Positions 1 through 58,220 of a stretch of 58,220 nt of DNA are shown in pieces. Below the pieces are notes generated by a model. It saw only the letters and a list, made by a program, of their open reading frames with translations. It was not told the origin of the DNA and did not search any database. The stretch comes from Acidobacteriaceae bacterium (GTDB lineage: Bacteria; Acidobacteriota; Terriglobia; Bryobacterales; Bryobacteraceae). Positions within the stretch are counted from its first letter, which is position 1. Each line of letters opens with the position of its first letter. The DNA lies in the NCBI GenBank assembly GCA_019245255.1, contig JAFARV010000676.1, positions 1-58,220 on the forward strand, given 5' to 3'. Both the position numbers and the translations under genes were made by a program.

Positions 1-141
1 GTTACTAAGGATTCCGGCCGGAAAGGTTACACCGGGTTGACTAAATTTACAGAACTGGGAAGTTCGACTCAGGAAGCGCGAGGGCGAGGAAATCTTGGTT
101 TCAAAGTCCAGGTTCTTCACGCATAATTCGGTCCAGATAAA

Positions 142-711
142 ATGCAAAGCATGGCGGCCACGACGACTCATCTTCTGACCGTTGAGGAGTTCCGCGCCCT
201 ACCGGAGGACTCCGGAACTGTTTACCATGAACTTCGCCACGGGGAAGTTGTCGCGGTGACGCGACCTAAGCTTAAGCACAAGCTGGTCCAGCGCAATTTG
301 CGCCGCCTGTTGGAAGAGATCGCCGAGCCAACAAGCTACGTCGATACCGAAATGCCGTTCCGCCCGCTGCCGGAATACGAGTTGTGGGAGGCCGATGTCG
401 CGTACGTATCGCCGGCGCGCTTTGCTGAAGCCGATCCGGAGGATAATGTCCGCGGCGCGCCGGACTTAGTCATCGAAGTACTCTCGCCTTCGAATACGGT
501 CGATGAGATGATCGAGCGCGAACGAATTTGCCTTGAGAATGGCGCGCGCGAGTTCTGGGTTGTGGATCAAAAGCGGCGTCAGGTCAAGGTGTCGACGCCC
601 GACGGGCGCACAATTACCTATCGATCCGGCCAAGAGATTTCCTTGTGGTTTTCAAACGGCAGGACGGTCGCAGTCGACGCCATTTTCTCGGCTGACATTT
701 TCACGCGGTAA
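142..711 (+). CDS. Uma2-family (DUF820) PD-(D/E)xK-like endonuclease, copy 1
   Basis: 189-aa ORF with family-typical N-terminus LTVEEFRALPE and nuclease core APDLVIEVLSPSN. Paralogous to the ORFs at 4677, 6044 and 21809. Confidence 0.8.
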   Translation: MQSMAATTTHLLTVEEFRALPEDSGTVYHELRHGEVVAVTRPKLKHKLVQRNLRRLLEEIAEPTSYVDTEMPFRPLPEYELWEADVAYVSPARFAEADPEDNVRGAPDLVIEVLSPSNTVDEMIERERICLENGAREFWVVDQKRRQVKVSTPDGRTITYRSGQEISLWFSNGRTVAVDAIFSADIFTR

Positions 712-773
712 ACGGAGGATTGGAACAACAACAAGTCTCGCCGTAGTCAAAGTGGCAAGTCAGCTAGAACGGG

Positions 774-1148
774 CTAAGTCAAGCGGATTTGAGCGCGCAG
801 CCATTCGTCAAGAACGGCCTTCCTAACAGTGCCAGTTTCGTACCGCTCCATCAGCCAGGTATAAGCCTCCGAGTCGTTGAATGTGACCCGATAGCCATTT
901 ATATCGAGGAAGACCACAGTTGCAGTGATCGCAACACGTTTGTTTCCGTCCAGAAACGGGTGGTTCTGGGACAGGCTCTCCCACATAGCCGCGGCTGCTT
1001 CGATCATGTCTGAGTAGTACCCGTTCTGCGGGCGCGCCACCGCCGATTCCAACGCCCCTTCATCACGAACGCCATGGATTCCACCAAATCGATCAATCAA
1101 GGCGGCGTGGAACTCAAGAACGTCTTTAATCGTGAGATACCGGCTCAC
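774..1148 (-). CDS. doc: Doc (death-on-curing) Fic-fold toxin
   Basis: 124-aa ORF with the Doc-type Fic motif HPFLDGNKRVA. 4-nt overlap with the upstream small ORF. Confidence 0.85.
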   Translation of the reverse strand: MSRYLTIKDVLEFHAALIDRFGGIHGVRDEGALESAVARPQNGYYSDMIEAAAAMWESLSQNHPFLDGNKRVAITATVVFLDINGYRVTFNDSEAYTWLMERYETGTVRKAVLDEWLRAQIRLT

Positions 1149-1333
1149 TGAGCGAGCCGTTGCAGCAGGTCCGAGTGTTCCGCTACAAATTCATCAAAGG
1201 CGGCGCGTGGTGACGTGGGCTGCTCTCGTTCCTCGCGCAGGAATTTGATAAACGCCTGGACGGCGGCCTGCTCGTCCGGATTCAGAGTCTGAATCAACTC
1301 AATCAGAGATGCTCGTGGGCCGCTCGTGGTCAT
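1145..1333 (-). CDS. putative Doc-associated antitoxin
   Basis: Small acidic ORF immediately upstream of doc and overlapping it. ATG at 1333 preferred over the TTG at 1369 used by the ORF track. Confidence 0.55.
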   Translation of the reverse strand: MTTSGPRASLIELIQTLNPDEQAAVQAFIKFLREEREQPTSPRAAFDEFVAEHSDLLQRLAQ

Positions 1334-1406
1334 GCGGATATCAGTCCTGTAAGTAGTATAAGATGCCAAACGTGCCGGCCACGACAGCTCGTCTGATGGT
1401 ACGCTG

Positions 1407-2462
1407 CTAGATGCGCCGGTGCATCAATTTGAAGATGTACGCCAGAATCTCGGCCACCGCTTTATATAGGTGCGGGGGAATCTCCTGCCCCACATCAGCC
1501 GCTTGATACAAGCCGCGCGCGAGCGGCGGGTTCTCGACTAAGGGAACCTGGTTATCGAGCGCGACCTGGCGAATGCGCAGCGCCAAATAGTTCTTCCCTT
1601 TGGCAACCACGAGCGGCGCGACCATGGTGTCGGGTTCGTACTTCAGCGCCACAGCGTAGTGTGTCGGGTTCACGATCACGGCGGTGGCGCTTGGCACCTG
1701 CGACATCATGCGCTTCCTGGCCTGCTCGCGCTGAATGCGGCGAATGCGCATCTTGGTGTGCGGATCGCCTTCCATCTGCTTGTGTTCTTCCTTAATTTCC
1801 TGTTTCGTCATGCGCAGGTCGGAAGTGAAGTGCCGCTGTTCACGAAACAGATCGATGCATCCGAAGATAAAGAACAGTGCCGCGGCGCGCCACAACAGCG
1901 TCATCAGAGCGCTCGTGATATCGGTGCGGCCAGTCTCCAGGCTTTTGAGTGGAAGCATCATGATGCGGTCCAGGTTTTCGTAGCCGATGACGTAGACTAC
2001 GTATGCCGAAATCGGGAGCAGAAACAAGGCCTGCAGAAGCGCAGGGATGTTATTGCGCGTGATCTGCTTCAGCTTGCCTGACGGGTTCAACCGGTTGAAA
2101 TCGGGGGTCAGCTTCTTGAAGCTGAAGCCCATCTTGGTGAGCCCAAGCTGCAGGCTTACTGTGACAACGACCAATATCATCCCGGCTCCGAACAGAGGCA
2201 GTCCGCATTGGAATAAGAGGTTCCGCATCAGCACGCACCAATCGTTCAGTGACAGTGACGGACTGAAGGCGCGCGTCAACAGAGATGCCATCACGACGCG
2301 CATACTGCCGAGCCATTTTTCACCGAACAGATGCAACAGCGTGACAAAGATCAGGAACTGGCTGCCGGAAATGAACTGCCGGCTGGAGGGGAAATTCCCT
2401 TCTTCGCGCGCCTTCTTCAGGCGCTGCTGAGTCGGCTTTTCTGTTTTCTGCGGGTCTGCCAT
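1407..2462 (-). CDS. flhB: flagellar export apparatus protein FlhB
   Basis: 351 aa. N-terminus KTEKPTQQRLKKAREEGNFPSS, four TM segments, NPTH autocleavage site (IVNPTHYAVALKY). Confidence 0.95.
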   Translation of the reverse strand: MADPQKTEKPTQQRLKKAREEGNFPSSRQFISGSQFLIFVTLLHLFGEKWLGSMRVVMASLLTRAFSPSLSLNDWCVLMRNLLFQCGLPLFGAGMILVVVTVSLQLGLTKMGFSFKKLTPDFNRLNPSGKLKQITRNNIPALLQALFLLPISAYVVYVIGYENLDRIMMLPLKSLETGRTDITSALMTLLWRAAALFFIFGCIDLFREQRHFTSDLRMTKQEIKEEHKQMEGDPHTKMRIRRIQREQARKRMMSQVPSATAVIVNPTHYAVALKYEPDTMVAPLVVAKGKNYLALRIRQVALDNQVPLVENPPLARGLYQAADVGQEIPPHLYKAVAEILAYIFKLMHRRI

Positions 2463-2465
2463 GGT

Positions 2466-3233
2466 TTACCGCGCAATGCTAACCGCAACGCGGAACATCT
2501 GCCCTGCAAACTCCTCGTACACCGAGGGGAAGAGCATCAGAAGCGCCGAGATGGCCGCCAGGCCGGCCAGGATCTTCAGCGGCATCGTCAGGTGCAGCAA
2601 GTGCAGTTGCGCATTGAAACGGCCCAAAAGCGCGAGCGTCAGATCCACCATCAGCATCAGGCCGACAACGGGCAATGCGAGCCGCAATCCTACAGCAAAC
2701 AGCGAACCGGCAGCGTGCGTAATCACAGCGCCCCAACGTGGATCGAGCAGCAACTGCCCTGGGGGCTGCTTTTCCAGGCTTTCCGCGAATAATCGAATGA
2801 TGTAGCGGTGGAATCCGAGTGTGACGAATAACAGCGCTGAGACGGTTTGCGCAATGGCGCTGAGAACCGGGGCATCGGCTTGTGACTCCGGATCGACGGT
2901 GGAGGCGAAAGAGAATCCGGCCTGTAGACCGCAGATTTGTCCAAAGATCAATGCCGCGTCAGCGAGGAAGCCGACAAGCAGGCCAATGCACAAACCGAAC
3001 GTGGCTTCAATTGCAACCCACCCGGCGTATTCCATCGCAGTGATGGTGGCCGGAACCGTGGGCCATACGGGAAACAGCGTAAACGTAAGCCCCAGAATCA
3101 GAACAACGCGAATGGGCTCAGGGGCGCTGCGAATGCCCGGGAGAGGCACAAACACGACGGCCCCACCGATGCGGGCCAGAACCAAAAGAAAGCTGTAGAT
3201 CAGGCCGATCGAGAACGAGATCTCACCGTGCAT
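2466..3233 (-). CDS. fliR: flagellar export apparatus protein FliR
   Basis: 255-aa polytopic membrane ORF between fliQ and flhB, in the conserved fliPQR-flhB order. Confidence 0.9.
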   Translation of the reverse strand: MHGEISFSIGLIYSFLLVLARIGGAVVFVPLPGIRSAPEPIRVVLILGLTFTLFPVWPTVPATITAMEYAGWVAIEATFGLCIGLLVGFLADAALIFGQICGLQAGFSFASTVDPESQADAPVLSAIAQTVSALLFVTLGFHRYIIRLFAESLEKQPPGQLLLDPRWGAVITHAAGSLFAVGLRLALPVVGLMLMVDLTLALLGRFNAQLHLLHLTMPLKILAGLAAISALLMLFPSVYEEFAGQMFRVAVSIAR

Positions 3234-3492
3234 ACCGGCTCAGGTTGCCGAGAATCGAGGTCGCGTAGGTCATGGCCTTTTGCAGCACCCAGGGCATGCT
3301 GATGGTCGCTACGATGAAGAACACGGCCAGCCGCGGCACCGTGCTGAACGCCGCGTCCTGTATCGACGTAACGATCTGCACCAGGCTGATCACAATACCC
3401 GTTACGAATCCGGCAATCAGGAACGGCGCGCTGAGCCAGAACATCATCATCATGGCCTCGCGCACCAGTTGAACGGCGTACTCCGGGGTCAT
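3223..3492 (-). CDS. fliQ: flagellar export apparatus protein FliQ
   Basis: 89-aa two-TM ORF overlapping fliP and fliR. Typical size and position. Confidence 0.9.
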   Translation of the reverse strand: MTPEYAVQLVREAMMMMFWLSAPFLIAGFVTGIVISLVQIVTSIQDAAFSTVPRLAVFFIVATISMPWVLQKAMTYATSILGNLSRYAR

Positions 3493-4229
3493 GCGTAGAG
3501 GCCTTTCATTAAGGACCCGATCACCAGATCCCAGCCGTCGACTAACACAAACAGCAGAATTTTGAACGGCGCAGAAAGCATCACCGGCGGCAACTGCATC
3601 ATGCCCATAGATACAGTCAGCGATGCCACCACCACGTCAATGACCATGAAGGGCAGAAAGAGCACTGTTCCGATCTGAAAGGAAGCTTTCAACTCCGAAA
3701 GAATGTAAGCGGGAATCAGAACCTTCATGTCGAGGTCCTGCGCGGTGCGCGGCTGCGGCGCGTGCGAGATGTTGACAAAGAGCTGAATATCTTTTTCGCG
3801 GGCGAATTTCAGCAGGAAATGACGCAGCGGCTCCTCACCTTTGGTGATCGCTTCGTCCATGGTGATTTTGCCCTGATCGAATGGCTGCCACGCGTTCGCA
3901 TACATGTCTTTGGCAACCGGCTGCATGACCAGGACGGATAGGAACAGTGCGAGTCCGATGAGCACCTGGTTGGAAGGAGCAGTTTGGGTGCCAAGCGCCT
4001 GCCGCAAGAAGTGCAGCACTATCGAGATCCGCAGGAACGGGGTGACGCACATCACCGCTGCAGGCAGCAAAGTAAGCAGCGTGAGCAGAATGATGATCTG
4101 CATGGGCGCGCTGATAGTGGGGCCATTCGGCCCGGAAGACAGACTCGCGCCCAGGAGCGGTCCGGCGTTCCCGGCTGCGAAGGCGTGCCCTGCCCCGGCG
4201 AGAGGTAACAGAACTAACAGGCGTTTCAT
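3489..4229 (-). CDS. fliP: flagellar export apparatus protein FliP
   Basis: Signal peptide MKRLLVLLPLAGAG followed by FliP-typical TM core (ILLTLLTLLPAAVM, FLLPFMVIDVVVASLTVSMGMMQLPP). ATG at 4229 forms an ATGA overlap with the fliO stop. Confidence 0.95.
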   Translation of the reverse strand: MKRLLVLLPLAGAGHAFAAGNAGPLLGASLSSGPNGPTISAPMQIIILLTLLTLLPAAVMCVTPFLRISIVLHFLRQALGTQTAPSNQVLIGLALFLSVLVMQPVAKDMYANAWQPFDQGKITMDEAITKGEEPLRHFLLKFAREKDIQLFVNISHAPQPRTAQDLDMKVLIPAYILSELKASFQIGTVLFLPFMVIDVVVASLTVSMGMMQLPPVMLSAPFKILLFVLVDGWDLVIGSLMKGLYA

Positions 4230-4543
4230 ATGTCGTGCTCCGGCAATTTGGGTTCGAGCGTCTTCCAAGCCGAGCTTTCAACGAGATAGAAACCGCTCGG
4301 AGACGTTCCGATGAGAATGGCGCGTTCGCCCATACGGACCAGGCTCAGGACGTGCGACGGTGACAACTGCAGAGCGTCCACGCGCTGCAACACCTTCGCT
4401 GGTCGCTGCTTGCGACCGGACAGCCAGGGTACGCTGACGCGCTGTGTGCCCTGCACCATGCCGCGGCGCCGTAGCCAGATGAGTGTGAGGCCCAAAAGGC
4501 CGAAAACGCCGAGGACGGCGAGTAGTTGCGGAATTTCCAACAC
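4226..4543 (-). CDS. fliO: FliO-like flagellar biosynthesis protein
   Basis: 105 aa, single N-terminal TM (LLAVLGVFGLLGLTLIW), immediately upstream of fliP and coupled to it. Confidence 0.65.
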   Translation of the reverse strand: MLEIPQLLAVLGVFGLLGLTLIWLRRRGMVQGTQRVSVPWLSGRKQRPAKVLQRVDALQLSPSHVLSLVRMGERAILIGTSPSGFYLVESSAWKTLEPKLPEHDI

Positions 4544-4676
4544 TATTCCCCTAGGAATAAGGAGGGACTAGGCCCGGAGGATTCTCAGATTATTCCTGAA
4601 TCGACGAGCGTCCGGCCGCCCGGTTTGCCGCATAATGACTTGCAGGGCCTGCAACATGACGGAGTCGCTATAACTT

Positions 4677-5213
4677 ATGAGCACGGGAGCCGTCCTCATG
4701 ACCGTCGATGAATTCTTGCGCCTGCCGGAACCACAGACTGGGCACTACGAACTGCATCACGGGGACGTGGTTCTCATCGCACCGCCTAAGTGGGGTCACG
4801 AAGAAATTCAGGAGCGCGTGAGAGAACTCCTGAAGCGCACGATTGGAGACCGTGGAAGGGTCAGGGTCGAGATGGCGTTCCGCCCGGCACCTGAATACGA
4901 AGTGTGGAGGGCAGATGTTGGAGTCGTACGAAAAGAACGGGCCGATGCCACCCCGCCCGATACGTATTTGCAAGGAGCGCCGGATCTGGTCGTAGAGGTT
5001 TTATCCCCCAGCAACACAGCACAAGAGATCAACGACAAAATGGCCGTATGTCTCGACAACGGTTGTTCCAGCTTCTGGGTGGCCGACGACAACCTTAAAG
5101 AGGTGAAGGTCACCGAGGGCGATATCACGAGACGCTACACGGGCACGGCGACGATTGCGAGCGATTTGCTCGGCGGAAGTATCAGAGTCGACGACATCTT
5201 CCAGGGTTCGTGA
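4677..5213 (+). CDS. Uma2-family endonuclease, copy 2
   Basis: 178 aa. MTVDEFLRLPE and APDLVVEVLSPSN motifs. Confidence 0.8.
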   Translation: MSTGAVLMTVDEFLRLPEPQTGHYELHHGDVVLIAPPKWGHEEIQERVRELLKRTIGDRGRVRVEMAFRPAPEYEVWRADVGVVRKERADATPPDTYLQGAPDLVVEVLSPSNTAQEINDKMAVCLDNGCSSFWVADDNLKEVKVTEGDITRRYTGTATIASDLLGGSIRVDDIFQGS

Positions 5214-5231
5214 CGGACGGCTGCCGCGCTG

Positions 5232-5963
5232 TTAGGCGATAATTCCTGCGACTTTGAGAGAAGCTTCGGGGTCGGGTCCGGCGGCCTGTGCCGCTTTTGA
5301 GGGAACGAAGCCAGCGGTTGTGTTAACCGAGGGCAAGAGTGTCGACGGTGACGCCGATTTGCCAATCGGCCGCAGGTTGCCTTCGGCCAACCCGCCCCAC
5401 ATCTGTGAGGTCTCGGGGTGTGCGGCACTCAAAATTGTAGGAACGAAGCCACGAGCTTTCTGAACCTCCCGCAGGGTTTTTAAAGCTTTATGGAAGCCGC
5501 GCTCGGCGCTGGTCATGAAGCGCTGGATGGCGGAGGCATGCGCGATCATGAAGTTACCGTCCGACATCAACGCTGCTTCCACGCGGCGGAACCGCTTCAG
5601 TCTCCAATAGTGTTCGGCCATTTCGTTGACCAGGATTTCTTCGGTTGTGTTGCCGGGTTGGTGTTCGGCGATGAGATCGGCCTTGAGTGAGTCGAGTTCC
5701 GCCGGGTCTTCGCCTGGGATGACCAGTTCTTTGGAATATAGGCCGTGCTTGAAGCTGTTACGGCTGGAGGCGGCTTTTCCTTCCTCCGTACGGGGACCAG
5801 TGCTCAGGTGGGCATTGGCGCGGTTAGCTTGGAGGCGAGCGGGAGAGATGGCGGACGCTCCAATCGCTTCGCTCATGGCTCCGATTGAGCTGCTCGTTTC
5901 TTTGCGGAGATCTTTGAGGGCTTGGCGTTCGGCCGCGCGGCGCTGCTGGCGTGAGAGTGACAT
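5232..5963 (-). CDS. hypothetical protein (conserved N-terminal NRANAxxSTGPRTxEGK motif)
   Basis: ORF trimmed to the ATG at 5963 (MSLSRQQRRAAE). The longer track ORF would overlap the divergent Uma2 gene. Sequence reads as protein-like and is not Arg/Pro-rich. Confidence 0.55.
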   Translation of the reverse strand: MSLSRQQRRAAERQALKDLRKETSSSIGAMSEAIGASAISPARLQANRANAHLSTGPRTEEGKAASSRNSFKHGLYSKELVIPGEDPAELDSLKADLIAEHQPGNTTEEILVNEMAEHYWRLKRFRRVEAALMSDGNFMIAHASAIQRFMTSAERGFHKALKTLREVQKARGFVPTILSAAHPETSQMWGGLAEGNLRPIGKSASPSTLLPSVNTTAGFVPSKAAQAAGPDPEASLKVAGIIA

Positions 5964-6043
5964 ATTGGGAGTTCGCTTTCCTCCGCGTTGTCGCACGGGG
6001 GTGTTCGGGCGGCAGTGGATTTTCGAGGGAAGTGGTTGATGCG

Positions 6044-6622
6044 ATGGGAGAAGAAAATTTCGGGGTTGGCGTGACTCTTGAGCAGTACCTGGAGCAAGAA
6101 GTCCATTCGCCGTACAAGCACGAATTCGTCGACGGCGAAGTGTTTGCAATGGCCGGTGGCAGCGCCAATCATTCGCTGATCGCCACAAATATAATCACGG
6201 CGTTGAACATTGCGCTTGACGGCTGCCCGGATCACATTTGCCGCGTTTACAACAGCGATATGCGGCTTGGCGTGCCCGCCGCGGCGCTCTATACATACCC
6301 CGACGTGCAGGTGGTCTGCGGCGACCCGGAGTTTGGTCCGCACGAGACACTGCTAAATCCCCAACTGATTGTGGAGGTCCTCTCCGAGAGCACCAAGAAC
6401 TTTGACCTCGGCGGAAAATTCGAAGCGTACCGGAGTATGCGTTCGCTCAAAGAGTATCTGGCGATCTATCAAGACCGGCGGCGTGTCGTACGGCATGTGG
6501 CATTGCCGGACGCTAGCTGGCAAGTGATCGAGCATGCCGAGGGGGATTTCCCCATTCGAATCGCGTGCGGCATTCGCCTGTCGTTCGATGCGATCTATCG
6601 CAATGTATCCCTAAACGCCTAA
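6044..6622 (+). CDS. Uma2-family endonuclease, copy 3
   Basis: Trimmed to the ATG at 6044 (MGEENFGVGVTLEQYLE). Core NPQLIVEVLSESTKNFDLGGK. Confidence 0.75.
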   Translation: MGEENFGVGVTLEQYLEQEVHSPYKHEFVDGEVFAMAGGSANHSLIATNIITALNIALDGCPDHICRVYNSDMRLGVPAAALYTYPDVQVVCGDPEFGPHETLLNPQLIVEVLSESTKNFDLGGKFEAYRSMRSLKEYLAIYQDRRRVVRHVALPDASWQVIEHAEGDFPIRIACGIRLSFDAIYRNVSLNA

Positions 6623-6636
6623 CGCCCGCGGCCGTC

Positions 6637-7266
6637 CTATGGCCCTACATACTTCTGGTCAAGGCTGCAGCTATGGGAATTGAGCGTGATGGACACCTTG
6701 GTGTCCAGCATCGATTCTACAGACTTCGCACACAGAACTTTCATGCCGGAGATCACCGCAAGAACGTATGTCCCGGGATCCAGCCCTGTCATATCAAACG
6801 TGCCTTCTTTTGAGACTATGGCGTCCATGGCGACTGGACCTGTCGTGATTGGCATAGCCCTCACCCACAGGTCCCCTGAACGAAGCGCTCCCTGCACGGA
6901 ACCAGTAAGCCTGTTTACGCCAGGTGGATCGCCTCCCGGTAAATACAGGAACACATGTACGGCACGGGAGGCGGTATAGACGGGCACGTCGGCATTCGCA
7001 TGCTGAAATCCAGGAGCATGAACTGTTAGCGTGTAGCGTCCAAACGGGACGTCGGCGCACACGTATCGGCGAAGTCGTGTGAAGGCGCAGCTCTTGAATA
7101 TGGGGCCGTTCCTCAGAGTCACCTGTGCAGCGGTTACTTCGTCCATCCCGAAAGTCTCGACATATACGCTGACTGTTCCGGATGGTTCTTCGGCGAGGGC
7201 CGGGACGGCCAGCAGCATGATCGATGCAGCCGCGGCTATCCTCGAAGCTTGTGTCCGCATCATCAT
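6637..7266 (-). CDS. secreted two-domain beta-sandwich (CarboxypepD_reg-like) protein; candidate immunity protein for toxin tip 3
   Basis: Signal peptide MMMRTQASRIAAAASIMLLAVPALA. Motifs GRYTLTVHAPG and DPGTYVLAVIS. ATGA overlap with the HExxH ORF upstream. Paralog of 7703..8425. Confidence 0.6.
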   Translation of the reverse strand: MMMRTQASRIAAAASIMLLAVPALAEEPSGTVSVYVETFGMDEVTAAQVTLRNGPIFKSCAFTRLRRYVCADVPFGRYTLTVHAPGFQHANADVPVYTASRAVHVFLYLPGGDPPGVNRLTGSVQGALRSGDLWVRAMPITTGPVAMDAIVSKEGTFDMTGLDPGTYVLAVISGMKVLCAKSVESMLDTKVSITLNSHSCSLDQKYVGP

Positions 7267-7700
7267 TTATTACCCGGGCCGCTCATGCAATTGTTTAGCA
7301 GCCACATGGTGATGTTGTCCGTGTTCTTCGCGTCTTTCGTCAACCCTAACGCGACCTGGATTGCTTCGTCATCAACTCCATAGACTTCGTGAATGAGTTC
7401 ATGCATGGCCATCGCTTCCATATACTGCGGATTGCCCAGTTGGGCTTGATTCATACGGTCGCCCGGCGAGGTAAATGGTACCGCCTCCCCACGGCGTCCA
7501 TGCCTCCAAACCGCGGTTAGGCGGAAAGGCAAACCACTGACCGACTGTAGTGTTCTTTCGTTTGGTTAGCCCGTCGACCTGTGCTTTCAACCCATTTGCG
7601 AATGTGCCGCCCGCCTGTGCGATTGTTTGATTTGCCGGGTTCGGATTGTAGCGGTCTCCGCCGAAGAGACCCAACAAGGCCACGAGCTTCTTGTCTTTCC
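7263..7700 (-). pseudogene. orphan rhs-type toxin tip 3 (HExxH), frameshifted
   Basis: Frame a reads ...GGDRYNPNPANQTIAQ...WGGGTIYLAG. Frame b continues GDRMNQAQLGNPQYMEAMAMHELIHEVYG...NCMSG. The shift lies in a ccgggc run near 7470. The RYNPNPAN segment matches the rhs core at 10181-10204. Confidence 0.5.
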
Positions 7701-7702
7701 TT

Positions 7703-8425
7703 TCAGCGTCTCCCGGCTGCGTCTTCAATTGCACGCCCGACCGTTTTTCTTTCAGCTTGCATTTCCGCATACCACCCACGCTGCTTCCGATCCCGCCGGT
7801 CGCTTTCCTCGACGAGGTGGGCAAAATGGTCAAGTTCAAACGTGCAGGTGGCCGGCCGGAAGGTCCACTTACGCGTGAACTCGACAAAGTCGATTTGGTG
7901 CGAACAGACATAGCCATTTGTGGACATAACGGCTACTACGTAGCTGCCTGGGTCGGGATCGACAATGGACGCTTCACGGGCGCCATTTGCGAAAACGTCG
8001 GTGTATATCTCGCCGTTGTATAGTCCCATCAGACGAGTCCACCATACGTGGCTATCTGCCGGCTGAGACGCCAATGTCACGACAAGGCTGGACTTAACGT
8101 GGTCCGCAACCAGGAGCCGATCGGTCAAAGTAAGTACCTCAAATTGCCCGCTATGTTGAAGTCGAACGGTCTTGTAAATCTCACTGTGGCCACATTTGAC
8201 TCTGACATCGTACTCTCCCAAAGGTATTCCGTTTCCGCTGAGCCCGTGAAATCGCTCGGAGTAGTGACCTGGCGTGTTTTCCTTGCCAACACTCTGAAAT
8301 TTCTCAAGCTGGCACCCATCGACGGGGAGTCCGAAAGGCCCGACAGTCAGTAAAGTCACCTCCGCGGCTGAACACGGAAGCAGTACAGCCGCAACCGCCC
8401 ACAACCAATACTTCTGTTTAACCAT
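7703..8425 (-). CDS. secreted two-domain beta-sandwich protein; candidate immunity protein for toxin tip 2
   Basis: Signal peptide MVKQKYWLWAVAAVLLPCSAA. Motifs GEYDVRVKCG and DPGSYVVAVMS. Starts 30 nt downstream of the HExxH tip. Paralog of 6637..7266. Confidence 0.6.
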   Translation of the reverse strand: MVKQKYWLWAVAAVLLPCSAAEVTLLTVGPFGLPVDGCQLEKFQSVGKENTPGHYSERFHGLSGNGIPLGEYDVRVKCGHSEIYKTVRLQHSGQFEVLTLTDRLLVADHVKSSLVVTLASQPADSHVWWTRLMGLYNGEIYTDVFANGAREASIVDPDPGSYVVAVMSTNGYVCSHQIDFVEFTRKWTFRPATCTFELDHFAHLVEESDRRDRKQRGWYAEMQAERKTVGRAIEDAAGRR

Positions 8426-8455
8426 GGTCTAGTTCCCGAGCCTATTGTGGTGGCT

Positions 8456-9273
8456 TTACTCCTGGAAGCAATCCTGTGCGAGTTTCTCAGAGATATTCGT
8501 TGTATCGTCGGCGTTTTCCGCGATTTTGAGTTCGTGTTGTATATGGGTGTCTGTGGCATCCCAATGGGCCAGGTGCACTAATTCATGCAGCATTGTTCCC
8601 AGCATCTCCGAATAGTTAGTTTGCCAGAAATTCGCCATATTAAAGACGATTGCATGTGACGGATCGTCGGCGGTGAAATCGGCGTTTTGGTTGAAGAACC
8701 TACGCACGACTGGGCTGACAATAGCTCGAAGGTCAACCAAGTCCGTCCCTCCTTTGCCCCGATCGTTTCCGGGGAGACTTCTAAATTTGCTAGCACTCAC
8801 ATCGAGTGCGCTGAGATCCTTGGCGCAAGGGCTGTTTTTCACGGGATTGAAGGATTGAAGCTGCTGGTTTGCGAGCACGGCCCACTTGGCGTCGTGCACG
8901 TGGGTGGCGAACGGTGCAGGCTCATGTGTACTACCATCGATCCGGTGATTAAATGAGTATTCCGAGTTGTCGATCCAGGCTTGTAGGACACCTGGAATGA
9001 TATTGAAAAAAGGCGCCGACAAGCCAAGGTAGTAGAGAGTACCAAATTCGACACTTCAGCTAAAGCTCAGGCCCGTGCCATCGCTATAGGGCGCCGAGGA
9101 GAAGAAAAAATCGCGCCCGGTTGAGTCTATATTGCTGACAGGATCGCTTCCTGCATACCCATATCTATTCCAGCTCTGCGGGGCACTCAGCCTTGCGCTT
9201 CCCGCATACGGATCCGGTGTGATGCTTGTCAGCCGATTCAAACCGGTTCCGGAGGGCGCGTGTAGCGCGATTT
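8456..9273 (-). pseudogene. orphan rhs C-terminal cassette 2: core-end motif plus HExxH toxin tip, split by an in-frame TGA
   Basis: RYTRPPEPVLNRLTSITPDPYAGS...PQSWNRYGYAGSDPVSNIDSTG (rhs core end), then TGA at 9056-9058 in the same frame, then a 188-aa tip ending MLHELVHLAHWD...NISEKLAQDCFQE. Confidence 0.6.
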
Positions 9274-9944
9274 TTATCGGGGTACTGCACCCGGGTATCG
9301 GCGCAAGAATGCGGCCTTAGCCGATTCGGTCCATGTCCATTGTAACGATTCATCGTTAGTCAGCTTGCCGTCTAGGCCATATTCATTGCGAATGTGACTC
9401 GCGACGAGCGAGTCCATCTCCGCAAACGGGAAGAAACGCCTGTTTCCAATGTCATACGCGATCCTTATTTCAGGCGTCCCCGAGGCGAAGATGGCAACAT
9501 TTCTTTCGCTTGAGCTCCATACGACGATTGCGAAATTAAGAAAGACGTCGGCCCTGCACTCATACAGTATCCGCTCCGGATGTTGCCTGGATTAATCGCA
9601 ACGTATGCTGCGCTAGCGGCGACCTTCCCTCCGGTTATAACACTCGTAAAGCCCATCGGAAACTGGGCCGGTGTTAAAAGTTGAAGGGCCCCCCTCAACT
9701 GTTGATTAGCAGAACTCTGGCCTTCCAAGTGGTCCGCGACCGTCTCGACGTAGTTAGCTAAAGCTTGGCAGTCAGTCTCCTGCCCCGATTTGACGAGCCT
9801 AATTAAGTTGTCTCGCAAAATAGTCCTCTGTTGCGGTGTGAGTGGTAGAGGGTCTCTTGGAGCTGGGGGCTGGTGCGCCGCCCGGGGCACCAGATGGAAC
9901 GAGGAGTACAGCACAATCGAAATAGGACGATGTCGTGACTCCAC
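9274..9944 (-). other. unresolved tip/immunity region downstream of the rhs core end
   Basis: ORF 9465..9944 and a start-less protein-like frame (ILYECRADVFLNFAIVVWSS...AKAAFLRRY, stop at 9274) overlap by about 125 nt. At least one frameshift is implied and the function is unknown. Confidence 0.3.
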
Positions 9945-11515
9945 CCGCTGTGACCGATCCCCAACAGGTCGAAATGATTGATGGGATCACCACCCGAACA
10001 TATATACCGGTTCCAAGTTGCTGGGTCACCCGGATTTATCTTCGACGTTGGTGTCGCCTGATATGGATCCTGGGTCATGAAGCGAACAATCCCAGAGCTG
10101 TAATACCGCTGATAAGCATAGTCCAGTCCCGTTGCCGAATCCCGCGTGTAAGTCGCGAACTTTTCCTGATCATTCGAGGGATTAGCCGGATTCGGGTTGT
10201 AGCGGTTTTTCCCTTTAGGGGAAGTACTTGGCTCGGGATTGCAAGCGGTCTTCCGGCGTGAGCAGGCGGCCGGCGAACCAGATATCGTGGTTGTGCAACC
10301 GACTGTTACCGTTCCGAATTCTGGATCGAGTAAACAGCCAGTTTCTTGCCATCAATCCCGTAGAAGTAGAGCTGCTCATTCGAGTAAGTCTGCGTTGAGG
10401 CGTTGTAAGTCCCTTGATAGATCCGCTGGTTTGACGAATCGTAGCCATACAGCGCCTGATTGCCACCTGGCGCAGGCACGGCAACAGTCATCCGATTCTC
10501 GATGTCGTAGCTGTACGCAGCGGCGAAGGAGCCCGTTCCGAGAGCCGTCAGGTTGCCGTTGTTGTCGTACTGCGCTCCGTTGGCGTTCAGGCGGTTAGTT
10601 GTCGGATCGGTACTCAGCGCGGTATTGCTGGGTGCGGCTGCGCCGATTTTCTGGATCAGATTTCCGAAACCGTCATAGCTGAACTGCTGACTCCAGTTAC
10701 CGGTCGGGTCGCCGGTGCCGTTTGCCTGAATCAACCGACTGAGCGAGTCGTACGAATAGGTAATGGTTTCCCCGCTCACCACGTCCGTTTGCGACAGAAT
10801 GCGCCCGTTGTTCTGCGTCGCCGAGTAGTTGTACTTGAAGTGAACATTGGCGCCCGACACCAACTCGGTCATCTGCAGATTCGCATTGTAGGAACGCGTC
10901 TCGGTGAAGGCTGCCGCGTTAAGTTGGAGCATCTGATTTGCCGGACCGTAACTGACCCCGCTCACCAGCGTTTGACTGTTCGGACCGTTCATGGTGTTCA
11001 GCCGGTACATGGCATCGTATCCATAAGTGTATTGCGGGCCGGCCGTGGTCACCGCCCCGTTCTGCCACTGCGCAAACGGGTACTGCACGCCGGTGACGGC
11101 GCCGGTGCTGTCGTAGGCGTAGTCGGCTTCGAGATTGGGCGAGTACGAGCCCAACGCCGGGCCCGAAACATTCAGCCGCTTGGCCGTAACGCCGCCCGCG
11201 GCATGATAGCTGTAGAGTTCCGCAAACTGCAGGCTGTGCGGGCCTGAATACTGCACCTCAGACACGCGTCCCGCGGTGTTCGATGAGAACCCGCCGTTCG
11301 TGCCGTCGTAGGTGAGCGTGGTCCGCTGCGTCACATCCTCATTGAATGTGCCGTTCACCAGTTTTCCGCGCGAGATCTGGATCAGCCGGCCATAGATGTC
11401 ATAGCTGTATTGAACCTGCTGCGACTTCGCATCGGTCTTAGTCGCGAGCGTACCGTCGCTGTTATAGGTGTAGCTGGTGGCGATGTTTCCGGCGTAGCTG
11501 CGCTGCTTACCAGAT
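9945..11515 (-). pseudogene. RHS/YD-repeat core fragment, 5'-truncated with at least two frameshifts
   Basis: YD repeats (YSYDIYGRL, YGYDAMYRL, YSYDSLSRL, FSYDGFGNL, YSYDIENRM). Frame changes near 10310 and 10215. Core end is ...QEKFATYTRDSATGLDYAYQRYYSSGIVRFMTQDPY...WNRYICSGGDPINHFDLLG. No N-terminal domain is present. Confidence 0.75.
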
Positions 11516-11761
11516 GACCCGAAGACCGCGGTATTTCTTGAACTCGCGGTCCGTCGCCACGCGCGGAACATCCTCCTTAAGCGCTGTTGCAATGAGCAGC
11601 CGGTCGAATGGGTCGTTGTGATGCCGTGGAAGCCCGAATGTGCGATATGCGTGAAAGGCTGTTAAGGGAACGATCGTCAGATGCAGATCCCGGCGGCGAC
11701 ATACAATGCGGTCGTGTCCAGGAGAATGCGCCGCATCAATAACGGCCAGCGATAAAGTCAT
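11507..11761 (-). pseudogene. vapC: PIN-domain VapC remnant (C-terminal two-thirds only)
   Basis: 84 aa ending HHNDPFDRLLIATALKEDVPRVATDREFKKY. The N-terminal acidic catalytic residues are missing, and a stop lies 5 codons upstream of the Met. Confidence 0.6.
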
Positions 11762-11990
11762 CGACTTCTTGGTCCGTCATGGGCCGGGTCGCTTCACGAA
11801 ATTGCTCCGGCGTCATGTGCACAATACCCCGCAACGTGCCGAACTTCGGCGCGGGGCGCTCTTCGTTATTCGCAGGGACAATGGTAATGACTGGCTGTCC
11901 GCGGCGGCAAATCGCTACGCGCTCACCCTTCTCGACCAGTGCAATGAGCTGGGTGAGCTTATTTTTTGCTTCCGCCACACTGACCTTCAC
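11736..11990 (-). CDS. Phd/YefM-family antitoxin
   Basis: GTG start at 11990 gives (M)KVSVAEAKNKLTQLIALVEKGERVAICRRGQPV. The long N-terminal extension in the track ORF looks non-coding. Confidence 0.7.
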   Translation of the reverse strand: MKVSVAEAKNKLTQLIALVEKGERVAICRRGQPVITIVPANNEERPAPKFGTLRGIVHMTPEQFREATRPMTDQEVDDFIAGRY

Positions 11991-12152
11991 AACCTCATCA
12001 TAGCTATGTAAATGGCTATCAAGTGGCGCCTTCAATGACAACGGCCGCCTGTGGCCGCGAGTGCGTGAAGAGCGCCCCGAACTTCGCTGAACCGATTCGG
12101 GGCACCAGCAGGTAGCACGCCGGGTTGTGCTTACGACGGATAATCGTCTTGC

Positions 12153-13262
12153 ATGTTTAAGAAGCTCTGGGACGCAGCTCTGAAGAGAATGCACAGGTGG
12201 GCGAGCTGTGAACTTGCGGGCCTCAATCGGTTGCCTCCCACGCTTGTTAACGAAAACCAACCTGCGAACACTATCGCGGGTGAACCCTCGGATTATGAGC
12301 AGCGGATTGAGCAGGAAAAGGCTAGTTATAGAGACTGTCTGAATGTGCATGACCTCCCAAGGATCGCGGCGTATTGGCATGAGCGCCACCTTCTGCCTAA
12401 GTTTCAACACTTCGGCATTACTCATCCGGGCGAAATCTTTGAAGTGGAAATATCGAAACGATGCGCCTCAAACGCAAATGTTAATCAGGTCCTGAGCATC
12501 GGATCGGGCAATTGCGATCTCGAGGTAAAGCTCGCAGCATTTCTGAAGAGTCACGGACATTCGAACTTTTTAATCGAGTGTCTGGATCTAAATCCGGCTA
12601 TGCTGGCGCGTGGTGCGGTTTTAGCTGGAGAGTACAACGTCTCTGAGCACATTCGACTTACAGAATGTGACTTCAACGATTGGCAGCCCGAACAGGAATA
12701 CGATGTCATTGTTGCGAGCCAATCTCTTCACCATGTCGTGAAATTGGAAGCTCTACTCGATGGAGCGAAGCGTTCTCTGAAGCACGATGGCTATTTCTTG
12801 GTTTCGGACATGATAGGCCGTAATGGTCATATGCGCTGGCCGGAGGCTCTGGAGATCGTCCACGAATTTTGGCGGCAACTCCCCGGCGGCTACAGATATA
12901 ATCACCAGCTTCGCCGTTATGAGGATCTCTTTGAGAATTGGGATTGCTCACAGGAGGGTTTCGAAGGAATACGCTCGCAGGATATACTTCCTCTTTTGAT
13001 CGAGCGCTTTCAATTTGAAATGTTTCTTGCGTTCGGAAATGTGATCGATCCTTTTGTTGACCGCTCATTCGGCCACAATTTCCGGCCGGAGACGGACTGG
13101 GACCGGAATTTTATCGATCGCGTTAACGAGCGAGACGAAGCGGAGTTGACGTCGGGTACAATCAAGCCGACCCATCTTGTCGCGGTTATGCGCCGGTCGG
13201 TTGTAGGGCCGATGAGGTACTTACCTCCGATGACGCCTGAGTTCGCACTGCGACGCACCTGA
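12153..13262 (+). CDS. class I SAM-dependent methyltransferase
   Basis: 369 aa. Motif I-like VLSIGSGNCDLE and post-I/II-like DVIVASQSLHHV. Confidence 0.75.
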   Translation: MFKKLWDAALKRMHRWASCELAGLNRLPPTLVNENQPANTIAGEPSDYEQRIEQEKASYRDCLNVHDLPRIAAYWHERHLLPKFQHFGITHPGEIFEVEISKRCASNANVNQVLSIGSGNCDLEVKLAAFLKSHGHSNFLIECLDLNPAMLARGAVLAGEYNVSEHIRLTECDFNDWQPEQEYDVIVASQSLHHVVKLEALLDGAKRSLKHDGYFLVSDMIGRNGHMRWPEALEIVHEFWRQLPGGYRYNHQLRRYEDLFENWDCSQEGFEGIRSQDILPLLIERFQFEMFLAFGNVIDPFVDRSFGHNFRPETDWDRNFIDRVNERDEAELTSGTIKPTHLVAVMRRSVVGPMRYLPPMTPEFALRRT

Positions 13263-13691
13263 CCTATTTGTCGCAACGGGGAGCTTTGATGGACGCTGCG
13301 GACTGCAGTCTCTTCAGTTCATCCACGAACCGTTCACACGGCCGGACTTCCCTGCCCTGCGCCCTGTGAACGCCAGATGCGCGAGCAACGAACCGTATAC
13401 CTCATCGCCAAACGGCTGATCGGTGGTTCTAAGCTCGCCGGCAATCTCGGCCAATAGCTCCAGACGCTCCTGCTCGCCGGCGTCCGCCTCACTCGCGGTG
13501 CCGACACGCTCGAGTTCTTGATCGAGCCGGTTCTTATCGCGGCTTTGCCACGCTCCAAGAATCGCTCTCGCTTGATACGCCGAACCGGAGAATTGAGCCT
13601 GCATTGTCGTCAATACTCTTTTCGGCCACTTGGCGGAATATTCCGGACTGGAACAAGACGGCAGATCAACCGATACGACAGTCAAGCCGAC

Positions 13692-14534
13692 ATGCCACCC
13701 CAAATGCCGACACGCCGCTTTGATCCCACGTTCGTCGTTGGACTGGCGATTGCTGCTCTATGTATTTTGGGCGGCCTGATCCTCGAGCGAGGAGAAGTAA
13801 GAGACGTCACTCAAGTGACGGCAGCCCTGATCGTTTTCGGCGGCACCATCGGCGCTGTCGTGGTCAGCACACCGCAGGCTGTTCTCATGAGTGCATTAAG
13901 GCGTGCGCCTTCGGTGCTGTGGAATAACGCCGAAGATCCTGCGCAGCTGCAGGAAAAATTGATCTCATGGGCCATCACGGCCAGGCGTTCCGGATTACAG
14001 GAGCTCGACTCGGTGGTGGAGGAGATCGAAGACCGGTTTTTGAAAAAAGCCATCATGTTGCTGGTCGACGGCTTCAGTGCAGACGAGATCCGGCTGCTTC
14101 TCGAAACCGACATGGACCTCTCGGACCGCCAGGCCGATAGCGACGCCAAGGTATTCGATGCGGCGGGCGGTTATGCGCCAACCATCGGCATTATCGGCGC
14201 GGTCCTGGGGTTGATTCAGGTGATGAAGCACCTGGACAACATGTCGGAGGTCGGGCGCGGCATCGCTGTGGCCTTTGTTGCTACGGTCTACGGAGTCAGC
14301 GCCGCAAACCTGCTTTTTCTGCCGATGGGCAGCAAGATCCGCAATCAGGCGCGCGCCGCAACGAGAACCCAGGAGATGATTATCGAGGCCGTTACGGCGA
14401 TACAGGAAGGCAAGAACCCGCGAGTGATCCGGCAACTGCTCGATCCCTTTGTAGGTGACGCTAAAGCTCCTAAGAAGGTGGCCGAAGCCGCTGGAAACGC
14501 GCCCGGTTACGCCGAGACCAGAAAGGCAAGCTAA
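13692..14534 (+). CDS. motA: flagellar stator protein MotA, pair 1
   Basis: Trimmed to the ATG at 13692. MotA/TolQ/ExbB channel core APTIGIIGAVLGLIQVM...AVAFVATVYGVSAANLLFLP. Confidence 0.85.
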   Translation: MPPQMPTRRFDPTFVVGLAIAALCILGGLILERGEVRDVTQVTAALIVFGGTIGAVVVSTPQAVLMSALRRAPSVLWNNAEDPAQLQEKLISWAITARRSGLQELDSVVEEIEDRFLKKAIMLLVDGFSADEIRLLLETDMDLSDRQADSDAKVFDAAGGYAPTIGIIGAVLGLIQVMKHLDNMSEVGRGIAVAFVATVYGVSAANLLFLPMGSKIRNQARAATRTQEMIIEAVTAIQEGKNPRVIRQLLDPFVGDAKAPKKVAEAAGNAPGYAETRKAS

Positions 14535-14536
14535 GA

Positions 14537-15334
14537 ATGGCGAAGCGACGCAAACACGAAGAGCACCCCAATCATGAGCGTTGGATGGTCTCTTATGCCG
14601 ACTTCGTCACGCTGATGTTCGCACTGTTTGTGGCGATGTATGCCATCGCTCTGAAGGACCATACGAGCGGCAAACGGGTGGCCGAGTCGGTGCGGCAAGC
14701 GGTTGCCACGGGCGGTCTTGCCAGCACCGTGCGCGTGTTTTTGGCGAAGGATCCGTCGGCCAAAAATGGCGCGAGTGCCGGAACCGCGAAGAAGGATATA
14801 CAGACCGCTAAGGGAGATCCACCCGCGCCGCCTGTGCCTAAGGTGGATCCGAGTCTTCTCGAACCATTCCGCCGTCTGAAGGAACAGCTCAAAAAGCAGG
14901 TGGATGCCGGCGCCATCGGCTTGCACCTCGAAGCCCGTGGATTGGTGATTACGCTCGAAGAAAAGGCCTTCTTTGCTTCGGGCGATGACGACATCTATCC
15001 ACAGGCATATCCAAGCATTGAGCGGGTCGCCAGTATCGTGGGCGAGTTGCCCAATGCAGTCCGCCTCGAAGGGCATACCGACTCGATCCCAATCCACACC
15101 GCACGCTTCAAAAATAACTGGGAACTGTCGACCGCCCGCAGCATTGCTCTCCTGCAATTGTTTGAGACCAAGTATGGCCTCGATCCGAAGCGCTTCGCCG
15201 TGGCGGGTTACGCTCAGAATCTGCCGATCGCTTCCAACGACACCGAAGAAGGCCGCACCCGCAACCGGCGTGTCGAAATCGTGATCCTCGGCCGCCAAAA
15301 CGCGCCTACAACGGAAGCCACCGGCAGCCACTGA
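14537..15334 (+). CDS. motB: flagellar stator protein MotB, pair 1 (OmpA-like)
   Basis: HERWMVSYADFVTLMFALF plug/TM segment with the conserved Asp. C-terminal OmpA motif NWELSTARS...NRRVEIVI. Confidence 0.9.
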   Translation: MAKRRKHEEHPNHERWMVSYADFVTLMFALFVAMYAIALKDHTSGKRVAESVRQAVATGGLASTVRVFLAKDPSAKNGASAGTAKKDIQTAKGDPPAPPVPKVDPSLLEPFRRLKEQLKKQVDAGAIGLHLEARGLVITLEEKAFFASGDDDIYPQAYPSIERVASIVGELPNAVRLEGHTDSIPIHTARFKNNWELSTARSIALLQLFETKYGLDPKRFAVAGYAQNLPIASNDTEEGRTRNRRVEIVILGRQNAPTTEATGSH

Positions 15335-15430
15335 CGAACCGCGCAAACCGGTCGTATCCGCCCTTTGCGCTACTGACCAGAAATCAACGCCGGCCGTCAA
15401 TATCCCGACGCCCGGAATCAGATCAACAGC

Positions 15431-15468
15431 AGCTAACAGCTAAAAGCTGACAGCTAACGGCTAAAAGC
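15431..15468 (+). repeat. tandem 17-mer (agctaacRgctaaaagc) x2, phased 21 nt apart
   Basis: 15431-15447 and 15452-15468 differ at one base. The repeat lies 43-80 nt upstream of the fliW ATG. Confidence 0.7.
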
Positions 15469-15510
15469 CTAATGGCCCCCGACGTGCATTCCTTGCCATA
15501 ACTGAAACGC

Positions 15511-15969
15511 ATGCCCACTTGCCAGACCAAATTCCATGGCCCGATCGCTTACGAGCCGGATCAGGTGCTGAAAGTGCCTGCAGGACTGTTTGGGTTTGCG
15601 GGGGAGACGGAATTTCTTCTGCTCGAACTGCCGTCTGCGAGACCGATCGCATTTGTGCAAAGCGTTCACACGCCGGCGCTGTGTTTCATTAGCCTGCCGG
15701 CGCAAGTGGTAGATCCCGCTTACCGTTTGGCACTCAAAGCCGAAGATATCAAGGCGCTGGGATACACCCCGGATGCGCCTCCGGCCATGGGCAAAGAGGT
15801 TCTTTGCCTCGCGCTGCTGATGGTGGAGCCGGAACAGCCGACTACTGCCAACCTGCTCGCGCCCCTGATCATCGATATTGCCCGCCACCGCGGACGTCAG
15901 GTCATCGTAAACGCGCCCTACTCGCATCGGAGTCCGGTGGCGCCGGAAGGATTGAAGAGGGCGTGTTAA
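15511..15969 (+). CDS. fliW: flagellar assembly factor FliW
   Basis: 152 aa. FHGPIAYEPDQVLKVPAGLFGF...NLLAPLIID pattern. Directly upstream of csrA and overlapping it. Confidence 0.85.
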   Translation: MPTCQTKFHGPIAYEPDQVLKVPAGLFGFAGETEFLLLELPSARPIAFVQSVHTPALCFISLPAQVVDPAYRLALKAEDIKALGYTPDAPPAMGKEVLCLALLMVEPEQPTTANLLAPLIIDIARHRGRQVIVNAPYSHRSPVAPEGLKRAC

Positions 15970-16253
15970 TCAGCCGCAGAAGAGAAGGTGAGGGATTGCT
16001 GATCGGCGATGGCGTCGAAATCCGTGTCATCAGCGTGCGAAGGAAGAAAGTGATCCTCGGTATCCTTGCGCCCCGCGAGGTGAAGATCACGCCTACCAAG
16101 CTGAGCGATGCCGAGCTGGCAAACACAATCGCTGCGGCGAATTCCGTCAGTCTGTCCGATCTGCTGCTGCAGCCTCCGGGGGAAGGCGAGCATGTTCTTT
16201 TTCTCTTGCAATCGGCTGAAGCGGCCGATAAGAAATCTGGGAAACCAGAATGA
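15963..16253 (+). CDS. csrA: carbon storage regulator CsrA, with a roughly 45-aa C-terminal extension
   Basis: GTG at 15963 gives (M)LISRRREGEGLLIGDGVEIRVISVRRKKVILGILAPREVKI. Overlaps the fliW stop and the fliD start (ATGA). Confidence 0.8.
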   Translation: MLISRRREGEGLLIGDGVEIRVISVRRKKVILGILAPREVKITPTKLSDAELANTIAAANSVSLSDLLLQPPGEGEHVLFLLQSAEAADKKSGKPE

Positions 16254-17653
16254 GCAGCTCGAGCACATCCAGCGCCTCCTTCGCGCCGCTACAATTTACC
16301 GGCATCAGCCAGTATTCCAGCGACTTCCAGCAGATTCTAAGTCGCGCGGTCAGCATTGCGCAAATTCCGGTCATGCAGCTCACGAATGAGCAAACGCAGA
16401 TCGATACGGAAGAAACGGATCTTGGAAATCTGAATACCGCGGTGGCAGCCGTGGGCAGCGCTCTCCAGACACTTGGCAACCTCGGGTCCGGAGGGGCGCT
16501 TTCCGCAACAACTTCGGATTCGAATGTCGTGACGGCCACTGCCACCGGCGCAACGGCTCCGGCATCGTACACCATCTCGAACGTGTCTTCGATTGCCACG
16601 GCCGCCTCGGAAACTTCAACGACCGGATACCCGGACGGCACGACCACCGCGGTATCGGCGACGGGAACAATGAAGCTCGTGTATGGGAGCAATTCGTACA
16701 CGATCACTCTCGGAACAGGTCAAAACAATCTCAATGGACTGAGGGACGCGATAAACAACTTGGGAGCCGGCGTTACCGCTTCCGTGCTTACGACGGGCGG
16801 AACGAACGGGGACTATCTGTCAGTATCGGCGAATAGTCCCGGGGCGACTACGCTTCAGCTAATCGATAATCCGAGCGGTACGGCAAACAATGTTTTGACC
16901 TCGTCAAACCAGGGCAAGAACACCAATTTCAATCTGAACGGAATTCCGATCTCGACTCCGGGAACTACGGTGAACAGCGTGATTCCGGGTGTGACGCTGA
17001 ATTTCACAGGGACCACTTCTGCGAATGAAAATGTGAACGTAAACGTCGCCACCAACCCGTCGCAGATTTCCTCGGCGTTGCAGACTCTGGTCAGCTCTTA
17101 TAACACTCTGCAAACGCAAATGAATTCCCAGTTCGGCACCACGGCCGGATCGCTTCAGGGCAACAACATTCTCACGCAGATTCAAGCGGCCATGTCGTCA
17201 ATCGTTCAGTATCAGGGCAGCGGCAGCATGCCGAACCTGACTTCTCTGGGCATTGAGATGAGCCAAACGGGACAGATGTCGTTGAATCAGACCACCTTCA
17301 ACAGCCTGTCCGACAGCCAGATCTCCTCCGCATTATCGTTACTCGGTTCGAGCACCACCGGCGTGGGTGGAATTCAGAGTGCATTTAACCAGATCACCGA
17401 TCCCATAACCGGCAGCATCACGGCGCAAACAACGGATTGGAATACCATGTCGCAAAACCTGGCCAGCCAAATCGCTACCAAAAATGCGAGCATTCAACAG
17501 ACGCAAACGTCGGTGAACCAGAGGTTACAGGCCGCCGACGCGATGATCGCTCAGCTCACTTCGCAACAATCGATTCTGACTGCCAGCATCACCAGCCTCA
17601 GCTACGTCGATTACGGCTATAACTCGAATTCAAGCACGACCAATAGCATGTGA
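16250..17653 (+). CDS. fliD: flagellar filament cap protein FliD
   Basis: 467 aa. N-terminus FTGISQYSSDFQQILSRAVSIAQIPV. Central IN-like module LNGLRDAINNLGAGVTASV. C-terminal coiled region. Confidence 0.9.
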   Translation: MSSSSTSSASFAPLQFTGISQYSSDFQQILSRAVSIAQIPVMQLTNEQTQIDTEETDLGNLNTAVAAVGSALQTLGNLGSGGALSATTSDSNVVTATATGATAPASYTISNVSSIATAASETSTTGYPDGTTTAVSATGTMKLVYGSNSYTITLGTGQNNLNGLRDAINNLGAGVTASVLTTGGTNGDYLSVSANSPGATTLQLIDNPSGTANNVLTSSNQGKNTNFNLNGIPISTPGTTVNSVIPGVTLNFTGTTSANENVNVNVATNPSQISSALQTLVSSYNTLQTQMNSQFGTTAGSLQGNNILTQIQAAMSSIVQYQGSGSMPNLTSLGIEMSQTGQMSLNQTTFNSLSDSQISSALSLLGSSTTGVGGIQSAFNQITDPITGSITAQTTDWNTMSQNLASQIATKNASIQQTQTSVNQRLQAADAMIAQLTSQQSILTASITSLSYVDYGYNSNSSTTNSM

Positions 17654-18015
17654 TGAAAACCGTTGACGAGCTGCTGACGCGCCTGGAAGAGGTGAGCGCA
17701 CGCGCTGTAGAGATCACCGGCACAACCACTGAGCCGTTCGATTGTGCCGCTGCGTTGCCGCTTATCGAAGAACGAGACGCATTGCTTACAGAACTGAATG
17801 ATGTGCTGCAAACATCGCAACCCCTCTCGTACATCGAATGGAACCGGCTGGTAATTATCCATTTCCAGGGCAATCGCATTCTGGAGAATCTGCTCGGGTT
17901 CCGCTCGCAAGCAGCGGTTGCATGGGCTGATAATGCGCGCGCGCAAGCGTTCATCCAGCGTGTCAGCAGCACCGTCAGACAACCCTGGGCAGAGCACCTA
18001 TCCGAAACGGCATAA
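17650..18015 (+). CDS. hypothetical helical protein in the fliT/chaperone position
   Basis: 121-aa ORF translationally coupled to fliD. Predicted helical with no recognisable motif. The call rests on position only. Confidence 0.45.
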   Translation: MMKTVDELLTRLEEVSARAVEITGTTTEPFDCAAALPLIEERDALLTELNDVLQTSQPLSYIEWNRLVIIHFQGNRILENLLGFRSQAAVAWADNARAQAFIQRVSSTVRQPWAEHLSETA

Positions 18016-18050
18016 GTGGCCGTCTGCGTGCTCAAGAGTACGCAGACCCT

Positions 18051-18857
18051 ATGAGTGTTGCGCGTAAGGCGGATGCCGCCACCATCGCCGGACTATTCAT
18101 TGCAGCTGCCGGGCTCCTGCTGGGGCTGCATTTCGAAGGCATTCAACTCTATGATGTCGGCCAATTGACGGCAGGTCTCATCGTCGTCTGCGGGACGGTC
18201 GGTGCGGTGCTGATCAGCATGCCGATGCATCAGACCCGGGAAGCGCTGAAGATGATTCCCGCGATGCTTCACAGCACAATCAAGCGCGATGAGGACGTCA
18301 TCGCCAGCGTTATCGGGTACTCGCGCGTCGCCAGGCAGCGGGGGTTGGTAGCACTCGAACAGGAGGCCGCCGAAGCTGACGACCCATTCCTTCGCCGGGC
18401 TATTCTCCTGGCATCTGACGGTGTCGGCGTCGAGGCGATGAAGCATGTTCTTGAGGCGGAAATCTCCGGTCTGAAGGCCCAGGCTGAAAGCGCAGCTCTG
18501 TTCTATGAGACGGCGGCCGGTTATGCCCCCACGCTCGGCGTCGCCGGAGCCGCTATCGGGCTGGTGCAGGTGATGAAGCACCTCGACCATCTCGAACAAG
18601 TCGGTATGGGCGTTGCTTCCGCATTCGTCGCGACCATTTATGGTGTGCTGCTCGCGAATCTCGTGCTGTTACCGATTGCCACCAAGATTCGAGCGCGTGC
18701 CGATGCGCGCATGCGTGCTTGTGCGCTGATTCGGGACGGCATGTTATCGATCGCCATGGGCCTGAATCCAAGCGTCATCCGAATGAAACTCGAGGCGTTG
18801 GCGCAAATACCGGAATCGGCACCGGCACGCCCGGCGCGAGTTCGGACAGCGGCATGA
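18051..18857 (+). CDS. motA: flagellar stator protein MotA, pair 2
   Basis: 268 aa. APTLGVAGAAIGLVQVM...ASAFVATIYGVLLANLVLLP. Paralog of 13692..14534. Confidence 0.85.
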   Translation: MSVARKADAATIAGLFIAAAGLLLGLHFEGIQLYDVGQLTAGLIVVCGTVGAVLISMPMHQTREALKMIPAMLHSTIKRDEDVIASVIGYSRVARQRGLVALEQEAAEADDPFLRRAILLASDGVGVEAMKHVLEAEISGLKAQAESAALFYETAAGYAPTLGVAGAAIGLVQVMKHLDHLEQVGMGVASAFVATIYGVLLANLVLLPIATKIRARADARMRACALIRDGMLSIAMGLNPSVIRMKLEALAQIPESAPARPARVRTAA

Positions 18858-19543
18858 CAGGCATGCTGCTGCGAGGGAATAACCGGGATCGATGGCTGCT
18901 CAGCTATGCCGATTTCATCACCGTTCTGTTTGCGGCCTTCGTATTGATGTATGCAGCGGCCAAGGCGCGCGAGCATACCGGTCCATTCCGTGCCGCGGCG
19001 ACCGTTCAGCGGACTCCGGTCGCGACGGTTGAAACAGCCGGTGTGCCTCCCCAATCCAATCTGCTCACCGACTTGCAGAAGAGCCTGAAACTCGAGCAGC
19101 AGAATGGGGTGCTGACGCTTTCGGTCGACCAGCGCGGCATTGTGATTGCGCTCGATGACAAACTCTGTTTCCGGCCTGGCGAAGCCGAGATTCAGGCCGC
19201 TGCCATTGACATGTTTACTAAGGTTGCGGGGATCCTGTCGCGCCATAACAACCGCATTCTGCTCGAGGGGCATACGGATTCCGTGCCTATCCATAACGCC
19301 CAGTTCCGCAGTAACTGGGAGCTTTCGACCGCTCGCAGCATCGCCGTCATGGAGCTGATGGAGCGCAGCGCGGGGATTCCGGGCCAACGCTTCCTGATCG
19401 GTGGATCGGCTGATAATGCGCCGGTCTCGAACAACGAGACGGAACAGGGAAGAGCGCATAACCGCCGGGTGGAGATCGTGGTTCTGGATACCCCGCCGGC
19501 AGATTCAGCGGCGGCCGAACACCCGGCCGCGGTCGCTCACTAG
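18854..19543 (+). CDS. motB: flagellar stator protein MotB, pair 2
   Basis: ATG at 18854 (ATGA overlap with motA-2). DRWLLSYADFITVLFAAF. OmpA motif NWELSTARS...NRRVEIVV. Confidence 0.9.
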   Translation: MTGMLLRGNNRDRWLLSYADFITVLFAAFVLMYAAAKAREHTGPFRAAATVQRTPVATVETAGVPPQSNLLTDLQKSLKLEQQNGVLTLSVDQRGIVIALDDKLCFRPGEAEIQAAAIDMFTKVAGILSRHNNRILLEGHTDSVPIHNAQFRSNWELSTARSIAVMELMERSAGIPGQRFLIGGSADNAPVSNNETEQGRAHNRRVEIVVLDTPPADSAAAEHPAAVAH

Positions 19544-19733
19544 CGTCGAACTCAGTAGCGAACCAAATTACCGAACGAACTCGATTATTCAGGAACCCGC
19601 GCAAAACGGGCACGGCCTCAGGCGCGCCCCGCAAAGAGCCTCGGGTTTCTTTCCCTGACTCGGGGCGCGCATCCGTGCCCTTTGCGCTACTCGTGACATT
19701 TGTCGCATAATATAGGACAGGTGTCGCTAAATC

Positions 19734-20114
19734 ATGTCAAGCCGGGAACTCGAAACCATTGCCGCCGTTCGCAAGGGTCTGCCTGCGGCGGAACTCGAAA
19801 AACTCGTTCGGAAGCTGGCGATTGAACGGACGGTTCTGCTGAACGTGCTCGGGATCTCGGCGCGCACGTTGCAGCGAAAACAGCATCGTCAGACGACATT
19901 AACCCCCGCTGCCTCGGACCGCCTGGCGCGGGTGGAACGCATTTATCAGCTCGCGAGCGAGGTTTTTGCCGACGAAAGTACGGCAGCTGAGTGGCTGAAG
20001 CGCCCGAGCCGCGCCCTGGATGGCCGGCGTCCGATCGAACTGCTCGATACCGACGCGGGGACGCAAAGTATTGAGCAGGAACTCCGGCGCATCCAGCATG
20101 GGTTCGTTTTTTAG
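19734..20114 (+). CDS. Xre/MbcA/ParS-like antitoxin (DUF2384)
   Basis: 126 aa. C-terminal AAEWLKRPSRALDGRRPIELLDTDAGTQSIEQELRRIQHG, typical of DUF2384. Confidence 0.8.
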   Translation: MSSRELETIAAVRKGLPAAELEKLVRKLAIERTVLLNVLGISARTLQRKQHRQTTLTPAASDRLARVERIYQLASEVFADESTAAEWLKRPSRALDGRRPIELLDTDAGTQSIEQELRRIQHGFVF

Positions 20115-20117
20115 AGG

Positions 20118-20147
20118 CGCAAAGGGCGCGGCTGCGCGCCCTTTGCG
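20118..20147 (+). promoter_or_regulatory. perfect 13-bp stem, 4-nt loop hairpin between the antitoxin and RES toxin genes
   Basis: cgcaaagggcgcg-gctg-cgcgccctttgcg. Located 4 nt after the antitoxin stop and 16 nt before the toxin ATG. Confidence 0.8.
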
Positions 20148-20162
20148 TGCGGGCTCTTAATA

Positions 20163-20609
20163 ATGTTGCGCCTGTGGCGGCTCTATTCCGAACGGTACGG
20201 GCCGGGCCTCGACGGGATCGGCGGCACGTTTGCGGATGGACGCTGGCATCGCCGGGGCGATCGCATCGTTTACTTCGGCCTGACGGCCGCCATCTGCGTG
20301 CTCGAGCGGCTGGCGCATACGGACGCGGATCTGCTCCCGCGAAATCTGCGCTTGGGTGCTTTTGTCTTTGATCCGGCGCCGGCCGTCGATGTCGCGGAGC
20401 CGCCCGGCGGGTGGGCTCAGGATGAAGCTGTAACGCAGGGCATCGGGTCAGATTGGGTTCGTTCGGCAAAAAGCTGCCTGCTGGTTGTCCCGTCGGTGAT
20501 TGTTCCGGAGGAGTCCAATGCCATGCTGAACGCATCGCATCCCGATGCAAAGTTGCTGAAAGCCGTGAGCAACCGGCCATTTTCGTTCGATCCGCGGCTG
20601 ATTGAGTAG
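20163..20609 (+). CDS. RES-domain toxin (MbcT/ParT-like)
   Basis: 148 aa. GGTFADGRWHRRGDRIVYFGLTAAICVLERLAH (RES-family core). Paired with the DUF2384 antitoxin. Confidence 0.8.
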   Translation: MLRLWRLYSERYGPGLDGIGGTFADGRWHRRGDRIVYFGLTAAICVLERLAHTDADLLPRNLRLGAFVFDPAPAVDVAEPPGGWAQDEAVTQGIGSDWVRSAKSCLLVVPSVIVPEESNAMLNASHPDAKLLKAVSNRPFSFDPRLIE

Positions 20610-20678
20610 CCGCGCGGCGTTGCGAGATCTGGGAGCGGGGTGGTAGCGGCAACTGCAGCGCTGACTGCGCCAGTTTAG

Positions 20679-20909
20679 CTAGTCAAAGCTGCACGATTTC
20701 AGTTGCGCGCGCTGCAGGCCTGCATCCACTTTTGCTGGATATTGCGAATACACATGATTCAGGCGTTCCGTAATCGTGTTCGCATCGTACTGTTTTAAGA
20801 ACTGTGCAATCGCTTTGGCATACAGTTCGCTTCTCGATACCCGAAGGCGGCGAGCGGCTGCTTCCGCCGATCGAAAAAGATCGTCAGGCATTGAAATAGC
20901 GGTCTTCAC
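20679..20909 (-). CDS. ribbon-helix-helix (CopG/MazE-like) antitoxin, orphan
   Basis: GTG at 20909 gives (M)KTAISMPDDLFRSAEAAARRLRVSRSELYAKAIAQFL. There is no toxin ORF downstream. Confidence 0.65.
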   Translation of the reverse strand: MKTAISMPDDLFRSAEAAARRLRVSRSELYAKAIAQFLKQYDANTITERLNHVYSQYPAKVDAGLQRAQLKSCSFD

Positions 20910-20955
20910 ACCGGCAGTATAACTCACGTTATACCGCGCCCGGTAAGTCAGGGAC

Positions 20956-21714
20956 TTACGGGATTACGTACGTGAGTTCCCGGGAGAAGCGGAGCTGTAC
21001 GGGATTTGAGTAGGCGTTCGAGACCGGAAGCAGCGTATTTTCGTTTCCATGCGGAACGAACAAATAGCCGACGAAGACGTGCGCCGATGGATTGCTCAAA
21101 GATATGAGAAAAGAAGGACGCCTCATGTTTTGCGACAGCACGGGGTCACTTGCGAGATCCGGCAACCTAATATGCAACGCCGGCCCCCAGAGGTGAAACA
21201 GGCCGATACTAAACCAAGGCATCGTGGGCCAGGTGTCTTCGTGCTCGGAAGTCGTCACGCGGCCACCCATATACGTGAACTCTGCCAGCAAATCGGGCGA
21301 AGGAAGGTCTTGCGGATTGAGAATCGTGATGTCAACGTCAACAACAGCGGCACGAACGCAGGGCACATCGGCGTACAGATGCGAGATGTCAATAACAGGG
21401 AGCTCGACCTTCTCGACCCTGCAACCCGGCTGATAGATCCAGGCCGTTAACGCCTTAGCCTGTCTGCCATCGGTTTCGAGGGGTATGCTCACAGGGTCAC
21501 TACTCGGAACCAGCATGGAGCCTCCTAACTCGCCAGTTACTGAGTGCGGAAAGTCCCCGAATAACGAGTAAACAACTTGCACCTTCTGCGCGTGCTGCGA
21601 GAAACGAAGCTGGTAAGTCAAGGACGAACTGGTTTTCCCTGCTATTACGTGGGCCGCGATTGCGAACAAACAGCCGGCTGCGAGGATCAGGGGATAGCGA
21701 GATGCCGCACGCAT
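20956..21714 (-). CDS. hypothetical membrane-anchored or secreted protein
   Basis: Trimmed to the ATG at 21714 (MRAASRYPLILAAGCLFAIAAHV). The longer track ORF overlaps the divergent Uma2 gene. Confidence 0.5.
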   Translation of the reverse strand: MRAASRYPLILAAGCLFAIAAHVIAGKTSSSLTYQLRFSQHAQKVQVVYSLFGDFPHSVTGELGGSMLVPSSDPVSIPLETDGRQAKALTAWIYQPGCRVEKVELPVIDISHLYADVPCVRAAVVDVDITILNPQDLPSPDLLAEFTYMGGRVTTSEHEDTWPTMPWFSIGLFHLWGPALHIRLPDLASDPVLSQNMRRPSFLISLSNPSAHVFVGYLFVPHGNENTLLPVSNAYSNPVQLRFSRELTYVIP

Positions 21715-21808
21715 GTAAATGTCTGAGGGCGACGAGCGGGCCCTTTGATCGGAGCTAACATCGAAGCTAAGGTTGTCTCCGTAACGCATACCAACGGATA
21801 ATCGTTTC

Positions 21809-22441
21809 ATGGCTGCCGCCTTCGAAGTCACGTCCCGGCTTTTCGAATCCGGCCGTACGCTGATCATTCGACCAGCGGAAGATGAAGACGCAAATGCGCT
21901 TTTCGAGCATCTTTGTGAGGAGTTCGGCGAGCCGAACCGTATTGAGCAGGACTCGGACGGTAACATCTATATCATGCCGCCGCCGGGCGGTGAAGCATCG
22001 CACCAGAATGCGGATGTTTTAGCTCAGCTGCAATTGTGGTCCAAAACAGACAAACGCGGAGTTGCGTTCGATTCCAGCGTCATGTTTGTCCTGCCTAACC
22101 GTGCAAAGCGTAGCCCGGACGGCTCCTGGGTGTCTCTGCAGAGACTGAAGGCGCTGCCTCGCGAAGAGCGGCGCCAATTCCTGAAGCTAGTGCCGGAGTT
22201 CGTGATCGAGATCAAACCACCAAGCGACCGTTGGCCCGAACTACAGAACAAAATGCTCGAATACCGGGATAACGGCGTACTACTCGGCTGGCTCATCCAC
22301 CCGGAGAAACAAATTGTTCTCGTTTACCGGTATGGATGCGAAGATGTCGAAGTTGTTCGCGGCAGCCAGATCGTAGGGGAAGGGCCGGTATCCGGGTTCG
22401 TTCTCGATCTCGAAGCAGTTTGGAAGGGATTAGACTTCTGA
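21809..22441 (+). CDS. Uma2-family endonuclease, copy 4
   Basis: 210 aa. Core VPEFVIEIKPPSD and an overall Uma2 layout. Confidence 0.75.
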   Translation: MAAAFEVTSRLFESGRTLIIRPAEDEDANALFEHLCEEFGEPNRIEQDSDGNIYIMPPPGGEASHQNADVLAQLQLWSKTDKRGVAFDSSVMFVLPNRAKRSPDGSWVSLQRLKALPREERRQFLKLVPEFVIEIKPPSDRWPELQNKMLEYRDNGVLLGWLIHPEKQIVLVYRYGCEDVEVVRGSQIVGEGPVSGFVLDLEAVWKGLDF

Positions 22442-22631
22442 GGCTGAGGAGCATTGCGGCACGGAATCCGGTTGTCTTCAGACAATCTGGTAAGCCGTAC
22501 GAGCAACATATGCACTGTGGACAGGTGTCGGTATATTTGTCGCAGTACTCGGGTCGGCTTCGACAACATTCGTCGTTCAGGGGTCACAATGAACCTGACT
22601 ACAGTCATGGGCCGTGTCAGAAAAGTAAAAT

Positions 22632-22667
22632 ACCGCCGGGCAGCGTGTACGACTGCTGACCGGCGGT
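22632..22667 (-). terminator. intrinsic terminator downstream of fliC (potentially bidirectional)
   Basis: Stem accgccgg (22632-22639) pairs with ccggcggt (22660-22667), plus inner cagc/gctg pairs. On the minus strand it is followed by attttacttttct. It lies 36 nt after the fliC stop. Confidence 0.7.
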
Positions 22668-22702
22668 CTTGTTTAGCTCAGTTCGTTACCGAGCGTTAGT
22701 GA

Positions 22703-25700
22703 TTAGTGCTGCAGGAGCGAGAGCAACTGCTGCGGAGCGGAGTTGGCCTGCGCGAGAGCGGCGGTACCGGCCTGGACCAGGATCTGGGCCCGGCTGAGAT
22801 TGGCTGCTTCCTGGGCGAGGTTGGCGTCGCGGATCTGCGATTCAGATGCCGCTTCGTTGGTGACCTGCGAAGTTGCCAGGCTGACGGCGTAATTCAGGAG
22901 GTTTTCTCCCTTACCGACAGCGGCCTGAGCGGTACCGAGGTTTTGGACCGCAGACGCCAGTGCGTTGACCGCCGCCTGAGCGCCGGGGATGCTATCGATA
23001 GCGGCGTTTGCACCGGTACCGTTTTGCGCCGCGGTGCTGACGCCACCGGTTGGAGCTGCGATGCCCGTTCCGTCGGCCATCGAGCTGACCTCCACCTTGA
23101 AGTTCTGAGTGGTGCTCTGGAACTTGATGGATTGCGTGCCGTTCAGATTGTCTTCCTTTACTGCATACACGCTTTGCAATGTGGAATCGTTTGACTGCTG
23201 TAAGGCGGTATTGATTGCGTTGATCGCGGAGTCGATATTCGCGCCATTCGTCGAGGTCGAGTTGTTCTGGAGCGAGATGGAGAGCGAGTGAGCTCCACCA
23301 CTGTTGTCGTTAGCGGTAATCGAGACGGACTGGCTGTCACCACCATTCGCGAGAGCCGAGAAGTTCATCGCGCTGGAGGTATAGGCGCCTTGGGAGTCGA
23401 CACGGCCCACCGTGGGCGCTGCGCTAACTGTAGCCCCGGCGTAGCTGCCGCCCCCGATTCCGAAACCGAGATTCGCGGTGCCACTACCACCAACACGGAA
23501 GTTACTGTTGTTTGTGGACGTGAGGGTTAGGGCGTTGCCTCCAGTGAGCGAGGCTTTTAGTCCTGCGCCGCTCAAAGTGGAGTTCGCGGCAACGGCGGCA
23601 TTGATCTGGTTCTCTGCGTCCGTTGCAATGGCCGAAGCCGAGTTGCCCTGTCCGCTTTGACCCACCGTCAAGCCGAGGGTAGAAAGTGTTGCTGTGCTGG
23701 AACCGTCAATCGTTACCGCGGAGGCGGCTCCGGTAGTGTTGGATACGAGTTGGAGTGCAGAACTCGCGCCCGAACCGACAATGCTGGCGGTTACGCCAAT
23801 GCCCGCTGTTCCGTTAATCGCACTCACAACACTGGCTAAAGAGGTAGCGCCGGCGCCGAAAGTTACGGTTTGTGGTGAGGAAGCACCGTCAACATCCAGA
23901 ACGAGTGTCTTGGTATTCAATCCAGCGAGTGCGCCGGTACCGACGGCAGAGCCGGTCACGTAACCGGAAGCATTCTTCAGGTTCACGTTAATGGCTGTGG
24001 TTGCGCCGCCGTTCAGAGAAACATTCAGCGTGCCGCTTTGTCCGAGCGCAGATGTAGTCGGGATCGCACCGTTTCCTGTGATGCTCGAGTATTGGAACGC
24101 ATTGGCTGAGGAGGTATTGGTTGTGAATGAACCCAGGCCGAGCACATTGTTTGTGTCGCCGGTCACCGCAACATTAAACTGCTCGCCCTTACTATCGGTG
24201 AACACCAGATTCTGTCCATTGCTGCTGGTAGTAACCGAAACGCCGGCCGCACTGAGCTGACTATTGCCATGTACTTTCGAAGCGAGGTCCGCGAGAACAT
24301 CCGATACCTTGGTAGACCCGGCTACCGTCGGATTTAGCGAAAGCGTAACGGGACTGGCCATGCCAGCGCCCGAGAACTGCACCTGCATGTTGTCGCTGCT
24401 GGTAACCACTGCGGTGGTCGAGGTCCCGGCAGTGAGACCCAGTGTCGAGTAGGCGCTGCTGCTGGTGGGAGTGTTCAGAGCTAGAGATTGCCCGGCCGTG
24501 TTGGCGGTCAGGATCAGGTGTCCGGAAGTATCCAGGCTGGCGGTTGCGGCAACAGAGTTCGCCTGCAACTGCGTATTGATCTGACTGACCATCTGCGAGG
24601 CAGTGTAGGTGCCCGCAGCAAGACTGATCTCTGTGGCCGAGCCGCTCCCAACTTGAACGTTGAGATCTGTGTTCACCGCGGCGCCGTCAGCGGTTTCTCC
24701 GCCCGAAAAGCCGGTTGCTCCGGCCAGCAATTCCGCACTGGTGCCGGTTGATTCGACAGTGATGTTCGAAGCACTACCCGTATTGGCGGTCGTGTCCGTC
24801 AGCACAAGTTTCTGATTCGGACCGCTGCCCGTAATGCTCGCTGTTACGCCGATGCTAGCGCCATTGATGGCGGTTTGGATACCGCTGAGTGAATTGGTGC
24901 CCTGGTTGATTGTGACGGTATGGTTCGTGCCATCAACGTTGAGGACCAACGAATCATTCACTGCGGCAGTTCCATTTGTGCTCGTCCCGCCGGATAACAG
25001 TGTTCTAACGTCCGAGCTCGAGGTGGCGTCAATTGCGACGGCGGAGCTGGCACCCGGCGTGTTCGACGTAATTACCAAGTGGCCGCTGCTGACCGAGGCC
25101 GTTACGCCGACGCCGGCAGTATTATTGATGGCGGTCATCAAGCCATTGACGGTTGTGGGAGCGCTTGCCCAACTGACGGTCTTTTGCGTGCCATTTACGT
25201 CGAGGACCAGCGTATCCGAATTCTGTAGATTTGCGCCCGATACATTGCCATCTGTCAAAGCGACCGAGAAGTTTCCCGCGGTGGCCGCGGTACCCAGACC
25301 GTGGCCGCCATTCAGCGATGCGATATAGGCATCGGCGACTGTGTTCGGCGCCGTCAGGACTGCCTTTGCTGAGCCACCGGCTGAGATTGTTGTAGATGAA
25401 CCGAGCACGGCGCCGACGATGGTTGAGTTATTGGCTGTCGCGCTGGCGCCAGTTACTGTCGTGTTCAGAGAAGCGCCGGTTGATCCGACGGAGAAGTTGC
25501 CGAGCAGCGCATTCGCCATTTGATCACCCGCTTGCACCTGGAATGCTGCGTTGCTCGAGCTGAAGGCGAGCTGCTGACGGCCCTGCGCGTCGGTTACTAC
25601 CGAAGCCGAGATGTTGGCATTCTTGAATGCCGTCGCATACTGAGTCGAGCCATTGCCCGCGCTTTGAATCGCGGAGTTGATGGCGTTCGCCAGTGTCGTG

Positions 25701-26437
25701 GTATCGGTGACGCCGCTAAGGTTGACGGAGATGTTGACTTTGTTGGCATCGCCGAAGCCCGGACCCGAAAAACTAAATGAGGTAAAGCCTGAAGTTGCTT
25801 CGGAATTGGCATTTGTAGTATTTGCCAGAATGTCAGCAACGCTCGTCGTAGCCGAGCCGGTTCCGATATCTGTCCCGGCCTTGCCGGTGGCCTGCACACC
25901 CGCGAGCCCGAGGCTCTGCGCGTCGACGGCCGACTTGCTCAAATCAAGGTTGATGCTTCCGTTCACGCTGGCAGCTGCGCTGGTCGCGCCTTTGCCGCCG
26001 CCGATAAATACCGACAGACTCTGCGCATACTGGCCGCCCTGGTTCATACCGATCGACTGTGCCTGGCGCGTGATTTCGGAAACGACGCTCTGAAATTCAT
26101 CGTTCAGCGTGTTGCGGTCGCCGGTGAAGGTGCCGGAGGCAGATTCAGTGGCGAGCGTACGTGCGCGATCGAGCAGCGTACCGATGTTGTTCATACCGCT
26201 ATCGATCGTCTGGAGCGTCGCCAAGCCGTTGTTGGCGTTCTGAATACCCTGATTCAGCACTGCTTCGTCGGAACGGAGTCCGTTGGCAACCGCAAGACCC
26301 GCGGCATCGTCGCCGGAGTTTACGATGCGCAGACCCGAAGTAACTTCGTTAATCGTCTGCGACTGGAATTGGCTGCTCTTGGTCAGGTAATTCTGAGCCT
26401 CGAGCGAAGAAATATTTGTATTAATTGAAAACGACAT
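22703..26437 (-). CDS. fliC: giant flagellin (1244 aa)
   Basis: ATG at 26437 preceded by AGGAG. N-terminus MSFSINTNISSLEAQNYL...GLRIVNSGDDAAGLAV. C-terminus IRDANLAQEAANLSRAQILVQAGTAALAQANSAPQQLLSLLQH. About 1000 aa of Cys-free Ser/Thr/Ala/Gly-rich repeats lie between. Confidence 0.92.
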   Translation of the reverse strand: MSFSINTNISSLEAQNYLTKSSQFQSQTINEVTSGLRIVNSGDDAAGLAVANGLRSDEAVLNQGIQNANNGLATLQTIDSGMNNIGTLLDRARTLATESASGTFTGDRNTLNDEFQSVVSEITRQAQSIGMNQGGQYAQSLSVFIGGGKGATSAAASVNGSINLDLSKSAVDAQSLGLAGVQATGKAGTDIGTGSATTSVADILANTTNANSEATSGFTSFSFSGPGFGDANKVNISVNLSGVTDTTTLANAINSAIQSAGNGSTQYATAFKNANISASVVTDAQGRQQLAFSSSNAAFQVQAGDQMANALLGNFSVGSTGASLNTTVTGASATANNSTIVGAVLGSSTTISAGGSAKAVLTAPNTVADAYIASLNGGHGLGTAATAGNFSVALTDGNVSGANLQNSDTLVLDVNGTQKTVSWASAPTTVNGLMTAINNTAGVGVTASVSSGHLVITSNTPGASSAVAIDATSSSDVRTLLSGGTSTNGTAAVNDSLVLNVDGTNHTVTINQGTNSLSGIQTAINGASIGVTASITGSGPNQKLVLTDTTANTGSASNITVESTGTSAELLAGATGFSGGETADGAAVNTDLNVQVGSGSATEISLAAGTYTASQMVSQINTQLQANSVAATASLDTSGHLILTANTAGQSLALNTPTSSSAYSTLGLTAGTSTTAVVTSSDNMQVQFSGAGMASPVTLSLNPTVAGSTKVSDVLADLASKVHGNSQLSAAGVSVTTSSNGQNLVFTDSKGEQFNVAVTGDTNNVLGLGSFTTNTSSANAFQYSSITGNGAIPTTSALGQSGTLNVSLNGGATTAINVNLKNASGYVTGSAVGTGALAGLNTKTLVLDVDGASSPQTVTFGAGATSLASVVSAINGTAGIGVTASIVGSGASSALQLVSNTTGAASAVTIDGSSTATLSTLGLTVGQSGQGNSASAIATDAENQINAAVAANSTLSGAGLKASLTGGNALTLTSTNNSNFRVGGSGTANLGFGIGGGSYAGATVSAAPTVGRVDSQGAYTSSAMNFSALANGGDSQSVSITANDNSGGAHSLSISLQNNSTSTNGANIDSAINAINTALQQSNDSTLQSVYAVKEDNLNGTQSIKFQSTTQNFKVEVSSMADGTGIAAPTGGVSTAAQNGTGANAAIDSIPGAQAAVNALASAVQNLGTAQAAVGKGENLLNYAVSLATSQVTNEAASESQIRDANLAQEAANLSRAQILVQAGTAALAQANSAPQQLLSLLQH

Positions 26438-26505
26438 TCTGTCTCCTGGAAGCCGGTTCGAGCCGGGATTCATTCCCAGCCAGCGGAAACTCCGCTCATG
26501 CTTCT

Positions 26506-26542
26506 TCCGCTGTTCTTATCGGCGGCTCCAGAAAGTTTGTTC
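26506..26542 (-). promoter_or_regulatory. sigma-28 (FliA)-type promoter of fliC
   Basis: Minus strand reads ACAAACtttctggagccGCCGATAAgaacagcgga. The -10 octamer is perfect, about 80 nt upstream of the ATG. The 18-mer gccgataagaacagcgga is identical to the one at 28290-28307. Confidence 0.7.
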
Positions 26543-26577
26543 TGAAATGTTAAAAAAATCGCGGCGGGCTGATGAGT

Positions 26578-28245
26578 TTATGCGCTTTTTTCTTCGCTTA
26601 GACCAATTACTTGGCGGTCTAGGGGAGATTCCGATAGAAGATCGCGCTCCGCTTCGCAGGTTGCGATTCCCGATCCGGAGCTGGAACGAATCTCGAGCTC
26701 CAGATTCCCATCGCCGTCCTCCCAGGTGAGGCGGTAATGATGCAGGAGGGCGGAATAGATTTGACAACAGGCTTGAGCGAAGTTAACTTGCTCGTCCACA
26801 GCCTGGAAAAAGCCATTCAGCTTGTGAACGCGATGCCTGAGCGTGTGCCACGGCGGAGACACAGCAATGACGTGAACGGTGGCACGCAAATTCGCTCCAA
26901 GATCAAAGAGCGCTTCCATTACATGTAATTTGGGGCTGGCGCCCACTACGATGAGATGCAGATTGGGCGACAGGAATTCGACATCCGGCAGAGCGCGTTT
27001 GAGGATCTCTGCGCGCGAGGCGCTGCCGGAGGAAGCGCACATCAACTGTTCTTCGGGGGTAACCTGCGTCGCGGTCAACAGGTCTTTTGGTCTTTGCAGG
27101 CGGGAGCAGGATTGGATCGCCACATCGAAGTCAGTGCTTAGAGTAGCGCTCGGTTCCGCCGGCAGACACAACAGGAATTTGGCGGTAATGGGATTGTCGA
27201 AGGTGATTTCTTCAACCGTGCATTGCTTTATGTACGTGCCGCCGGCCTTCAAGAAGAATCTGGTGGGAGGAATATTCCGGACTGTTTCGAGCGATTCGTT
27301 GTGAACGGTAGCGATGAAGGACCGGGGCTGTGGTTCCGATGCCTGGCTCAGAATCGCTACTTGAAGCGGACTCACCTCACGGGCGGACTTAAGTGCCTTC
27401 TTCATCTCACCCAACCCGCGCAGAGCCTGCCTGCGAACCAGGTCGTCCGTATCGCTCAATTGTCTGGCCAGAATTGGGGCAAAGCGAGGATCGCCTGTTC
27501 TACCCATAACCCAGGCGCCGGTGTTGCGAAATTCGGGCCGCGCGTCCTGCGCCATGTCCTGTATTAACGAGATTGAAGCTGTATCGCCGCGGCGATATAG
27601 TCCGAGGACAGCATTTCCGGCAACACGATTGTTTTCGTCCGTGACAGCACTATGCAGCAGCGGGGTCACGAAGGTTTCTTCGACTTCACACAGGCTTTCG
27701 ATCATGTTGGCTCGAACGCGCGCGTCCGCTTCCTGGCCGAGGTCCTTAACCCAGTGCAGATGGGGCCTTCTACGGGCGATGAAGAGCGCGGCTTTGGACC
27801 GAAGCTTGGGATCGGGATGCCGAATAAACTTTGAGACGCTGAGGACCAGCCGGTCGCCTTCTGAGATGGCGTCAAGAATATCGAGGGCAATCAAAACTGG
27901 TTCGTGAAAGCGGTTGCTAAGCTCTTCATCCCTTAGACATTCGAGCAACATGGCATCGAAGCGCGGGTTCAGGTCTAAGAACTTTCTGGCGAGTGTAAGA
28001 GCTTCCTGTTTGGATTGCAGATAACTGTCGAGCAGGATCCCGATGAGATCGTGAATTTCTACGAGGCTTGCGACATATTTCAACGACTTCGACGGCGCAC
28101 GCGTCAGCAGTGCACTGCGAACTTCAATGAGGAACTGTTGAGCACCGAGAGATGTCTTCAGGGCCGCGAGTTCTCTACGGGCACGCACATCGTCGTTGTC
28201 ATAGCGATCGAGCAGGGAGTCGATGTTGTGCTCTTGGTGTGCCAT
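26578..28245 (-). CDS. HEAT-repeat protein with a C-terminal alpha/beta domain
   Basis: 555 aa. Repeated helical units (DPKLRSKAALFIARR, DARVRANMIESL, NRVAGNAVLGLYRRGD, RNTGAWVMGRTGDPRFAPILARQLSD, LVRRQALRGLGEM). C-terminal strand-helix alternation (HLIVVGASPKLHVMEALFD). Confidence 0.75.
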   Translation of the reverse strand: MAHQEHNIDSLLDRYDNDDVRARRELAALKTSLGAQQFLIEVRSALLTRAPSKSLKYVASLVEIHDLIGILLDSYLQSKQEALTLARKFLDLNPRFDAMLLECLRDEELSNRFHEPVLIALDILDAISEGDRLVLSVSKFIRHPDPKLRSKAALFIARRRPHLHWVKDLGQEADARVRANMIESLCEVEETFVTPLLHSAVTDENNRVAGNAVLGLYRRGDTASISLIQDMAQDARPEFRNTGAWVMGRTGDPRFAPILARQLSDTDDLVRRQALRGLGEMKKALKSAREVSPLQVAILSQASEPQPRSFIATVHNESLETVRNIPPTRFFLKAGGTYIKQCTVEEITFDNPITAKFLLCLPAEPSATLSTDFDVAIQSCSRLQRPKDLLTATQVTPEEQLMCASSGSASRAEILKRALPDVEFLSPNLHLIVVGASPKLHVMEALFDLGANLRATVHVIAVSPPWHTLRHRVHKLNGFFQAVDEQVNFAQACCQIYSALLHHYRLTWEDGDGNLELEIRSSSGSGIATCEAERDLLSESPLDRQVIGLSEEKSA

Positions 28246-28289
28246 CAGAAGTTTCTTAACTTCGCCTTACGCCCGATACTGGATGGGGC

Positions 28290-28326
28290 TCCGCTGTTCT
28301 TATCGGCTGGAGGAGAGACTTTGTGG
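28290..28326 (-). promoter_or_regulatory. sigma-28-type promoter of the HEAT-repeat gene
   Basis: Minus strand reads ACAAAGtctctcctccaGCCGATAAgaacagcgga. The -10 lies about 50 nt upstream of the ATG at 28245. Confidence 0.65.
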
Positions 28327-28402
28327 AGGGATTGTGAGGGAGGGCTTGCGAGCGGTTGCGCGGTGGGATTGAAGGTTACTCGGGCTTTGGCCCTGAGAAG
28401 TT

Positions 28403-28840
28403 TTATGTAAGGTCCGTTTTCTGTGTTCTGGATGGGAGTGGGGTTGCCTTTCTGGACTTGAGAAAGGCGACTACAATGCTCAAGACTGTCCCACCCGTGA
28501 TAACTGCTCCCGTCACAATCCGGGCAGTACTTGCTGTCGTGTATGCCAACCACAGACCACCGCCAATTGCTGTAATCGCAACCGCAAATGCAAAAATTTG
28601 CGCCCATCCTTGCAGACGCTGTTCCCGCTTCTGCAAGTCGTAATCGTAGTTCTGGCGGTTGGCTTCCAACTGCCTTTTGTGTTGCAGTTGGGCTACGACC
28701 TCTTGAATCATGATCGCGGCCGTTCCAGGCGCGATCTCATCGTAGTGCCGCAGCAGTTCGGCTTTTGGCAGCAGGTCAGGAATTGTGCCCGGTTGTGAGG
28801 ATGCCGGTGTTTGGACTTCTTTATTGCTGGGAGTGGCCAT
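28403..28840 (-). CDS. DUF2335-family membrane protein
   Basis: 145 aa. LLRHYDEIAPGTAAIMIQEVVAQLQHKRQLE followed by two TM helices, the typical DUF2335 layout. Confidence 0.7.
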   Translation of the reverse strand: MATPSNKEVQTPASSQPGTIPDLLPKAELLRHYDEIAPGTAAIMIQEVVAQLQHKRQLEANRQNYDYDLQKREQRLQGWAQIFAFAVAITAIGGGLWLAYTTASTARIVTGAVITGGTVLSIVVAFLKSRKATPLPSRTQKTDLT

Positions 28841-29147
28841 GAGTGCGGGTCACATCTACAATGGCCCGGCCAACAGTTTCCCAAGCTGCTCTGATGTCTT
28901 CTTCGACTGTGCTTGTAGGCATGTATACTTCGCGCCGTCTACGCGGTGGGAAGATGTTGATCAAATTGCCGAAGGCTGAAACGAACGCTTTTAGCACAGG
29001 CGATTTCTGCAAAGATGGCTGTGCTGATCCGGGGTTCTTTATCTCTGGGTCTCCCGCACTCCAGGGTTTTTGCAGCGCTTCGAGCTCCTCTTTGGAGAGC
29101 CTGTAATCTACTCTGGCTTGAACTGCACCGGTTCCGGAATCAGACAT
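28821..29147 (-). CDS. hypothetical protein (operonic with DUF2335)
   Basis: Trimmed to the ATG at 29147 (MSDSGTGAVQARVDY). 20-nt overlap with the downstream gene. Confidence 0.4.
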   Translation of the reverse strand: MSDSGTGAVQARVDYRLSKEELEALQKPWSAGDPEIKNPGSAQPSLQKSPVLKAFVSAFGNLINIFPPRRRREVYMPTSTVEEDIRAAWETVGRAIVDVTRTHGHSQQ

Positions 29148-29511
29148 GGGAGTAGCGTTCACGTGGTCCTCCCGTAGTAAGACGCACGCAGAGTTCCATG
29201 CTAGTACGAAAAAACGTATTGGGCAATGACACATGGCAAATGGTATTCCGGATTTGAATACAATAAAGCTCCTGTCACGCGCAACTCATTGAAGCTATGG
29301 GTTTTACAGCAAACGGTCAGTTTTGTGAATGGCTCACGGCGGGGCGCCGCAACGGGGGGATGAAAAAGGTTCAGAGAAGAGAGTTAGGATGCGGTCCAGC
29401 CGGGAGTGGAACAGAGGCCGGAGTCGGTCTGGAGCGTTAAGCCCATTCGGCCGGCCGGGCCTCGGAGTCGATGACGACAACCGGTATTTTCGTTCACAAT
29501 TAGAAGCGCGA

Positions 29512-30156
29512 ATGTATCAGAAGGTGAGTTACGGCGCCGATGCGAAGGCGTACATTCGGCTGAAATTATCGATGCAGGGCACGCTCTGGCGTATGGCCGC
29601 GCAACTGCCGATTGATGACGGTAATGTTGCCGGTTTTCTCCCTGCGATTCAGGATGCGAATGATCTCAAGTTTTTTGAATGGCATCTCCACAGCCGGAAG
29701 GTGATCGAGAAAGGATTGGACAAGGAATATGTCTGTGCGGAACGTAACTACATTGCTGCAATTTTAGACGAACAGAAGCAGGGCTTAGGCATTTTTAACG
29801 GTGGTATCGTTTACCCTGGCGGCAACATAAGGGCGGTAAATCTTGAGGACGTGCGGACGGTGTATTTCGTCAGGGAGCACTCGGCCGAGGAGGTGACGAC
29901 GGAGGTCTATTATGTCGTGCAGCACGGCATCACACGAGAGCGGCTGGATTATTTTCTTGACAATGTCGTCGAGAGACTGCCGCGTATTGGTTTGATAACA
30001 ACGATCGGACCGGATGACCATTTCAGAGCAGATCAACGCTTGAGCCAAGACATGTTGGCAAATCTGGTATCTGGCGCCAGATGTATCGTAGCTGGGGTAT
30101 ACGGAGGCGACGCGAATTTACTTTGGACGGCGCCGTCGGTTCTGCAACCACGCTAA
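29512..30156 (+). CDS. hypothetical protein
   Basis: Protein-like from MYQKVSYGADAKAYIRLK onward. The upstream 60 codons of the track ORF are Arg/Gly-rich and probably non-coding. No recognisable motif. Confidence 0.4.
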   Translation: MYQKVSYGADAKAYIRLKLSMQGTLWRMAAQLPIDDGNVAGFLPAIQDANDLKFFEWHLHSRKVIEKGLDKEYVCAERNYIAAILDEQKQGLGIFNGGIVYPGGNIRAVNLEDVRTVYFVREHSAEEVTTEVYYVVQHGITRERLDYFLDNVVERLPRIGLITTIGPDDHFRADQRLSQDMLANLVSGARCIVAGVYGGDANLLWTAPSVLQPR

Positions 30157-30221
30157 TCCCAAGACCTGCTCATTCCGGATCTTCACCGCCGCACGAGGAG
30201 GTTCGCATCGACAACGAGCGC

Positions 30222-30500
30222 TTAGCGAGCATGCCGCTTCTTGTCACGTGCGCCGCGGCGAATCTCCTTGTACTCTGCCATCAGCTTGTTTTCCGTCGCG
30301 CCCCATGATGCGATCATTTCATCCAATTCCTGGGCGGCAGCCTGCATCGCGGCCAGTTCCGCTTTCCGGTTCCGCCGTTGCGTAGGGATGTAGAATCCCA
30401 GCGTTTCGCCGCGCCTGGTAATTGCGAGCGGTTTGCCAGACTGAAGATAGTCAACCAGGTTTTCCCGGAATTCCCGGATGCCGACGGTAACGGTTTGCAT
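30222..30500 (-). CDS. Phd/YefM-like antitoxin, orphan
   Basis: MQTVTVGIREFRENLVDYLQSGKPLAITRRGETLGFYIP. No toxin ORF downstream. Confidence 0.6.
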   Translation of the reverse strand: MQTVTVGIREFRENLVDYLQSGKPLAITRRGETLGFYIPTQRRNRKAELAAMQAAAQELDEMIASWGATENKLMAEYKEIRRGARDKKRHAR

Positions 30501-30617
30501 ATGGGTACCTTGTGTACGCATGGTAGCGCCGACGCGTCGGCAGACAAGACTTTGAACATTTCTACTACTTTGGGTTCGACTCGCATTGTGATACGCGGGA
30601 GGCGTAAACTTTATCTC

Positions 30618-31049
30618 GTGAAATCGCTTGTCCGCATTGGCGCTTGGGCTGGAGCCTTTGCATTCTCCACAACCCTCTTCAGCCTGCTCTGCTGCTTCCG
30701 GGGTTCATTTCGCTCATTCACTTTCATTGTTCTCGTCACGACCAAGGTCGCATTTCCAGCCTGGGTCCTATTCATCCCTTTCATAGTCGGATTCAAGCAC
30801 CTCGAGGGGCGACGGCTCTGGATCATCCTCTCGGCTGGAACTTTAATCGGCCCTCTATACCTTCTTGTCGTCGGCGTCATTTCGCAGTTAGGCCGCGGAG
30901 ACGTGCAAACAATCTGGCAAGGTGATGGCATTGGCTTGGGTATATTTGGAGTCCTCCCCATTGCTCTTGGCATCTCGTTTGTTACTACCGCACTGTATTT
31001 GCTTGCGATGAAAACAATCAGTTACAGGCCATCGACGCGCGCGGCTTAA
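30618..31049 (+). CDS. hypothetical 4-TM membrane protein
   Basis: GTG at 30618. Four hydrophobic segments. The start is uncertain. Confidence 0.4.
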   Translation: MKSLVRIGAWAGAFAFSTTLFSLLCCFRGSFRSFTFIVLVTTKVAFPAWVLFIPFIVGFKHLEGRRLWIILSAGTLIGPLYLLVVGVISQLGRGDVQTIWQGDGIGLGIFGVLPIALGISFVTTALYLLAMKTISYRPSTRAA

Positions 31050-31213
31050 ACTCGCCCGGGGAGATCTCGTGGCCAGCAGCTTCGTAGCGAGACACGTGGT
31101 CCGATTTTTGGATGGTACGCGCGTCCGGATCCGCTAATCACTAAGTCTTCGTTTCTCTTCGGAACCCACTTACATTCGTAACTACCTCAGGCGCGGAGTT
31201 TTCGCGGGAGCGT

Positions 31214-32731
31214 ATGAGATATATACGGGCAGCGTGTATCTTAACCAGTGTCCTGACTGCATGCGTGGCGGCGATTCAATCGCAGGACTTGCCACAAGTG
31301 GGCCGCGAGGTTGCCATCGAGCGGCATCTCGAAGACGGCGAAGAGTTCGAACTGCCCATACCCGCGCTGATCCGGTACGGGAAGAAGCTGTTCGAAGCGC
31401 ATTTCACCATTCAGGAAGGAGCGGGGCGGCCGCTCACGAAGGGCACCGGCGCGCCATTATCGGATCCAAGCAGCCCGCTGACGTTTCCACGCAATAACAA
31501 CCGCATTTCCGGGCCGGAGTCGAATTCATGCGCCGGTTGCCATAACCAACCGATCTCCGGTGGAGCAGGCGATTTGTCGGCCAATGTGTTCGTCGCCGGC
31601 CAGCGCTTCGATTTTGCGACGTTCAACGGAAGCGATGTTACTCCTACGCGGGGCGCGGTGGATGAGCGCGGCAATGCCGTCACGCTGCAGTCCATTGCGG
31701 ACAGCCGCGCGACTGTGGACATGTTCGGCGCCGGGTACTACGAAATGCTTGCGCGCCAGATCACGGCGGATTTACAACGCATTCGAGACACGATCCCGCC
31801 GGGCGGTCAGGCGACATTACGTTCAAAGGGGATCTCATTCGGTCTTCTCGCGCGCAACACGGATGGGAGTTGGAACACGGCGCGTGTGGAGGGACTGCCG
31901 CCGCAATCGCTTGCCTCTGCGGATGCGCAACATCCTCCGAGCTTGCTGATTCTGCCGTTTCATCAGGCCGCGAGCACGGTTTCCCTGCGCGTGTTCACGA
32001 ACGACGCCTTCAATCAGCACCACGGCATGCAGTCGACCGAGCGCTTTGGCATCGGGACCGATCCGGACGGCGATGGTGTTGTGAACGAACTGACGCGCGC
32101 CGATATCACGGCAGCGACGCTCTTCCAGGCGACGCTTCCGGTTCCGGAGCGAATTATTCTTGAGAATCCGATTCTTCGCGAAGCGGCAGCGCAGGGCGAA
32201 AAACTGTTCCAGCAGATTGGCTGCGCGACGTGTCACATTCCCGCGCTACCGCTCGACAACAAGGGCTGGATCTATACGGAGCCGGGACCGTACAATCCGC
32301 CGCAGAATCTGCAAGCGGGCCAGGCGCCGACGATTGCCGTGGACTTGAGCAGCGACGATCTGCCGCAGCCGCGGCTGAAGCCGGTGAACGGAGTGGTGAT
32401 GGTGCCGCTCTACACCGATTTCAAGCTGCACGACATATGCAGAAGTGCAAGCGATCCCAACGTTGAAATTCTGAACGCGAATGCAAAGGCCGGCTCGGAG
32501 CTTTTCTTCGCAGGCAACGGGAAGTTTCTGACGCGCCGCTTATGGGCGGCCGGAAGCAAGCCGAACTACTTTCATCACGGGCAATTTACGACGATTCGTG
32601 AAGCGATCCTCAATCATTTTGGGGAGGCGGTCGCGTCGCAGCGGTCGTTCTCTTCACTAAACAGATACCAACAGGGCAGCATCATCGAGTTCTTGAAGAC
32701 GTTGAAAGCAGTTCCAAGAAACCAGCAGTGA
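31214..32731 (+). CDS. di-haem cytochrome c peroxidase-like protein (DUF1111 family)
   Basis: 505 aa. Signal peptide. Two CxxCH haem motifs (CAGCH, CATCH) with DUF1111-like spacing. Confidence 0.8.
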   Translation: MRYIRAACILTSVLTACVAAIQSQDLPQVGREVAIERHLEDGEEFELPIPALIRYGKKLFEAHFTIQEGAGRPLTKGTGAPLSDPSSPLTFPRNNNRISGPESNSCAGCHNQPISGGAGDLSANVFVAGQRFDFATFNGSDVTPTRGAVDERGNAVTLQSIADSRATVDMFGAGYYEMLARQITADLQRIRDTIPPGGQATLRSKGISFGLLARNTDGSWNTARVEGLPPQSLASADAQHPPSLLILPFHQAASTVSLRVFTNDAFNQHHGMQSTERFGIGTDPDGDGVVNELTRADITAATLFQATLPVPERIILENPILREAAAQGEKLFQQIGCATCHIPALPLDNKGWIYTEPGPYNPPQNLQAGQAPTIAVDLSSDDLPQPRLKPVNGVVMVPLYTDFKLHDICRSASDPNVEILNANAKAGSELFFAGNGKFLTRRLWAAGSKPNYFHHGQFTTIREAILNHFGEAVASQRSFSSLNRYQQGSIIEFLKTLKAVPRNQQ

Positions 32732-32742
32732 ACAGGAGACGT

Positions 32743-34131
32743 ATGAGGAATCGAGCATTAGTTGTAGTGACGGCAATAACGAGTGTTGTGATAGGCGCCC
32801 GATCGGATGCGGCGACACCTTCCAACGGCAACGATCGCCAGCTGCCGACGGTGTACACGCCGACGAAGATGAACCTGTACACGTCGTACTGCGGCTTATG
32901 GCGGACGGATGCGTCGTATGAGAGTACGATCCGGCTGAGCAACCAGCTCGCGATATCCGGCATCGACGCAAACGTAACCTTATTTATGGCGGATGGGACC
33001 GCGTACGCGCTGCCGCTTGTACACCTGGACAAATCGGGCGTCTCCACGGTGGATATCAACGCGGCGCTGGCGGCGGCCCCGGACAGCGTGCGGCCGCACC
33101 TATCTTCTTACGGCAGTGCGTCGGTTTCGTATAAATATGATTGGCAGGGCGTGGTGTACGCCTTCATGAGTATTTTGGACATTCCCCGCAGCCTGCAATA
33201 TAGCTATCCATTCATGTTTCCAATGAACGGAAGCATGCAAATGGACGCGAAGAGTAAGGCGATGCCGGCGATGACGACGGAAGAAGGGCTGATATGGCGC
33301 TATAGCAGGCAGTCGGACGCGTTCCTTTCGTTTGCCAATACGTCAAATCGCCCGATCAATACGGATATAACGGTTTTGAACGGCGACGGCGAGGTATCGC
33401 AGGTGCGGCATTTCAGCGTGCCGGCGATGAACACCGTCTTAATCAACCTGGGGCTCGGGAAGGAGGAACCCGGGCTCGGAGCGGAGGACGAGCTTGTGCG
33501 GCGAACTCCGGCAGGAGTGCGGGTGAGCTTTGATGCCGACAGCGACAGCCTGCAAATTGTGGGCGGCATTGAAGACGCGAAATACGGATATTCGGCGAAT
33601 CTGCCCATCGGACCGGGCCCTGATCCGGCGAAGGCCGGTGATGCAACGACGAATTCGTTTGCGAGCGCGGGTGTCATGGTGGGAGCACAGGATCCGATGA
33701 TGGGCTTTCCGGAAAAGCTGCGCTTTGAGCCGTATGCGTACTTCCGGAATGCGGGTACGCGCGCGCTCCAGCTATCCGGGAAAGTGTTTTATGTGCGCGG
33801 CGGCAAGACGCAATCGATGGATCTGCCGGTGCTCGAATTACGGCCCAATCAGGCGCGCAAGTTAGACGTTGCGGACGCCATCCGTTCCTTGGGATTGAAT
33901 GGAGCAGTAACGCTTGCGTTCTCCTATCAGGGGCAATCGGGTGCGTTGCTGGTATCGACGGGATCGGTGGATCAGAGTGGGAATTACGTATTTGCAGTCA
34001 TGCCGCGCGCTACCGGGCAAAGCGCGAGTAAAAGCTCGATCTTCTGGACGACCGCGAACGGCTTCGACACCATGTATTCGGTCTGGAACAGCCAAGACGA
34101 ACCACAGGACGTTCTGTTCACATTTCAGTAG
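32743..34131 (+). CDS. secreted repeat protein, N-terminal part (ends at an in-frame TAG)
   Basis: ATG at 32743 behind AGGAG. Signal peptide. Three and a half copies of a roughly 110-aa module (xNxxxxxxxVxLxxxDG...). The same frame continues after the TAG at 34129. Confidence 0.7.
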   Translation: MRNRALVVVTAITSVVIGARSDAATPSNGNDRQLPTVYTPTKMNLYTSYCGLWRTDASYESTIRLSNQLAISGIDANVTLFMADGTAYALPLVHLDKSGVSTVDINAALAAAPDSVRPHLSSYGSASVSYKYDWQGVVYAFMSILDIPRSLQYSYPFMFPMNGSMQMDAKSKAMPAMTTEEGLIWRYSRQSDAFLSFANTSNRPINTDITVLNGDGEVSQVRHFSVPAMNTVLINLGLGKEEPGLGAEDELVRRTPAGVRVSFDADSDSLQIVGGIEDAKYGYSANLPIGPGPDPAKAGDATTNSFASAGVMVGAQDPMMGFPEKLRFEPYAYFRNAGTRALQLSGKVFYVRGGKTQSMDLPVLELRPNQARKLDVADAIRSLGLNGAVTLAFSYQGQSGALLVSTGSVDQSGNYVFAVMPRATGQSASKSSIFWTTANGFDTMYSVWNSQDEPQDVLFTFQ

Positions 34132-34185
34132 GGAGACGGCCAATCATACACGTACCCGCTGCACCTGGAGGCGCATGCGTCGGCG

Positions 34186-35469
34186 ATGGTGGATGTAAAA
34201 CAGATTCAGAATATGGCTGTTCCCGATGCGAAAGGGACGGTACTGCCTTTAACGGCGACGCGCGGTAGTCTGGTGATTACGGCCGGCAGCGGAAAGAGAG
34301 CCGATGCGATGCACATCGTGGTGAACAGCGGAATTTACAATCCGCAGACCGCCACATGCGGCTACGGCTGTGAGACCTGCAACGGTTGCACAGGCTTCGG
34401 CATTACGCCCGATCCGTTTAATCTCTTCTTTGGGGCGTTCGGGCAACTTAACTCGAACTGCACCTGGTCGAACGGCAGCTATGAGTATTACACGGGATCT
34501 TCGAACTGGACGTCTAACAATACGGGCGTGGTGACGGTGAATTCTCAAGGATCTTCCTCGCCCGGAATGGCGCACGCGCAGGCGGCTGGCAGCACGTATG
34601 CGAATGCATATTTTTCTGCCCCAGTGAATATGGGGCAGATTTGCGCGGAGATGCCGCTGCCGGAGTGTGGGTATACGCAGGCGGAGCCGAGTACGCCGGC
34701 GACCGTCTACAGCGTTACAATCAATTCGGCAGATATCACACAAAATTCGATCTCCGTCACACTCAGTCCAAGTGGCGCTTCGGGTGCCCTGTATGTGGAG
34801 CTGGATAATACGGGAGGTGGTACTTATGACTCGGTCGATGGCACTAACGTATCGGGCGGTACGTCATCGCAGCCTTTCAACCCGCCGGACATCCCGAAGG
34901 GAGAATACACGCAAATAACGGCGGTCTGGGTTCCCAGCGACAGCAGCAATTCCTATGCAGCGCAATATTCCTATCACTTCAAGGCTCTCGGCACATACCT
35001 AAATACCTTCTACAATACACCTGATGAAGCGGGCTGCACGGCTCGTCCGGAGTCGTTTCTGTACGATAGCGGCAACTGCTCAAGTGTAAGTACGTGCAAG
35101 GGTAGCAACGGCTCCGGTAGATCCGACTTCCTGAACCAGTTAGATATCAATGGGAGCGGCATTTCCCAATCCCTGGGTCTCCTATCGCTGGAGTATTACT
35201 GTAGAGCGAACAACTATCGGCAAGTGCCAGCGCCATGTCCCTATTGCGGGGGAACGCTAACATCGGGTGTTTCGTTAGCTATTAGCGCAAGCAACCAGGA
35301 TGGTCTTCAGTGCGGAAACAACGTCTACGTGTATGGCATTGGAACCGGAACGGTTGCGGATCATGGCGGTGGCCTCTCTGGTAATCAAATCGACCATTAC
35401 GAGCAGACGAACGCATGTACTGCCAACATCGGGACGCCAACAAATGAGCCAGCATTCCTGTTGTACTAA
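34186..35469 (+). CDS. C-terminal part of the same protein: Cys-rich region, Big-like region and a 3D (MltA/RlpA-like) domain
   Basis: Same frame as 32743..34131. C-terminus GVSLAISASNQDGLQCGNNVYVYGIGTGTVADHGGGLSGNQIDHY matches the 3D-domain pattern. Confidence 0.7.
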   Translation: MVDVKQIQNMAVPDAKGTVLPLTATRGSLVITAGSGKRADAMHIVVNSGIYNPQTATCGYGCETCNGCTGFGITPDPFNLFFGAFGQLNSNCTWSNGSYEYYTGSSNWTSNNTGVVTVNSQGSSSPGMAHAQAAGSTYANAYFSAPVNMGQICAEMPLPECGYTQAEPSTPATVYSVTINSADITQNSISVTLSPSGASGALYVELDNTGGGTYDSVDGTNVSGGTSSQPFNPPDIPKGEYTQITAVWVPSDSSNSYAAQYSYHFKALGTYLNTFYNTPDEAGCTARPESFLYDSGNCSSVSTCKGSNGSGRSDFLNQLDINGSGISQSLGLLSLEYYCRANNYRQVPAPCPYCGGTLTSGVSLAISASNQDGLQCGNNVYVYGIGTGTVADHGGGLSGNQIDHYEQTNACTANIGTPTNEPAFLLY

Positions 35470-36736
35470 AACCTTCCTGTTTGCGGCGATGTGTCTGGTC
35501 GCCGCCACGTTGTTCGTCGTGCTGGTTCCTGTATTCGGGACTGGGATGGCGTTCGATTTGCCAGAGTACACGGTTGAAGTCGCGGAAGCAGGAAGCTCAA
35601 GTGTAGCCGGCGCTTTCCCCAAACTGCTACTTACAGTTCTGGACAAGTATACTGGCTCATATCGACGAATCGAAATAGAGAATGGATTGACGGCGGTGGC
35701 CCGAGTATTCTCGCCGGTACCGGGGCGGCTAGTGGCAATCGGGCCACTTCAAGGAGGAGGAGCCGTATTCAGCCTCATGGAGCTTAACAGTGCGGATCTT
35801 GTAGATACTGTTTGGGCATGGGATTACGCTATATCTCCGAACAACAAGTATGCTGCGTATGAATTCCGCTATCCCCCTCACGGGCTGCCGGCATTTCGCA
35901 GCGCGGTTCTACTGCTCTACGATTTCAGCGTGTCGCCGAACGAAATTCCGCGGGTGGGAACCGACAGAGCCCGCAAGGGATTTATTTTGTACCCCGCAGA
36001 GAACCGCGAAAAGGATGCTTACCAGGTTGCTTCGCAGGGATGCTGCGGCGGATCGGGAGAGGCTGCAGATTTCGGAGAACGTATATTCACATCACCGATT
36101 GCCTGGGACGAGGACAGTCGCAAGATTGCTGTGGTCGAATCTTTTAAGCACGAGTCATACCTGATCGTTGTTGATATCGCGGGTGGGCCGTTTCGGCCTG
36201 TTGTGACCCAGATAAAACTGGACCTGCATCTCTTTGAAACGGAGAGGGGTCTGCCCGATACAGAACTGCCGCAGCAGGATAGGCAGTTCAATCTCCTGAT
36301 TCGGGAACTCGTTTTCCAAAGTTCGCAGGAGTTGGTCCTTAGATCGCGAAACGGCGGCCCCTTCGCCGAGAAGACCGTCTCAATATCTTTGCCGGATCAA
36401 AAGCAGGCAATTCTCAAGGAAACACTCTCTCCTAGCCGACTGACCCCTCCTCCGGGCATGCCATACATTCGTCTCTCGGGCATGGTTGAGGAGGCAGCGG
36501 CAATCTTTGACCCGAAGCCTTCTAACCCAACAGGGGAGGTCGGCACAGTATCGTGCGATCTTTTAATCTCACCCGACGGCCATGTATTGGACGTGAAAGC
36601 GGTAAGCGGCCCCCAGAGCCTCGTGTCCGCCGCTCAGACCACCTTGGCGCAGTGGACTTTCAAACCCGTCATGCTCGCAGGGCGTCCTGTGGCAGTACTC
36701 ACGAATATCGACATCAACTTTGGGGGTGCAAAATAA
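35444..36736 (+). CDS. membrane-anchored protein with a TonB C-terminal domain
   Basis: ATG at 35444. N-terminal TM FLFAAMCLVAATLFVVLVPVF. The C-terminal ~80 aa are TonB_C-like (GTVSCDLLISPDGHVLDVKAVSGP...AQWTFKPVMLAGRPV). Confidence 0.65.
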   Translation: MSQHSCCTKTFLFAAMCLVAATLFVVLVPVFGTGMAFDLPEYTVEVAEAGSSSVAGAFPKLLLTVLDKYTGSYRRIEIENGLTAVARVFSPVPGRLVAIGPLQGGGAVFSLMELNSADLVDTVWAWDYAISPNNKYAAYEFRYPPHGLPAFRSAVLLLYDFSVSPNEIPRVGTDRARKGFILYPAENREKDAYQVASQGCCGGSGEAADFGERIFTSPIAWDEDSRKIAVVESFKHESYLIVVDIAGGPFRPVVTQIKLDLHLFETERGLPDTELPQQDRQFNLLIRELVFQSSQELVLRSRNGGPFAEKTVSISLPDQKQAILKETLSPSRLTPPPGMPYIRLSGMVEEAAAIFDPKPSNPTGEVGTVSCDLLISPDGHVLDVKAVSGPQSLVSAAQTTLAQWTFKPVMLAGRPVAVLTNIDINFGGAK

Positions 36737-36790
36737 TTATTACTTGCTCCTCCGTCGCTTGGTTGAATTCCTAGTCTCACATCTGATATT

Positions 36791-36920
36791 TGCACCCTGG
36801 TCTGGTCTGGCAGCTATGAGCATTACGCCGGTTCGTCCAGCCTGGACGTCTAACCACATAAGCGTGGTGACGAGCCATTCGCAGGAGTCTTCTTCGTCGC
36901 CTGGACACCCCAACGCCGTC
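36791..36920 (+). pseudogene. fragment paralogous to 34458-34590 of the repeat/3D protein gene
   Basis: Nucleotide and peptide similarity (CTLVWSGSYEHYAGSS vs CTWSNGSYEYYTGSS; SVVTSHSQESSSSPG vs GVVTVNSQGSSSPG). Interrupted by stop and frameshift. Confidence 0.45.
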
Positions 36921-37128
36921 GCCCATTAACCACCAAGATCCTTACTTTGACAGTCAACATGGACTGCGGTTTCTTCAACCGGCAGGGCACTGATCGGTAT
37001 CGGTCGATATAGCGTCCGGATTGTTGCATTCGTGACTAAAAGTCTATTGACGTAACCCCGCAGTAAAGCTATTCTACTTACATTTCAGTTGGGGAAAACG
37101 CTGAGTGGTTTGACTTGGCAGGGGATTT

Positions 37129-37446
37129 GTGCAGATGGATCGCTGTTATCCGATTGCCATTGTATTTCGAGAGTTGTTGCATGACACAAACTCCATGCTC
37201 CGCCGCTTGCAGATGTTGGCTGAGTGCCGCGATGTCCATGGCGTGTACCGGCACGAGCGATTAGAGCAAGTACTGGCGGATGAGGTAAATGGCGCGTGCG
37301 GTATTGCTCATAATCTGATCTGGAGCGACTGGGCCCGGTTTTCGCTCGAACAGCAGCGTATCGATTTGATCGAGTATCTGCGCGGTTTTCCGAAGCCCTC
37401 CGAAACGCTGCTTGCATTCAATTCGGAAACTCCGATGTTTCAATAG
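37129..37446 (+). CDS. AraC-family regulator, N-terminal part (ends at an in-frame TAG)
   Basis: 105 codons, same frame as 37486..37905. Combined length of about 258 codons fits an AraC-family protein. Confidence 0.5.
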   Translation: MQMDRCYPIAIVFRELLHDTNSMLRRLQMLAECRDVHGVYRHERLEQVLADEVNGACGIAHNLIWSDWARFSLEQQRIDLIEYLRGFPKPSETLLAFNSETPMFQ

Positions 37447-37485
37447 GCGCCGACGGATGCCCCGGATGAGGAACGGCAGCTCGCG

Positions 37486-37905
37486 GTGTCAAATTTCAGT
37501 GTACTTGTGGGCCTGCTGTGCCGAACCTATTTAGCGGACGTTCTGAGCGAGACCGAACAGGATTCGAGCGCAGTAGGTGCTCCGGTTATGGCCGACATAC
37601 TGGCGCTGATTGAAGAAACATATGCCCAGCCGGCATTTTCAGCGCTGTCCATCAGTAAGGCACTGGGCTTGTCGGAGCGGCACATGCGCCGGATGTTGAA
37701 GACGCATACGGGGGTGTCCTTCGCGATCTATGTGAGGCGCTTGAGAACCAAACGTGCAAAGGATTTGCTGATCGGCTCCGGGGAGTCGATCAAGGCGATC
37801 GCCGGGGCAGTGGGTTATCGCCACTCTTCGTCGTTCATCAAGTATTTCAAGATTGAGACGGGGCTCGCGCCGGACCAATTCCGACGGCAGTGGGCAGTGA
37901 CGTAA
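37486..37905 (+). CDS. AraC-family regulator, HTH part
   Basis: Double HTH: SISKALGLSERHMRRMLKTHTGVSF...IKAIAGAVGYRHSSSFIKYFKIETGLAPDQFRR. Confidence 0.8.
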   Translation: MSNFSVLVGLLCRTYLADVLSETEQDSSAVGAPVMADILALIEETYAQPAFSALSISKALGLSERHMRRMLKTHTGVSFAIYVRRLRTKRAKDLLIGSGESIKAIAGAVGYRHSSSFIKYFKIETGLAPDQFRRQWAVT

Positions 37906-37969
37906 TAAGGATGGGGTAACAGCCGAGCGGTGCATGGTGATGGCAGAATACTGGTGCCCGCACCCGCAG

Positions 37970-38392
37970 TTACTCGTTTGGACGATTGCGAAAGAGCGCA
38001 CGAAAGCCTTCCTGCTCGAAATGCCGATCGTTTGTGAGAACTTCCATTATGCCTTCGCGTCGCATAGCGGTCATCGAAATACAATCGGTCATGCTGTAGC
38101 CCTTATCGGCCCGCTGGCAATACAAGTCGAGTCCCAATAGAAACGCCGCTCGGCTCTCTGGAATTACCCGGAGGTCAGGGGCGTCCAGCAGCGTGCGGAC
38201 AGTGTGGCAGGCGCGCTTTCGGAGATGTGCATCGGCAGAGAAAAACGTCAGAAATTCCGTCAGCACGGCATCCGTGGTCACAATTTTCGTTTGCGTCACC
38301 TCCTGTGTGTGTGCCAGCGCGAAGCGATAATGGGGATCTGCACGATTTGTGAGTGCGACCCAGTAGAAGGTATCCGCAAAGATCTCCCTCAC
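37970..38392 (-). CDS. vapC: PIN-domain toxin VapC
   Basis: GTG at 38392 (GTGA overlap with the antitoxin stop). FADTFYWVAL...TDCISMTAMRREGIMEVLTNDRHF. Confidence 0.8.
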   Translation of the reverse strand: MREIFADTFYWVALTNRADPHYRFALAHTQEVTQTKIVTTDAVLTEFLTFFSADAHLRKRACHTVRTLLDAPDLRVIPESRAAFLLGLDLYCQRADKGYSMTDCISMTAMRREGIMEVLTNDRHFEQEGFRALFRNRPNE

Positions 38393-38664
38393 GGCTCTCG
38401 CTTGGGCAAGCCGTAGACATAATGATCGACTTGAGTGGCGCCGTCGGCGGGCAGTTTGGCCTTCGCCTCTTCGGGCAAGTCGTCCCAAATTTCGCGGATC
38501 ACGTCCGAGATATGCCGTCGCGCAGGTTCACCTGGACAGGTCGCGCCTTCGAGATCCTGATCGAGCACCTGCTCGGCATATTGCTCGGCCGAGACACCGC
38601 GGGCCCGCGCCTTCGCTTTAAGCGCGGCTTCTTTGTCCTCGGCAAGGTGAATGGTTAAAGTCAT
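38389..38664 (-). CDS. vapB: VapB-type antitoxin
   Basis: 91 aa. MTLTIHLAEDKEAALKAKARARGVSAEQYAEQVL (RHH-like). Coupled to vapC. Confidence 0.7.
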   Translation of the reverse strand: MTLTIHLAEDKEAALKAKARARGVSAEQYAEQVLDQDLEGATCPGEPARRHISDVIREIWDDLPEEAKAKLPADGATQVDHYVYGLPKREP

Positions 38665-38798
38665 TGCTGGGTCTTTTCACGTGCCGTGCGGCGAGTTTCT
38701 TTGTGGTCTGACATCAATTGGTTTTCCGTCGGGACGCCCCACAGGCAATCGTTTCATCTTCACGCGTACGCTCCTAGGATACGCTGTCGCGGTGTGCC

Positions 38799-38941
38799 GC
38801 CGGGGCAGTGGGTTATCGCCACTCTTCTTCGTTCATCAAGTATTTCAAGATGGAGACGGGGCTCGCGCCGTGCCAATTCCGACGGCAGTGGGCAGTGATG
38901 TAGTGAGAATGGATAGCAGGCGGGCGGTACATGTTGATGTG
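38799..38941 (+). repeat. displaced duplicate of the araC 3' end (direct repeat of 37801-37943)
   Basis: The first 100 nt differ from 37801-37900 at 4 positions (manual alignment) and encode AGAVGYRHSSSFIKYFKMETGLAPCQFRRQWAVM-stop. The following ~40 nt are more diverged. Confidence 0.8.
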
Positions 38942-38985
38942 CCTGTGGCACGGTGCCCGGCGGCTTGAGAAAGCGCTCTCCGGGT

Positions 38986-39366
38986 TCACCGCCGACCAAG
39001 CCTGAAAGAACGACTTTTACCTGGGCCTTTAGCCGTCGCCTGCAACTCTTCGCGAATGATGCGCCGCAGCGTGCCCTCGAATTTTGGGGCTTTGCCTTCG
39101 ATGTACTCGCGCAGCGCATTGTTCAGCAGCGTTTGATAGCCGACGCGTCCTTCGTGCTTGTCCGCCTGCTCGCCGAACCAGTCGTAAATGTCTTCGTCGA
39201 TGCGGATGGTGATCCGAATCTTGCCGGGCTCGACTGGCGGCTGTGGAAGCAGCCGACCGTTTCGTCCAGTCCGCCGCAGTTTCGTGAGGTCGAGCTTGTC
39301 TGGGAGCTCGTACGCATCGTTTTCGCGCTGTACCTGTTCGAGTGTCTTTGCTGTTCGTTTGCTCAT
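38986..39366 (-). CDS. brnA: BrnA-family (CopG-like) antitoxin, orphan
   Basis: ATG at 39366. KIRITIRIDEDIYDWFGEQADKHEGRVGYQTLLNNALREYI. No BrnT ORF upstream. Confidence 0.7.
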   Translation of the reverse strand: MSKRTAKTLEQVQRENDAYELPDKLDLTKLRRTGRNGRLLPQPPVEPGKIRITIRIDEDIYDWFGEQADKHEGRVGYQTLLNNALREYIEGKAPKFEGTLRRIIREELQATAKGPGKSRSFRLGRR

Positions 39367-39485
39367 TCCTGGAAGTACTCCGTTTCCTCTTCCTGTTGCG
39401 CTTGCCGTGTTTTCCGTGCTCGATGCGCCGCAGTCCAGGACGGATGTTGTCACAGCGCGGCGCGGAAAACGAACAGTCGCCAAAG

Positions 39486-39743
39486 TTAGCGGCGTGTGAT
39501 CTGAAGTTCAATGCTTTGCCGGAGACGGGAGAACAAGTCATCCTCAGCGATCCCGCTGGCGTCGCCTTCGTCGATTGCAGCCCGGATAGCAGCCAGTTTA
39601 GCCTCATTCTCCTGTTCATCCCGTTCGAGCTTTCGGAGCGCTGCGCGAATGACCTCGCTTGCATTTTCGTAGCGTCCGCTCGACACTTTCGCAAGCACAA
39701 ATCGTTCCAGCTCGTCGGTCAGGTTCACTTTGCGTGTCGGCAT
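39486..39743 (-). CDS. parD: ParD-family antitoxin, orphan
   Basis: MPTRKVNLTDELERFVLAKVSSGRYENASEVIRAALRKLE. No ParE ORF downstream. Confidence 0.75.
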   Translation of the reverse strand: MPTRKVNLTDELERFVLAKVSSGRYENASEVIRAALRKLERDEQENEAKLAAIRAAIDEGDASGIAEDDLFSRLRQSIELQITRR

Positions 39744-39779
39744 ACTTCCGTTTAACCATCCTAACGGGCTCGACAATGG

Positions 39780-39862
39780 TTGCCAATGCTGATTTCGGCT
39801 CCTGAAGAACGTGAGGGTTTTGCTTGACCACAATTTGCGGCATAGCCTGCGAACTAGTCTCG
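39780..39862 (+). repeat. fused x+y repeat (x matches 40532-40564, y matches 40879-40930)
   Basis: x is 33 nt with 4 mismatches. y is 52 nt with 2 mismatches and is the 5' end of a DUF5615 gene (MRVLLDHNLxHSLRTSL). It is joined at a CGT microhomology and lacks about 315 nt that include the DUF433 gene. Confidence 0.8.
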
Positions 39863-39867
39863 AAAAT

Positions 39868-40215
39868 CTACTTCGCCCCGATAAGCAGAGCTATGTAACC
39901 GCGCACGGTATGGAGAAGTTCCGTGGGTCCCGTTTCGACATACTTTGCGGCACGGGCTTTCAGATCTACACATTTGACTTGGTCAGCAAGAACAACTCCG
40001 TGCACCTGGTAACCGTCTGGAATCGCAACCTCGAAGGGATAGCCTTTGACCTGAGTCGTTGTTGGACAAACAAGCGCCAGCCCCACCCGCGCGTTATATG
40101 CGGCTTCTGACACAACTAATGCGCGACGGAAACCGCCCTGCTCGTGTCCGAGAACCGGGTCAAAGTCAAGCTTGATCAAATCGCCCGGCTGGAAAACCCG
40201 GCGTTTACTCACCAA
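39868..40215 (-). CDS. mazF: MazF/PemK-family endoribonuclease toxin
   Basis: 115 aa. PGDLIKLDFDPVLGHEQGGFRRALVVS...LVCPTTTQVKGYPFEV. The start may be the GTG at 40212 (GTGA overlap with mazE). Confidence 0.9.
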   Translation of the reverse strand: MVSKRRVFQPGDLIKLDFDPVLGHEQGGFRRALVVSEAAYNARVGLALVCPTTTQVKGYPFEVAIPDGYQVHGVVLADQVKCVDLKARAAKYVETGPTELLHTVRGYIALLIGAK

Positions 40216-40463
40216 TCCTCATTGCCTTTTGGGGGACCCCAATTTGTTTCAGCATGGCGGTTTGCTGGAGTCACCCGTGCAAGCAATTCATCGAGCGTAG
40301 GCAGTGCGCGCGTGGCGCGTACAACGATTACACCCGGTGCGTCCACCTCGAACGTCACCGCGTCCCCTTCGTGCAGGTTTGCTTTCTGCATGATGGATTT
40401 AGGAATTCGGATAGCGGGGGCATTGCCCCACTTCGCAACCGCAGTTTCTTTTGCGAGCGCCAT
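40209..40463 (-). CDS. mazE: MazE (AbrB/SpoVT-fold) antitoxin
   Basis: ATG at 40463. AVAKWGNAPAIRIPKSIMQKANLHEGDAVTFEV. Confidence 0.8.
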   Translation of the reverse strand: MALAKETAVAKWGNAPAIRIPKSIMQKANLHEGDAVTFEVDAPGVIVVRATRALPTLDELLARVTPANRHAETNWGPPKGNEDW

Positions 40464-40636
40464 ATACCGCCTCTTATCTAGTATATACAATGTATCTACC
40501 TACGTCAATGTGAGACTTTTATTGCGGCGGCTTGCCAATGCTGATTTCGCCCACTGGAGAACGTTGGCGATGGTTTCTAAACTGCGACTGACAATCTGCC
40601 TGCGCCTAAAAGCTACGATTGAAGGAAGGAACGGAT

Positions 40637-40882
40637 ATGGCAACGTTGGATAGCTACATCGACTGGACGAGCTGCGAGCTGGTCGAGCGCGTTCCGGGCA
40701 AGGTCTCCGGCCGCCCGATCGTGCGCGGAACCCGCATTCTCGCGGATACGATCGCGCAGGACGCTGAGTTGGGTTCGTCCCTGGAAGAAATTCATGACAA
40801 TTATCCCGACCTTCCCATGAGCGCCATTCAGCAGCTTATTTCCTTTGCCCGCTCACACCGCGTCGAACAGCGCGTGCCGTGA
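40637..40882 (+). CDS. DUF433-domain protein (antitoxin-like partner of DUF5615)
   Basis: ATG at 40637 behind GAAGGAAGGA. VPGKVSGRPIVRGTRILADTI is typical of DUF433. Confidence 0.8.
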   Translation: MATLDSYIDWTSCELVERVPGKVSGRPIVRGTRILADTIAQDAELGSSLEEIHDNYPDLPMSAIQQLISFARSHRVEQRVP

Positions 40883-41220
40883 GGGTTTTGCTTGACCACA
40901 ATTTGCCGCATAGCCTGCGGACTAGTCTCGGCAAACTCTGCGATCACGAAATCTTCACCGCTTCCTATATGGGTTGGGGTGACCTCAGAAACAGCGAATT
41001 GCTAACGGCGACTGAGCAGAAAGGTTTCGAGGTTTTCGTTACCGGCGATCAATCCCTTGTGCATGAGCAGAACCTCAGGGGCCGGCGTTTGGCTGTTATC
41101 GCTTTATCGGCAAACAACTGGCCAATTATAAAGAACCGTGTCCCAGATATTCTTGCCGCGATCGATGCCGCCACACCCGGTTCTTTTAACATGCTCAATT
41201 GCGGCGAGTTCAGGCGCTAG
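40879..41220 (+). CDS. DUF5615-family PIN-like protein
   Basis: 113 aa. MRVLLDHNLPHSLRTSL...FEVFVTGDQSL. GTG start overlaps the DUF433 stop. Confidence 0.8.
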   Translation: MRVLLDHNLPHSLRTSLGKLCDHEIFTASYMGWGDLRNSELLTATEQKGFEVFVTGDQSLVHEQNLRGRRLAVIALSANNWPIIKNRVPDILAAIDAATPGSFNMLNCGEFRR

Positions 41221-41344
41221 CGTGCTCAGCTCTGACCGTCCACTTTTCGACGGCGGTGCATTGACGCCTTCGGTTCTTTGACCCGCTAACTCCTTTCTTT
41301 TCTGTGCAGACGTTTGGTGCGGTGGCTGCATTGGGTTCCATCGC

Positions 41345-41689
41345 ATGGTGGACTCGGTTTCGCGATCGCTCGAGAAATATATGGACGTGCTCGCGGCACG
41401 TCAGAAACTGGTCGCTTCCAACATCGCCAACGTCGATACGCCAGGGTACAAGACTAAAGATCTCGACTTTCAAAGCGAGTTCAATGCCATGCTGCAGGGT
41501 TCAAGTCCGAGTCCTGCGGCGCAGGAAGTCGCCGGGCTGCATGTCAAGAACGACGGCAACAACGTCAGCCTGGACCGGGAAGCGCGGCTGCTGAGCGAGA
41601 ACTCGATCCGGTTCACGGCGGCGACAAACCTGATGAAACGCCAGCTGACCATGCTGAAATCCGCGATTCACGAAGGACAAGGCGGATGA
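41345..41689 (+). CDS. flgB: flagellar basal-body rod protein FlgB
   Basis: 114 aa. LAARQKLVASNIANVDTPGYKTKDLDF. Confidence 0.9.
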   Translation: MVDSVSRSLEKYMDVLAARQKLVASNIANVDTPGYKTKDLDFQSEFNAMLQGSSPSPAAQEVAGLHVKNDGNNVSLDREARLLSENSIRFTAATNLMKRQLTMLKSAIHEGQGG

Positions 41690-42126
41690 GTCTCTTCTCC
41701 TCTTTATCTGTCAGCGCGTCGGGTATGAATGCGCAGCGCACGCGCGCCGAGCTGCTGGTGGAGAATCTTGCCAATGCGGAAACGACGCGTACTCCGGAAG
41801 GCGGCCCCTACCGGCGCAAAGACGTGGTGTTTCAATCCGAAGCCGTCGGTTCTCCGTTTGCGAGCGTATTAGCCGACGAGATGAACGGCGGTGGTTCGAC
41901 GGGCGTCGGGACCTCCGATACGCTTATCGATCAACGCGACCCCGAGATGCGCTACATGCCGGGGCACCCGGATGCGGGACCTGACGGCTATGTCGCATTT
42001 CCGCGTTTGAATCCGGCGGAAGAAATGGTGGACCTAGTGAGCGCTTCGCGCGGATACCAGGCCAATGTGGCCTCCATGACCTCAATAAAGGAGATGATCC
42101 AGCGGTCGATCGACTTATTGAAGTAG
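41686..42126 (+). CDS. flgC: flagellar basal-body rod protein FlgC
   Basis: 146 aa. SASGMNAQRTRAELLVENLANAETT...SASRGYQANV. Confidence 0.95.
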   Translation: MSLFSSLSVSASGMNAQRTRAELLVENLANAETTRTPEGGPYRRKDVVFQSEAVGSPFASVLADEMNGGGSTGVGTSDTLIDQRDPEMRYMPGHPDAGPDGYVAFPRLNPAEEMVDLVSASRGYQANVASMTSIKEMIQRSIDLLK

Positions 42127-42149
42127 CGACTTAGCTGAAGTAACTCCTC

Positions 42150-42449
42150 ATGTCTTCTCCGATTTCATCCGTGCTGGGAGTATCGCCGTCGGTTGCCGTG
42201 GAACGGGTCACGTCCGCGTCGCAGACGAAAGGCGAAGGCTTCGGGTCTGTTTTGGAATCGGCCGTTCAGGGCGTCGAGCAATATCAGCAGAATGCGAATC
42301 AGGCGGTCCAGCAGTTCCTGCAGGGAAACGGCGAATTGCATAATGTGGCACTCGCGACGCAACGCGCCGAGATGGCTTTCGATTTAGGGCTTCAGATCCG
42401 GAATAAGATCGTTTCGGCCTATCAGGAAGTCATGAAGATGCAGCTTTGA
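42150..42449 (+). CDS. fliE: flagellar hook-basal body protein FliE
   Basis: 99 aa. C-terminus HNVALATQRAEMAFDLGLQIRNKIVSAYQEVMKMQ. Confidence 0.85.
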   Translation: MSSPISSVLGVSPSVAVERVTSASQTKGEGFGSVLESAVQGVEQYQQNANQAVQQFLQGNGELHNVALATQRAEMAFDLGLQIRNKIVSAYQEVMKMQL

Positions 42450-42462
42450 TGGCTAAACGAGC

Positions 42463-44169
42463 ATGGCGCAGTTAAAGAAGTTACTCGAAAGCCTGTCGCT
42501 GAAGCAGAAGGTCTCCATAGGGGTTGCGGCCCTGGTGGTGATTGCGGCGATTTACGGCTTTACGCGTTTGCGCCATGAGCAAGACTTCAAGCCGCTGTAT
42601 ACGGGCGTCGCGGCTGAGGACGCGGCGGCCATCATTCAAAAGATAAAAGAAAGCGGAACCGAGTACCGGCTATCGGACACCGGAGGGGTAATATCTGTTC
42701 CATCGAGCAGGGTGGCCGAACTGCGCTTGGAACTTGCAGCCGCAGGCCTGCCGCGCACAGGGCGCATTGGGTTCGAACTGTTCGATAAGACGAATTTCGG
42801 TGCAACCGAATTTGTCGAACATGTGAACTACAACCGCGCGCTCGAAGGTGAACTGGAACGCTCAATTGGGACGTTGAATCCGGTGGAACAGGCGCGCGTT
42901 CATTTGACGGCCGCAAAAGATTCGGTGTTTGTGGAAGCGCGGGAGCAGGCGAAGGCGAGCGTGGTGGTGAAGTTGAGGCTCGGCTCGGTTTTAACACCGC
43001 AGAATGTGACGGCGATTCAACAACTGGTTTCAAGCGCCGTGGAAGGTCTGGACCCGGCCGATGTCTCGGTGGTGGATACACGCGGCAATCTGCTGAGCAA
43101 GCGGAAGGCGTCGTCGCAGGAGGATTCCTCCGATGCGGTATTTGAGCGCAAACAGCTGATCGAACACGACCTGCTCCAAAAGATCAATGACACGCTGGAG
43201 CCGTTGCTGGGGCACGATAAGTTTCGCGCGGGCGTGACGGTCGACTGCGATCTGACGACAGCGGAACAAAGCGAAGAGACTTATGATCCGACCAAGTCGG
43301 TGATGACGAATTCAAAGAAGTCGGAGGAAGTGACGACTTCGAATGCGACGGCAGGTATTCCGGGGACGGCTTCGAATCTGCCGCGGCCTCCGGTGCGCGC
43401 CGGCGGCCCGAGCAATATGACCACGCGCCGGACCGAGGACATCAGCTACGAATCGAGCCATGTAGTGCGGAAAATGCATATTCCGGATGGCGGTTTGAAG
43501 CGGATGTCCGTTTCAGTCCTGCTGGATCAGCGGATTCAGTGGGAAGGGAAAGGCAAGGCAATGCATGCAGTTCCGGTCCCACCGACACCGGAGACGATCA
43601 AGGCGGTACACGATCTGGTGGCCGGCGTCACCGGATTTGCGCAGGAACGCGGCGACCAGATCACGATCGAGTCGCTGCCGTTTGAAGCCACTTTGGAGCA
43701 GGTGGCGCCGCCGCAAGCAGCGCCGGCGGCTCCGGGAAAGAGCAAGCCGGGTAACTGGAAAGACTTACTGAAGGATCAGAAGATGTTGTTAATTGCCGCA
43801 GGCGCGGGCGCAGTGGCTATCTTGCTGTTGGCCGGTACGGGAGTGTTCTTCTTTATGCGCCGGGGCAAGAAGCGCCAAGTGAAAGACGCCGAAAAAGCGC
43901 ATCCAAAGGCCGATTTGACAAAAACGGTAGAGGACGCCAAGGCCAAGGCTGAACTGGAAGCCGCAAATGCCGCCGACCAGCTGGAAGCGGCGCTGGCGGA
44001 GCGGATGGCGGAACAGCACAAGGCCGATATGGCGGCGCTGGCGGCACTGAAGCTGCCCACAGTTACGACGAAAAAGAGCGAACTGCTGACCAAGGAAATC
44101 CGCGAGAGCACTAAGAAAGATCCGAGCGTTTCGGCACATGTAATTCAGACCTGGTTGCACGAGGGCTAA
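42463..44169 (+). CDS. fliF: flagellar MS-ring protein FliF
   Basis: 568 aa. N-terminal TM, YTGVAAEDAAAIIQKIKESG, RALEGELERSI, second TM near the C-terminus. Confidence 0.95.
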   Translation: MAQLKKLLESLSLKQKVSIGVAALVVIAAIYGFTRLRHEQDFKPLYTGVAAEDAAAIIQKIKESGTEYRLSDTGGVISVPSSRVAELRLELAAAGLPRTGRIGFELFDKTNFGATEFVEHVNYNRALEGELERSIGTLNPVEQARVHLTAAKDSVFVEAREQAKASVVVKLRLGSVLTPQNVTAIQQLVSSAVEGLDPADVSVVDTRGNLLSKRKASSQEDSSDAVFERKQLIEHDLLQKINDTLEPLLGHDKFRAGVTVDCDLTTAEQSEETYDPTKSVMTNSKKSEEVTTSNATAGIPGTASNLPRPPVRAGGPSNMTTRRTEDISYESSHVVRKMHIPDGGLKRMSVSVLLDQRIQWEGKGKAMHAVPVPPTPETIKAVHDLVAGVTGFAQERGDQITIESLPFEATLEQVAPPQAAPAAPGKSKPGNWKDLLKDQKMLLIAAGAGAVAILLLAGTGVFFFMRRGKKRQVKDAEKAHPKADLTKTVEDAKAKAELEAANAADQLEAALAERMAEQHKADMAALAALKLPTVTTKKSELLTKEIRESTKKDPSVSAHVIQTWLHEG

Positions 44170-44193
44170 CGTGCACCGCGACAGAGCCCGGAA

Positions 44194-45234
44194 ATGATAC
44201 AAAACGCTCCCCCCGGCGCAGAACTGACGCCGGTAATGCGAGGCACAACAAAGGCCGCGATGCTGCTGATCCTGCTTGGGGATCAGGCGAGCGCCGATAT
44301 CATCAAGCATCTGCCTGAGGACGATGTTCAGATGGTGACGCGAGAGATCGCGCGCATGAAGAAGATCCCTCCCGAACAGGCAGAAGATGTTCTGGAAGAG
44401 TTCTTTCAGATGACCACGGCGCGGAAATACGTGCTGACCGGCGGTCTCGATTACGCAAAGAGCGTATTAGTAAATGCATTTGGCCCGGACGCGGCCCGCA
44501 AGCTGATGGATCGCCTGATGAAGGCGATGGGCACTGACATGTCGAACTTCGACGCCATTCAGAAAGCCGACCCGCAGCAGCTGGCGAAGTTTCTTCACTC
44601 GGAGCATCCACAAACAATCGCGCTGGTGCTCGCGCACTTGAATCCGTCGCAGGCAGCGGCGCTGCTTTCCAATATGCCGCCGTCGCAACGCGCCGATCTG
44701 GCATTGCGTGTGGCAAGCCTCGATCAGATATCGCCTGAGGTCATCAACAAAATCGCGACCGTTATCGGGCAGAAGCTGAATGCGCTGGGCGAATTCAGCC
44801 GCGAGTCATACGGCGGCGTGCGCGCGGTTGCGGAAATGTTTAACCGGCTCGATTCGGACACGAGTAAAGAGCTTTTGGCCCACATTGAGTCGCAGGATCC
44901 AACGCTGGTCGAGACGATTCGGCATCTGATGTTCGTATTCGACGATCTGCTGTTGCTCGGCCAGGAAGCGATTAAAGAGATTCTGGCACGGGTGGACCGC
45001 AAGATACCGATGGTGGCGCTAAAGGGCACCAGCGAGCAGATCAAGCAACACTTCCTCGGATGCATGTCCGAGCGCGGCGCGCAGATGATGCTCGAGGATA
45101 TGGACGCGCTGGGTCCGGTGAAGATCAAGGAAGTGGAAGCGGCGCAGCAGGAAATCATTGCCGTCGTCCGCAAGCTGGAGGCGGAGGGCGTGATCAGTCT
45201 CCGCGGTACGGTCGGCGAGCAGTATGTTGTCTAA
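44194..45234 (+). CDS. fliG: flagellar motor switch protein FliG
   Basis: 346 aa. AAMLLILLGDQASADIIKHL, MFVFDDL, EAAQQEIIAVVRKLEAEGVI. Confidence 0.95.
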   Translation: MIQNAPPGAELTPVMRGTTKAAMLLILLGDQASADIIKHLPEDDVQMVTREIARMKKIPPEQAEDVLEEFFQMTTARKYVLTGGLDYAKSVLVNAFGPDAARKLMDRLMKAMGTDMSNFDAIQKADPQQLAKFLHSEHPQTIALVLAHLNPSQAAALLSNMPPSQRADLALRVASLDQISPEVINKIATVIGQKLNALGEFSRESYGGVRAVAEMFNRLDSDTSKELLAHIESQDPTLVETIRHLMFVFDDLLLLGQEAIKEILARVDRKIPMVALKGTSEQIKQHFLGCMSERGAQMMLEDMDALGPVKIKEVEAAQQEIIAVVRKLEAEGVISLRGTVGEQYVV

Positions 45235-45955
45235 AATTCTGCGGGACGAGCAGAAAGATGCAGTGGAGCCGCTTCCGTGGCGGCGCGTGGGCGGCGGCGC
45301 ATCTCCAGCTCCAGTTGCAGCGCCGGCGACGGTGAAGGCTCCCGTGCCGGTGGTGATGCACCGAACCGCGGGCGGGCATTTTCAACAGGAATCCGTGCTG
45401 CAGCAGGAAATCCAAACCTTGCAGGCGCGCATGGCTGAACTTGAAGCAGCCGCAGAGCGGCGGGTTCGGGAAACGCGCGAAGCGGCATATAAAGAGGGTG
45501 AGGCTGCGGGGCGCAACCAGGGGACCGCGCAAGTCCAGCCGGTTTTAGATAAGCTGGCGCAGTCCATACGGGAAATCGTCGATATGCGTCCGAAGCTGAG
45601 GCACGAAGCGGAAACAGACGTCGTGAAGCTGGCGTTAGCGATCGCGAAAAAGGTATTGCATCGTGAGCTGGTAGCCGAACCCGAAGCCCTCCTGGGGTTG
45701 ATTCGCGTGTCCATGGACAAAATCCGTGTGAATGAAATCGTGCGCGTGCGGACCAACCCGCAACATCATGGGCCGATACAAGCGGCGATCGCGCGCTTTT
45801 CGATGGGCGCGAAGGTGGAGATCCTGGCAGATGCAAAGTTGCCGCTGGGCGGCATCGTGATCGAGACCACGCGCGGTGAGTTCGATGCCTCCGTCGATAT
45901 GCAGTTGAAGGAAATCGAGCGCGGCCTGACGGATCGCCTGGCGCATTCGCGTTGA
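45224..45955 (+). CDS. fliH: flagellar assembly protein FliH
   Basis: 243 aa between fliG and fliI. Coiled N-terminal half and a FliH-like C-terminus (GGIVIETTRGEFDASVDMQLKEI). Confidence 0.8.
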   Translation: MLSKILRDEQKDAVEPLPWRRVGGGASPAPVAAPATVKAPVPVVMHRTAGGHFQQESVLQQEIQTLQARMAELEAAAERRVRETREAAYKEGEAAGRNQGTAQVQPVLDKLAQSIREIVDMRPKLRHEAETDVVKLALAIAKKVLHRELVAEPEALLGLIRVSMDKIRVNEIVRVRTNPQHHGPIQAAIARFSMGAKVEILADAKLPLGGIVIETTRGEFDASVDMQLKEIERGLTDRLAHSR

Positions 45956-46063
45956 CATGGAATTTGCTGGGTCAAAAATTGCGCAGGGTCGAAGAGCCGA
46001 ATTGGCGGCCTATGCGGCCGCCGCAGGCCGAGGGCCCGCCCCACTCAAAGCTGAAGGGCTGAC

Positions 46064-47383
46064 ATGGAAGCGATTGATATAGCCCCGTATCTGCGTAAGA
46101 TCGAGCGCATGCCTGGCGGTGTATGGCGCGGACATGTGACGGAAGTCACCGGCCTGTTAATCGAATCCAGCGGACCGGCGGTTGCGGTCGGGGATTTCTG
46201 CGAAATTCAAACGTTCACCGGGCGGGTGGTGAGGACACAAGTGATCGGGTTTCGAAATGGGCGGGTGTTGTCGATGCCGCTCGAAGAGACCGACGGTCTG
46301 CAGATGGGCGATCCGATCATCGCGCGCAGCGAAAAAGCCGGCGTGCTGGTTGGACCGTCGCTGCTCGGCCGTGTGCTCGATGGCTTCGGCGAACCGATGG
46401 ACGGCGGTCCACCGGTGGAGGAAGACGCAAACTATGAGCTGTACCGTCAGCCGCCCAGCCCGCTGGCGCGCGAGCACATCACGCAGCCGCTCATCACTGG
46501 CATGCGTGCCATTGACAGCCTCCTGCCGTGCGGGAAAGGGCAGCGAATCGGCATCTTCGGCGGTAGCGGTGTAGGAAAAAGCACCCTGCTCGGGGCGATG
46601 TGCAAGCACAATTCGGCGGATGTGGTGGTGATTGCCCTCATCGGCGAACGCAATCGCGAAGTGCGCGCGTTTCTCGAGCATGAACTCGGTCCGGAAGGCC
46701 GGAAGCGCGCCGTAGTTGTGGTTGCCACATCGGATCGTCCGGCGCCGCTGCGAGTGCGAGCTCCGTTCGTCGCTCTCGCCGTAGCCGAGTACTTCCGCGA
46801 TCAAGGCAAGAACGTGCTGCTGGTTATGGATTCGGTGACGCGACTGGCGATGGCGCAACGCGAGATTGGTCTTGCGGCCGGCGAACCACCCAGCCAGAAA
46901 GGCTATACGCCGTCGGTGTTCAATATGCTGCCCAAGGTGTTTGAACGCGCGGGCAATTTTCCGCAGGGCTCGATTACGGGGTTCTTCACGGTGCTGGTGG
47001 AAGGCGATGATTTCAATGAGCCTATCTGCGATGCGGTCCGCGGCATTCTGGACGGGCACATTATTCTGTCGCGTCAATTGGGTGCTGCGGGACATTATCC
47101 GGCAATCGACATTCTGAACTCGGTCAGCCGCTTGCAATCCAAGGTCTCGACAGAAGAGCAGAAGGCGGCGGCGCGCAAGGTGCGCGAAGCACTGGCGTCA
47201 TATCGCGATGCGGAAGATCTGATCAACCTGGGCGCGTACGTGTCGGGCAGCAATCCCAAGCTCGATCAATGCATCAAGGCACGTCCTCACATCATCGATT
47301 TTCTGCGTCAGGATGCGGAAAAGAATGTGAGCCGGGACGAGACTCTATACGGCTTGAACAAACTGGGCGCGCTGCTCGGATAA
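46064..47383 (+). CDS. fliI: flagellum-specific ATPase FliI
   Basis: 439 aa. Walker A GIFGGSGVGKST. Walker B LLVMDSVTR. Confidence 0.95.
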   Translation: MEAIDIAPYLRKIERMPGGVWRGHVTEVTGLLIESSGPAVAVGDFCEIQTFTGRVVRTQVIGFRNGRVLSMPLEETDGLQMGDPIIARSEKAGVLVGPSLLGRVLDGFGEPMDGGPPVEEDANYELYRQPPSPLAREHITQPLITGMRAIDSLLPCGKGQRIGIFGGSGVGKSTLLGAMCKHNSADVVVIALIGERNREVRAFLEHELGPEGRKRAVVVVATSDRPAPLRVRAPFVALAVAEYFRDQGKNVLLVMDSVTRLAMAQREIGLAAGEPPSQKGYTPSVFNMLPKVFERAGNFPQGSITGFFTVLVEGDDFNEPICDAVRGILDGHIILSRQLGAAGHYPAIDILNSVSRLQSKVSTEEQKAAARKVREALASYRDAEDLINLGAYVSGSNPKLDQCIKARPHIIDFLRQDAEKNVSRDETLYGLNKLGALLG

Positions 47384-47386
47384 GCG

Positions 47387-47827
47387 ATGAAGGCGTTCCG
47401 ATTCAATCTTGCGCGGGTGCTCGACTTGCGCGAGAGCGAAGCGAAGGCGGAGGAATCGAAGCTCGAGCAGATGTATGCGATGCGCGCGCGAATGGAAGCC
47501 GAGCGGGATGCGTTAATCAACGGATTTGAGCGCATGGCGGTGGCCATCAAGTCGCAGCAGGCGCTGCAGCCGTCCGAGCTGATGGCATTGGACCGATATA
47601 AAGCACGCGTCGAGCGGGAAAAAACGGAATTGGCAGCACGCCTTCGAGCTCACGAAGAAGCGATCGGAAAACAACGGGCACGAGTTGTAGAAGCACGCGC
47701 GCGGGTGCGGCTGCTCGAGAAGCTACGTGAGAAGCGCAAGGCGGAGTGGCAGGTGGGCGCTGATCGCGAGATGGAAGAGTTAGCAGCGGACTTCTCAGCG
47801 GCGCAGTGGCTAAGAGAGCGGGGGTGA
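47387..47827 (+). CDS. fliJ: flagellar export chaperone FliJ
   Basis: 146-aa coiled-coil ORF directly after fliI. Confidence 0.8.
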   Translation: MKAFRFNLARVLDLRESEAKAEESKLEQMYAMRARMEAERDALINGFERMAVAIKSQQALQPSELMALDRYKARVEREKTELAARLRAHEEAIGKQRARVVEARARVRLLEKLREKRKAEWQVGADREMEELAADFSAAQWLRERG

Positions 47828-47852
47828 GGAGTGGGGCATAATAAGTGGTGCC

Positions 47853-48099
47853 ATGGCGAGCAGCCCGGTGTACTTAGAAATTGTCGACTTCTTCGCCTCG
47901 GGGACAACGCCGCAAGCAGTAATTGACTTCAAACCTTTCACTTGCTGCGCAGGAGCGTGCTCTTCAACTCCTGGAACTCGCCAAGGAGAATCGCCTGACA
48001 CCTGAACAGGCTTCGGAATTAGAACATTTTACTGAGTTGGAACATATCCTGCGGATGGCAAAGGCGCGCGCGCGGGAGATTCTGGCTGCCCGGCAGTGA
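47853..48099 (+). pseudogene. small helical protein (usual partner of an HNH gene), frameshifted
   Basis: MASSPVYLEIVDFFASGTTPQAVIDFKPF then a 1-nt frame change. It continues LAAQERALQLLELAKENRLTPEQASELEHFTELEHILRMAKARAREILAARQ-stop (48097-48099). Confidence 0.5.
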
Positions 48100-48254
48100 A
48101 TTGGCCGGGAGCTGTACGCCGGCTGGTCGAAAGCCGGGCACAACGCCGATGCGAGTATTGCCTGTTGCATGAAGAGGACGCGGGATTCCCGCACCACATT
48201 GACAGCCGAAAACATGGCGGATCAAGTGAGCCGGATAACCTAGCAAGTGCATAA
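48096..48254 (+). pseudogene. HNH endonuclease remnant (52 codons)
   Basis: VRRLVESRAQRRCEYCLLHEEDAGFPHHIDSRKHGGSSEPDNLASA-stop. The HNH core is truncated and the C-terminal CxxC half is missing. Confidence 0.5.
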
Positions 48255-48270
48255 CTGGGCATTTTGGCCG

Positions 48271-48393
48271 TTGCGTCTGCTCGACACGTTACGTGAGAAG
48301 CGGAAGGCCCAGTCGCAAGTAGCGGCTGATCGTGAGATGCAGGAATGAGCAAGGGATCTGGCAGCGGCGCAATGGCTGCGCGGCGCTGGCGCG
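48271..48393 (+). repeat. displaced duplicate of the fliJ 3' end (direct repeat of 47705-47827)
   Basis: Encodes RLLDTLREKRKAQSQVAADREMQE-TGA-ARDLAAAQWLRG, compared with fliJ RLLEKLREKRKAEWQVGADREMEELAADFSAAQWLRERG. 17 mismatches in the first 75 nt by manual alignment. Confidence 0.7.
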
Positions 48394-48447
48394 CGGAGAA
48401 CATCCGTCCGATGAAGTCTTAGCCGGTATCCCGTTCGCGTTGTTTGT

Positions 48448-48833
48448 TCATGGCCTGTCTTTCAGCACAAGCTCACGAACGCGCAATCCGGACACGCGCT
48501 GAAGCCTTCTGTCGTTCGTCAGCAGTTCTGCGTCGAAAACGAGGGCGGTAGCAACAATAATCGCATCCGGAAGCTTCAACTGTTCTTGCCGACGCAACTG
48601 TATTGCACGCGCTTCGACGTCTTGCGTCAGGGTCACGACAGCCACTTCGCTCAGAAAGTCCCGAATCTGCTTTTCACTCGTCGTATCGAGTGCGGGATAA
48701 GAAAGCAGCTCCATCTTTGGATTACAGAAACCAAATACTCGCCCGCAGGCGGCGGCACCGCCAATCGCCCGCCCAGGAGATAGAGGACAGCATCGTGTCC
48801 AGCAGCCGTCTCACCGCCACTCGTCGCGCACAC
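48448..48833 (-). pseudogene. vapC: PIN-domain VapC with two frameshifts
   Basis: Three frames read RRLLDT / DAVLYLLGGRLAVPPPAGEYLVSVI / MELLSYPALD...LPDAIIVATALVFDAELLTNDRRL. Confidence 0.6.
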
Positions 48834-49014
48834 GTTCTTGGTACGTCAGCGGGTCTTCGGTTAACTGCAAGACACCGCTGTAACGCGTCAAGTCGACCGC
48901 ACCCGGCGTTCGCGAAGAACCTTCCTGCATCGCTTCAAGGATCCGGATGACTTTCTGCACCTGGTCTTCACTAAGTTCATCAATGGCACGATGGAGGTCT
49001 TGTCTGGTCGTCAT
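48811..49014 (-). CDS. vapB: VapB-type antitoxin
   Basis: ATG at 49014. MTTRQDLHRAIDELSEDQVQKVIRILEAM...YQERVRDEWR. Overlaps the vapC relic. Confidence 0.6.
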   Translation of the reverse strand: MTTRQDLHRAIDELSEDQVQKVIRILEAMQEGSSRTPGAVDLTRYSGVLQLTEDPLTYQERVRDEWR

Positions 49015-49212
49015 TGCTGGCACCACGTTTTAATAGTTGTGGCCGGTCGTCGCGTAACCCGGCACACCAGCCTAGCAGATTTCGTGAAGGATAACGTTTT
49101 AGTGACGGCACGTCAACTGTCGTGAGGTCGGCTTCGGCCTCAACGCCGGTTTTCTTGCCGTGCTACATTCCTGCTTAAACACCAATGTACGGGCCGAATT
49201 TTCAGTGAGCCG

Positions 49213-49959
49213 ATGACGGACGTTCGCTCGCGGGTGGAAGTAAAAAAGGCGGAATTGGATCGTTTGCGGCCACTCGCGAGACGGGGACTTGCGGCGTTGG
49301 CCGCGTGGTATGACGTGGAACTGACCTACACGTCAAACGCGATCGAAGGCAATACACTGACACGCGTCGAAACTGCTGAGGTAATCGAGAAGGGCCTTAC
49401 CATAGGCGGTAAGCCGCTCAAGGATCATCTCGAGGCGATTGGGCATAAAGAGGCGCTCAGGTTTGTGCGCGACCTGGCGCAGAGGGAAGATCCGGTGCGT
49501 GAATCAGATGTGCGGCAAATTCACGCGCTGATCCTGATGTCGGCGGACCCATCTGAAGCTGGTAAGTATTCCGATCACGACCGCGTCATCAAAGGCTCGC
49601 CTCTAGTGTTGCCCTCGGCATGGGAGCTGAAGCCGCTGATGAGCGATTTCGGCGTGTGGCTTTCGGCCGTTGAGCCGGGTCCGGAAGCGGCATTTGATGC
49701 GCACGCGAAACTCGTTACGATTCATCCGTTCAGCGATGGGAATGGCCGTACGGCCAGGCTGCTGATGAACCTGCTGCTGTTGCGTGCCGGATATGCACCC
49801 GTTGTCATTGGGCCGGAGCATCGGATCCGATATCTGGACAGTCTGCAGGCGCTACAGCTTCACGGTCACGAAGAGCCGTATAAGCAGTTTCTGTACGAGC
49901 GTCTGGAATCCGGTTTGGACGAGCACCTACGGAGACTACACCCGGATCTTGAGGCATGA
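49213..49959 (+). CDS. Fic-family protein (class II, N-terminal inhibitory helix)
   Basis: 248 aa. Fic motif HPFSDGNGRTARLL. An alpha-inh-type motif SNAIEGN lies upstream. Confidence 0.9.
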   Translation: MTDVRSRVEVKKAELDRLRPLARRGLAALAAWYDVELTYTSNAIEGNTLTRVETAEVIEKGLTIGGKPLKDHLEAIGHKEALRFVRDLAQREDPVRESDVRQIHALILMSADPSEAGKYSDHDRVIKGSPLVLPSAWELKPLMSDFGVWLSAVEPGPEAAFDAHAKLVTIHPFSDGNGRTARLLMNLLLLRAGYAPVVIGPEHRIRYLDSLQALQLHGHEEPYKQFLYERLESGLDEHLRRLHPDLEA

Positions 49960-50514
49960 ACAAAGCCTACGTCCGCAGCCGGCCGCATCATCCCGGAAAG
50001 CATCAGCGCGCTGTCCGATATGTAAAGTGTGAATCGATTCTGGGAGGACGCGGCCAGCATCTTCGAGACTGCCACGGCGGTTCGAGATGGCGCGGATTCC
50101 GAGATTGCGATCCTTGTTGACGCGCGCAATGGTCTCCGGATCGTCGATGCGGCAGGGTGGGGCTTAGACGCCTTACGCCGGGAATATCAGGCATCCACCG
50201 CTTACACGGTCAAACGTTCCGGCGGCTCCGTTACAGTCGAAGCACAAAACGGGTCCGATCGCTGCATGCTGAAGAAGACAAGCACCGGTAATGCTCTGCC
50301 GAATCTGCTCGGCGGCATCCCTCATCACCTGGTCCGGGAAGCGGTTCCCGCTCTGCTGGCGTAACCCACAAATACTCTGGTCACCCCTTCCCTCCTCGTT
50401 TGCAGGAACATTCAGCCACATTCTGCGGCACTGTATGGGACTTTTTCTTAGCCCGATTGGTTGTGTGTGTGATAGCATATAGTTCACATAACTGTAAGCC
50501 GGTGAGCACCTCGT

Positions 50515-50730
50515 ATGGACACCAGACCCGATCCCATGAGCAGGCAGGATGTGATCGAGGCGGATGAAATCGAGCTGGTACTACGATTCGCGGAAATTCG
50601 CGATCTCATTGTGTCCCGTGGCTATACGGAAATCCGGCTAGTAAACCCTAAAACATTGGAAACCCGCATACTTACACCTTCGGATTTGGGTTTGCAGCCG
50701 AAGAACGGGCGGGCGGGCGATGCGGAGTAA
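50515..50730 (+). CDS. hypothetical small protein (paralog of 50927 ORF C-terminus)
   Basis: 71 aa. GYTEIRLVNPKTLETRILTPS aligns with GFSQIILRNPQTNQEKTIVIPS. Confidence 0.4.
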   Translation: MDTRPDPMSRQDVIEADEIELVLRFAEIRDLIVSRGYTEIRLVNPKTLETRILTPSDLGLQPKNGRAGDAE

Positions 50731-50926
50731 GCCTCGTATGTAGTACACTGCGTGGCACAAACCGTCACAATGGCAGGACTATTGTGGTGCCAGTTAGTAC
50801 TACTGTGATGATATCAATATTGACATCGAACGAACGCAGCAGAGAGAATGTTTTGCGAGGTCTCTCTAGGACCACGACGACGTCTAGAGAATGAACACCA
50901 GGAACGAAAAGGAGGTGCTTTGCACA

Positions 50927-51199
50927 ATGTCCCAGCGGGTCGTTTTCACGTTTGACGACAGCAGCTTGGAAAGTTTGAGGCAAGTCCAGGATAGAGGAGA
51001 ATTCTCATCCATGGGGACCGCTGTGCGCGAGTCGGTACAACTCAGCGAGATCCTGCAGGACCAGGTTGCTGAGGGCTTCTCGCAAATCATCCTGCGGAAT
51101 CCTCAAACGAATCAAGAGAAAACGATCGTGATCCCCTCGTTGCAGAAGATCGCGAAATCGGTCCGGGCAAAACAGAAAGCGGATAAGCAAGTGAGCTGA
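50927..51199 (+). CDS. hypothetical small protein
   Basis: ATG at 50927 lies 9 nt behind AAGGAGGTG. MSQRVVFTFDDSSLESLRQV. Confidence 0.55.
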   Translation: MSQRVVFTFDDSSLESLRQVQDRGEFSSMGTAVRESVQLSEILQDQVAEGFSQIILRNPQTNQEKTIVIPSLQKIAKSVRAKQKADKQVS

Positions 51200-51204
51200 C
51201 TGAA

Positions 51205-51504
51205 ATGCATCCCGATGATCAGCCACTCGATGGGGGATCAACTGCAGATCCGCCGGACAGAGCCACGATCGAGGTCAAAGGGCCGTTTGATGTCGAGAAG
51301 CATCGCGGCGTTGTCACCGTGTGGCTGATCGCTCTCCTCGCCGTCGTGATTGTCGGCCATTATTGCTGCTTGCTGGTTATGGAATGGAACGGCAAAAAGG
51401 CCGACGAGTTGACGAGCGCATTCAATGTGGCGCTTCCGGTTATATCGGGACTGACAGGCTCTGCTGTCGCTTATTACTTCACGAAAGAACAGACCCGGAA
51501 ATGA
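51205..51504 (+). CDS. hypothetical two-TM membrane protein
   Basis: 99 aa. Starts 6 nt after the previous stop. TM segments VTVWLIALLAVVIVGHYCCLLV and VALPVISGLTGSAVAYY. Confidence 0.5.
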   Translation: MHPDDQPLDGGSTADPPDRATIEVKGPFDVEKHRGVVTVWLIALLAVVIVGHYCCLLVMEWNGKKADELTSAFNVALPVISGLTGSAVAYYFTKEQTRK

Positions 51505-51536
51505 AGGGGCGTGTCGGGCGCGCTCGAAAGCCGCAG

Positions 51537-51938
51537 TTACTCGAAGTCCAGCAATGATACATCCAGCAGATGCTCGGGTAAAAACGCGCGATTCGAGCGC
51601 TCTCCACGGCCCGATCCAGGCTCCAATTCGAGGCCCACGATGTAACCGTTTTCACGAAAGATACATTGCTTGACGCGCCCGGACAACTCAATATCGTTCG
51701 CCGTGATGCGCACGATTGTTTCAACCGGAATCGGAACACCGGTAAAGAGGCCCACGCCGGTGACGGACACATTCTCGAGAATCGCAATCTCACGGTGCTC
51801 GGAACCGTCGGACTCCCCCCAGTGAAGTTGAACGAGGTCCGAGCACAGCAGGCGTTTGCTTTGCCGGCGTTCGCAGGCATAGCGTTTGGTCTTGCTCGTG
51901 TAGGTTCCTCGGAGCTTCACGCTGACCTTATCGGCCAC
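51537..51938 (-). CDS. PilZ-domain protein
   Basis: 133 aa. RRQSKR (RxxxR) and ENVSVTGVG (D/NxSxxG) c-di-GMP-binding signatures. GTG start overlaps the SLT stop. Confidence 0.7.
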   Translation of the reverse strand: MADKVSVKLRGTYTSKTKRYACERRQSKRLLCSDLVQLHWGESDGSEHREIAILENVSVTGVGLFTGVPIPVETIVRITANDIELSGRVKQCIFRENGYIVGLELEPGSGRGERSNRAFLPEHLLDVSLLDFE

Positions 51939-52597
51939 TATTTGCCGGCAGAGGAATTTAAGCTGAGATCTTTCAGAATTGCATCCACGTAGGCCGTGGT
52001 TTCGGGAATATCGGGAACCTTCTTATCCGTATCGACACGCTGCGGCCCGGCATTGTAGGCGGCGAGCGTGAGCTTCAGGTCGCCCTTATACCGAGTCATC
52101 AACTGCTTTAAGTACTGGGCGCCGGCGTTCACGTTCTGCTTAGGATCCAGCGGATCGACGCCAAACTGCTGCGCGACCTCGGGCATTAGCTGCATCAAAC
52201 CGAGCGCTCCTTTTTCCGATATGGCGCACGCGTAGGAGGCCGATTCGCGGCGAATGACGGCCCGGATCAGTTCCGGCTTGAGACTCTGCGTTTTGGCAGC
52301 GTTTTCGACGAGCGGCTTCAGATCATCTTCGGGCATGGCATCGCAGCCGGGAATGATGGTAGGAACCGGTATGGTGGCCGGCGTTGTCCACGGGGCGCTG
52401 AAGAAGGCGTCCGCGGGACCGCCGGTTCCGATCTGCGCCTGTACCGCGGTCCTCTGCCTGGCGATGGAGGCCTGCATCGCGGTAGCAGCGCCCCCTTGCT
52501 TGGCCGCAACGTCAGACGGATTTTGAACCGCTTGCTCAGCGGCACGCGCGCGCATGAGTCCAATCACCACGATTGCGATAAATAGCCGCAATGACAT
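51938..52597 (-). CDS. SLT-domain lytic transglycosylase
   Basis: ESASYACAISEKGALGLMQLMP...AGAQYLKQLMTRY...AAYNAGP. ATG at 52597 gives a signal-anchor N-terminus. The track start at 52672 overlaps fliS. Confidence 0.85.
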   Translation of the reverse strand: MSLRLFIAIVVIGLMRARAAEQAVQNPSDVAAKQGGAATAMQASIARQRTAVQAQIGTGGPADAFFSAPWTTPATIPVPTIIPGCDAMPEDDLKPLVENAAKTQSLKPELIRAVIRRESASYACAISEKGALGLMQLMPEVAQQFGVDPLDPKQNVNAGAQYLKQLMTRYKGDLKLTLAAYNAGPQRVDTDKKVPDIPETTAYVDAILKDLSLNSSAGK

Positions 52598-52661
52598 GCA
52601 TATAAGTAGCGCCGGAACCGGAGAATACTTCTCAAGTCGCCGATAAGAAAGCCAAGAGATC

Positions 52662-53126
52662 ATGGCGAGCAATCCCTACGGCGCATATCTGGAATCCAAA
52701 GTTTTCACTGCTTCTCCTTTGCAATTGGTTCACCTCGCGTACGAAGGCGCGATAGAAGTGATAGGCGAGGCGCGTTTGCACCTGGCCAACAAACGAATTC
52801 AGGAAAGAGCCGCTGCGATTACGAAAGCGCAGCGGATCCTTACCGAATTGCAGTCGTCACTAGACGTTCAGAAGGGCGGACAGATTGCCACACGGCTGGG
52901 CCAGCTGTACGACTACATGCAGCGCCGCCTGATTGAGGCGAACTTCAAACAGGCCGATGAACCGCTCGCAGAGGTTCAGCGCCTCCTCGAGACGGTAGAC
53001 CAGGCATGGAAAGAGATTGCCGCCGCCGAGATGCCGGTTCCGCAGGCTGTTGTCGCGGCAACGGCAAGTCCATGGGCAAGCAGCAGCGATAGCTTCGCTT
53101 ACAGCCGGGCCGAATACACGTTCTGA
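52662..53126 (+). CDS. fliS: flagellin chaperone FliS
   Basis: 154 aa. NPYGAYLESKVFTASPLQLVHLAYEGAI...LGQLYDYMQRRLIEANF. Confidence 0.9.
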   Translation: MASNPYGAYLESKVFTASPLQLVHLAYEGAIEVIGEARLHLANKRIQERAAAITKAQRILTELQSSLDVQKGGQIATRLGQLYDYMQRRLIEANFKQADEPLAEVQRLLETVDQAWKEIAAAEMPVPQAVVAATASPWASSSDSFAYSRAEYTF

Positions 53127-53165
53127 TCGAGGGCCACGGGCACTTGCCTCGGCCGCGGCCTGGGA

Positions 53166-53456
53166 TTACGATTTCGGCTGCAGATCTTGGGTGATTAGCT
53201 TGGTTAGTCCGAGCCCGTCACCTTTGGCCATTACGTTAGCGAGTTGCTGCTCCGCTAAATCAATGCTGGTCTGGCCGGCCTCATCTTCCTCGCCCGTTCC
53301 CAACCACCCTGAGGACCCCGATTCCCGAGCGGTTTTCAGCAGCTGCGAGAACATTAGCCCTTGAAATTGCTCCGCCGCATGCTTGATCCTGTCGGGCGAG
53401 TTCTTCTGATTCGTTACCGGCGCCAGCGGCCCGAGTGCGCTGATGTTATTGATCAA
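53166..53456 (-). CDS. flgJ: rod-binding protein (single-domain FlgJ-like)
   Basis: 96 aa. AAEQFQGLMFSQLLKTAR...GLGLTKLI. No muramidase domain. Confidence 0.75.
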   Translation of the reverse strand: MINNISALGPLAPVTNQKNSPDRIKHAAEQFQGLMFSQLLKTARESGSSGWLGTGEEDEAGQTSIDLAEQQLANVMAKGDGLGLTKLITQDLQPKS

Positions 53457-53459
53457 AGA

Positions 53460-54557
53460 TTAAATCACCTCTAAATCCGCATCCAATGCCCCAGCGGCGC
53501 GCAGATCCTGCAGGATTGCGATGATGTCGCGGGGTGTTGCGCCGATCGTATTCAATCCGCGGACCAGGTCTTCGACCGTCGCTCCCTCTTTAAGCATCAG
53601 ATTCTTGGTCTTCTCTTCACCGGCTTTCACTTGCGTTTCAGGAATGACTTCCGTTTTTCCGTTTGAGAAAGCTTCAGGCTGCGACACGCTGTACGTGGTT
53701 TGTACTTCAACCGTCAAACTTCCGTGCATGATGGCAACAGGCGCAACGTGCACGTCCTTGCCCATGACGATGGTTCCCGTGCGTTCGTTCACCACAATGC
53801 GCGACGTGCGCTTCGGATTAACGGCGATTTCTTCGAGCTCCGCTATAAACTCGACCGGTCTGTTCGCGTAACTGGGAGGGACGGCAACGGTCACCACCGC
53901 CCCGTTATCCGCATGTGCGGGCGGCGCAGGGAGATCTGAGTATTTCTTATTGACGGCTTCAGCGACCAGGCTCGCAGTTCCGAAGTCCATTTGCTTCAAC
54001 TGCAGCTTGACTTCGGTCTTCGGTTCGGCCGACGGCGCCGGGCGTTCAATGAGCGCGCCTTCGGGAACACGTCCCACCGTAGGGTGATTGACCACCTTCG
54101 TACTCCCGTTTCCTCCAGCGGCAAAACCTCCGGTGAGCACCGGGCCCTGCGCAACCGCATAAACCTGCCCGTCAGCGGCTTTGAGCGGCGTCATGATCAG
54201 CAGACCGCCCTGCAGGTTCGGAGCGTCGCCAATCGAAGATACTGTCACGTCGATCTTCATGCCGGGTTGCGCGAATGGAGGCAACGTTCCTGTGACCATC
54301 ACGGCGGCAGTATTCTTGACCGTGATTGCAGATGGAGCAACAGTGACACCCATACGTTGCAATACATTGGTCAAACTCTGCGCCGAAAATACCGTCTGCT
54401 GCCGGTCGCCTGTACCGGCCAGACCGACTACCAGGCCATAGCCGAGCAGTTGATTTTCACGCACGCCCTCAACCGACGCAATATCTTTCAGAAGTGTCGC
54501 CGCTGTCATGGGCATGACGAGCAAGCAGGCGATGAGAATTGAGAACAGGCGTTTCAT
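53460..54557 (-). CDS. flgI: flagellar P-ring protein FlgI
   Basis: ATG at 54557. Signal peptide. IASVEGVRENQLLGYGLVVGLAGTGD...AILQDLRAAGALDADLEVI. Confidence 0.95.
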   Translation of the reverse strand: MKRLFSILIACLLVMPMTAATLLKDIASVEGVRENQLLGYGLVVGLAGTGDRQQTVFSAQSLTNVLQRMGVTVAPSAITVKNTAAVMVTGTLPPFAQPGMKIDVTVSSIGDAPNLQGGLLIMTPLKAADGQVYAVAQGPVLTGGFAAGGNGSTKVVNHPTVGRVPEGALIERPAPSAEPKTEVKLQLKQMDFGTASLVAEAVNKKYSDLPAPPAHADNGAVVTVAVPPSYANRPVEFIAELEEIAVNPKRTSRIVVNERTGTIVMGKDVHVAPVAIMHGSLTVEVQTTYSVSQPEAFSNGKTEVIPETQVKAGEEKTKNLMLKEGATVEDLVRGLNTIGATPRDIIAILQDLRAAGALDADLEVI

Positions 54558-54565
54558 CTCAAGCC

Positions 54566-55273
54566 TCAAAACGGCAGAATACCGAGCAATAACCGGTACA
54601 GGAAGTTGGGCCGCCGGATCGCGTCATTCACAACGCCTTTTCCGTCCAGCTTTACTTCGAGCTGTGCGATGCGCTGTGAGGGCACGGTGTTATCGGCCGA
54701 CAGATCCGCCGGACGAACGACGCCACGAACCGTGACGGTTTGCCACTCAGAGTTGATCTGCACATTCTTTGTTCCTTCCAGCACCAGGAAGCCGTTCGGC
54801 AGAACGCGCACGACGCGCGCCGTCATGTTGGTTGTCAATGTAGTCGTGCGTGAGGTGGAGCCTTGACCGTTCAACTCTGTGTCACCCGAGATCTTAGGCA
54901 GGCTGGAAAGCAGTGCGGTGGCGCCAGGGCTCTTGATGCCGGGGAAGCCGGAAATGCTCGGTGTCGTGCTCGATTTGCGTTGTGTTTGGGTGTTGCCGGT
55001 TGTGACCGCGGATGCTGATTCCGCAACGATGACGGTCACCACGTCGTCGACCCGGCTCGCGCGGGGGTCGCGCGTCAGGTCCGTCATCGTAGAATACCCG
55101 ACCCAGGTTGAACCCGGCGTAGTCGCCGCTCCTTCGGTGGTGGCGCGGCTCTCGGCTTGGCGGATGTATTCGTCGACTGCGGAAGGTGGCGGATCCTTTT
55201 TTAACAACTTCTTTGGATTGACCGACGCGGAGCAGACCACCGCCGCAATCAGAAATACAGTCACGATTTTCAT
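54566..55273 (-). CDS. flgH: flagellar L-ring protein FlgH
   Basis: 235 aa. Lipoprotein-like signal (AAVVCSAS). DDVVTVIVAESASA...LEGTKNVQINSEWQTVTVRGVVRPADL. Confidence 0.95.
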   Translation of the reverse strand: MKIVTVFLIAAVVCSASVNPKKLLKKDPPPSAVDEYIRQAESRATTEGAATTPGSTWVGYSTMTDLTRDPRASRVDDVVTVIVAESASAVTTGNTQTQRKSSTTPSISGFPGIKSPGATALLSSLPKISGDTELNGQGSTSRTTTLTTNMTARVVRVLPNGFLVLEGTKNVQINSEWQTVTVRGVVRPADLSADNTVPSQRIAQLEVKLDGKGVVNDAIRRPNFLYRLLLGILPF

Positions 55274-56133
55274 TGTTTTATCGACGGGGTGTCGACCCCT
55301 GCCTTGTCCGGACCTTCCACTCGCGCCCGGAACAGCTTGCCCGATTCCGGGTTCTTGAAAGACACAAAATCGCCTCGGCGGCCGGATGATTGTGCTTCCG
55401 CATCAAACGCTAGTTGCGCAAGACCACTCCGGACGACTACACTGACTCGGTCGCCCTTCATGATGTCGTCCGGCGGTTCAATGGCATCTGTCCAGATGGG
55501 CGAGTTTGCGGAGATGAACCGCCGAGGCAATGCCCCTTCGACCTGCTCAATGGACACGGGGGTAACGCGCCGTTGCGGAAATTCCTCGACCTTTTGGAGT
55601 GAGACCTGCATGACCTTAATTGGAACGCCCGGCTTGAGTTCTTCGAGCGCAATCAGCCGTGTCGTTTGTACGCTGATTTTGACGCGCGCCCAGACGGGGA
55701 ATCTCTTGTCGCCGTCATAGATAACGTAACCGTGCCAAAGTGCTACCGGCGGCGTGCCGAGGTCCTCTCGGCGGAATACAAGTTCGCCGGCCGGGGCTGG
55801 GAAGCGGCTTAGCTCAACGATTTCAATGTGAGCGTCTGCTCCCAATGTCTGGTGCATGGCCTTCGATGCGGCATCTGCCGTCAATGGCGCAACGGGTCTT
55901 TCGAAACAGATGTCGTTGCTCGGAAGCGCGCCATCGTAATTGAACCGGGCCGCAATCTGGCGTACTTCGCCCGGATGCATCACGCGTTCGACGCCGGGCG
56001 CAGGCGAGTAGCCAATGCTTGCGTCGGGATCGGCGGACGTAAACGCGGGCACGGCTTTCGCCAGGTCGCGAGCCGTGATATTCGGACCCGAAACCGGCAA
56101 ACAGGCAGCCGCGATGAACGCCAGAAGAATCAT
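55270..56133 (-). CDS. flgA: P-ring assembly chaperone FlgA
   Basis: 287 aa. Signal peptide. SAF-like C-terminal region (IMKGDRVSVVVRSGLAQLAFDAEAQSSGRRGDFVSFKN). ATGA overlaps on both sides. Confidence 0.85.
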   Translation of the reverse strand: MILLAFIAAACLPVSGPNITARDLAKAVPAFTSADPDASIGYSPAPGVERVMHPGEVRQIAARFNYDGALPSNDICFERPVAPLTADAASKAMHQTLGADAHIEIVELSRFPAPAGELVFRREDLGTPPVALWHGYVIYDGDKRFPVWARVKISVQTTRLIALEELKPGVPIKVMQVSLQKVEEFPQRRVTPVSIEQVEGALPRRFISANSPIWTDAIEPPDDIMKGDRVSVVVRSGLAQLAFDAEAQSSGRRGDFVSFKNPESGKLFRARVEGPDKAGVDTPSIKQ

Positions 56134-56921
56134 TGCTTGATGTTGTTGATCTGCTGATACATCTCGTCGGCAGCCTTCACGACCTTGGAATTGGCCTCGT
56201 AGGCGCGCTGGCTTTGAATCAGGTTGACGAACTCTTCAACGATGTCCACGTTCGATTGTTCCTGATATCCCTGCATCAGCGTGCCGACTCCATCTGATCC
56301 GCCGGGATTACCGACAATGGGTTGACCGGATGCGTCAGTCGGCGCATACAGATTGTTGCCAAGACTGTTCAAACCGCCGGGGTTTTGGAAGTTCGCAATC
56401 TGAATCTGGCCCGCAACCTGTGCGGCAGTCTGCCCGGGCAGGCTGTAGCTGACCGTCCCATCCGAAGCAATGGTCACGTTTAGCGACTGGGCGGGAATGG
56501 TGATCTGAGGATCAAGCATCAGGCCGGACGAGTTGACGAAGTTCCCGTCTTTATCCAGCTGAAACGAGCCGTCGCGAGTATATGCAAGCGTACCGTCTGC
56601 CTGCCGGATCTGAAAGAAGCCTTTGCCCTGTATCGCAATATCCAAGGGATTACTAGTCTGGGTGAGATTGCCCTGCTGCTGGATAATTTCGTTCGATATC
56701 GGCCGCACGCCGAGCCCGATCTGTAAACCTGCCGGGACTACGGTCTGCGCACCGGATGCAGTACCCGGTTGAGTCATGTTCTGGTACATGAGGTCGGTAA
56801 ACTCGGCGCGGCGCATTTTATAGCCGGCCGTGTTTGCGTTGGCCAGATTATTTGCGATGTTGTCGACGTTCATCTGCTGCGCATTCATTCCACTCGCAGC
56901 ACTGTATAAAGCGCGGATCAT
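56130..56921 (-). CDS. flgG: distal rod protein FlgG
   Basis: 263 aa. MIRALYSAASGMNAQQMNVDNIANNLANANTAGYK...IQSQRAYEANSKV. Confidence 0.95.
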   Translation of the reverse strand: MIRALYSAASGMNAQQMNVDNIANNLANANTAGYKMRRAEFTDLMYQNMTQPGTASGAQTVVPAGLQIGLGVRPISNEIIQQQGNLTQTSNPLDIAIQGKGFFQIRQADGTLAYTRDGSFQLDKDGNFVNSSGLMLDPQITIPAQSLNVTIASDGTVSYSLPGQTAAQVAGQIQIANFQNPGGLNSLGNNLYAPTDASGQPIVGNPGGSDGVGTLMQGYQEQSNVDIVEEFVNLIQSQRAYEANSKVVKAADEMYQQINNIKQ

Positions 56922-56939
56922 CTCTTAAGAACTCCTTTG

Positions 56940-57680
56940 TTACTGGCCGGAACGGGCCACCTCTTCAATTGCCTGATGATTCATGTCCGTCCCGATGCTG
57001 ATGGCCTTCTGAAGCATTTCGAATTGCCGCATGACAGTGACCAGGCGAACGGCGGATTCGGCCGGCGTTACATTCGAGCCCTCCACCTTCCCCTGCTCGA
57101 CCTCACCAGGTGCGCGCTTGATATCCGCGGCTTGTCCGTTAAAGCGGAAGTAAGTCGTACCCTGTTTCGAAAGCTGGGAAAGATCTGCGAAGGACGCCAC
57201 TTGCAATTGCGCTACGGTCTGTCCGCCCTGAGTAATGGCGCCCGTCGTGTCGACTGTTATCGGCTGAGTTGGATCGAGTTGGACCGGATTACCATTTACA
57301 TCCCGGACCGCGTAGCCGTCCTGAGTCGTCAGCTGTCCGGTTGGACTCAATCGGAACGATCCATTACGTGTATATAAGGTGTTGCCGCCCGGTCCATTTA
57401 CCGCAAAGAAACCTTCGCCCCCGACCGCGAAATCCAAAGGGTTCGAGGTCTGCTGCAGCGAGCCCTGCGAGAAATCGGTCCAGTTCTTGATGATGTCCGG
57501 CATTTGCGTCGGATCGTTCTCGCCACCGGCAAGCGCATCGGCCGACGTGTACATGTCGTAGAACTCGCGGTCCACCTTGTACCCGTTCGTCTGGGTATTG
57601 GCCAGGTTGTTCGCGAGCAGGTCGAGCGATTCGAGACTGGTGCGCATGCCGCTGGCAGCGGCGCTGGTGAGCGGATCCAT
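56940..57680 (-). CDS. flgF: proximal rod protein FlgF
   Basis: ATG at 57680. MDPLTSAAASGMRTSLESLDLLANNLANTQTNGYK...VTVMRQFEMLQKAI. Confidence 0.9.
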   Translation of the reverse strand: MDPLTSAAASGMRTSLESLDLLANNLANTQTNGYKVDREFYDMYTSADALAGGENDPTQMPDIIKNWTDFSQGSLQQTSNPLDFAVGGEGFFAVNGPGGNTLYTRNGSFRLSPTGQLTTQDGYAVRDVNGNPVQLDPTQPITVDTTGAITQGGQTVAQLQVASFADLSQLSKQGTTYFRFNGQAADIKRAPGEVEQGKVEGSNVTPAESAVRLVTVMRQFEMLQKAISIGTDMNHQAIEEVARSGQ

Positions 57681-57891
57681 ACTTCCCCGAGCCAGATGAG
57701 CACGTGTATTGCCACGGTTTTTGCCGGGAAATACAAAGGTTTGGGCGTATTTTAGCGACGAACTATGGTCGGGCGACGAGATTTGGACGGCGAGGGAAGG
57801 CGCGGAGCGCCGGCCCTGCTGTATCCTAGAACTGGGATAGATGGCTCGCGGCACGGCCAGAACGAAAAAGACTGAACAAATCACTGGCGTG

Positions 57892-58200
57892 ATGTCGAGT
57901 TCGGGAAACGTTTTTGCCGATCTCAAACTCCCGAATGCCGAGGAGCGCCAGACCAAAGTGCGTCTTGCGCTAGCGATCAATCGCATTCTTCAGCAAGGCC
58001 GGTTAACACAGACAGAAGCAGCGCGCCGGCTTGGTATTAATCAGCCCAAAATCTCCGCCTTATTGCACTATCGGTTGGAGGGGTTTTCGGTTGAACGGCT
58101 CATGCTATTTTTAAACGCGCTTGGCCGTGACGTTGAGATTGTGATCCGCGTGAAATCAAGTTCTCGTGGGCCCGGACGCATCGTGGTTACGGCCGCATAA
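57892..58200 (+). CDS. XRE-family HTH protein (HigA-like antitoxin type), orphan within the window
   Basis: ATG at 57892. NVFADLKLPNAEERQTKVRLALAI...LTQTEAARRLGINQPKISALL...FSVERLMLFLNALGRDVEIVI. Confidence 0.75.
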   Translation: MSSSGNVFADLKLPNAEERQTKVRLALAINRILQQGRLTQTEAARRLGINQPKISALLHYRLEGFSVERLMLFLNALGRDVEIVIRVKSSSRGPGRIVVTAA

Positions 58201-58220
58201 CTGCCGGTCGTGGATATGGT

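Follow-up and report, generated by a model that had tools for sequence, protein, structure and literature searches.

Behind a broken rhs gene on the minus strand of an acidobacterial contig, two short reading frames with an HExxH motif are each followed directly by a gene for a beta-sandwich protein with a signal-like N-terminus, and this raises the question of whether the locus encodes toxins with their immunity proteins, secreted accessory factors of an Rhs system, or debris. The DNA that was analysed (hereafter the window) is a stretch of 58,220 nt from an Acidobacteriaceae bacterium (contig JAFARV010000676.1), in which every sequence and coordinate quoted by the first-pass annotation was found. 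The region probably represents the degenerate tail of a polymorphic-toxin locus of the Rhs type that carries two orphan toxin-immunity cassettes of one uncatalogued family, in which the toxin would be an envelope-acting zinc metallopeptidase and the partner a periplasmic inhibitor-type immunity protein. Its features, in the 5′ to 3′ order of the minus strand, are the following:

10309..11661, minus strand: rhs YD-repeat fragment, truncated at its 5′ end (Pfam RHS_repeat, E 1.5e-19; TIGR01643 YD repeat)
9806..10351, minus strand: rhs core end (…GGDPINHFDLLG) past a frameshift, then tip 1 (TIGR03696 Rhs_assc_core, E 6.2e-10)
9059..9316, minus strand: displaced rhs core-end stub, 5′ of tip 2 (partial TIGR03696 match, E 2.9e-4)
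9056..9058, minus strand: in-frame TGA between the stub and tip 2 (nonsense mutation), aligned with a Trp in the related locus L008
8456..9055, minus strand: tip 2 (AF2 pLDDT 93.5; leave-out HMM E 6.8e-38)
7703..8425, minus strand: paralog A, 240 aa, long-type beta-sandwich partner of tip 2 and its putative immunity protein (ORF intact)
7468..7700, minus strand: 5′ part of the tip 3 cassette (frame 7932–7402; direct repeat D2; comparison with the relative P0071)
7263..7467, minus strand: 3′ part of tip 3, past a frameshift (leave-out HMM E 6.6e-12)
6637..7266, minus strand: paralog B, 209 aa, short-type beta-sandwich partner of tip 3 and its putative immunity protein (ORF intact)

The reading frame of the rhs YD-repeat fragment, which adjoins a truncated PIN gene, stops at 10309, and the ORF frames indicate that the gene carries on in another frame. 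The core end reached in this way scored 39.4 bits against TIGR03696 (cut-off 32.5), and the rest of the untyped tip 1 continues in a third frame (9986–9468). Neither a secretion apparatus nor a full-length rhs gene was present in the window, and the G+C content was 0.52–0.54 at 8–10.5 kb vs. 0.56–0.62 in the flanks. Toxin-antitoxin and Uma2 genes surround the island.

Tip 2 had been described as a displaced rhs C-terminal cassette, and the stub that this implies is indeed present (9316–9059), but it is cut off from the tip by the in-frame TGA. Together, stub and tip 2 are collinear with an intact ORF of L008 (60% identity over 267 aa), and alignment of the L008 stretch STFTWGVSF with its counterpart in the window (LSFS-stop-SVEF) indicates a TGG-to-TGA change at 9058–9056. 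The cleavage motif of the stub is degenerate (i.e., NIDSTGR vs. DPxGL in relatives). Beyond the TGA, the tip 2 frame is open from 9055 to 8459 (stop codon at 8458–8456), with a C-terminal end reading ...NISEKLAQDCFQE, and comprises a linker (NPFYN…HRxDG-like) followed by a 139-aa zincin-like domain (approximately 8875–8459). This domain carries the HELVH motif at 8587–8573, the Asp put forward as third ligand at 8551–8549, and a Cys pair located in SPCAKD and QDCF.

For tip 3, placed earlier at 7532–7263, an ORF does exist at these positions (with HELIH at 7403–7389 and a C-terminal end reading ...NITMWLLNNCMSGPGNK), but the true start lies near 7700 in another frame (7932–7402). The 5′ part in this other frame holds a 27-nt rhs homology stub (RYNPNPAN; 7629–7655) together with the tip's N-terminal half (…EAWTPWGGGTIYL), and a frameshift near 7465, 20 codons 5′ of the HExxH motif, leads into the 3′ part, the frame of which ends …NTDNITMWLLNNC…, while the relative P0071 is uninterrupted over this region (WSAWTPYDGGTIYID...MHELIH). 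A 63-aa ORF of tip 3 was recovered as P0022 in the family search detailed below. No RHS core end lies 5′ of tip 3, only the short stub, which is 89% identical over 27 nt to positions 10180–10206 (direct repeat D2).

Both tips in the window and the adjoining rhs gene are pseudogenes, a point missing from the earlier description. Sequencing error is an unlikely cause of these disruptions, because the flanking flagellar ORFs (flhB-, fliR-, fliQ- and fliP-like) are open and the stop ahead of tip 2 results from the exchange of one base in a Trp codon, not from an indel.

Direct comparison of tips 2 and 3 yielded 30% identity over 60 aa (E 9e-6), and an HMM built without either tip or the nearest relatives of both still matched tip 2 (E 6.8e-38) and tip 3 (E 6.6e-12; both at Z = 1e6), which upholds their assignment to one HExxH family. 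An exhaustive HMMER search (E <= 1e-3) of 1.84 billion cluster representatives revealed this family to be rare, with 98 representatives, and so far it has been seen in metagenomes from soil and peat and in a single Terriglobia genome. Word-indexed protein searches with both families returned 4, 3 and 11 matches vs. the 98 representatives of the exhaustive search, and a scan for related loci with a 10-sequence alignment returned one genome locus and three metagenome loci. The tip domain was C-terminal in every member found, TIGR03696 was located upstream of it in 36 of the 39 long members, and the strict PxxxxDPxGL motif was present in 17 of these long members. Together with the partial TIGR03696 match of the stub, this linkage supports the proposed Rhs origin of the tips.

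The family signature reads C..DL ... NFWQ ... HExxH-x7-D..Q..LG ... T.NIS.KL..DCF, and the motifs that had been noticed in the two tips (HExxH, D..IQ..L, T.NI and a terminal Cys) are exactly its conserved columns. The HExxH motif and an Asp at +8 after its second His were each found in 96/97 sequences, and a Cys pair, with one Cys at each end of the domain, in 64/72 (tip 3 and P0071 have no N-terminal Cys). No Pfam or NCBIfam model matched the family at threshold and the Tox-MPTase models gave no match at all, in agreement with the earlier impression that the tip-partner pairing had not been described.

The fold of the tip was examined with an AF2 model of the 139-aa domain of tip 2, which was based on a 48-sequence alignment and reached a pLDDT of 93.5 and a pTM of 0.88 (a model of the whole 199-aa tip 2 from a 5-sequence alignment had a pLDDT of 47 and was discarded). 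The HExxH motif lies inside a predicted helix (residues 88–103), and the Asp at +8 opens the next predicted helix. The top Foldseek matches of this model were nearly all zincins, i.e., IrrE (probability 0.92), selecase, abylysin, deuterolysin, Wss1 and SPRTN, and the better matches among viral models were SprT-like, IrrE-like and M48 proteins. The modelled domain nevertheless appears to resemble minimal zincins only weakly (best E 0.015; TM-scores 0.34–0.44), and because no structural match reached E <= 1e-3, assignment to the zincin fold rests mainly on the motif and on consistent weak matches. Recurrent sub-threshold matches of the tip family to Pfam and PDB sequences were likewise mostly to zincins, with none at a family cut-off. 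A minimal zincin-type zinc metallopeptidase is the most likely identity of the tip domain; its proposed metal ligands are both His residues of HExxH plus the +8 Asp, and the Cys pair at its ends probably forms a disulfide.

Several described families were considered as a home for the tips and rejected. When 48 members were subjected to hmmscan (E <= 1), the Tox-MPTase models were absent and Peptidase_M91 was matched by a single member (E 0.056), so that membership of Tox-MPTase1–5, HopH1 or Peptidase_M91 was dismissed. The VgrG2b C-ter family appeared neither in the PDB profile search (E <= 10) nor among the 50 Foldseek PDB matches listed. The best WLM match (E 0.0015) and the best SprT-like match (E 0.011; SprT-like matches in 9/48 members) both stayed under the cut-offs, and although Wss1p matched the tip family in the PDB profile search (E 0.028), the third His of Wss1-type proteins (HExxHxxxxxH) aligns with a position that is not conserved in the tips, and the residue that is conserved is the Asp. 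Finally, Aspzincin_M35 was matched below threshold by 5/48 members (best E 0.0012), and the context of the Asp in the tips is (s/t)Dxx(i/l)Q, not the GTxDxxYG of the aspzincin M35 family.

Both tips are followed by intact partner genes. Paralog A begins 30 nt past the stop of tip 2 and has orthologues directly 3′ of tip 2-type domains in L001, L003, L004, L008, L009 and L010; the ATG of paralog B overlaps the TGA of tip 3 as ATGA, and its family also occurs 3′ of the tip 3-like P0071 in L007 (HMM E 2.2e-16). The two paralogs share 24% identity over 71 aa (E 1e-6), and an HMM of the partner family that left both of them out matched B (E 1.6e-10) as well as A (E 4.3e-10), confirming that they belong to one family. 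Its members span 200–256 aa, and the long type has four conserved Cys. Two CarboxypepD_reg-like halves had been claimed for each paralog: in paralog B, CarboxypepD_reg (PF13620) did match over two stretches (E 2.4e-9; 37.8 bits vs. a cut-off of 32.3), but paralog A had no Pfam match. Across the family, 2/7 partners had a Pfam match, in both cases to this same model, and matches to PDB entries were weak (EMC7 beta-sandwich, E 0.12). The cleavable signal peptides that had been read into both paralogs correspond to hydrophobic N-termini with AxA-like sites (MVKQKYWLWAVAAVLLPCSAA/EV in A and …MLLAVPALA/EEP in B, with the slash at the putative site), with cleavage predicted by a heuristic only. By the same heuristic, a hydrophobic stretch and an AxA-like site are present in each of the 11 partners for which the N-terminus is available, and a basic residue precedes the stretch in 10 of them (the L007 partner being the one without).

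The first-pass annotation had proposed a toxin-immunity pairing. Among 13 loci, all of which were found with the tip as query and which include several close relatives (approximately six independent lineages), a member of the partner family was located directly downstream of the tip in 12, with ATGA overlaps or gaps of 1–40 nt, and this recurrence shows the adjacency to be conserved. In the one locus without a beta-sandwich gene, the downstream gene product has three transmembrane-like segments. The partner HMM had no other match in the window or the loci, and an ORF in L002 that by its look resembles a generic CarboxypepD_reg-type beta-sandwich was not matched. Moreover, identity matrices of tips and partners were correlated (r = 0.86, Mantel p ~2e-4), with the partner diverging faster than the tip, and together with the specificity of the partner HMM this co-divergence led us to reject chance adjacency to generic beta-sandwich genes, even if the co-divergence as such could reflect mere co-inheritance of adjoining genes. 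A word-indexed search of low sensitivity with the partner recovered just its own input sequences; since this search is very insensitive, the small number of homologues is not evidence of rarity.

Based on these observations, each partner gene is most likely the immunity gene of its tip. The toxin would be the C-terminal Rhs domain of ~140 aa, which would be delivered inside the Rhs protein into a neighbouring cell and would there cleave some protein or peptide outside the cytoplasm (i.e., in the periplasm or envelope). The downstream gene, in turn, would give rise to a Sec-exported protein with two beta-sandwich (CarboxypepD_reg-like) halves that would bind its cognate toxin in the periplasm and block it. 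We infer the periplasm or envelope as the site of action, and this is strengthened by the Cys pair of the toxin (64/72), the four Cys of the long partner type and the membrane-protein partner of the exceptional locus. We consider the chances evenly balanced for the broader proposal that the tips form a toxin family not described before (minimal Asp-zincins stapled by a disulfide, lethal through the cutting of a periplasmic or envelope target), that their neutraliser is a new class of protease inhibitor made of two transthyretin/CarboxypepD_reg-like beta-sandwiches, and that orphan inhibitor copies are kept as a standing defence after the toxins have decayed.

The state of the genes bears on other readings of the locus. 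The entire 6.6–11.7 kb stretch might be inert rhs debris in which the partner ORFs are open by chance, as the truncated and frameshifted rhs gene, the disruption of tips 1, 2 and 3, the slightly lower G+C content and the toxin-antitoxin and Uma2 genes all around would suggest. However, the 240- and 209-aa partner ORFs have stayed open, with their conserved residues and signal-like N-termini, whereas the toxin-side ORFs are all broken, and the same asymmetry is seen in L001 and L008, which makes this reading unlikely. The tips of these two loci and both tips of the window are each broken at a different site next to intact partners (although the disruptions in L001 and L008, which are metagenome contigs, may be indel errors). 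Only the two partner genes look functional in this genome. An intact partner beside a decayed toxin is the expected pattern for an immunity gene, but not for an accessory factor whose toxin is dead. With the toxin genes dead and the partner genes intact, the locus now probably provides immunity only, against relatives that still fire these toxins.

The same asymmetry counts against the beta-sandwich proteins being secreted accessory factors of Rhs (adhesin, chaperone/adaptor or co-effector) or unrelated acidobacterial envelope proteins. CarboxypepD_reg-like domains are generic and very common in Acidobacteriota, and this model was the sole Pfam match (2/7 partners). Nevertheless, the partner was adjacent in 12/13 loci from approximately six divergent lineages, always directly 3′ and often with an ATGA overlap, it co-diverges with the tip and diverges faster than the tip, and the generic-looking ORF of L002 escaped the partner HMM; we therefore hold an accessory or unrelated role to be improbable, to about the same degree as inert debris. 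Lower still is the probability that the HExxH domain is a Wss1/SprT-like protease acting in the cytoplasm, or a non-proteolytic metal-binding toxin, with an exported neighbour that is irrelevant to neutralisation. The best sequence likeness is indeed to WLM/Wss1 and SprT-like proteins, and small Rhs-linked Tox-MPTases have been described as distantly Wss1-like (PMC3482391), but no match reached any family cut-off, the third His of Wss1 aligns with a position that is not conserved whereas the Asp is, the near-invariant Cys pair suits an oxidising compartment, and no candidate for a cytoplasmic immunity gene lies between tip and exported partner.

With the partners read as immunity proteins, the Rhs repertoire gains an HExxH toxin domain family together with a specific, exported, putative immunity family, and the partner, if this holds true, would constitute a new proteinaceous zincin inhibitor. 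The locus would also exemplify immunity genes that outlast their toxins, and its partner genes would otherwise be annotated generically as "carboxypeptidase regulatory-like". Experimentally characterised envelope-acting metallopeptidase toxins are, to our knowledge, few (VgrG2b being one), and as far as we know interbacterial antagonism has barely been studied in the Terriglobia, a soil lineage of the Acidobacteriota. The literature yielded nothing relevant on CarboxypepD_reg-type immunity proteins or on acidobacterial Rhs toxins.

Among known systems, the Tox-MPTase1–5 families comprise small HExxH domains with a distant likeness to Wss1 that form the very C-terminal end of RHS-repeat proteins (Zhang et al. 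2012, PMC3482391), and the tips are similar to these in size, C-terminal position and weak Wss1/WLM similarity. However, the tip signature is not among the motifs tabulated for the Tox-MPTases, and the same table lists no immunity protein, whereas the tips have a defined exported partner. Orphan rhs-CT/immunity modules likewise lie behind an rhs gene and consist of a short rhs-core stub (here 9316–9059 and the 27 nt at 7629–7655), a divergent CT and the downstream gene that belongs to this CT; in contrast to such modules, the main rhs gene here carries both a truncation and a frameshift and the orphan toxins are inactivated, so the array cannot be brought back into use from the locus in its present state.

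With regard to fold, the AF2 model comes closest to the minimal zincins, i.e., selecase/minigluzincins (4qhf, 4jiu), IrrE/COG2856 (3dti), deuterolysin (1eb6) and Wss1/SPRTN (5ln5, 6mdx). The tip segment running from a strand into the active-site helix (tiyyN....lGtllHEllH) aligns with selecase, and an Asp a short distance past HExxH is reminiscent of the aspzincins, but neither the aspzincin GTxDxxYG nor the gluzincin Glu helix was seen in the tips, and the minimal zincins listed are not Rhs toxins paired with immunity proteins. T6EC12 (2026 preprint), another new HExxH effector, is set apart by its description as a two-domain cargo protein that is also toxic to yeast.

The best working model for the tip-partner pair, by analogy, is that of VgrG2b and PA0261. 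The C-terminal domain of VgrG2b, an HExxH toxin of the Pseudomonas aeruginosa H2-T6SS, is toxic in the periplasm only (Wood et al. 2019, PMC6899460), and it is neutralised through complex formation by PA0261, the product of a small ORF directly downstream of the VgrG2b gene that has a signal peptide and conserved Cys and depends on a disulfide (PMC6899460). The carrier there is a VgrG of a T6SS and not an Rhs protein, no sequence or fold match connects the toxins in the PDB profile search or among the Foldseek matches listed, and the partner of the tips is a putative two-domain beta-sandwich of 200–256 aa. The putative toxin-partner pair is a new family within a familiar class of bacterial weapon.

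Between 6500 and 11700, the minus strand is filled by a string of rhs debris, as read by three-frame translation and from the raw sequence. Its parts are:

11661-10309, minus strand: startless YD-repeat fragment (Pfam RHS_repeat, E 1.5e-19), abutting a truncated PIN gene
10351-9806, minus strand: rhs continuation past a frameshift, with the RHS-associated core domain (TIGR03696, E 6.2e-10, above cut-off)
9986-9468, minus strand: tip 1, the first C-terminal region, entered from the 10351-9806 frame and itself frameshifted
9316-9059, minus strand: displaced core-end stub (partial TIGR03696, E 2.9e-4)
9058-9056, minus strand: in-frame TGA at the boundary of stub and tip 2
9055-8459, minus strand: tip 2, with HELVH at 8587-8573
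8425-7703, minus strand: paralog A, 240 aa, starting 30 nt past tip 2
7932-7402, minus strand: frame directly after paralog A, with a 27-nt rhs core-like stretch and the N-terminal half of tip 3
ending at 7263, minus strand: 3′ part of tip 3 past a frameshift near 7465, with HELIH at 7403-7389
7266-6637, minus strand: paralog B, 209 aa, its ATG overlapping the tip 3 stop as ATGA

The residues and distances quoted in the first-pass annotation were all correct when checked on the sequence. The 27-nt stretch (7629-7655) encodes RYNPNPAN and is 89% identical to 10180-10206 in the rhs core region. G+C at 8-10.5 kb (0.52-0.54) is slightly below that of the flanks (0.56-0.62), and the island has Uma2, Doc/Phd and PIN/Phd genes as neighbours and flagellar operons on its flanks. 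A full-length rhs gene is absent from the window, as is any recognised secretion system apart from the flagellar genes.

Tip 2 and tip 3, which had been assigned to one HExxH family, were indeed related in pairwise BLASTP (E 9e-6), as were the downstream proteins, paralog A and paralog B (E 1e-6), which had been described as paralogous. Profiles built without the sequences later scored (i.e., leave-out HMMs, Z = 1e6) recovered tip 2 at 6.8e-38 and tip 3 at 6.6e-12 when both tips and their closest relatives were omitted, and paralog B at 1.6e-10 and paralog A at 4.3e-10 when both paralogs were omitted. These scores place the tip family and the partner family (i.e., that of the two paralogs) both far beyond chance. 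An exhaustive HMMER search with the tip profile against 1.84 billion cluster representatives returned 98 proteins at E <= 1e-3 (39 of these at <= 1e-10), and the match reached the C-terminus in all retrieved proteins carrying the HExxH region. The alignment signature reads C..DL..lGl, (i)xYN..nFWQ, lGTllHExxH, D..(i/l)Q..LG and T.NIS.KL..DCF, with HExxH and an Asp 8 residues past its second His each present in 96 of 97 sequences. Of the 72 sequences that cover both terminal Cys positions of the domain, 64 carry the Cys pair. A segment of ~60 aa (NPFYN.SP.DL..Y.DNS.Y.F.HR.DG), which separates the rhs cleavage site from the zincin domain (window 8875-9055; also in loci L001 and L008 and in the tip-family protein P0069, which has it without the HExxH part), is limited to the tip 2 clade and may be a pre-toxin linker.

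TIGR03696 was found upstream of the tip domain in 36 of the 39 family members of ~240 aa or more, and the strict PxxxxDPxGL motif in 17 of these 39. Among the members, P0058 (1502 aa) is an Rhs protein that is almost complete, and its repeats resemble the window rhs fragment. The tips are predicted Rhs toxin domains. On metagenome contig L008, a continuous ORF is collinear with the window stub and tip 2 (60% identity across 267 aa). A Trp of this ORF aligns with the window TGA (9058-9056), and the window has DSTGR where the ORF has DPAGL, indicating that stub and tip 2 were formerly one frame, interrupted before tip 2 by a nonsense mutation. For tip 3, its uninterrupted relative P0071 reads WSAWTPYDGGTIYID...MHELIH, whereas in the window EAWTPWGGGTIYL and ...MHELIH are split over two successive frames, which positions the frameshift. 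With the rhs gene truncated and frameshifted, tips 1 and 3 frameshifted and tip 2 hit by a nonsense codon, the whole toxin side of the island is dead; the reading frames of paralogs A and B are both open. The locus is most simply read as an rhs island acquired long ago, of which the putative immunity genes alone would still be of use. The tip 2-type toxins of L001 (3400-4471) and L008 (2-1007) are frameshifted too, each at a different site; these are independent metagenome contigs with intact partners, and the frameshifts there could be assembly errors.

Other features were recorded in and around the island. The tip 1 cassette (9468-10351, minus strand) consists of a frameshifted C-terminal region directly after the rhs core end (…GGDPINHFDLLG), with neither a Pfam nor an NCBIfam match, and a 105-codon open frame following it (9591-9277, stop to stop, minus strand) could be the tip 1 immunity gene. 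Three Uma2-family (putative restriction endonuclease) paralogs on the plus strand (142-711, 4677-5213 and 5951-6622) are scattered around flagellar export genes and beside the rhs island. Two toxin-antitoxin remnants lie on the minus strand (774-1369 and 11507-12161), i.e., a Fic/Doc gene preceded by a small ORF, and a Phd/YefM antitoxin with a PIN gene of which just the final ~55 profile positions remain; the 5′ end of the rhs gene is lost exactly at this truncated PIN gene. A giant flagellin of 1256 aa (22703-26473, minus strand) has normal Flagellin_N and Flagellin_C domains and a ~1000-aa insert.

The pairing of tip and beta-sandwich gene recurred across the reachable loci encoding a tip-family domain, all of which had been located by means of the tip:

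L001: ENA contig, syntenic with tip 2 and paralog A
L002: Terriglobia MAG, the sole hit among 185,579 species genomes
L003-L005: from a metagenome scan
L006-L011: from exact-protein look-ups

Including the two window cassettes, a partner-family gene immediately follows the tip in 12 of 13 cases (HMM E 1e-12 to 1e-109), at an ATGA-type overlap or a spacing of 1-40 nt; several of these 13 loci are close relatives, so that about six divergent lineages are represented. L006, the exception, carries a member of a distant HExxHNxTG clade beside an integrase and a primase, and its downstream gene product has three transmembrane-like segments. Within L006 (4362-7216), the tip-family protein P0105 (HELIHNVTGK…DDCFK) begins inside the rhs core and the integrase is phage-type; the three-segment protein takes the place of the beta-sandwich, perhaps as another type of immunity carried by a mobile element. 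L002 contains more rhs fragments (2534-4066 and 10139-10846) in which the C-terminal regions are unrelated and small ORFs lie downstream, i.e., an orphan array like that of the window, beside an ORF read by eye as an IS66-like transposase.

The partners fall into a long subtype (229-256 aa, with a charged C-terminal tail and four conserved Cys), which accompanies tip 2-like domains, and a short subtype (about 204-220 aa), which is paired with tip 3-like domains and other clades. Neither the 58-kb window nor the loci contained any further match to the partner HMM, which passed over an L002 ORF judged by eye to be of generic CarboxypepD_reg type. Pairwise identities among tip cores correlated with those among partners (Pearson 0.86, Mantel p about 2e-4), with partners always diverging more than tips (e.g., 72% vs. 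45% identity, or 43% vs. 24%). Regarding the signal peptides proposed for both paralogs, a heuristic reading revealed a hydrophobic stretch with an AxA-like site in all 11 partners whose N-terminus was on the contig, preceded by a basic residue in 10 of them (L007 being without one). The two CarboxypepD_reg-like halves ascribed to each paralog were recovered for paralog B, in which Pfam CarboxypepD_reg scored above cut-off in two stretches (as it did in one further partner), but not for paralog A, which had no Pfam match.

Profile searches of the tip domain against Tox-MPTase and other zincin families, as the first-pass annotation had proposed, yielded no Pfam or NCBIfam model at threshold. 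Among 48 diverse members scanned for weak hits, most recurrent ones were to zincin families (SprT-like 9, Aspzincin_M35 5, DUF7844 5, WLM 4, DUF2201_N 4, Peptidase_M85 3 and M91 1), and none was to a Tox-MPTase model. A profile search of PDB sequences gave Wss1p (E 0.028) and selecase (E 0.036), the latter covering the segment of strand plus active-site helix. An AlphaFold2 model of the 139-aa domain (48-sequence alignment; pLDDT 93.5, pTM 0.88) displayed short helices, three strands and a long helix (88-103) bearing HExxH, followed by a helix beginning at the invariant Asp, which would be the third metal ligand, and a C-terminal helix terminating at the conserved Cys. Foldseek returned nothing at E <= 1e-3 with this model, and its best matches were nearly all zincins, i.e., IrrE (E 0.015, probability 0.92), selecase, abylysin and jannalysin, as well as deuterolysin (highest TM, 0.44), Wss1, SPRTN and lethal factor; the viral library added SprT-like, IrrE-like and M48 models. 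We conclude that the tip is most likely a minimal zincin-like domain without a close described relative, its fold resting on weak matches.

The arrangement of tip and partner matches that of a putative toxin-immunity cassette, since a small gene, tightly linked and evolving faster, comes behind a variable Rhs C-terminal domain, and since the partner is intact where the toxin is broken (window tip 2 and tip 3, L001 and L008, at differing places). The predicted export signal and the conserved Cys of the partner, the near-invariant Cys pair of the toxin and the membrane-protein partner in L006 point to a probable action outside the cytoplasm.

We rate tip and partner as a candidate Rhs metallopeptidase toxin with exported immunity, the pairing being solid and testable. 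To specialists it would come as no surprise, since polymorphic toxins are expected to be highly diverse at their C-termini. The first-pass annotation had not recognised the pairing as a described one, and our literature searches likewise found no description of it. Five small, Wss1-like, Rhs-linked zincin families, Tox-MPTase1-5, were reported by Zhang et al. 2012 (PMC3482391), with no immunity protein tabulated for them. The tips are like these families in kind, yet membership was rejected as none of their models matched the scanned members, and the tip family has a clear partner. The parallel studied by experiment is the pair of VgrG2b C-ter and PA0261 (PMC6899460). VgrG2b C-ter is an HExxH domain whose toxicity depends on the Glu and arises only after targeting to the periplasm, and PA0261, encoded downstream of VgrG2b, is a toxin-binding, DsbA-requiring signal-peptide protein. 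Membership of the VgrG2b family was rejected for the tips (no match in the PDB profile search or among the Foldseek matches listed). Based on this parallel, the cassette layout and the extracytoplasmic features, we propose that the tip-partner pair may work alike, as an envelope metallopeptidase with a periplasmic inhibitor: the tip, a putative zinc metallopeptidase, would be carried by the Rhs protein to the envelope of a neighbouring cell, and in kin would be blocked by a putative periplasmic inhibitor of two beta-sandwich domains.

Follow-up and report, generated by a model that had tools for sequence, protein, structure and literature searches.

Identical 18-nt sites upstream of the flagellin and HEAT-repeat genes of an uncultured Acidobacterium as probable cores of two sigma-28-type late flagellar promoters

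The flagellar locus of an uncultured Acidobacterium raises the question of why two different genes, one for flagellin (fliC) and the other for a HEAT-repeat protein, are preceded by the same 18 nucleotides, GCCGATAAGAACAGCGGA, and what this shared stretch does. In the following, the window is the whole stretch of DNA that was analysed, with a length of 58,220 nucleotides. The best explanation is that the two 18-mers are, very probably, the core regions of two late flagellar promoters of the sigma-28 (FliA) type; by all appearances the element is of an ordinary kind, with an unusually short distance between its -35 and -10 parts.

As the preliminary description had reported, the 18-mer occurs exactly on the minus strand at 26506-26523 (copy 1, upstream of fliC) and at 28290-28307 (copy 2, upstream of the HEAT-repeat gene), that is twice, against 0.09 occurrences expected by chance. 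The search for the 18-mer and its relaxed form, proposed at that stage and here run within the window with up to three mismatches, returned the same two copies and no further ones, and two or more matches occurred in 0 of 100 shuffles. Both copies are intergenic and in sense orientation to the downstream gene: the ATG of fliC (26437) lies 86 nt from the start of the box GCCGATAA and 68 nt from the end of the 18-mer; in the HEAT copy these distances to the ATG at 28245 are 62 and 44 nt, so that the initial estimate of about 80 and 50 nt was a fair one. A repeat search described the pair as a direct repeat of 35 nt, 80% identical (26506-26540 and 28290-28324). Along the two sites, the 18-mer (18/18) and the -35-like block (9/11; -17 to -7 from the G of GCCGATAA) are similar, whereas the spacer between them (1/6) and the ten bases that follow the 18-mer (1/10) are not; such a bipartite and sharply bounded identity is the pattern expected of a promoter under selection, and not of a recent uniform duplication. 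Chance, or a repeat unrelated to promoters (coding sequence, or a piece of some repeat element), has next to no probability, and this reading is already effectively refuted: GCCGATAA does occur inside genes of the window, where it codes for Ala-Asp-Lys in csrA and at the PilZ start, but the two 18-mers exceed the expectation, are both intergenic, sense and bipartite, and have no other repeat copies, the box is kept in orthologous promoters, and no Rfam family was found in the region.

As for the box, its earlier assignment as the -10 consensus of FliA/SigD agrees both with the published sigma-28 consensus, TAAAGTTT-n11-GCCGATAA (PMC2859248), and with the open complex of the Pseudomonas aeruginosa fliC promoter, (-15)GCCGATAA(-8) (PMC12784957); both copies match at 8 of 8 positions, the core CGA included. 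The window contains 11 copies of GCCGATAA (1.81 expected) and four of the extended 11-mer GCCGATAAGAA (0.00 expected), and each of the latter immediately precedes a late flagellar gene in sense orientation, namely fliC, fliD, fliS and the HEAT-repeat gene, which belongs to the flagellar cluster in the relatives L057 and L058. The fliD and fliS sites are on the plus strand: the first (16224-16234) falls within the 3' end of csrA and starts 26 nt before the fliD ATG, with 15 nt between; the second (52639-52649) starts 23 nt before the fliS ATG, with 12 nt between, and has GAATACTT upstream as a weak match at the same N8 position as the -35-like element discussed below. The remaining exact copies of GCCGATAA in the window are mostly intragenic and without a -35-like partner; the one that runs antisense within fliC is explained by conservation of the coding sequence. 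No sigma-70-like promoter was predicted on the minus strand in either intergenic region, and no clear terminator was found between the HEAT-repeat gene and fliC. GCCGATAAGAA is a concrete, testable promoter motif with which the late flagellar regulon can be defined in acidobacterial genomes.

The gene for the sigma factor, fliA, was not found in the annotated parts of the window. Both L057 and L058 encode FliA in the same flagellar cluster (TIGR02479, 231.5 bits; cutoff 189.6); the annotated cluster of L058 reads flhA-flhF-fliA-...-flgK-flgL-fliM-HEAT-fliW-csrA-fliC, and tblastn gave a matching order in L057, fliA...HEAT-fliW-fliC-fliD.

Regarding the upstream element, the -35-like block is ACAAACTTTCT in the flagellin promoter (26530-26540, minus strand) and ACAAAGTCTCT in the HEAT promoter (28314-28324, minus strand), both at -17 to -7 relative to the G of GCCGATAA; the ACAAA block noticed earlier is indeed equally distant in the two copies, with CAAA-N12-GCCGATAA as counted then. 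The 8-mers contained in these blocks, CAAACTTT (which resembles TAAAGTTT) and CAAAGTCT, have the form CAAA(G/C)T(C/T)T and lie 8 nt from GCCGATAA, that is 3 bp closer to the box than in the n11 spacing of the consensus, and the canonical -35 position (TAAA 15 bp upstream of GCCGATAA; n11) is occupied by GAAC in fliC and by CCAC in the HEAT copy. The gap between the 8-mers is N8 in the window, N9-N10 in close relatives and the canonical N11-12 in more distant ones, and by this comparison the lineage-specific geometry suggested at first is a property of the clade; among close relatives the distance varies (N8, N9, N10) and L061 has no -35-like element. In the Escherichia coli aer promoter, a T-to-C change at the first -35 position causes a drop of about 10-fold (PMC2859248); since the element described here also begins with C and is 3 bp too close, it may be no contact for region 4 of sigma-28 at all. 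The natural series of -35/-10 spacings from N8 to N12 bears on how strictly region 4 must be positioned.

A different role for these bases would be that of an operator, with the segment from -7 to +3, GAACAGCGGA, and/or the ACAAA..TCT block binding a regulator that co-controls both genes on top of sigma-28. The upstream block stands at a non-canonical distance that drifts among relatives, and the identity covers a region that sigma-28 is not known to read; however, the symmetry usual in operators, of inverted or direct repeats, is missing from both segments, the pair has no linked regulator gene, and all that fliS and fliD share is GCCGATAAGAA. An operator is judged very improbable.

In the sigma-28 reading, the -35-like CAAA(G/C)T(C/T)T of each promoter would be separated by 8 bp from the extended -10, GCCGATAA, which would be followed by the discriminator GAACAGC (7 nt) and by GGA, with transcription starting at its first G. 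With the register of the P. aeruginosa fliC promoter (box at -15 to -8), both 18-mers span -15 to +3, and the transcripts would begin with GGA; the earlier proposal that the shared part reaches the likely transcript start and includes a GGA agrees with this prediction, in which the 18-mer ends at +3 in both copies. The starts inferred in this way are the G of GGA at 26508 for fliC and at 28292 for the HEAT-repeat gene (both minus strand), and the 5' UTRs would be 71 and 47 nt long, respectively. The P. aeruginosa promoter (PMC12784957) has the same box upstream of flagellin, whereas its -35, TCTAAAG, lies at -36 to -30 and CAAA lies here at -31 to -28; it should be noted that the register is borrowed from that promoter. 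The 18-mer would correspond approximately to the part of the promoter held and melted by FliA-RNA polymerase, and its identity beyond the -10 box would reflect a constraint common to the DNA of the two open complexes rather than a recent copy. As for expression, the contig is present in a rock metagenome (run X1), and the search for RNA runs that contain the window found none; metatranscriptome contigs of the relative L058 show flagellin to be expressed. These assembled RNA contigs have 5' ends at 12819, 12876 and 12877 and a further end at 12891, compared with a predicted start at 12856/7, and one begins upstream of the box.

The class 3 FliA promoters of E. coli and Salmonella have the same -10 box (8/8), a -35-like AAA(G/C)T(T/C)T related in sequence, and the same placement upstream of flagellin, fliD and fliS, and fliA is found in the cluster of the acidobacterial relatives; here, instead, the spacer is 8 bp and not 11, the -35-like element begins with C, and the box is extended to GCCGATAAGAA in 4/4 cases. 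The known logic of flagellar transcription is unchanged by these sites. A literature search on how flagellar genes are regulated in Acidobacteriota found no paper.

Conservation was followed in 52 related flagellin genes, comprising 49 metagenome loci and L005, L057 and L058. A CGATA(A/T) box is conserved at the flagellin genes of most of these related Acidobacteriota: CGATA lies within 150 nt upstream in 28 of the 52, and near -185 in 8 more. CCGATAAGAACAGCGGAAGA is exact in the flagellin promoters of four close relatives (L061-63, L064, L066), and in L061-64 and L066 the identity covers -14 to +6; these loci nevertheless diverge on the -35 side and inside the leader. The extension is not universally required, since the discriminator is a different one in L065, the closest relative by flagellin, and the nearest HEAT orthologs (L110, L111) have GCCGATGA or GCCGAGGA, without GAACAGCGGA. 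AGCGGA(A) recurs near the box, at variable distance, in flagellin promoters of the distant relatives L058 and L107 (twice), and in the HEAT homolog L048.

The distribution of the extension also bears on another origin of the identity, namely that the HEAT promoter was duplicated, or gene-converted over a short tract, from the fliC promoter of the same genome; the extension would then record history, and both sites would still be of the sigma-28 type. In HEAT orthologs elsewhere the box is only 7-23 nt away from the start codon and GAACAGCGGA is missing, whereas fliC orthologs have it, so that the fliC version looks ancestral; moreover, the two promoters of the window share the unusual N8, unlike the fliC promoters of relatives, and the sites are just 1.8 kb apart. 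A recent copy should nevertheless be uniform, whereas the 6-nt spacer is as different as random sequence (1/6) between flanks of 18/18 and 9/11, and an old copy needs selection to keep the 18-mer intact, with which functional constraint returns. Such a copy is an unlikely origin.

The HEAT-repeat gene (26578-28245, minus strand) encodes a protein of 555 aa (Pfam HEAT_2, 2.3e-17), whose AF2 model has a pLDDT of 89.5; fold and sequence searches with its C-terminal half gave nothing beyond generic HEAT matches. The family is present in Acidobacteriota, where its relatives were found by an alignment-based scan of genome contigs, a single-protein scan having found none. CCGATA stands on the sense strand just upstream of 25 of the 60 HEAT-family genes, while about 6 would be expected in those 24.9 kb and 5 occur antisense. 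Most HEAT-family loci do not adjoin flagellin, and a conserved HEAT-fliC operon was therefore ruled out. The transcript of promoter 2 would encode a HEAT-repeat protein forming part of the flagellar regulon of the phylum, and the sites point to this conserved protein as a likely flagellum-associated factor. A broader proposal is offered tentatively and is improbable in its full form: the lineage would have a re-geometrised sigma-28 promoter, with a -35 that is 3 bp closer or dispensable, a -10 extended to GCCGATAAGAA, and a constrained discriminator and GGA, and the HEAT family would be an unrecognised phylum-wide member of the sigma-28 regulon, often with a leaderless or nearly leaderless mRNA (box 7-10 nt before the start codon). 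An ORF at 28245-28607, overlapping the HEAT promoter and ending at the HEAT ATG, was judged spurious from reading the sequence; it overlaps for the most part the DUF2335 gene (28403-28840) in a different reading frame, and its remainder is C-rich and looks intergenic.

The flagellin gene (22703-26437, minus strand) encodes a "giant" protein of 1244 aa (Pfam Flagellin_N, 6.9e-22; Flagellin_C, 3e-14); its longest ORF starts at 26473, and the start that fits the family is at 26437 (MSFSINTN..., with AGGAG 5 nt upstream). Promoter 1 would produce a flagellin mRNA with a structured leader of 71 nt. Within the leader (26438-26507, minus strand) there are two hairpins, one local (AGCGGAGUUUCCGCU, 26482-26496) and one conserved (GCUGGGAAUGAAUCCCGGC, 26462-26480), as well as the motif CUUCC (26448-26452), which is able to pair with the 5' GGAAG, and the Shine-Dalgarno AGGAG (26443-26447); GGA occurs at +1 to +3 and +16 to +18. 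GCUGGGAAUGAAUCCCGGC and CUUCCAGGAG are invariant in six related flagellin leaders, in which no covariation was seen for the hairpin or for the 5' pairing; the loop of the conserved hairpin is AUGA here and AGGA in L084, L092, L095, L099 and L106. The fliC leader could also form a 5'-terminal stem, CAGCGG/CCGCUG, which was retained as no more than a minor possibility, as transcription would have to begin 3-5 nt before the predicted start and no partner occurs in the HEAT leader.

The flagellin-homeostasis pair fliW and csrA is encoded together with the flagellar genes, on the plus strand at 15511-15969 and about 15969-16253 (Pfam FliW, 3.8e-20; CsrA, 6.6e-11); the two genes adjoin fliD and are 10 kb from the fliC leader. 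In other bacteria CsrA is established to repress sigma-28-transcribed flagellin mRNA through GGA motifs, and in Campylobacter jejuni it binds such motifs in the flaA leader, which is transcribed by sigma-28 (PMC4894983). By analogy with such known systems, the flagellin leader would be the most likely FliW-CsrA target, with the AGGAG Shine-Dalgarno and the upstream GGA motifs as candidate contacts. The same analogy allows the shared identity itself to be viewed as an RNA-level signal, in which the part after the box is the 5' end of the mRNA (a GGA contact for CsrA, or a pairing or stabilising element) and flagellin and the HEAT protein are under common FliW-CsrA control. The presence of fliW and csrA in the window, the recurrence of AGCGGA(A) near the box, the possible pairing of the 5' GGAAG with the CUUCC that is invariant beside the Shine-Dalgarno in the six related leaders, and the C. 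jejuni precedent are all consistent with it. With the predicted start, however, the RNA contains no more than 3 of the 10 shared nt, namely GGA, and the identity ends sharply at +3; GCGGA is not a site of the ANGGA-in-a-loop type; the HEAT leader has no partner for its 5' end, no GGA near the start codon and no obvious Shine-Dalgarno; and the folds of the fliC and HEAT leaders (z -1.0 and -0.6, respectively) do not surpass those of shuffled sequence, in addition to the lack of covariation in the pairing. An RNA-level signal is a rather improbable cause of the identity. Finally, the B. subtilis Phag (SigD) and C. jejuni flaA systems share with the flagellin site a sigma-28-type promoter, a structured 5' UTR (45-90 nt), a GGA-bearing Shine-Dalgarno and fliW-csrA in the flagellar region; they differ from it in that the loop here is AUGA and not ANGGA (AGGA in the more distant relatives), and in that here the promoter core recurs at a second gene, which does not encode flagellin.

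The 18-mer GCCGATAAGAACAGCGGA occurs twice, as claimed in the preliminary description, with minus-strand copies at 26506-26523 and at 28290-28307; a third site was not found in the window at up to three mismatches (0.09 expected). The 140 nt that separate the gene of a HEAT-repeat protein (26578-28245, minus strand, 555 aa; Pfam HEAT_2, 2.3e-17) from the flagellin gene fliC (22703-26437, minus strand, 1244 aa; Flagellin_N, 6.9e-22, and Flagellin_C, 3e-14) contain the first copy, and the second is in the 157-nt gap 5' of the HEAT gene, both in sense orientation. The upstream block described for both copies (ACAAACTTTCT and ACAAAGTCTCT) is present at equal distance, and the 12-nt gap holds as well, with CAAA-N12-GCCGATAA in each.

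As for the 8-mer inside the repeat, GCCGATAA is indeed the published sigma-28 -10 consensus, and the E. coli promoter reads TAAAGTTT-n11-GCCGATAA (PMC2859248); in the open complex of P. aeruginosa fliC, the box is at -15 to -8 and the -35 element, TCTAAAG, at -36 to -30 (PMC12784957). The window holds 11 exact GCCGATAA copies against 1.81 expected, and four of the 11-mer GCCGATAAGAA against 0.00; all four of the latter are sense and directly 5' of fliC, the HEAT gene, fliD and fliS. No sigma-70-like promoter was predicted in the fliC or HEAT intergenic region. Judged on sequence, the 18-mer pair probably represents FliA-type promoters, and it would add two members, from an uncultured acidobacterium, to the well-known sigma-28 late flagellar promoter class, a sound result that is ordinary in kind.

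The other seven exact GCCGATAA copies (14191, 26000, 38103, 41104, 51928, 54690 and 57257) are mostly intragenic: they fall within flgH and flgF, in the initial codons of the PilZ gene, and on the antisense strand of motA and of fliC; all seven lack a -35-like partner, and the antisense copy in fliC is kept in relatives as GCCGATGA because of coding constraints. The final csrA codons, Ala-Asp-Lys-Lys, are the GCCGATAAGAA preceding fliD, so that the putative fliD promoter box falls inside coding sequence, only 18 nt from the ATG; the csrA stop codon and the fliD ATG overlap.

The two sites form a 35-nt direct repeat, 80% identical in a repeat search, and the identity is unevenly distributed: counted with the G of GCCGATAA as reference, it amounts to 9/11 from -17 to -7, 1/6 in the spacer (-6 to -1), 18/18 in the 18-mer and 1/10 in the ten bases after it, with none further upstream than -17. 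That the pair is a recent copy of one promoter is unlikely, since the spacer between the blocks is saturated with differences; an old copy held intact by selection, or convergence, would in either case imply function. This bipartite, sharply bounded similarity has the look of two promoters under the same constraint, unlike a recent uniform duplication.

By the published register, +1 would be the G at 26508 for fliC and the G at 28292 for the HEAT gene, with 5' UTRs of 71 and 47 nt, and the 18-mer would span -15 to +3, from an extended -10 through the 7-nt discriminator GAACAGC to GGA, the first three bases of the transcript. The identity of the two promoters ends exactly at +3, which speaks for a common constraint acting on promoter DNA (about the stretch that is melted in the open complex) and not on RNA. 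Constraint beyond the box is not universal, because the nearest HEAT orthologs differ after it (GCCGATGAgagcaacaggagagttggaATG in L110, GCCGATGAgataggtATG and GCCGAGGAgatagttacgagATG in L111a and L111b).

Alternatively, the 18-mer extension could act at the RNA level. In C. jejuni and B. subtilis, CsrA represses the sigma-28-transcribed flagellin mRNA via GGA motifs, and FliW relieves this repression (PMC4894983; see also PMC6529632); the window encodes both fliW (15511-15969, plus strand) and csrA (~15969-16253, plus strand; 94 aa with a long C-terminal tail; Pfam CsrA, 6.6e-11). The fliC leader offers candidate features for such a role: GGA at +1 to +3 and +16 to +18, a local hairpin (AGCGGAGUUUCCGCU), an invariant CUUCC able to pair with the 5' GGAAG, an AGGAG Shine-Dalgarno sequence (SD), and, ~25 nt upstream of it, a conserved hairpin (GCUGGGAAUGAAUCCCGGC, 26462-26480, minus strand), whose loop, AUGA in the window as in the nearest relatives, is AGGA, a classic CsrA-type site, in five related flagellin leaders (L084, L092, L095, L099 and L106). 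Covariation was not found in related flagellin leaders, however, the fliC and HEAT leaders fold no better than shuffled sequence, and the HEAT leader has only its first three bases in common with that of fliC; an RNA role therefore ranks below the DNA-level explanation. By analogy with the species above, the fliC leader as a whole is likely under CsrA control.

Regarding the -35 side, each candidate promoter was scored against E. coli TAAAGTTT at all spacings between the two 8-mers. The best matches were at N8 in the window (CAAACTTT for fliC, CAAAGTCT for the HEAT gene and GAATACTT, a weak match, for fliS), N9 in L064 and L066 (CAAAGTTT), N10 in L065 (GAAACTTT), N11 in L107b (TAAAGTTT), L094 fliD (TAAACTTT), L089 (TCAAGTTC), and L006 and L045a (TAAAGGTA and TAAAGCTG), and N12 in L031, L015 and L004 (TAAAGCTT, TAAAGCTC and TCAAGTTC); L061 had a convincing match at no spacing. 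These values confirm the claimed 3-bp deficit and show it to be particular to the window's clade, with N8 in the window, N9-N10 in close relatives and N11-N12 in distant ones, and this natural -35/-10 spacing series is one of the two more interesting by-products of the analysis. According to the recent structural study (PMC12784957), sigma-28 promoters conserve neither the sequence nor the length of the spacer, and a T-to-C change at the first -35 position of the E. coli aer promoter lowers activity ~10-fold (PMC2859248); given its initial C and the drift in distance among close relatives, the block is a candidate region-4 contact only.

For comparison, related flagellin genes were taken from 49 metagenome loci, and HEAT-family genes from 60 genome loci. 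With L005, L057 and L058 added, 52 flagellin genes were examined; CGATA lies within 150 nt upstream of the ATG in 28 of them, and near -185 in 8 more. Within the closest clade, L061-63, L064 and L066 retain the exact CCGATAAGAACAGCGGAAGA at the flagellin promoter, with the -35 side and leader interior diverged or carrying insertions; in L065 and L005 the discriminators differ (GACCCTC and GGACCTT), and G(G)AAGA is retained at the predicted start. Sense CCGATA is found just 5' of 25/60 HEAT-family genes, against ~6 expected by chance in 24.9 kb and 5 on the antisense strand. No fliA was found within the annotated parts of the window; the related locus L058 has an annotated cluster, flhA-flhF-fliA-fliY/N-...-flgK-flgL-fliM-HEAT-fliW-csrA-fliC, whose FliA scores 231.5 bits on TIGR02479 (cutoff 189.6), and in L057 tblastn recovers the same core order, fliA lying upstream of HEAT-fliW-fliC-fliD. 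This comparative evidence indicates a lineage that has sigma-28, a box retained at the promoters of orthologous flagellin genes, and a HEAT family that behaves like part of the flagellar regulon. The distant relative L107 has two tandem flagellin genes (2313 and 3423), with one box each and AGCGGAA 8-9 nt after it; the second promoter is a perfect E. coli-type TAAAGTTT-N11-ACCGATAA.

The window itself had no match among the RNA runs. The L058 flagellin gene is present in peat metatranscriptomes, and hence expressed; its assembled RNA contigs, which cannot map 5' ends, begin at 12819, 12876, 12877 and 12891 (predicted start, 12856/7), one of them upstream of the box, and are compatible with a start near it. 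They leave the fliW-csrA interval uncovered.

The other of these by-products is the HEAT-repeat family as a putative conserved sigma-28 target, with the box often only 7-10 nt from the start codon. This arrangement occurs in many Acidobacteriota (L006, L008, L012, L031, L033, L045, L053, L111 and others) and predicts leaderless mRNAs or leaders of 1-3 nt; the window HEAT gene, in contrast, has a 47-nt predicted leader with no obvious SD. Homologs of its product carry the names Acidobacteriota, Bryobacteraceae or Solibacter and are at best ~50% identical. In the confident AF2 model (pLDDT 89.5), residues 1-290 form a HEAT solenoid, 295-360 are beta-rich and were read as a beta-sandwich, and 367-530 make up an alpha/beta domain; PDB fold matches are HEAT/ARM-repeat proteins only, and a sequence match to the PDB was not found for the C-terminal half. 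Cys360 and Cys380 are conserved.

The flagellin is a "giant", with normal N- and C-terminal helical domains around a central region of ~1000 aa, and related flagellins range from ~260 aa upward. The flagellar genes of the window are arranged in blocks: fliOPQR-flhB; motA, fliW, csrA, fliD and motB; the flagellin and HEAT genes; flgBC-fliEFGHIJ; the PilZ gene, the SLT gene and fliS; and a flgJ-like gene followed by flgI, flgH, flgA, flgG and flgF. The window is a complete metagenomic contig of 58,220 bp, and in one rock-metagenome run 99% of its sampled words are present. Small mobile or toxin-antitoxin-like genes (two Uma2, two Fic/DOC and a DUF433/DUF5615 pair, at 142-711, 774-1148, 4677-5213, 40619-41220 and 49213-49959) lie among the flagellar blocks, and an RHS-repeat gene is at 10306-11592.

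Follow-up and report, generated by a model that had tools for sequence, protein, structure and literature searches.

The direct repeats that bracket small addiction-type cassettes around the flgB-fliJ operon of this Bryobacterales/Solibacteraceae acidobacterium are best read, with roughly even confidence on our part, as scars of sequential displacement, in which strains would swap cassettes by ordinary recombination and both flanks of the operon would act as recombination hot spots. The mobility of chromosomal toxin-antitoxin modules is poorly understood, most of them having no transposase, integrase or att site. The window (the whole stretch of DNA analysed, 58,220 nt of one contig), together with its strain variants, provides breakpoint-level evidence on the movement of such modules in an uncultivated soil acidobacterium. 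Modules appear to turn over at fixed hot spots beside conserved genes, apparently by general recombination alone, and the footprint of this turnover would be a stranded, diverged copy of the adjoining gene end accompanied by orphan antitoxins.

The observation of three gene-terminus direct repeats bracketing small cassettes within 11 kb, made in an earlier note on this DNA, is genuine, although its details need correction. The repeats lie where that note had placed them (R1, R2 and R3, Table 1), with BLAST E-values against their own window of 1e-47, 1e-17 and 1e-16, respectively. The copies of R1 enclose vapC and vapB, both on the reverse strand, and those of R3, whose longest identical run is about 13 nt, enclose a small ORF and an HNH stub. 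Such footprints are in excess here, since the same filter retrieved 11 short-range direct repeats from 1.41 Mb of related loci, a background rate at which about 0.08 repeats are expected in 10.6 kb, against the three observed. Two assemblies agree, and every repeat junction is contained in the interior of an independent Logan unitig or contig, so an assembly chimera is unlikely. Indeed, a single 6.4-kb Logan contig of flat depth covers both R1 and the a-b relic, all R3 junctions are internal to a unitig, and an independent root metagenome again contains the junction between the region upstream of vapB and the R1 relic, differing at 1 of 151 nt. Chimeric assembly as the source of the repeats was rejected on this spanning and on this recurrence.

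Table 1. Coordinates of the repeats, cassettes and relics in the window
Feature	Position	Strand	Description
R1 (repeat pair)	37800-37942 vs 38798-38939		143 nt, 89.5% identity; araC 3' end and ~37 nt beyond the stop
R2 'a' (repeat pair)	39780-39812 vs 40532-40564		33 nt, 88%; adjoins 'b'
R2 'b' (repeat pair)	39810-39862/69 vs 40878-40930/37		53-60 nt, 92-96%; DUF5615 5' end
R3 (repeat pair)	47706-47811 vs 48272-48377		106 nt, 77%; fliJ 3' end
AraC-family regulator gene	37129..37905	+	~258 codons; HTH_18 E=3e-24; 3' end is R1 copy 1
R1 copy 1	37800..37942	+	3' end of araC, functional copy (to 37905), and the next 37 nt
vapBC cassette	37970..38664	-	VapC 37970-38389 (ORF to 38488), VapB 38389-38664
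phd-like antitoxin 3'-end relic	38665..38760	-	Immediately upstream of vapB, within the vapBC segment
R1 copy 2	38798..38939	+	Displaced araC 3'-end relic; frame and stop retained
Orphan antitoxins	38986..39833	-	BrnA 38986-39483 (BrnA_antitoxin E=4e-11), ParD 39486-39833 (ParD_antitoxin E=1e-15)
Relic 'a-b'	39780..39869	+	33 nt of DUF433 upstream region joined via CGT to first 53-60 nt of DUF5615
mazEF cassette	39868..40490	-	MazF/PemK 39868-40215 (PemK E=1.5e-21), MazE 40209-40490 (MazE E=3e-11)
DUF433/DUF5615 module	40511..41236	+	'a' 40532-40564, DUF433 40619-40882, DUF5615 40879-41220; Pfam matches
fliJ	47387..47827	+	Intact, 146 aa; 3' ~106-111 nt up to 47811 is R3 copy 1
Small-ORF/HNH cassette (dead)	47812..48266	+	Small ORF 47853-48099, HNH stub 48096-48254
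R3 copy 2	48267..48377	+	fliJ 3'-end relic, in-frame TGA, joined to HNH stub at CTGCT
Remaining island after fliJ	48448..49959		Lies before the conserved gene at 50029
PIN pseudogene	48448-48714 and frameshifted 5' part		Part of fliJ-side island
Small upstream ORF, antitoxin position	48811-49026	-	No family match
Fic	49213-49959	+	Part of fliJ-side island

Contrary to the idea that host genes remain intact, araC is broken by a premature in-frame TAG at 37444-37446, read as TGG in three other metagenomes (X2, X3 and X4; 37445 A>G). Its displaced 3'-end copy has 3 of 34 residues changed, and the two copies differ at 6 of 106 coding positions against 9 of 37 past the stop (p=0.003). Because the frame and stop are retained and the mismatches are distributed in this manner, the relic resembles a displaced allele that was still functional during its divergence. 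The reads on the araC end contain a single informative site, 37830 G>T, common to an X3 allele and the relic; assigning the relic to a given allele was dropped, one such site being too little. A search with the repaired full-length AraC protein gave no match at E<=1e-20, and no empty araC site was found. The cargo enclosed by R1 consists of a FitA-like RHH antitoxin, VapB (FitA-like_RHH E=9e-5, under the Pfam cut-off), and a PIN-like toxin, VapC (VapC model E=5e-4, under the model cut-off, with the usual PIN motifs seen by eye). The phd-like relic beside them is 76% identical in DNA to 30239-30323 (translations ..TENQLMSDHKETRRTAREK..* vs ..TENKLMAEYKEIRRGARDK..*). Farther downstream, BrnA and ParD are orphans, as their spacing in the ORF map leaves no space for BrnT or ParE. 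The cargo genes with Pfam matches are MazE/MazF, DUF433/DUF5615, BrnA, ParD and PIN.

R2 is composite, in the layout a-b-mazF-mazE-a-DUF433-b/DUF5615. Therefore, the segment bracketed by R2 takes in DUF433, while the first copy represents what is left of a DUF433/DUF5615 module; this relic is missing DUF433 and adjoins the mazF stop, and microhomology (CGT) is present at the a-b joint. The repeat of the DUF5615 5' end lies where the earlier note placed it, but DUF5615, its supposed host gene, is itself part of a strain-variable DUF433/DUF5615 cassette. The island border is at 41236.

The strain evidence, which comes from short, low-depth Logan contigs of other metagenomes, includes presence/absence polymorphisms with exact breakpoints at this place. 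The X4 contig joins 39770 to 40532, lacking a-b-mazEF, with flanks ~97.5% identical and one a2-type 'a', so that the 33-nt 'a' is single-copy at the mazEF site. Contigs of an X1 variant and of X2 join 40510 to 41236/7 and lack DUF433/DUF5615, and X3 has an internal deletion in this module. Cassettes are indeed gained and lost as units at gene ends, with no linked recombinase recognised. With one allele carrying only mazEF, one only DUF433/DUF5615 and one carrying both modules, stepwise addition fits; a deletion between the 'a' copies would explain the mazEF indel equally well. As no empty-site allele was found in a close strain for vapBC or for the entire HNH cassette, we infer the direction of these two events. 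The divergence between repeat copies (4-23%) exceeds that of the strain lacking mazEF (~2.5%).

On the other side of the operon, fliJ is followed by a small ORF and HNH in loci L084 and L171, by ParE and an antitoxin in L086, and by none in L087; homology breaks at 47811-47829 in all four. At least three diverged lineages have the small-ORF/HNH cassette in this one position, and in two of these it is decaying, each time independently. Judging from its reading frames, the cassette of the window is dead: the small ORF is frameshifted near 47936-47941, 9 nt of the HNH motif are missing after 48202, and the fliJ relic cuts the HNH gene after ~52-57 codons, with ~22 nt of filler before the joint and 5 nt of microhomology (CTGCT) at it. 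The comparison of cargo with core, which covered the HNH cassette only, gave 389/432 identical positions (90%) between the window and L084, against 74% in the adjacent fliI/fliJ core, and in the control lineage L171 the cassette is 73% and the core 76% identical to the window. This discordance with L084 indicates a recent lateral exchange of the cassette between lineages. The last 111 nt of fliJ are 86% identical between the window and L084, between the core and cassette values, and 82% between the window and L171, with third-codon identity raised in both. This segment does not stand out clearly as belonging to the tract exchanged laterally. A jump in sliding identity to L084 at ~47700 was rejected as a recombination breakpoint; since the controls L086 and L171 rise likewise, it is attributed to protein constraint. 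L084 also hints at a gene end and cassette with no duplication at all. Elsewhere, the small-ORF/HNH pair occurs in unrelated contexts as two translationally coupled genes with no flanking repeats, and by its architecture it looks like a widespread toxin-antitoxin-like module. In the rest of the island, other strains carry 1-nt insertions at 48719 and 48792 in the region of the PIN pseudogene. The gene at 50029-50364 lies directly 3' of fliJ in several relatives.

The modules that differ among related strains at the operon flanks are vapBC, mazEF, DUF433/DUF5615, the small-ORF/HNH pair, parDE and PIN pairs. The 41236 boundary is further marked by two JGI metagenome loci around FlgB (L128 and L129), whose homology begins at this position, upstream of flgB, and this set of loci is informative for that boundary only. 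GTDB representative genomes are too distant (FlgC <=81% identical, flanks not conserved) and were used for the background and the fliJ-island boundary only.

The absence of a recombinase noted previously agrees with our survey: reading the ORF lists of the window by eye revealed none, and a profile scan covered a subset of the ORFs. No tRNA and no Rfam family was found in the window, and tRNA-targeted integration and known RNA elements were rejected. At the 12 cassette borders, neither inverted repeats nor a dif-like site or 9-mer shared beyond the repeats themselves were found, and site-specific recombination at dif- or attC-like sites was rejected on this basis.

The data directly show the repeats, the alleles with and without cassettes, the transfer of the HNH cassette between lineages and the joints with microhomology; the direction of each event, the anchoring by homology on one side and the way in which the DNA entered are inferred. 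In the proposed sequence, DNA from a diverged strain would enter with its own copy of a conserved gene end and its own cassette, and would pair on one side with the resident gene through homology. On the other side, an illegitimate joint at a microhomology would complete the exchange, through homology-facilitated illegitimate recombination or in some topologically equivalent way; to produce a duplication, this joint needs to fall inside the homologous tract. The incoming gene end would then become the working copy, leaving the resident end stranded downstream as a relic with any prior resident cassette, and later decay would remove toxins first, giving rise to orphan antitoxins and stubs. Illegitimate joints with microhomology are seen at the HNH/fliJ relic and at a-b, the other joints having no parental sequences, and displaced ends (araC, fliJ, DUF5615 and phd relics) and orphans (BrnA, ParD) are present. 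Two of the routes considered in the earlier note, short homology carried on incoming DNA and capture of transforming fragments, fit the strain alleles, the HNH exchange, the microhomology with filler and the araC relic.

This footprint is not new in kind: it matches both long target duplication (PMC2853133) and Rhs/type VI displacement (PMC5361080), and the cassettes reveal no new mechanism. Toxin-antitoxin mobility would thereby be linked to the long target duplications of restriction-modification genes and to the displacement arrays of Rhs and type VI loci. For Rhs/CdiA C-terminal tips and type VI effector-immunity modules, displacement via homology-facilitated illegitimate recombination is proposed by Kirchberger et al. 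(2017, PMC5361080) and in the work on Rhs C-terminal displacement cited there. There, too, a new gene end with cargo is added at a conserved gene end and the old end with its old immunity gene is pushed downstream, so that arrays of orphaned 3' fragments and protective genes remain (the counterparts in the window being BrnA, ParD and the relics of araC and fliJ), with no linked recombinase and with a lateral origin apparent from discordant identities. In contrast to those loci, the genes that serve as anchors here (araC-family, fliJ) are unrelated, with housekeeping or regulatory roles, rather than toxin parts, the cargo resembles type II toxin-antitoxin modules, a 5' end is duplicated in one case, and the host is an uncultivated acidobacterium. 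Homology-facilitated illegitimate recombination itself has been studied in natural transformation (experiments cited in PMC5361080) and in E. coli conjugation (PMC3240628), where one homologous anchor and one illegitimate joint of a few bp of microhomology likewise trap foreign cargo beside conserved DNA. However, in such experiments the recipient DNA between anchor and joint is usually reported lost, whereas here it is duplicated, with the joint within the homologous tract, and the process is deduced from sequence.

Among the alternatives, Campbell-type integration, in which a circle with a gene-end segment and cassette enters by a single homologous crossover and duplicates the homology on either side of the cargo, seems unlikely. 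A crossover in 'a' would give the order a-b-mazFE-a-DUF433-b exactly, the repeat length would equal the homology carried, and the cut of HNH would be the joint of the circle. Nevertheless, homology this short and diverged (33 nt at 88%; 106 nt at 77%, the longest identical run in R3 being ~13 nt) would serve RecA poorly, neither a circular form nor a replication function was seen, and an illegitimate circle-closing joint would still be required.

We regard as rather improbable a strict insertion with long target duplication, meaning a widely staggered break that creates a target copy de novo, followed by drift. The model comes from restriction-modification genes (Nobusato et al. 2000; Furuta, Abe and Kobayashi 2010, PMC2853133), which are also post-segregational-killing modules, bracketed by direct repeats, tens to hundreds of bp long, that often overlap a gene 3' end, with no transposase or integrase, and detected against an empty-site strain. 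The geometry here is the same, in that direct repeats >30 bp enclose a small cargo of addiction type and the ORF lists, read by eye, contain no recognisable mobility gene; the single 'a' of the X4 allele agrees with it. However, the cargo consists of toxin-antitoxin modules, and the published repeats are near-identical (44/46, 417/423), whereas those of the window are 77-96% identical, behaving as alleles of different lineages, though the ~2.5%-diverged strain lacks one cassette. In addition, the coding part of R1 is far better conserved than the non-coding part, the a-b relic without DUF433 is not a simple target copy, and the fliJ relic truncates the HNH gene of the cargo itself.

A dedicated mechanism acting in trans, either homing initiated by the HNH protein or an Xer/dif-module or integron-type system encoded elsewhere in the genome, appears quite improbable. 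The visible genome amounts to 58 kb only, and the presence of the HNH cassette at one point in several lineages, with lateral exchange and independent decay, resembles the life cycle of a homing endonuclease. Nevertheless, homing leaves no duplication, the HNH of the window is a stub without part of its motif, and the pair is a coupled module without repeats elsewhere; HNH-initiated homing, suggested in the earlier note, cannot account for the vapBC and mazEF cases, whose toxins are RNases. Modules moved by XerCD or IntI (pdif modules, integron cassettes) are likewise toxin-antitoxin-sized units stacked in arrays with no recombinase of their own, but the cassette borders here have neither XerC/D-like nor attC-like sites, nor any other conserved sequence, and consist instead of gene-end relics; the joints have microhomology and filler rather than a fixed site. 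Highly doubtful, too, is the possibility that exchange is specific to certain gene termini (fliJ at 47811/47812, a point ~37 nt past the araC stop, and 41236, which lies upstream of flgB), where an unrecognised host or cassette activity, with the small-ORF/HNH pair as a possible active agent, swaps toxin-antitoxin-sized modules and creates long variable duplications without integrase or attC. Nothing points to such a dedicated mobilisation mechanism, which is unnecessary.

Finally, local duplications or assembly chimeras independent of cassette gain are very improbable: alleles of different strains may be strung together in metagenome assemblies, branches occur in the unitig graph near 48076-48105, 48315-48344 and 40434-40463, and L074 carries a plain tandem duplication at fliI/fliJ, but recent tandem duplication is unfit for unique cargo between copies that have diverged by 4-23%, and the spanning contigs described above speak against chimeras.

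If sequential displacement is correct, a genome-wide screen for partial gene-terminus duplicates within 3 kb could date and count the events. In the window, tblastx of the region returned noise only, and the gene at 34186-35469 has a relic at 36809-36896. The footprint recurs in another Solibacteraceae genome, where a 124-nt repeat (84%) of a host gene 5' end brackets an RHH and PemK pair.

All three direct repeats of gene termini that the earlier note had described around small cassettes (R1, R2 and R3, with R2 made up of the parts 'a' and 'b'; see table) proved to be real, and the pattern they form is non-random and supported at the population level. The same filter (direct repeats of 40-400 nt, 250-4000 nt apart, E<=1e-6), applied to 1.41 Mb of related loci, retrieved 11 pairs, mostly tandem paralogs, so that about 0.08 pairs would be expected in 10.6 kb versus the three observed. 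This arrangement did not arise through chimeric assembly, because R1 and the a-b relic are spanned by a single 6.4-kb Logan contig with flat depth, each of the R3 junctions lies inside a unitig, the ENA assembly differs from the window by one mismatch in 10.4 kb, and an unrelated root metagenome also contains the junction between the vapB upstream region and the R1 relic (the displaced second copy), differing at 1 of 151 nt. The footprint is best read as belonging to an already known type of recombination footprint.

The window originates from the rock metagenome assembly of a Bryobacterales/Solibacteraceae acidobacterium whose FlgC is only 64-81% identical to the nearest GTDB representatives; run X1, one of the metagenome runs X1-X9 (rock, soil and root samples), contains 99% of the region's words. 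The flgB-fliJ operon is conserved across all relatives and its flanks are variable. Small modules are strung together to the left of 41236, in the order araC-family gene, vapC/vapB, brnA, parD, mazF/mazE and DUF433/DUF5615; the antitoxins BrnA and ParD are orphans here, there being no space for cognate toxins. To the right of fliJ, a small ORF and an HNH stub are followed by a PIN pseudogene, whose upstream neighbour in the antitoxin position is a small ORF matching no family, then by Fic and by a gene that lies directly after fliJ in several relatives.

Coordinates of the features discussed in the text
Feature	Position (strand)	Details
Uma2-family genes	142-711, 4677-5213, 5951-6622, 21809-22441	n=4
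YD/Rhs repeat-rich ORF	10306-11592 (-)	428 aa
Antitoxin-like gene	11736-12425 (-)	229-aa ORF, C-terminal Phd/YefM domain
Orphan Phd/YefM-like antitoxin gene	30222-30521 (-)	
Secreted-protein gene	34186-35469	relic source 34474-34560, internal
Relic of secreted-protein gene	36809-36896	88 nt, 75%, with stop
araC-family gene	37129-37905	in-frame TAG at 37444-37446
R1	37800-37942; 38798-38939	143 nt, 89.5%
phd-like gene relic, 3' end	38665-38760 (-)	~95 nt
R2 'a'	39780-39812; 40532-40564	33 nt, 88%
R2 'b'	39810-39862; 40878-40930	53 nt at 96% (60 nt at 92%)
flgB-fliJ operon	41345-47827	
R3	47706-47811; 48272-48377	106 nt, 77%
PIN gene	48448-48810	1-nt indels at 48719, 48792
Gene after Fic	50029-50364	
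XRE/HipB-like HTH protein gene	57841-58200 (+)	at window end

The idea that the host genes stay intact fails for the araC-family gene, whose in-frame TAG reads TGG in contigs from three other metagenomes (X2, X3 and X4); therefore, this regulator beside the island is a fresh pseudogene in the window strain. Between the R1 copies, directly upstream of vapB, lies the relic of a phd-like antitoxin gene, to the source of which the orphan Phd/YefM-like gene elsewhere in the window is related.

R2 is composite, with the order a-b-mazF-mazE-a-DUF433-b/DUF5615. Its first a-b is a relic of a DUF433/DUF5615 module that has lost DUF433 via CGT microhomology, and the cut in this relic, after 60 nt, coincides exactly with the mazF stop. 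The presence/absence polymorphism that the earlier note had proposed to look for was recovered as exact alternative alleles in Logan contigs of other metagenomes. An X4 contig joins 39770 to 40532, without a-b-mazEF and with flanks about 97.5% identical, whereas second-strain X1 contigs and X2 contigs join 40510 to 41236/7, without DUF433/DUF5615. Strains therefore carry mazEF alone, DUF433/DUF5615 alone or, like the window, both. In two JGI relatives, homology likewise starts at 41236, and an X3 contig has DUF5615 internally deleted (40949-41217). These strain data are short, low-depth contigs, and the direction of the mazEF indel (gain or loss) is not proven. In the X4 allele, 'a' occurs once, as the a2 type, and is preceded by TGGCAAG, forming in the 39771-39790 region upstream of DUF433 a perfect palindrome, TTGGCAAgTTGCCAA, lost from the window copies, which may be the operator of the DUF433/DUF5615 module.

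At the other end of the operon, relatives' contigs with FliJ homologues of 62-78% identity differ in content at the same point: fliJ is followed by the small ORF and HNH in L084 and L171, by ParE and an antitoxin in L086, and by no cassette in L087, and in all four the homology to the window stops at 47811-47829. In the window, a frameshift interrupts the small ORF, HNH breaks off after about 57 codons and is missing 9 nt of its motif, and the fliJ relic (R3 copy 2) has an in-frame TGA; in X2, a deletion from 48143 to 48408 has removed both HNH stub and fliJ relic. Between the window and L084, fliI/fliJ are 74% identical, whereas the cassette matches at 389/432 positions (90%) and reaches 95% over its initial 111 nt; the L171 control is equally diverged in cassette (73%) and core (76%). 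Therefore, the HNH cassette was exchanged between the lineages of the window and L084 at a time when their cores had already diverged.

The best fit to these observations, to which we would give about an even chance, is sequential displacement, as has been proposed for arrays of type VI effector-immunity genes and for Rhs tips (PMC5361080). Under this model, incoming DNA of a diverged strain would bring its own conserved gene end together with a cassette, would be anchored by homology on one side and closed on the other by an illegitimate joint, and would leave the resident gene end and the older cassette stranded downstream, where the toxins would decay first. The divergence of the repeats (4-23%) exceeds that of the strain without mazEF (~2.5%). 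Empty sites did not turn up for vapBC or the complete HNH cassette, nor could an anchor tract of donor type be shown; a rise in identity at ~47700 was rejected as a breakpoint, since control lineages rise alike. Among the other routes to a duplicated gene end, Campbell-type integration of a circle is unlikely and de novo long target duplication is more doubtful still. The latter has the geometry of the restriction-modification insertions with long target duplication (PMC2853133), but the repeats in those cases are near-identical. Moreover, reading frame and stop are preserved in the R1 relic, where three of 34 residues have changed, and its mismatches (6/106 in the coding part versus 9/37 past the stop, p=0.003) follow the pattern of an allele that diverged while functional rather than that of a copy made in place and then drifting.

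A dedicated trans-acting mechanism, including the homing initiated by the HNH nuclease that the earlier note had raised, is very unlikely. The small-ORF/HNH pair has decayed independently in the window and L171, which would be compatible with the life cycle of a homing element too. Nevertheless, comparison with the intact L084 HNH and fliJ copy 1 places the joint between HNH stub and fliJ relic at CTGCT, common to both parents, with ~22 nt of filler before it; this is a trace typical of illegitimate recombination and unlike that expected of site-specific recombination or homing. The 81-aa/136-aa pair is conserved, its genes overlapping by 4 nt (L084 834-1534; L175 3759-4411; L176-L182), and turns up across hundreds of acidobacterial contigs in unrelated settings, for instance beside a PemK gene or an integrase fragment, with no flanking repeats around it there. 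With at least 348 HNH homologues (56-72% identity), the module is widespread in Acidobacteria, and by its architecture it appears to be a further toxin-antitoxin-like module and not a homing element. As for mobility functions, the earlier statement that the window lacks an integrase or transposase stands for the ORFs read by eye throughout (minimum ORF length 40 aa for the focal region, 70-90 aa for the stretches next to it and 150 aa for the initial 28.5 kb), the Pfam or NCBIfam scan having covered a subset of them. The 12 borders contain no dif-like site and share no 9-mer besides the repeats themselves; neither a tRNA gene nor an Rfam family was found. Finally, an artefact or unrelated duplication is highly improbable.

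The same footprint as that supporting sequential displacement in the window is found in L004, a locus from another Solibacteraceae genome, where a 124-nt repeat (84%; 245-368 versus 1071-1194) covers a host gene 5' end and brackets an RHH antitoxin and PemK toxin pair. Within the window, the relic of the secreted-protein gene, located after a TonB-like gene 2.3 kb downstream of its source, is a similar scar with cargo other than a toxin-antitoxin module; therefore, such scars extend beyond toxin-antitoxin cargo. In L074, a distant relative, the fliI/fliJ junction contains a 231-nt repeat (77%, period 463 nt; 15653-15882 versus 16116-16346) in which fliJ seems to have been duplicated in tandem.

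Several other features of the region were observed. The PIN gene has two 1-nt indels relative to other strains (X2, X6) and therefore appears frameshifted in the window, and toxin genes vary in state among strains (DUF5615 in X3; the PIN gene in X2 and X6). The window also contains two additional antitoxin-like genes (table). The Uma2-family (putative restriction endonuclease-like) genes are dispersed among flagellar genes such as flhB, fliR and fliP, and form a further class of small, possibly selfish genes in flagellar-cluster gaps. The YD/Rhs repeat-rich ORF, with small ORFs after it, may represent a piece of an Rhs gene whose tips were displaced, Rhs being the classical displacement locus.
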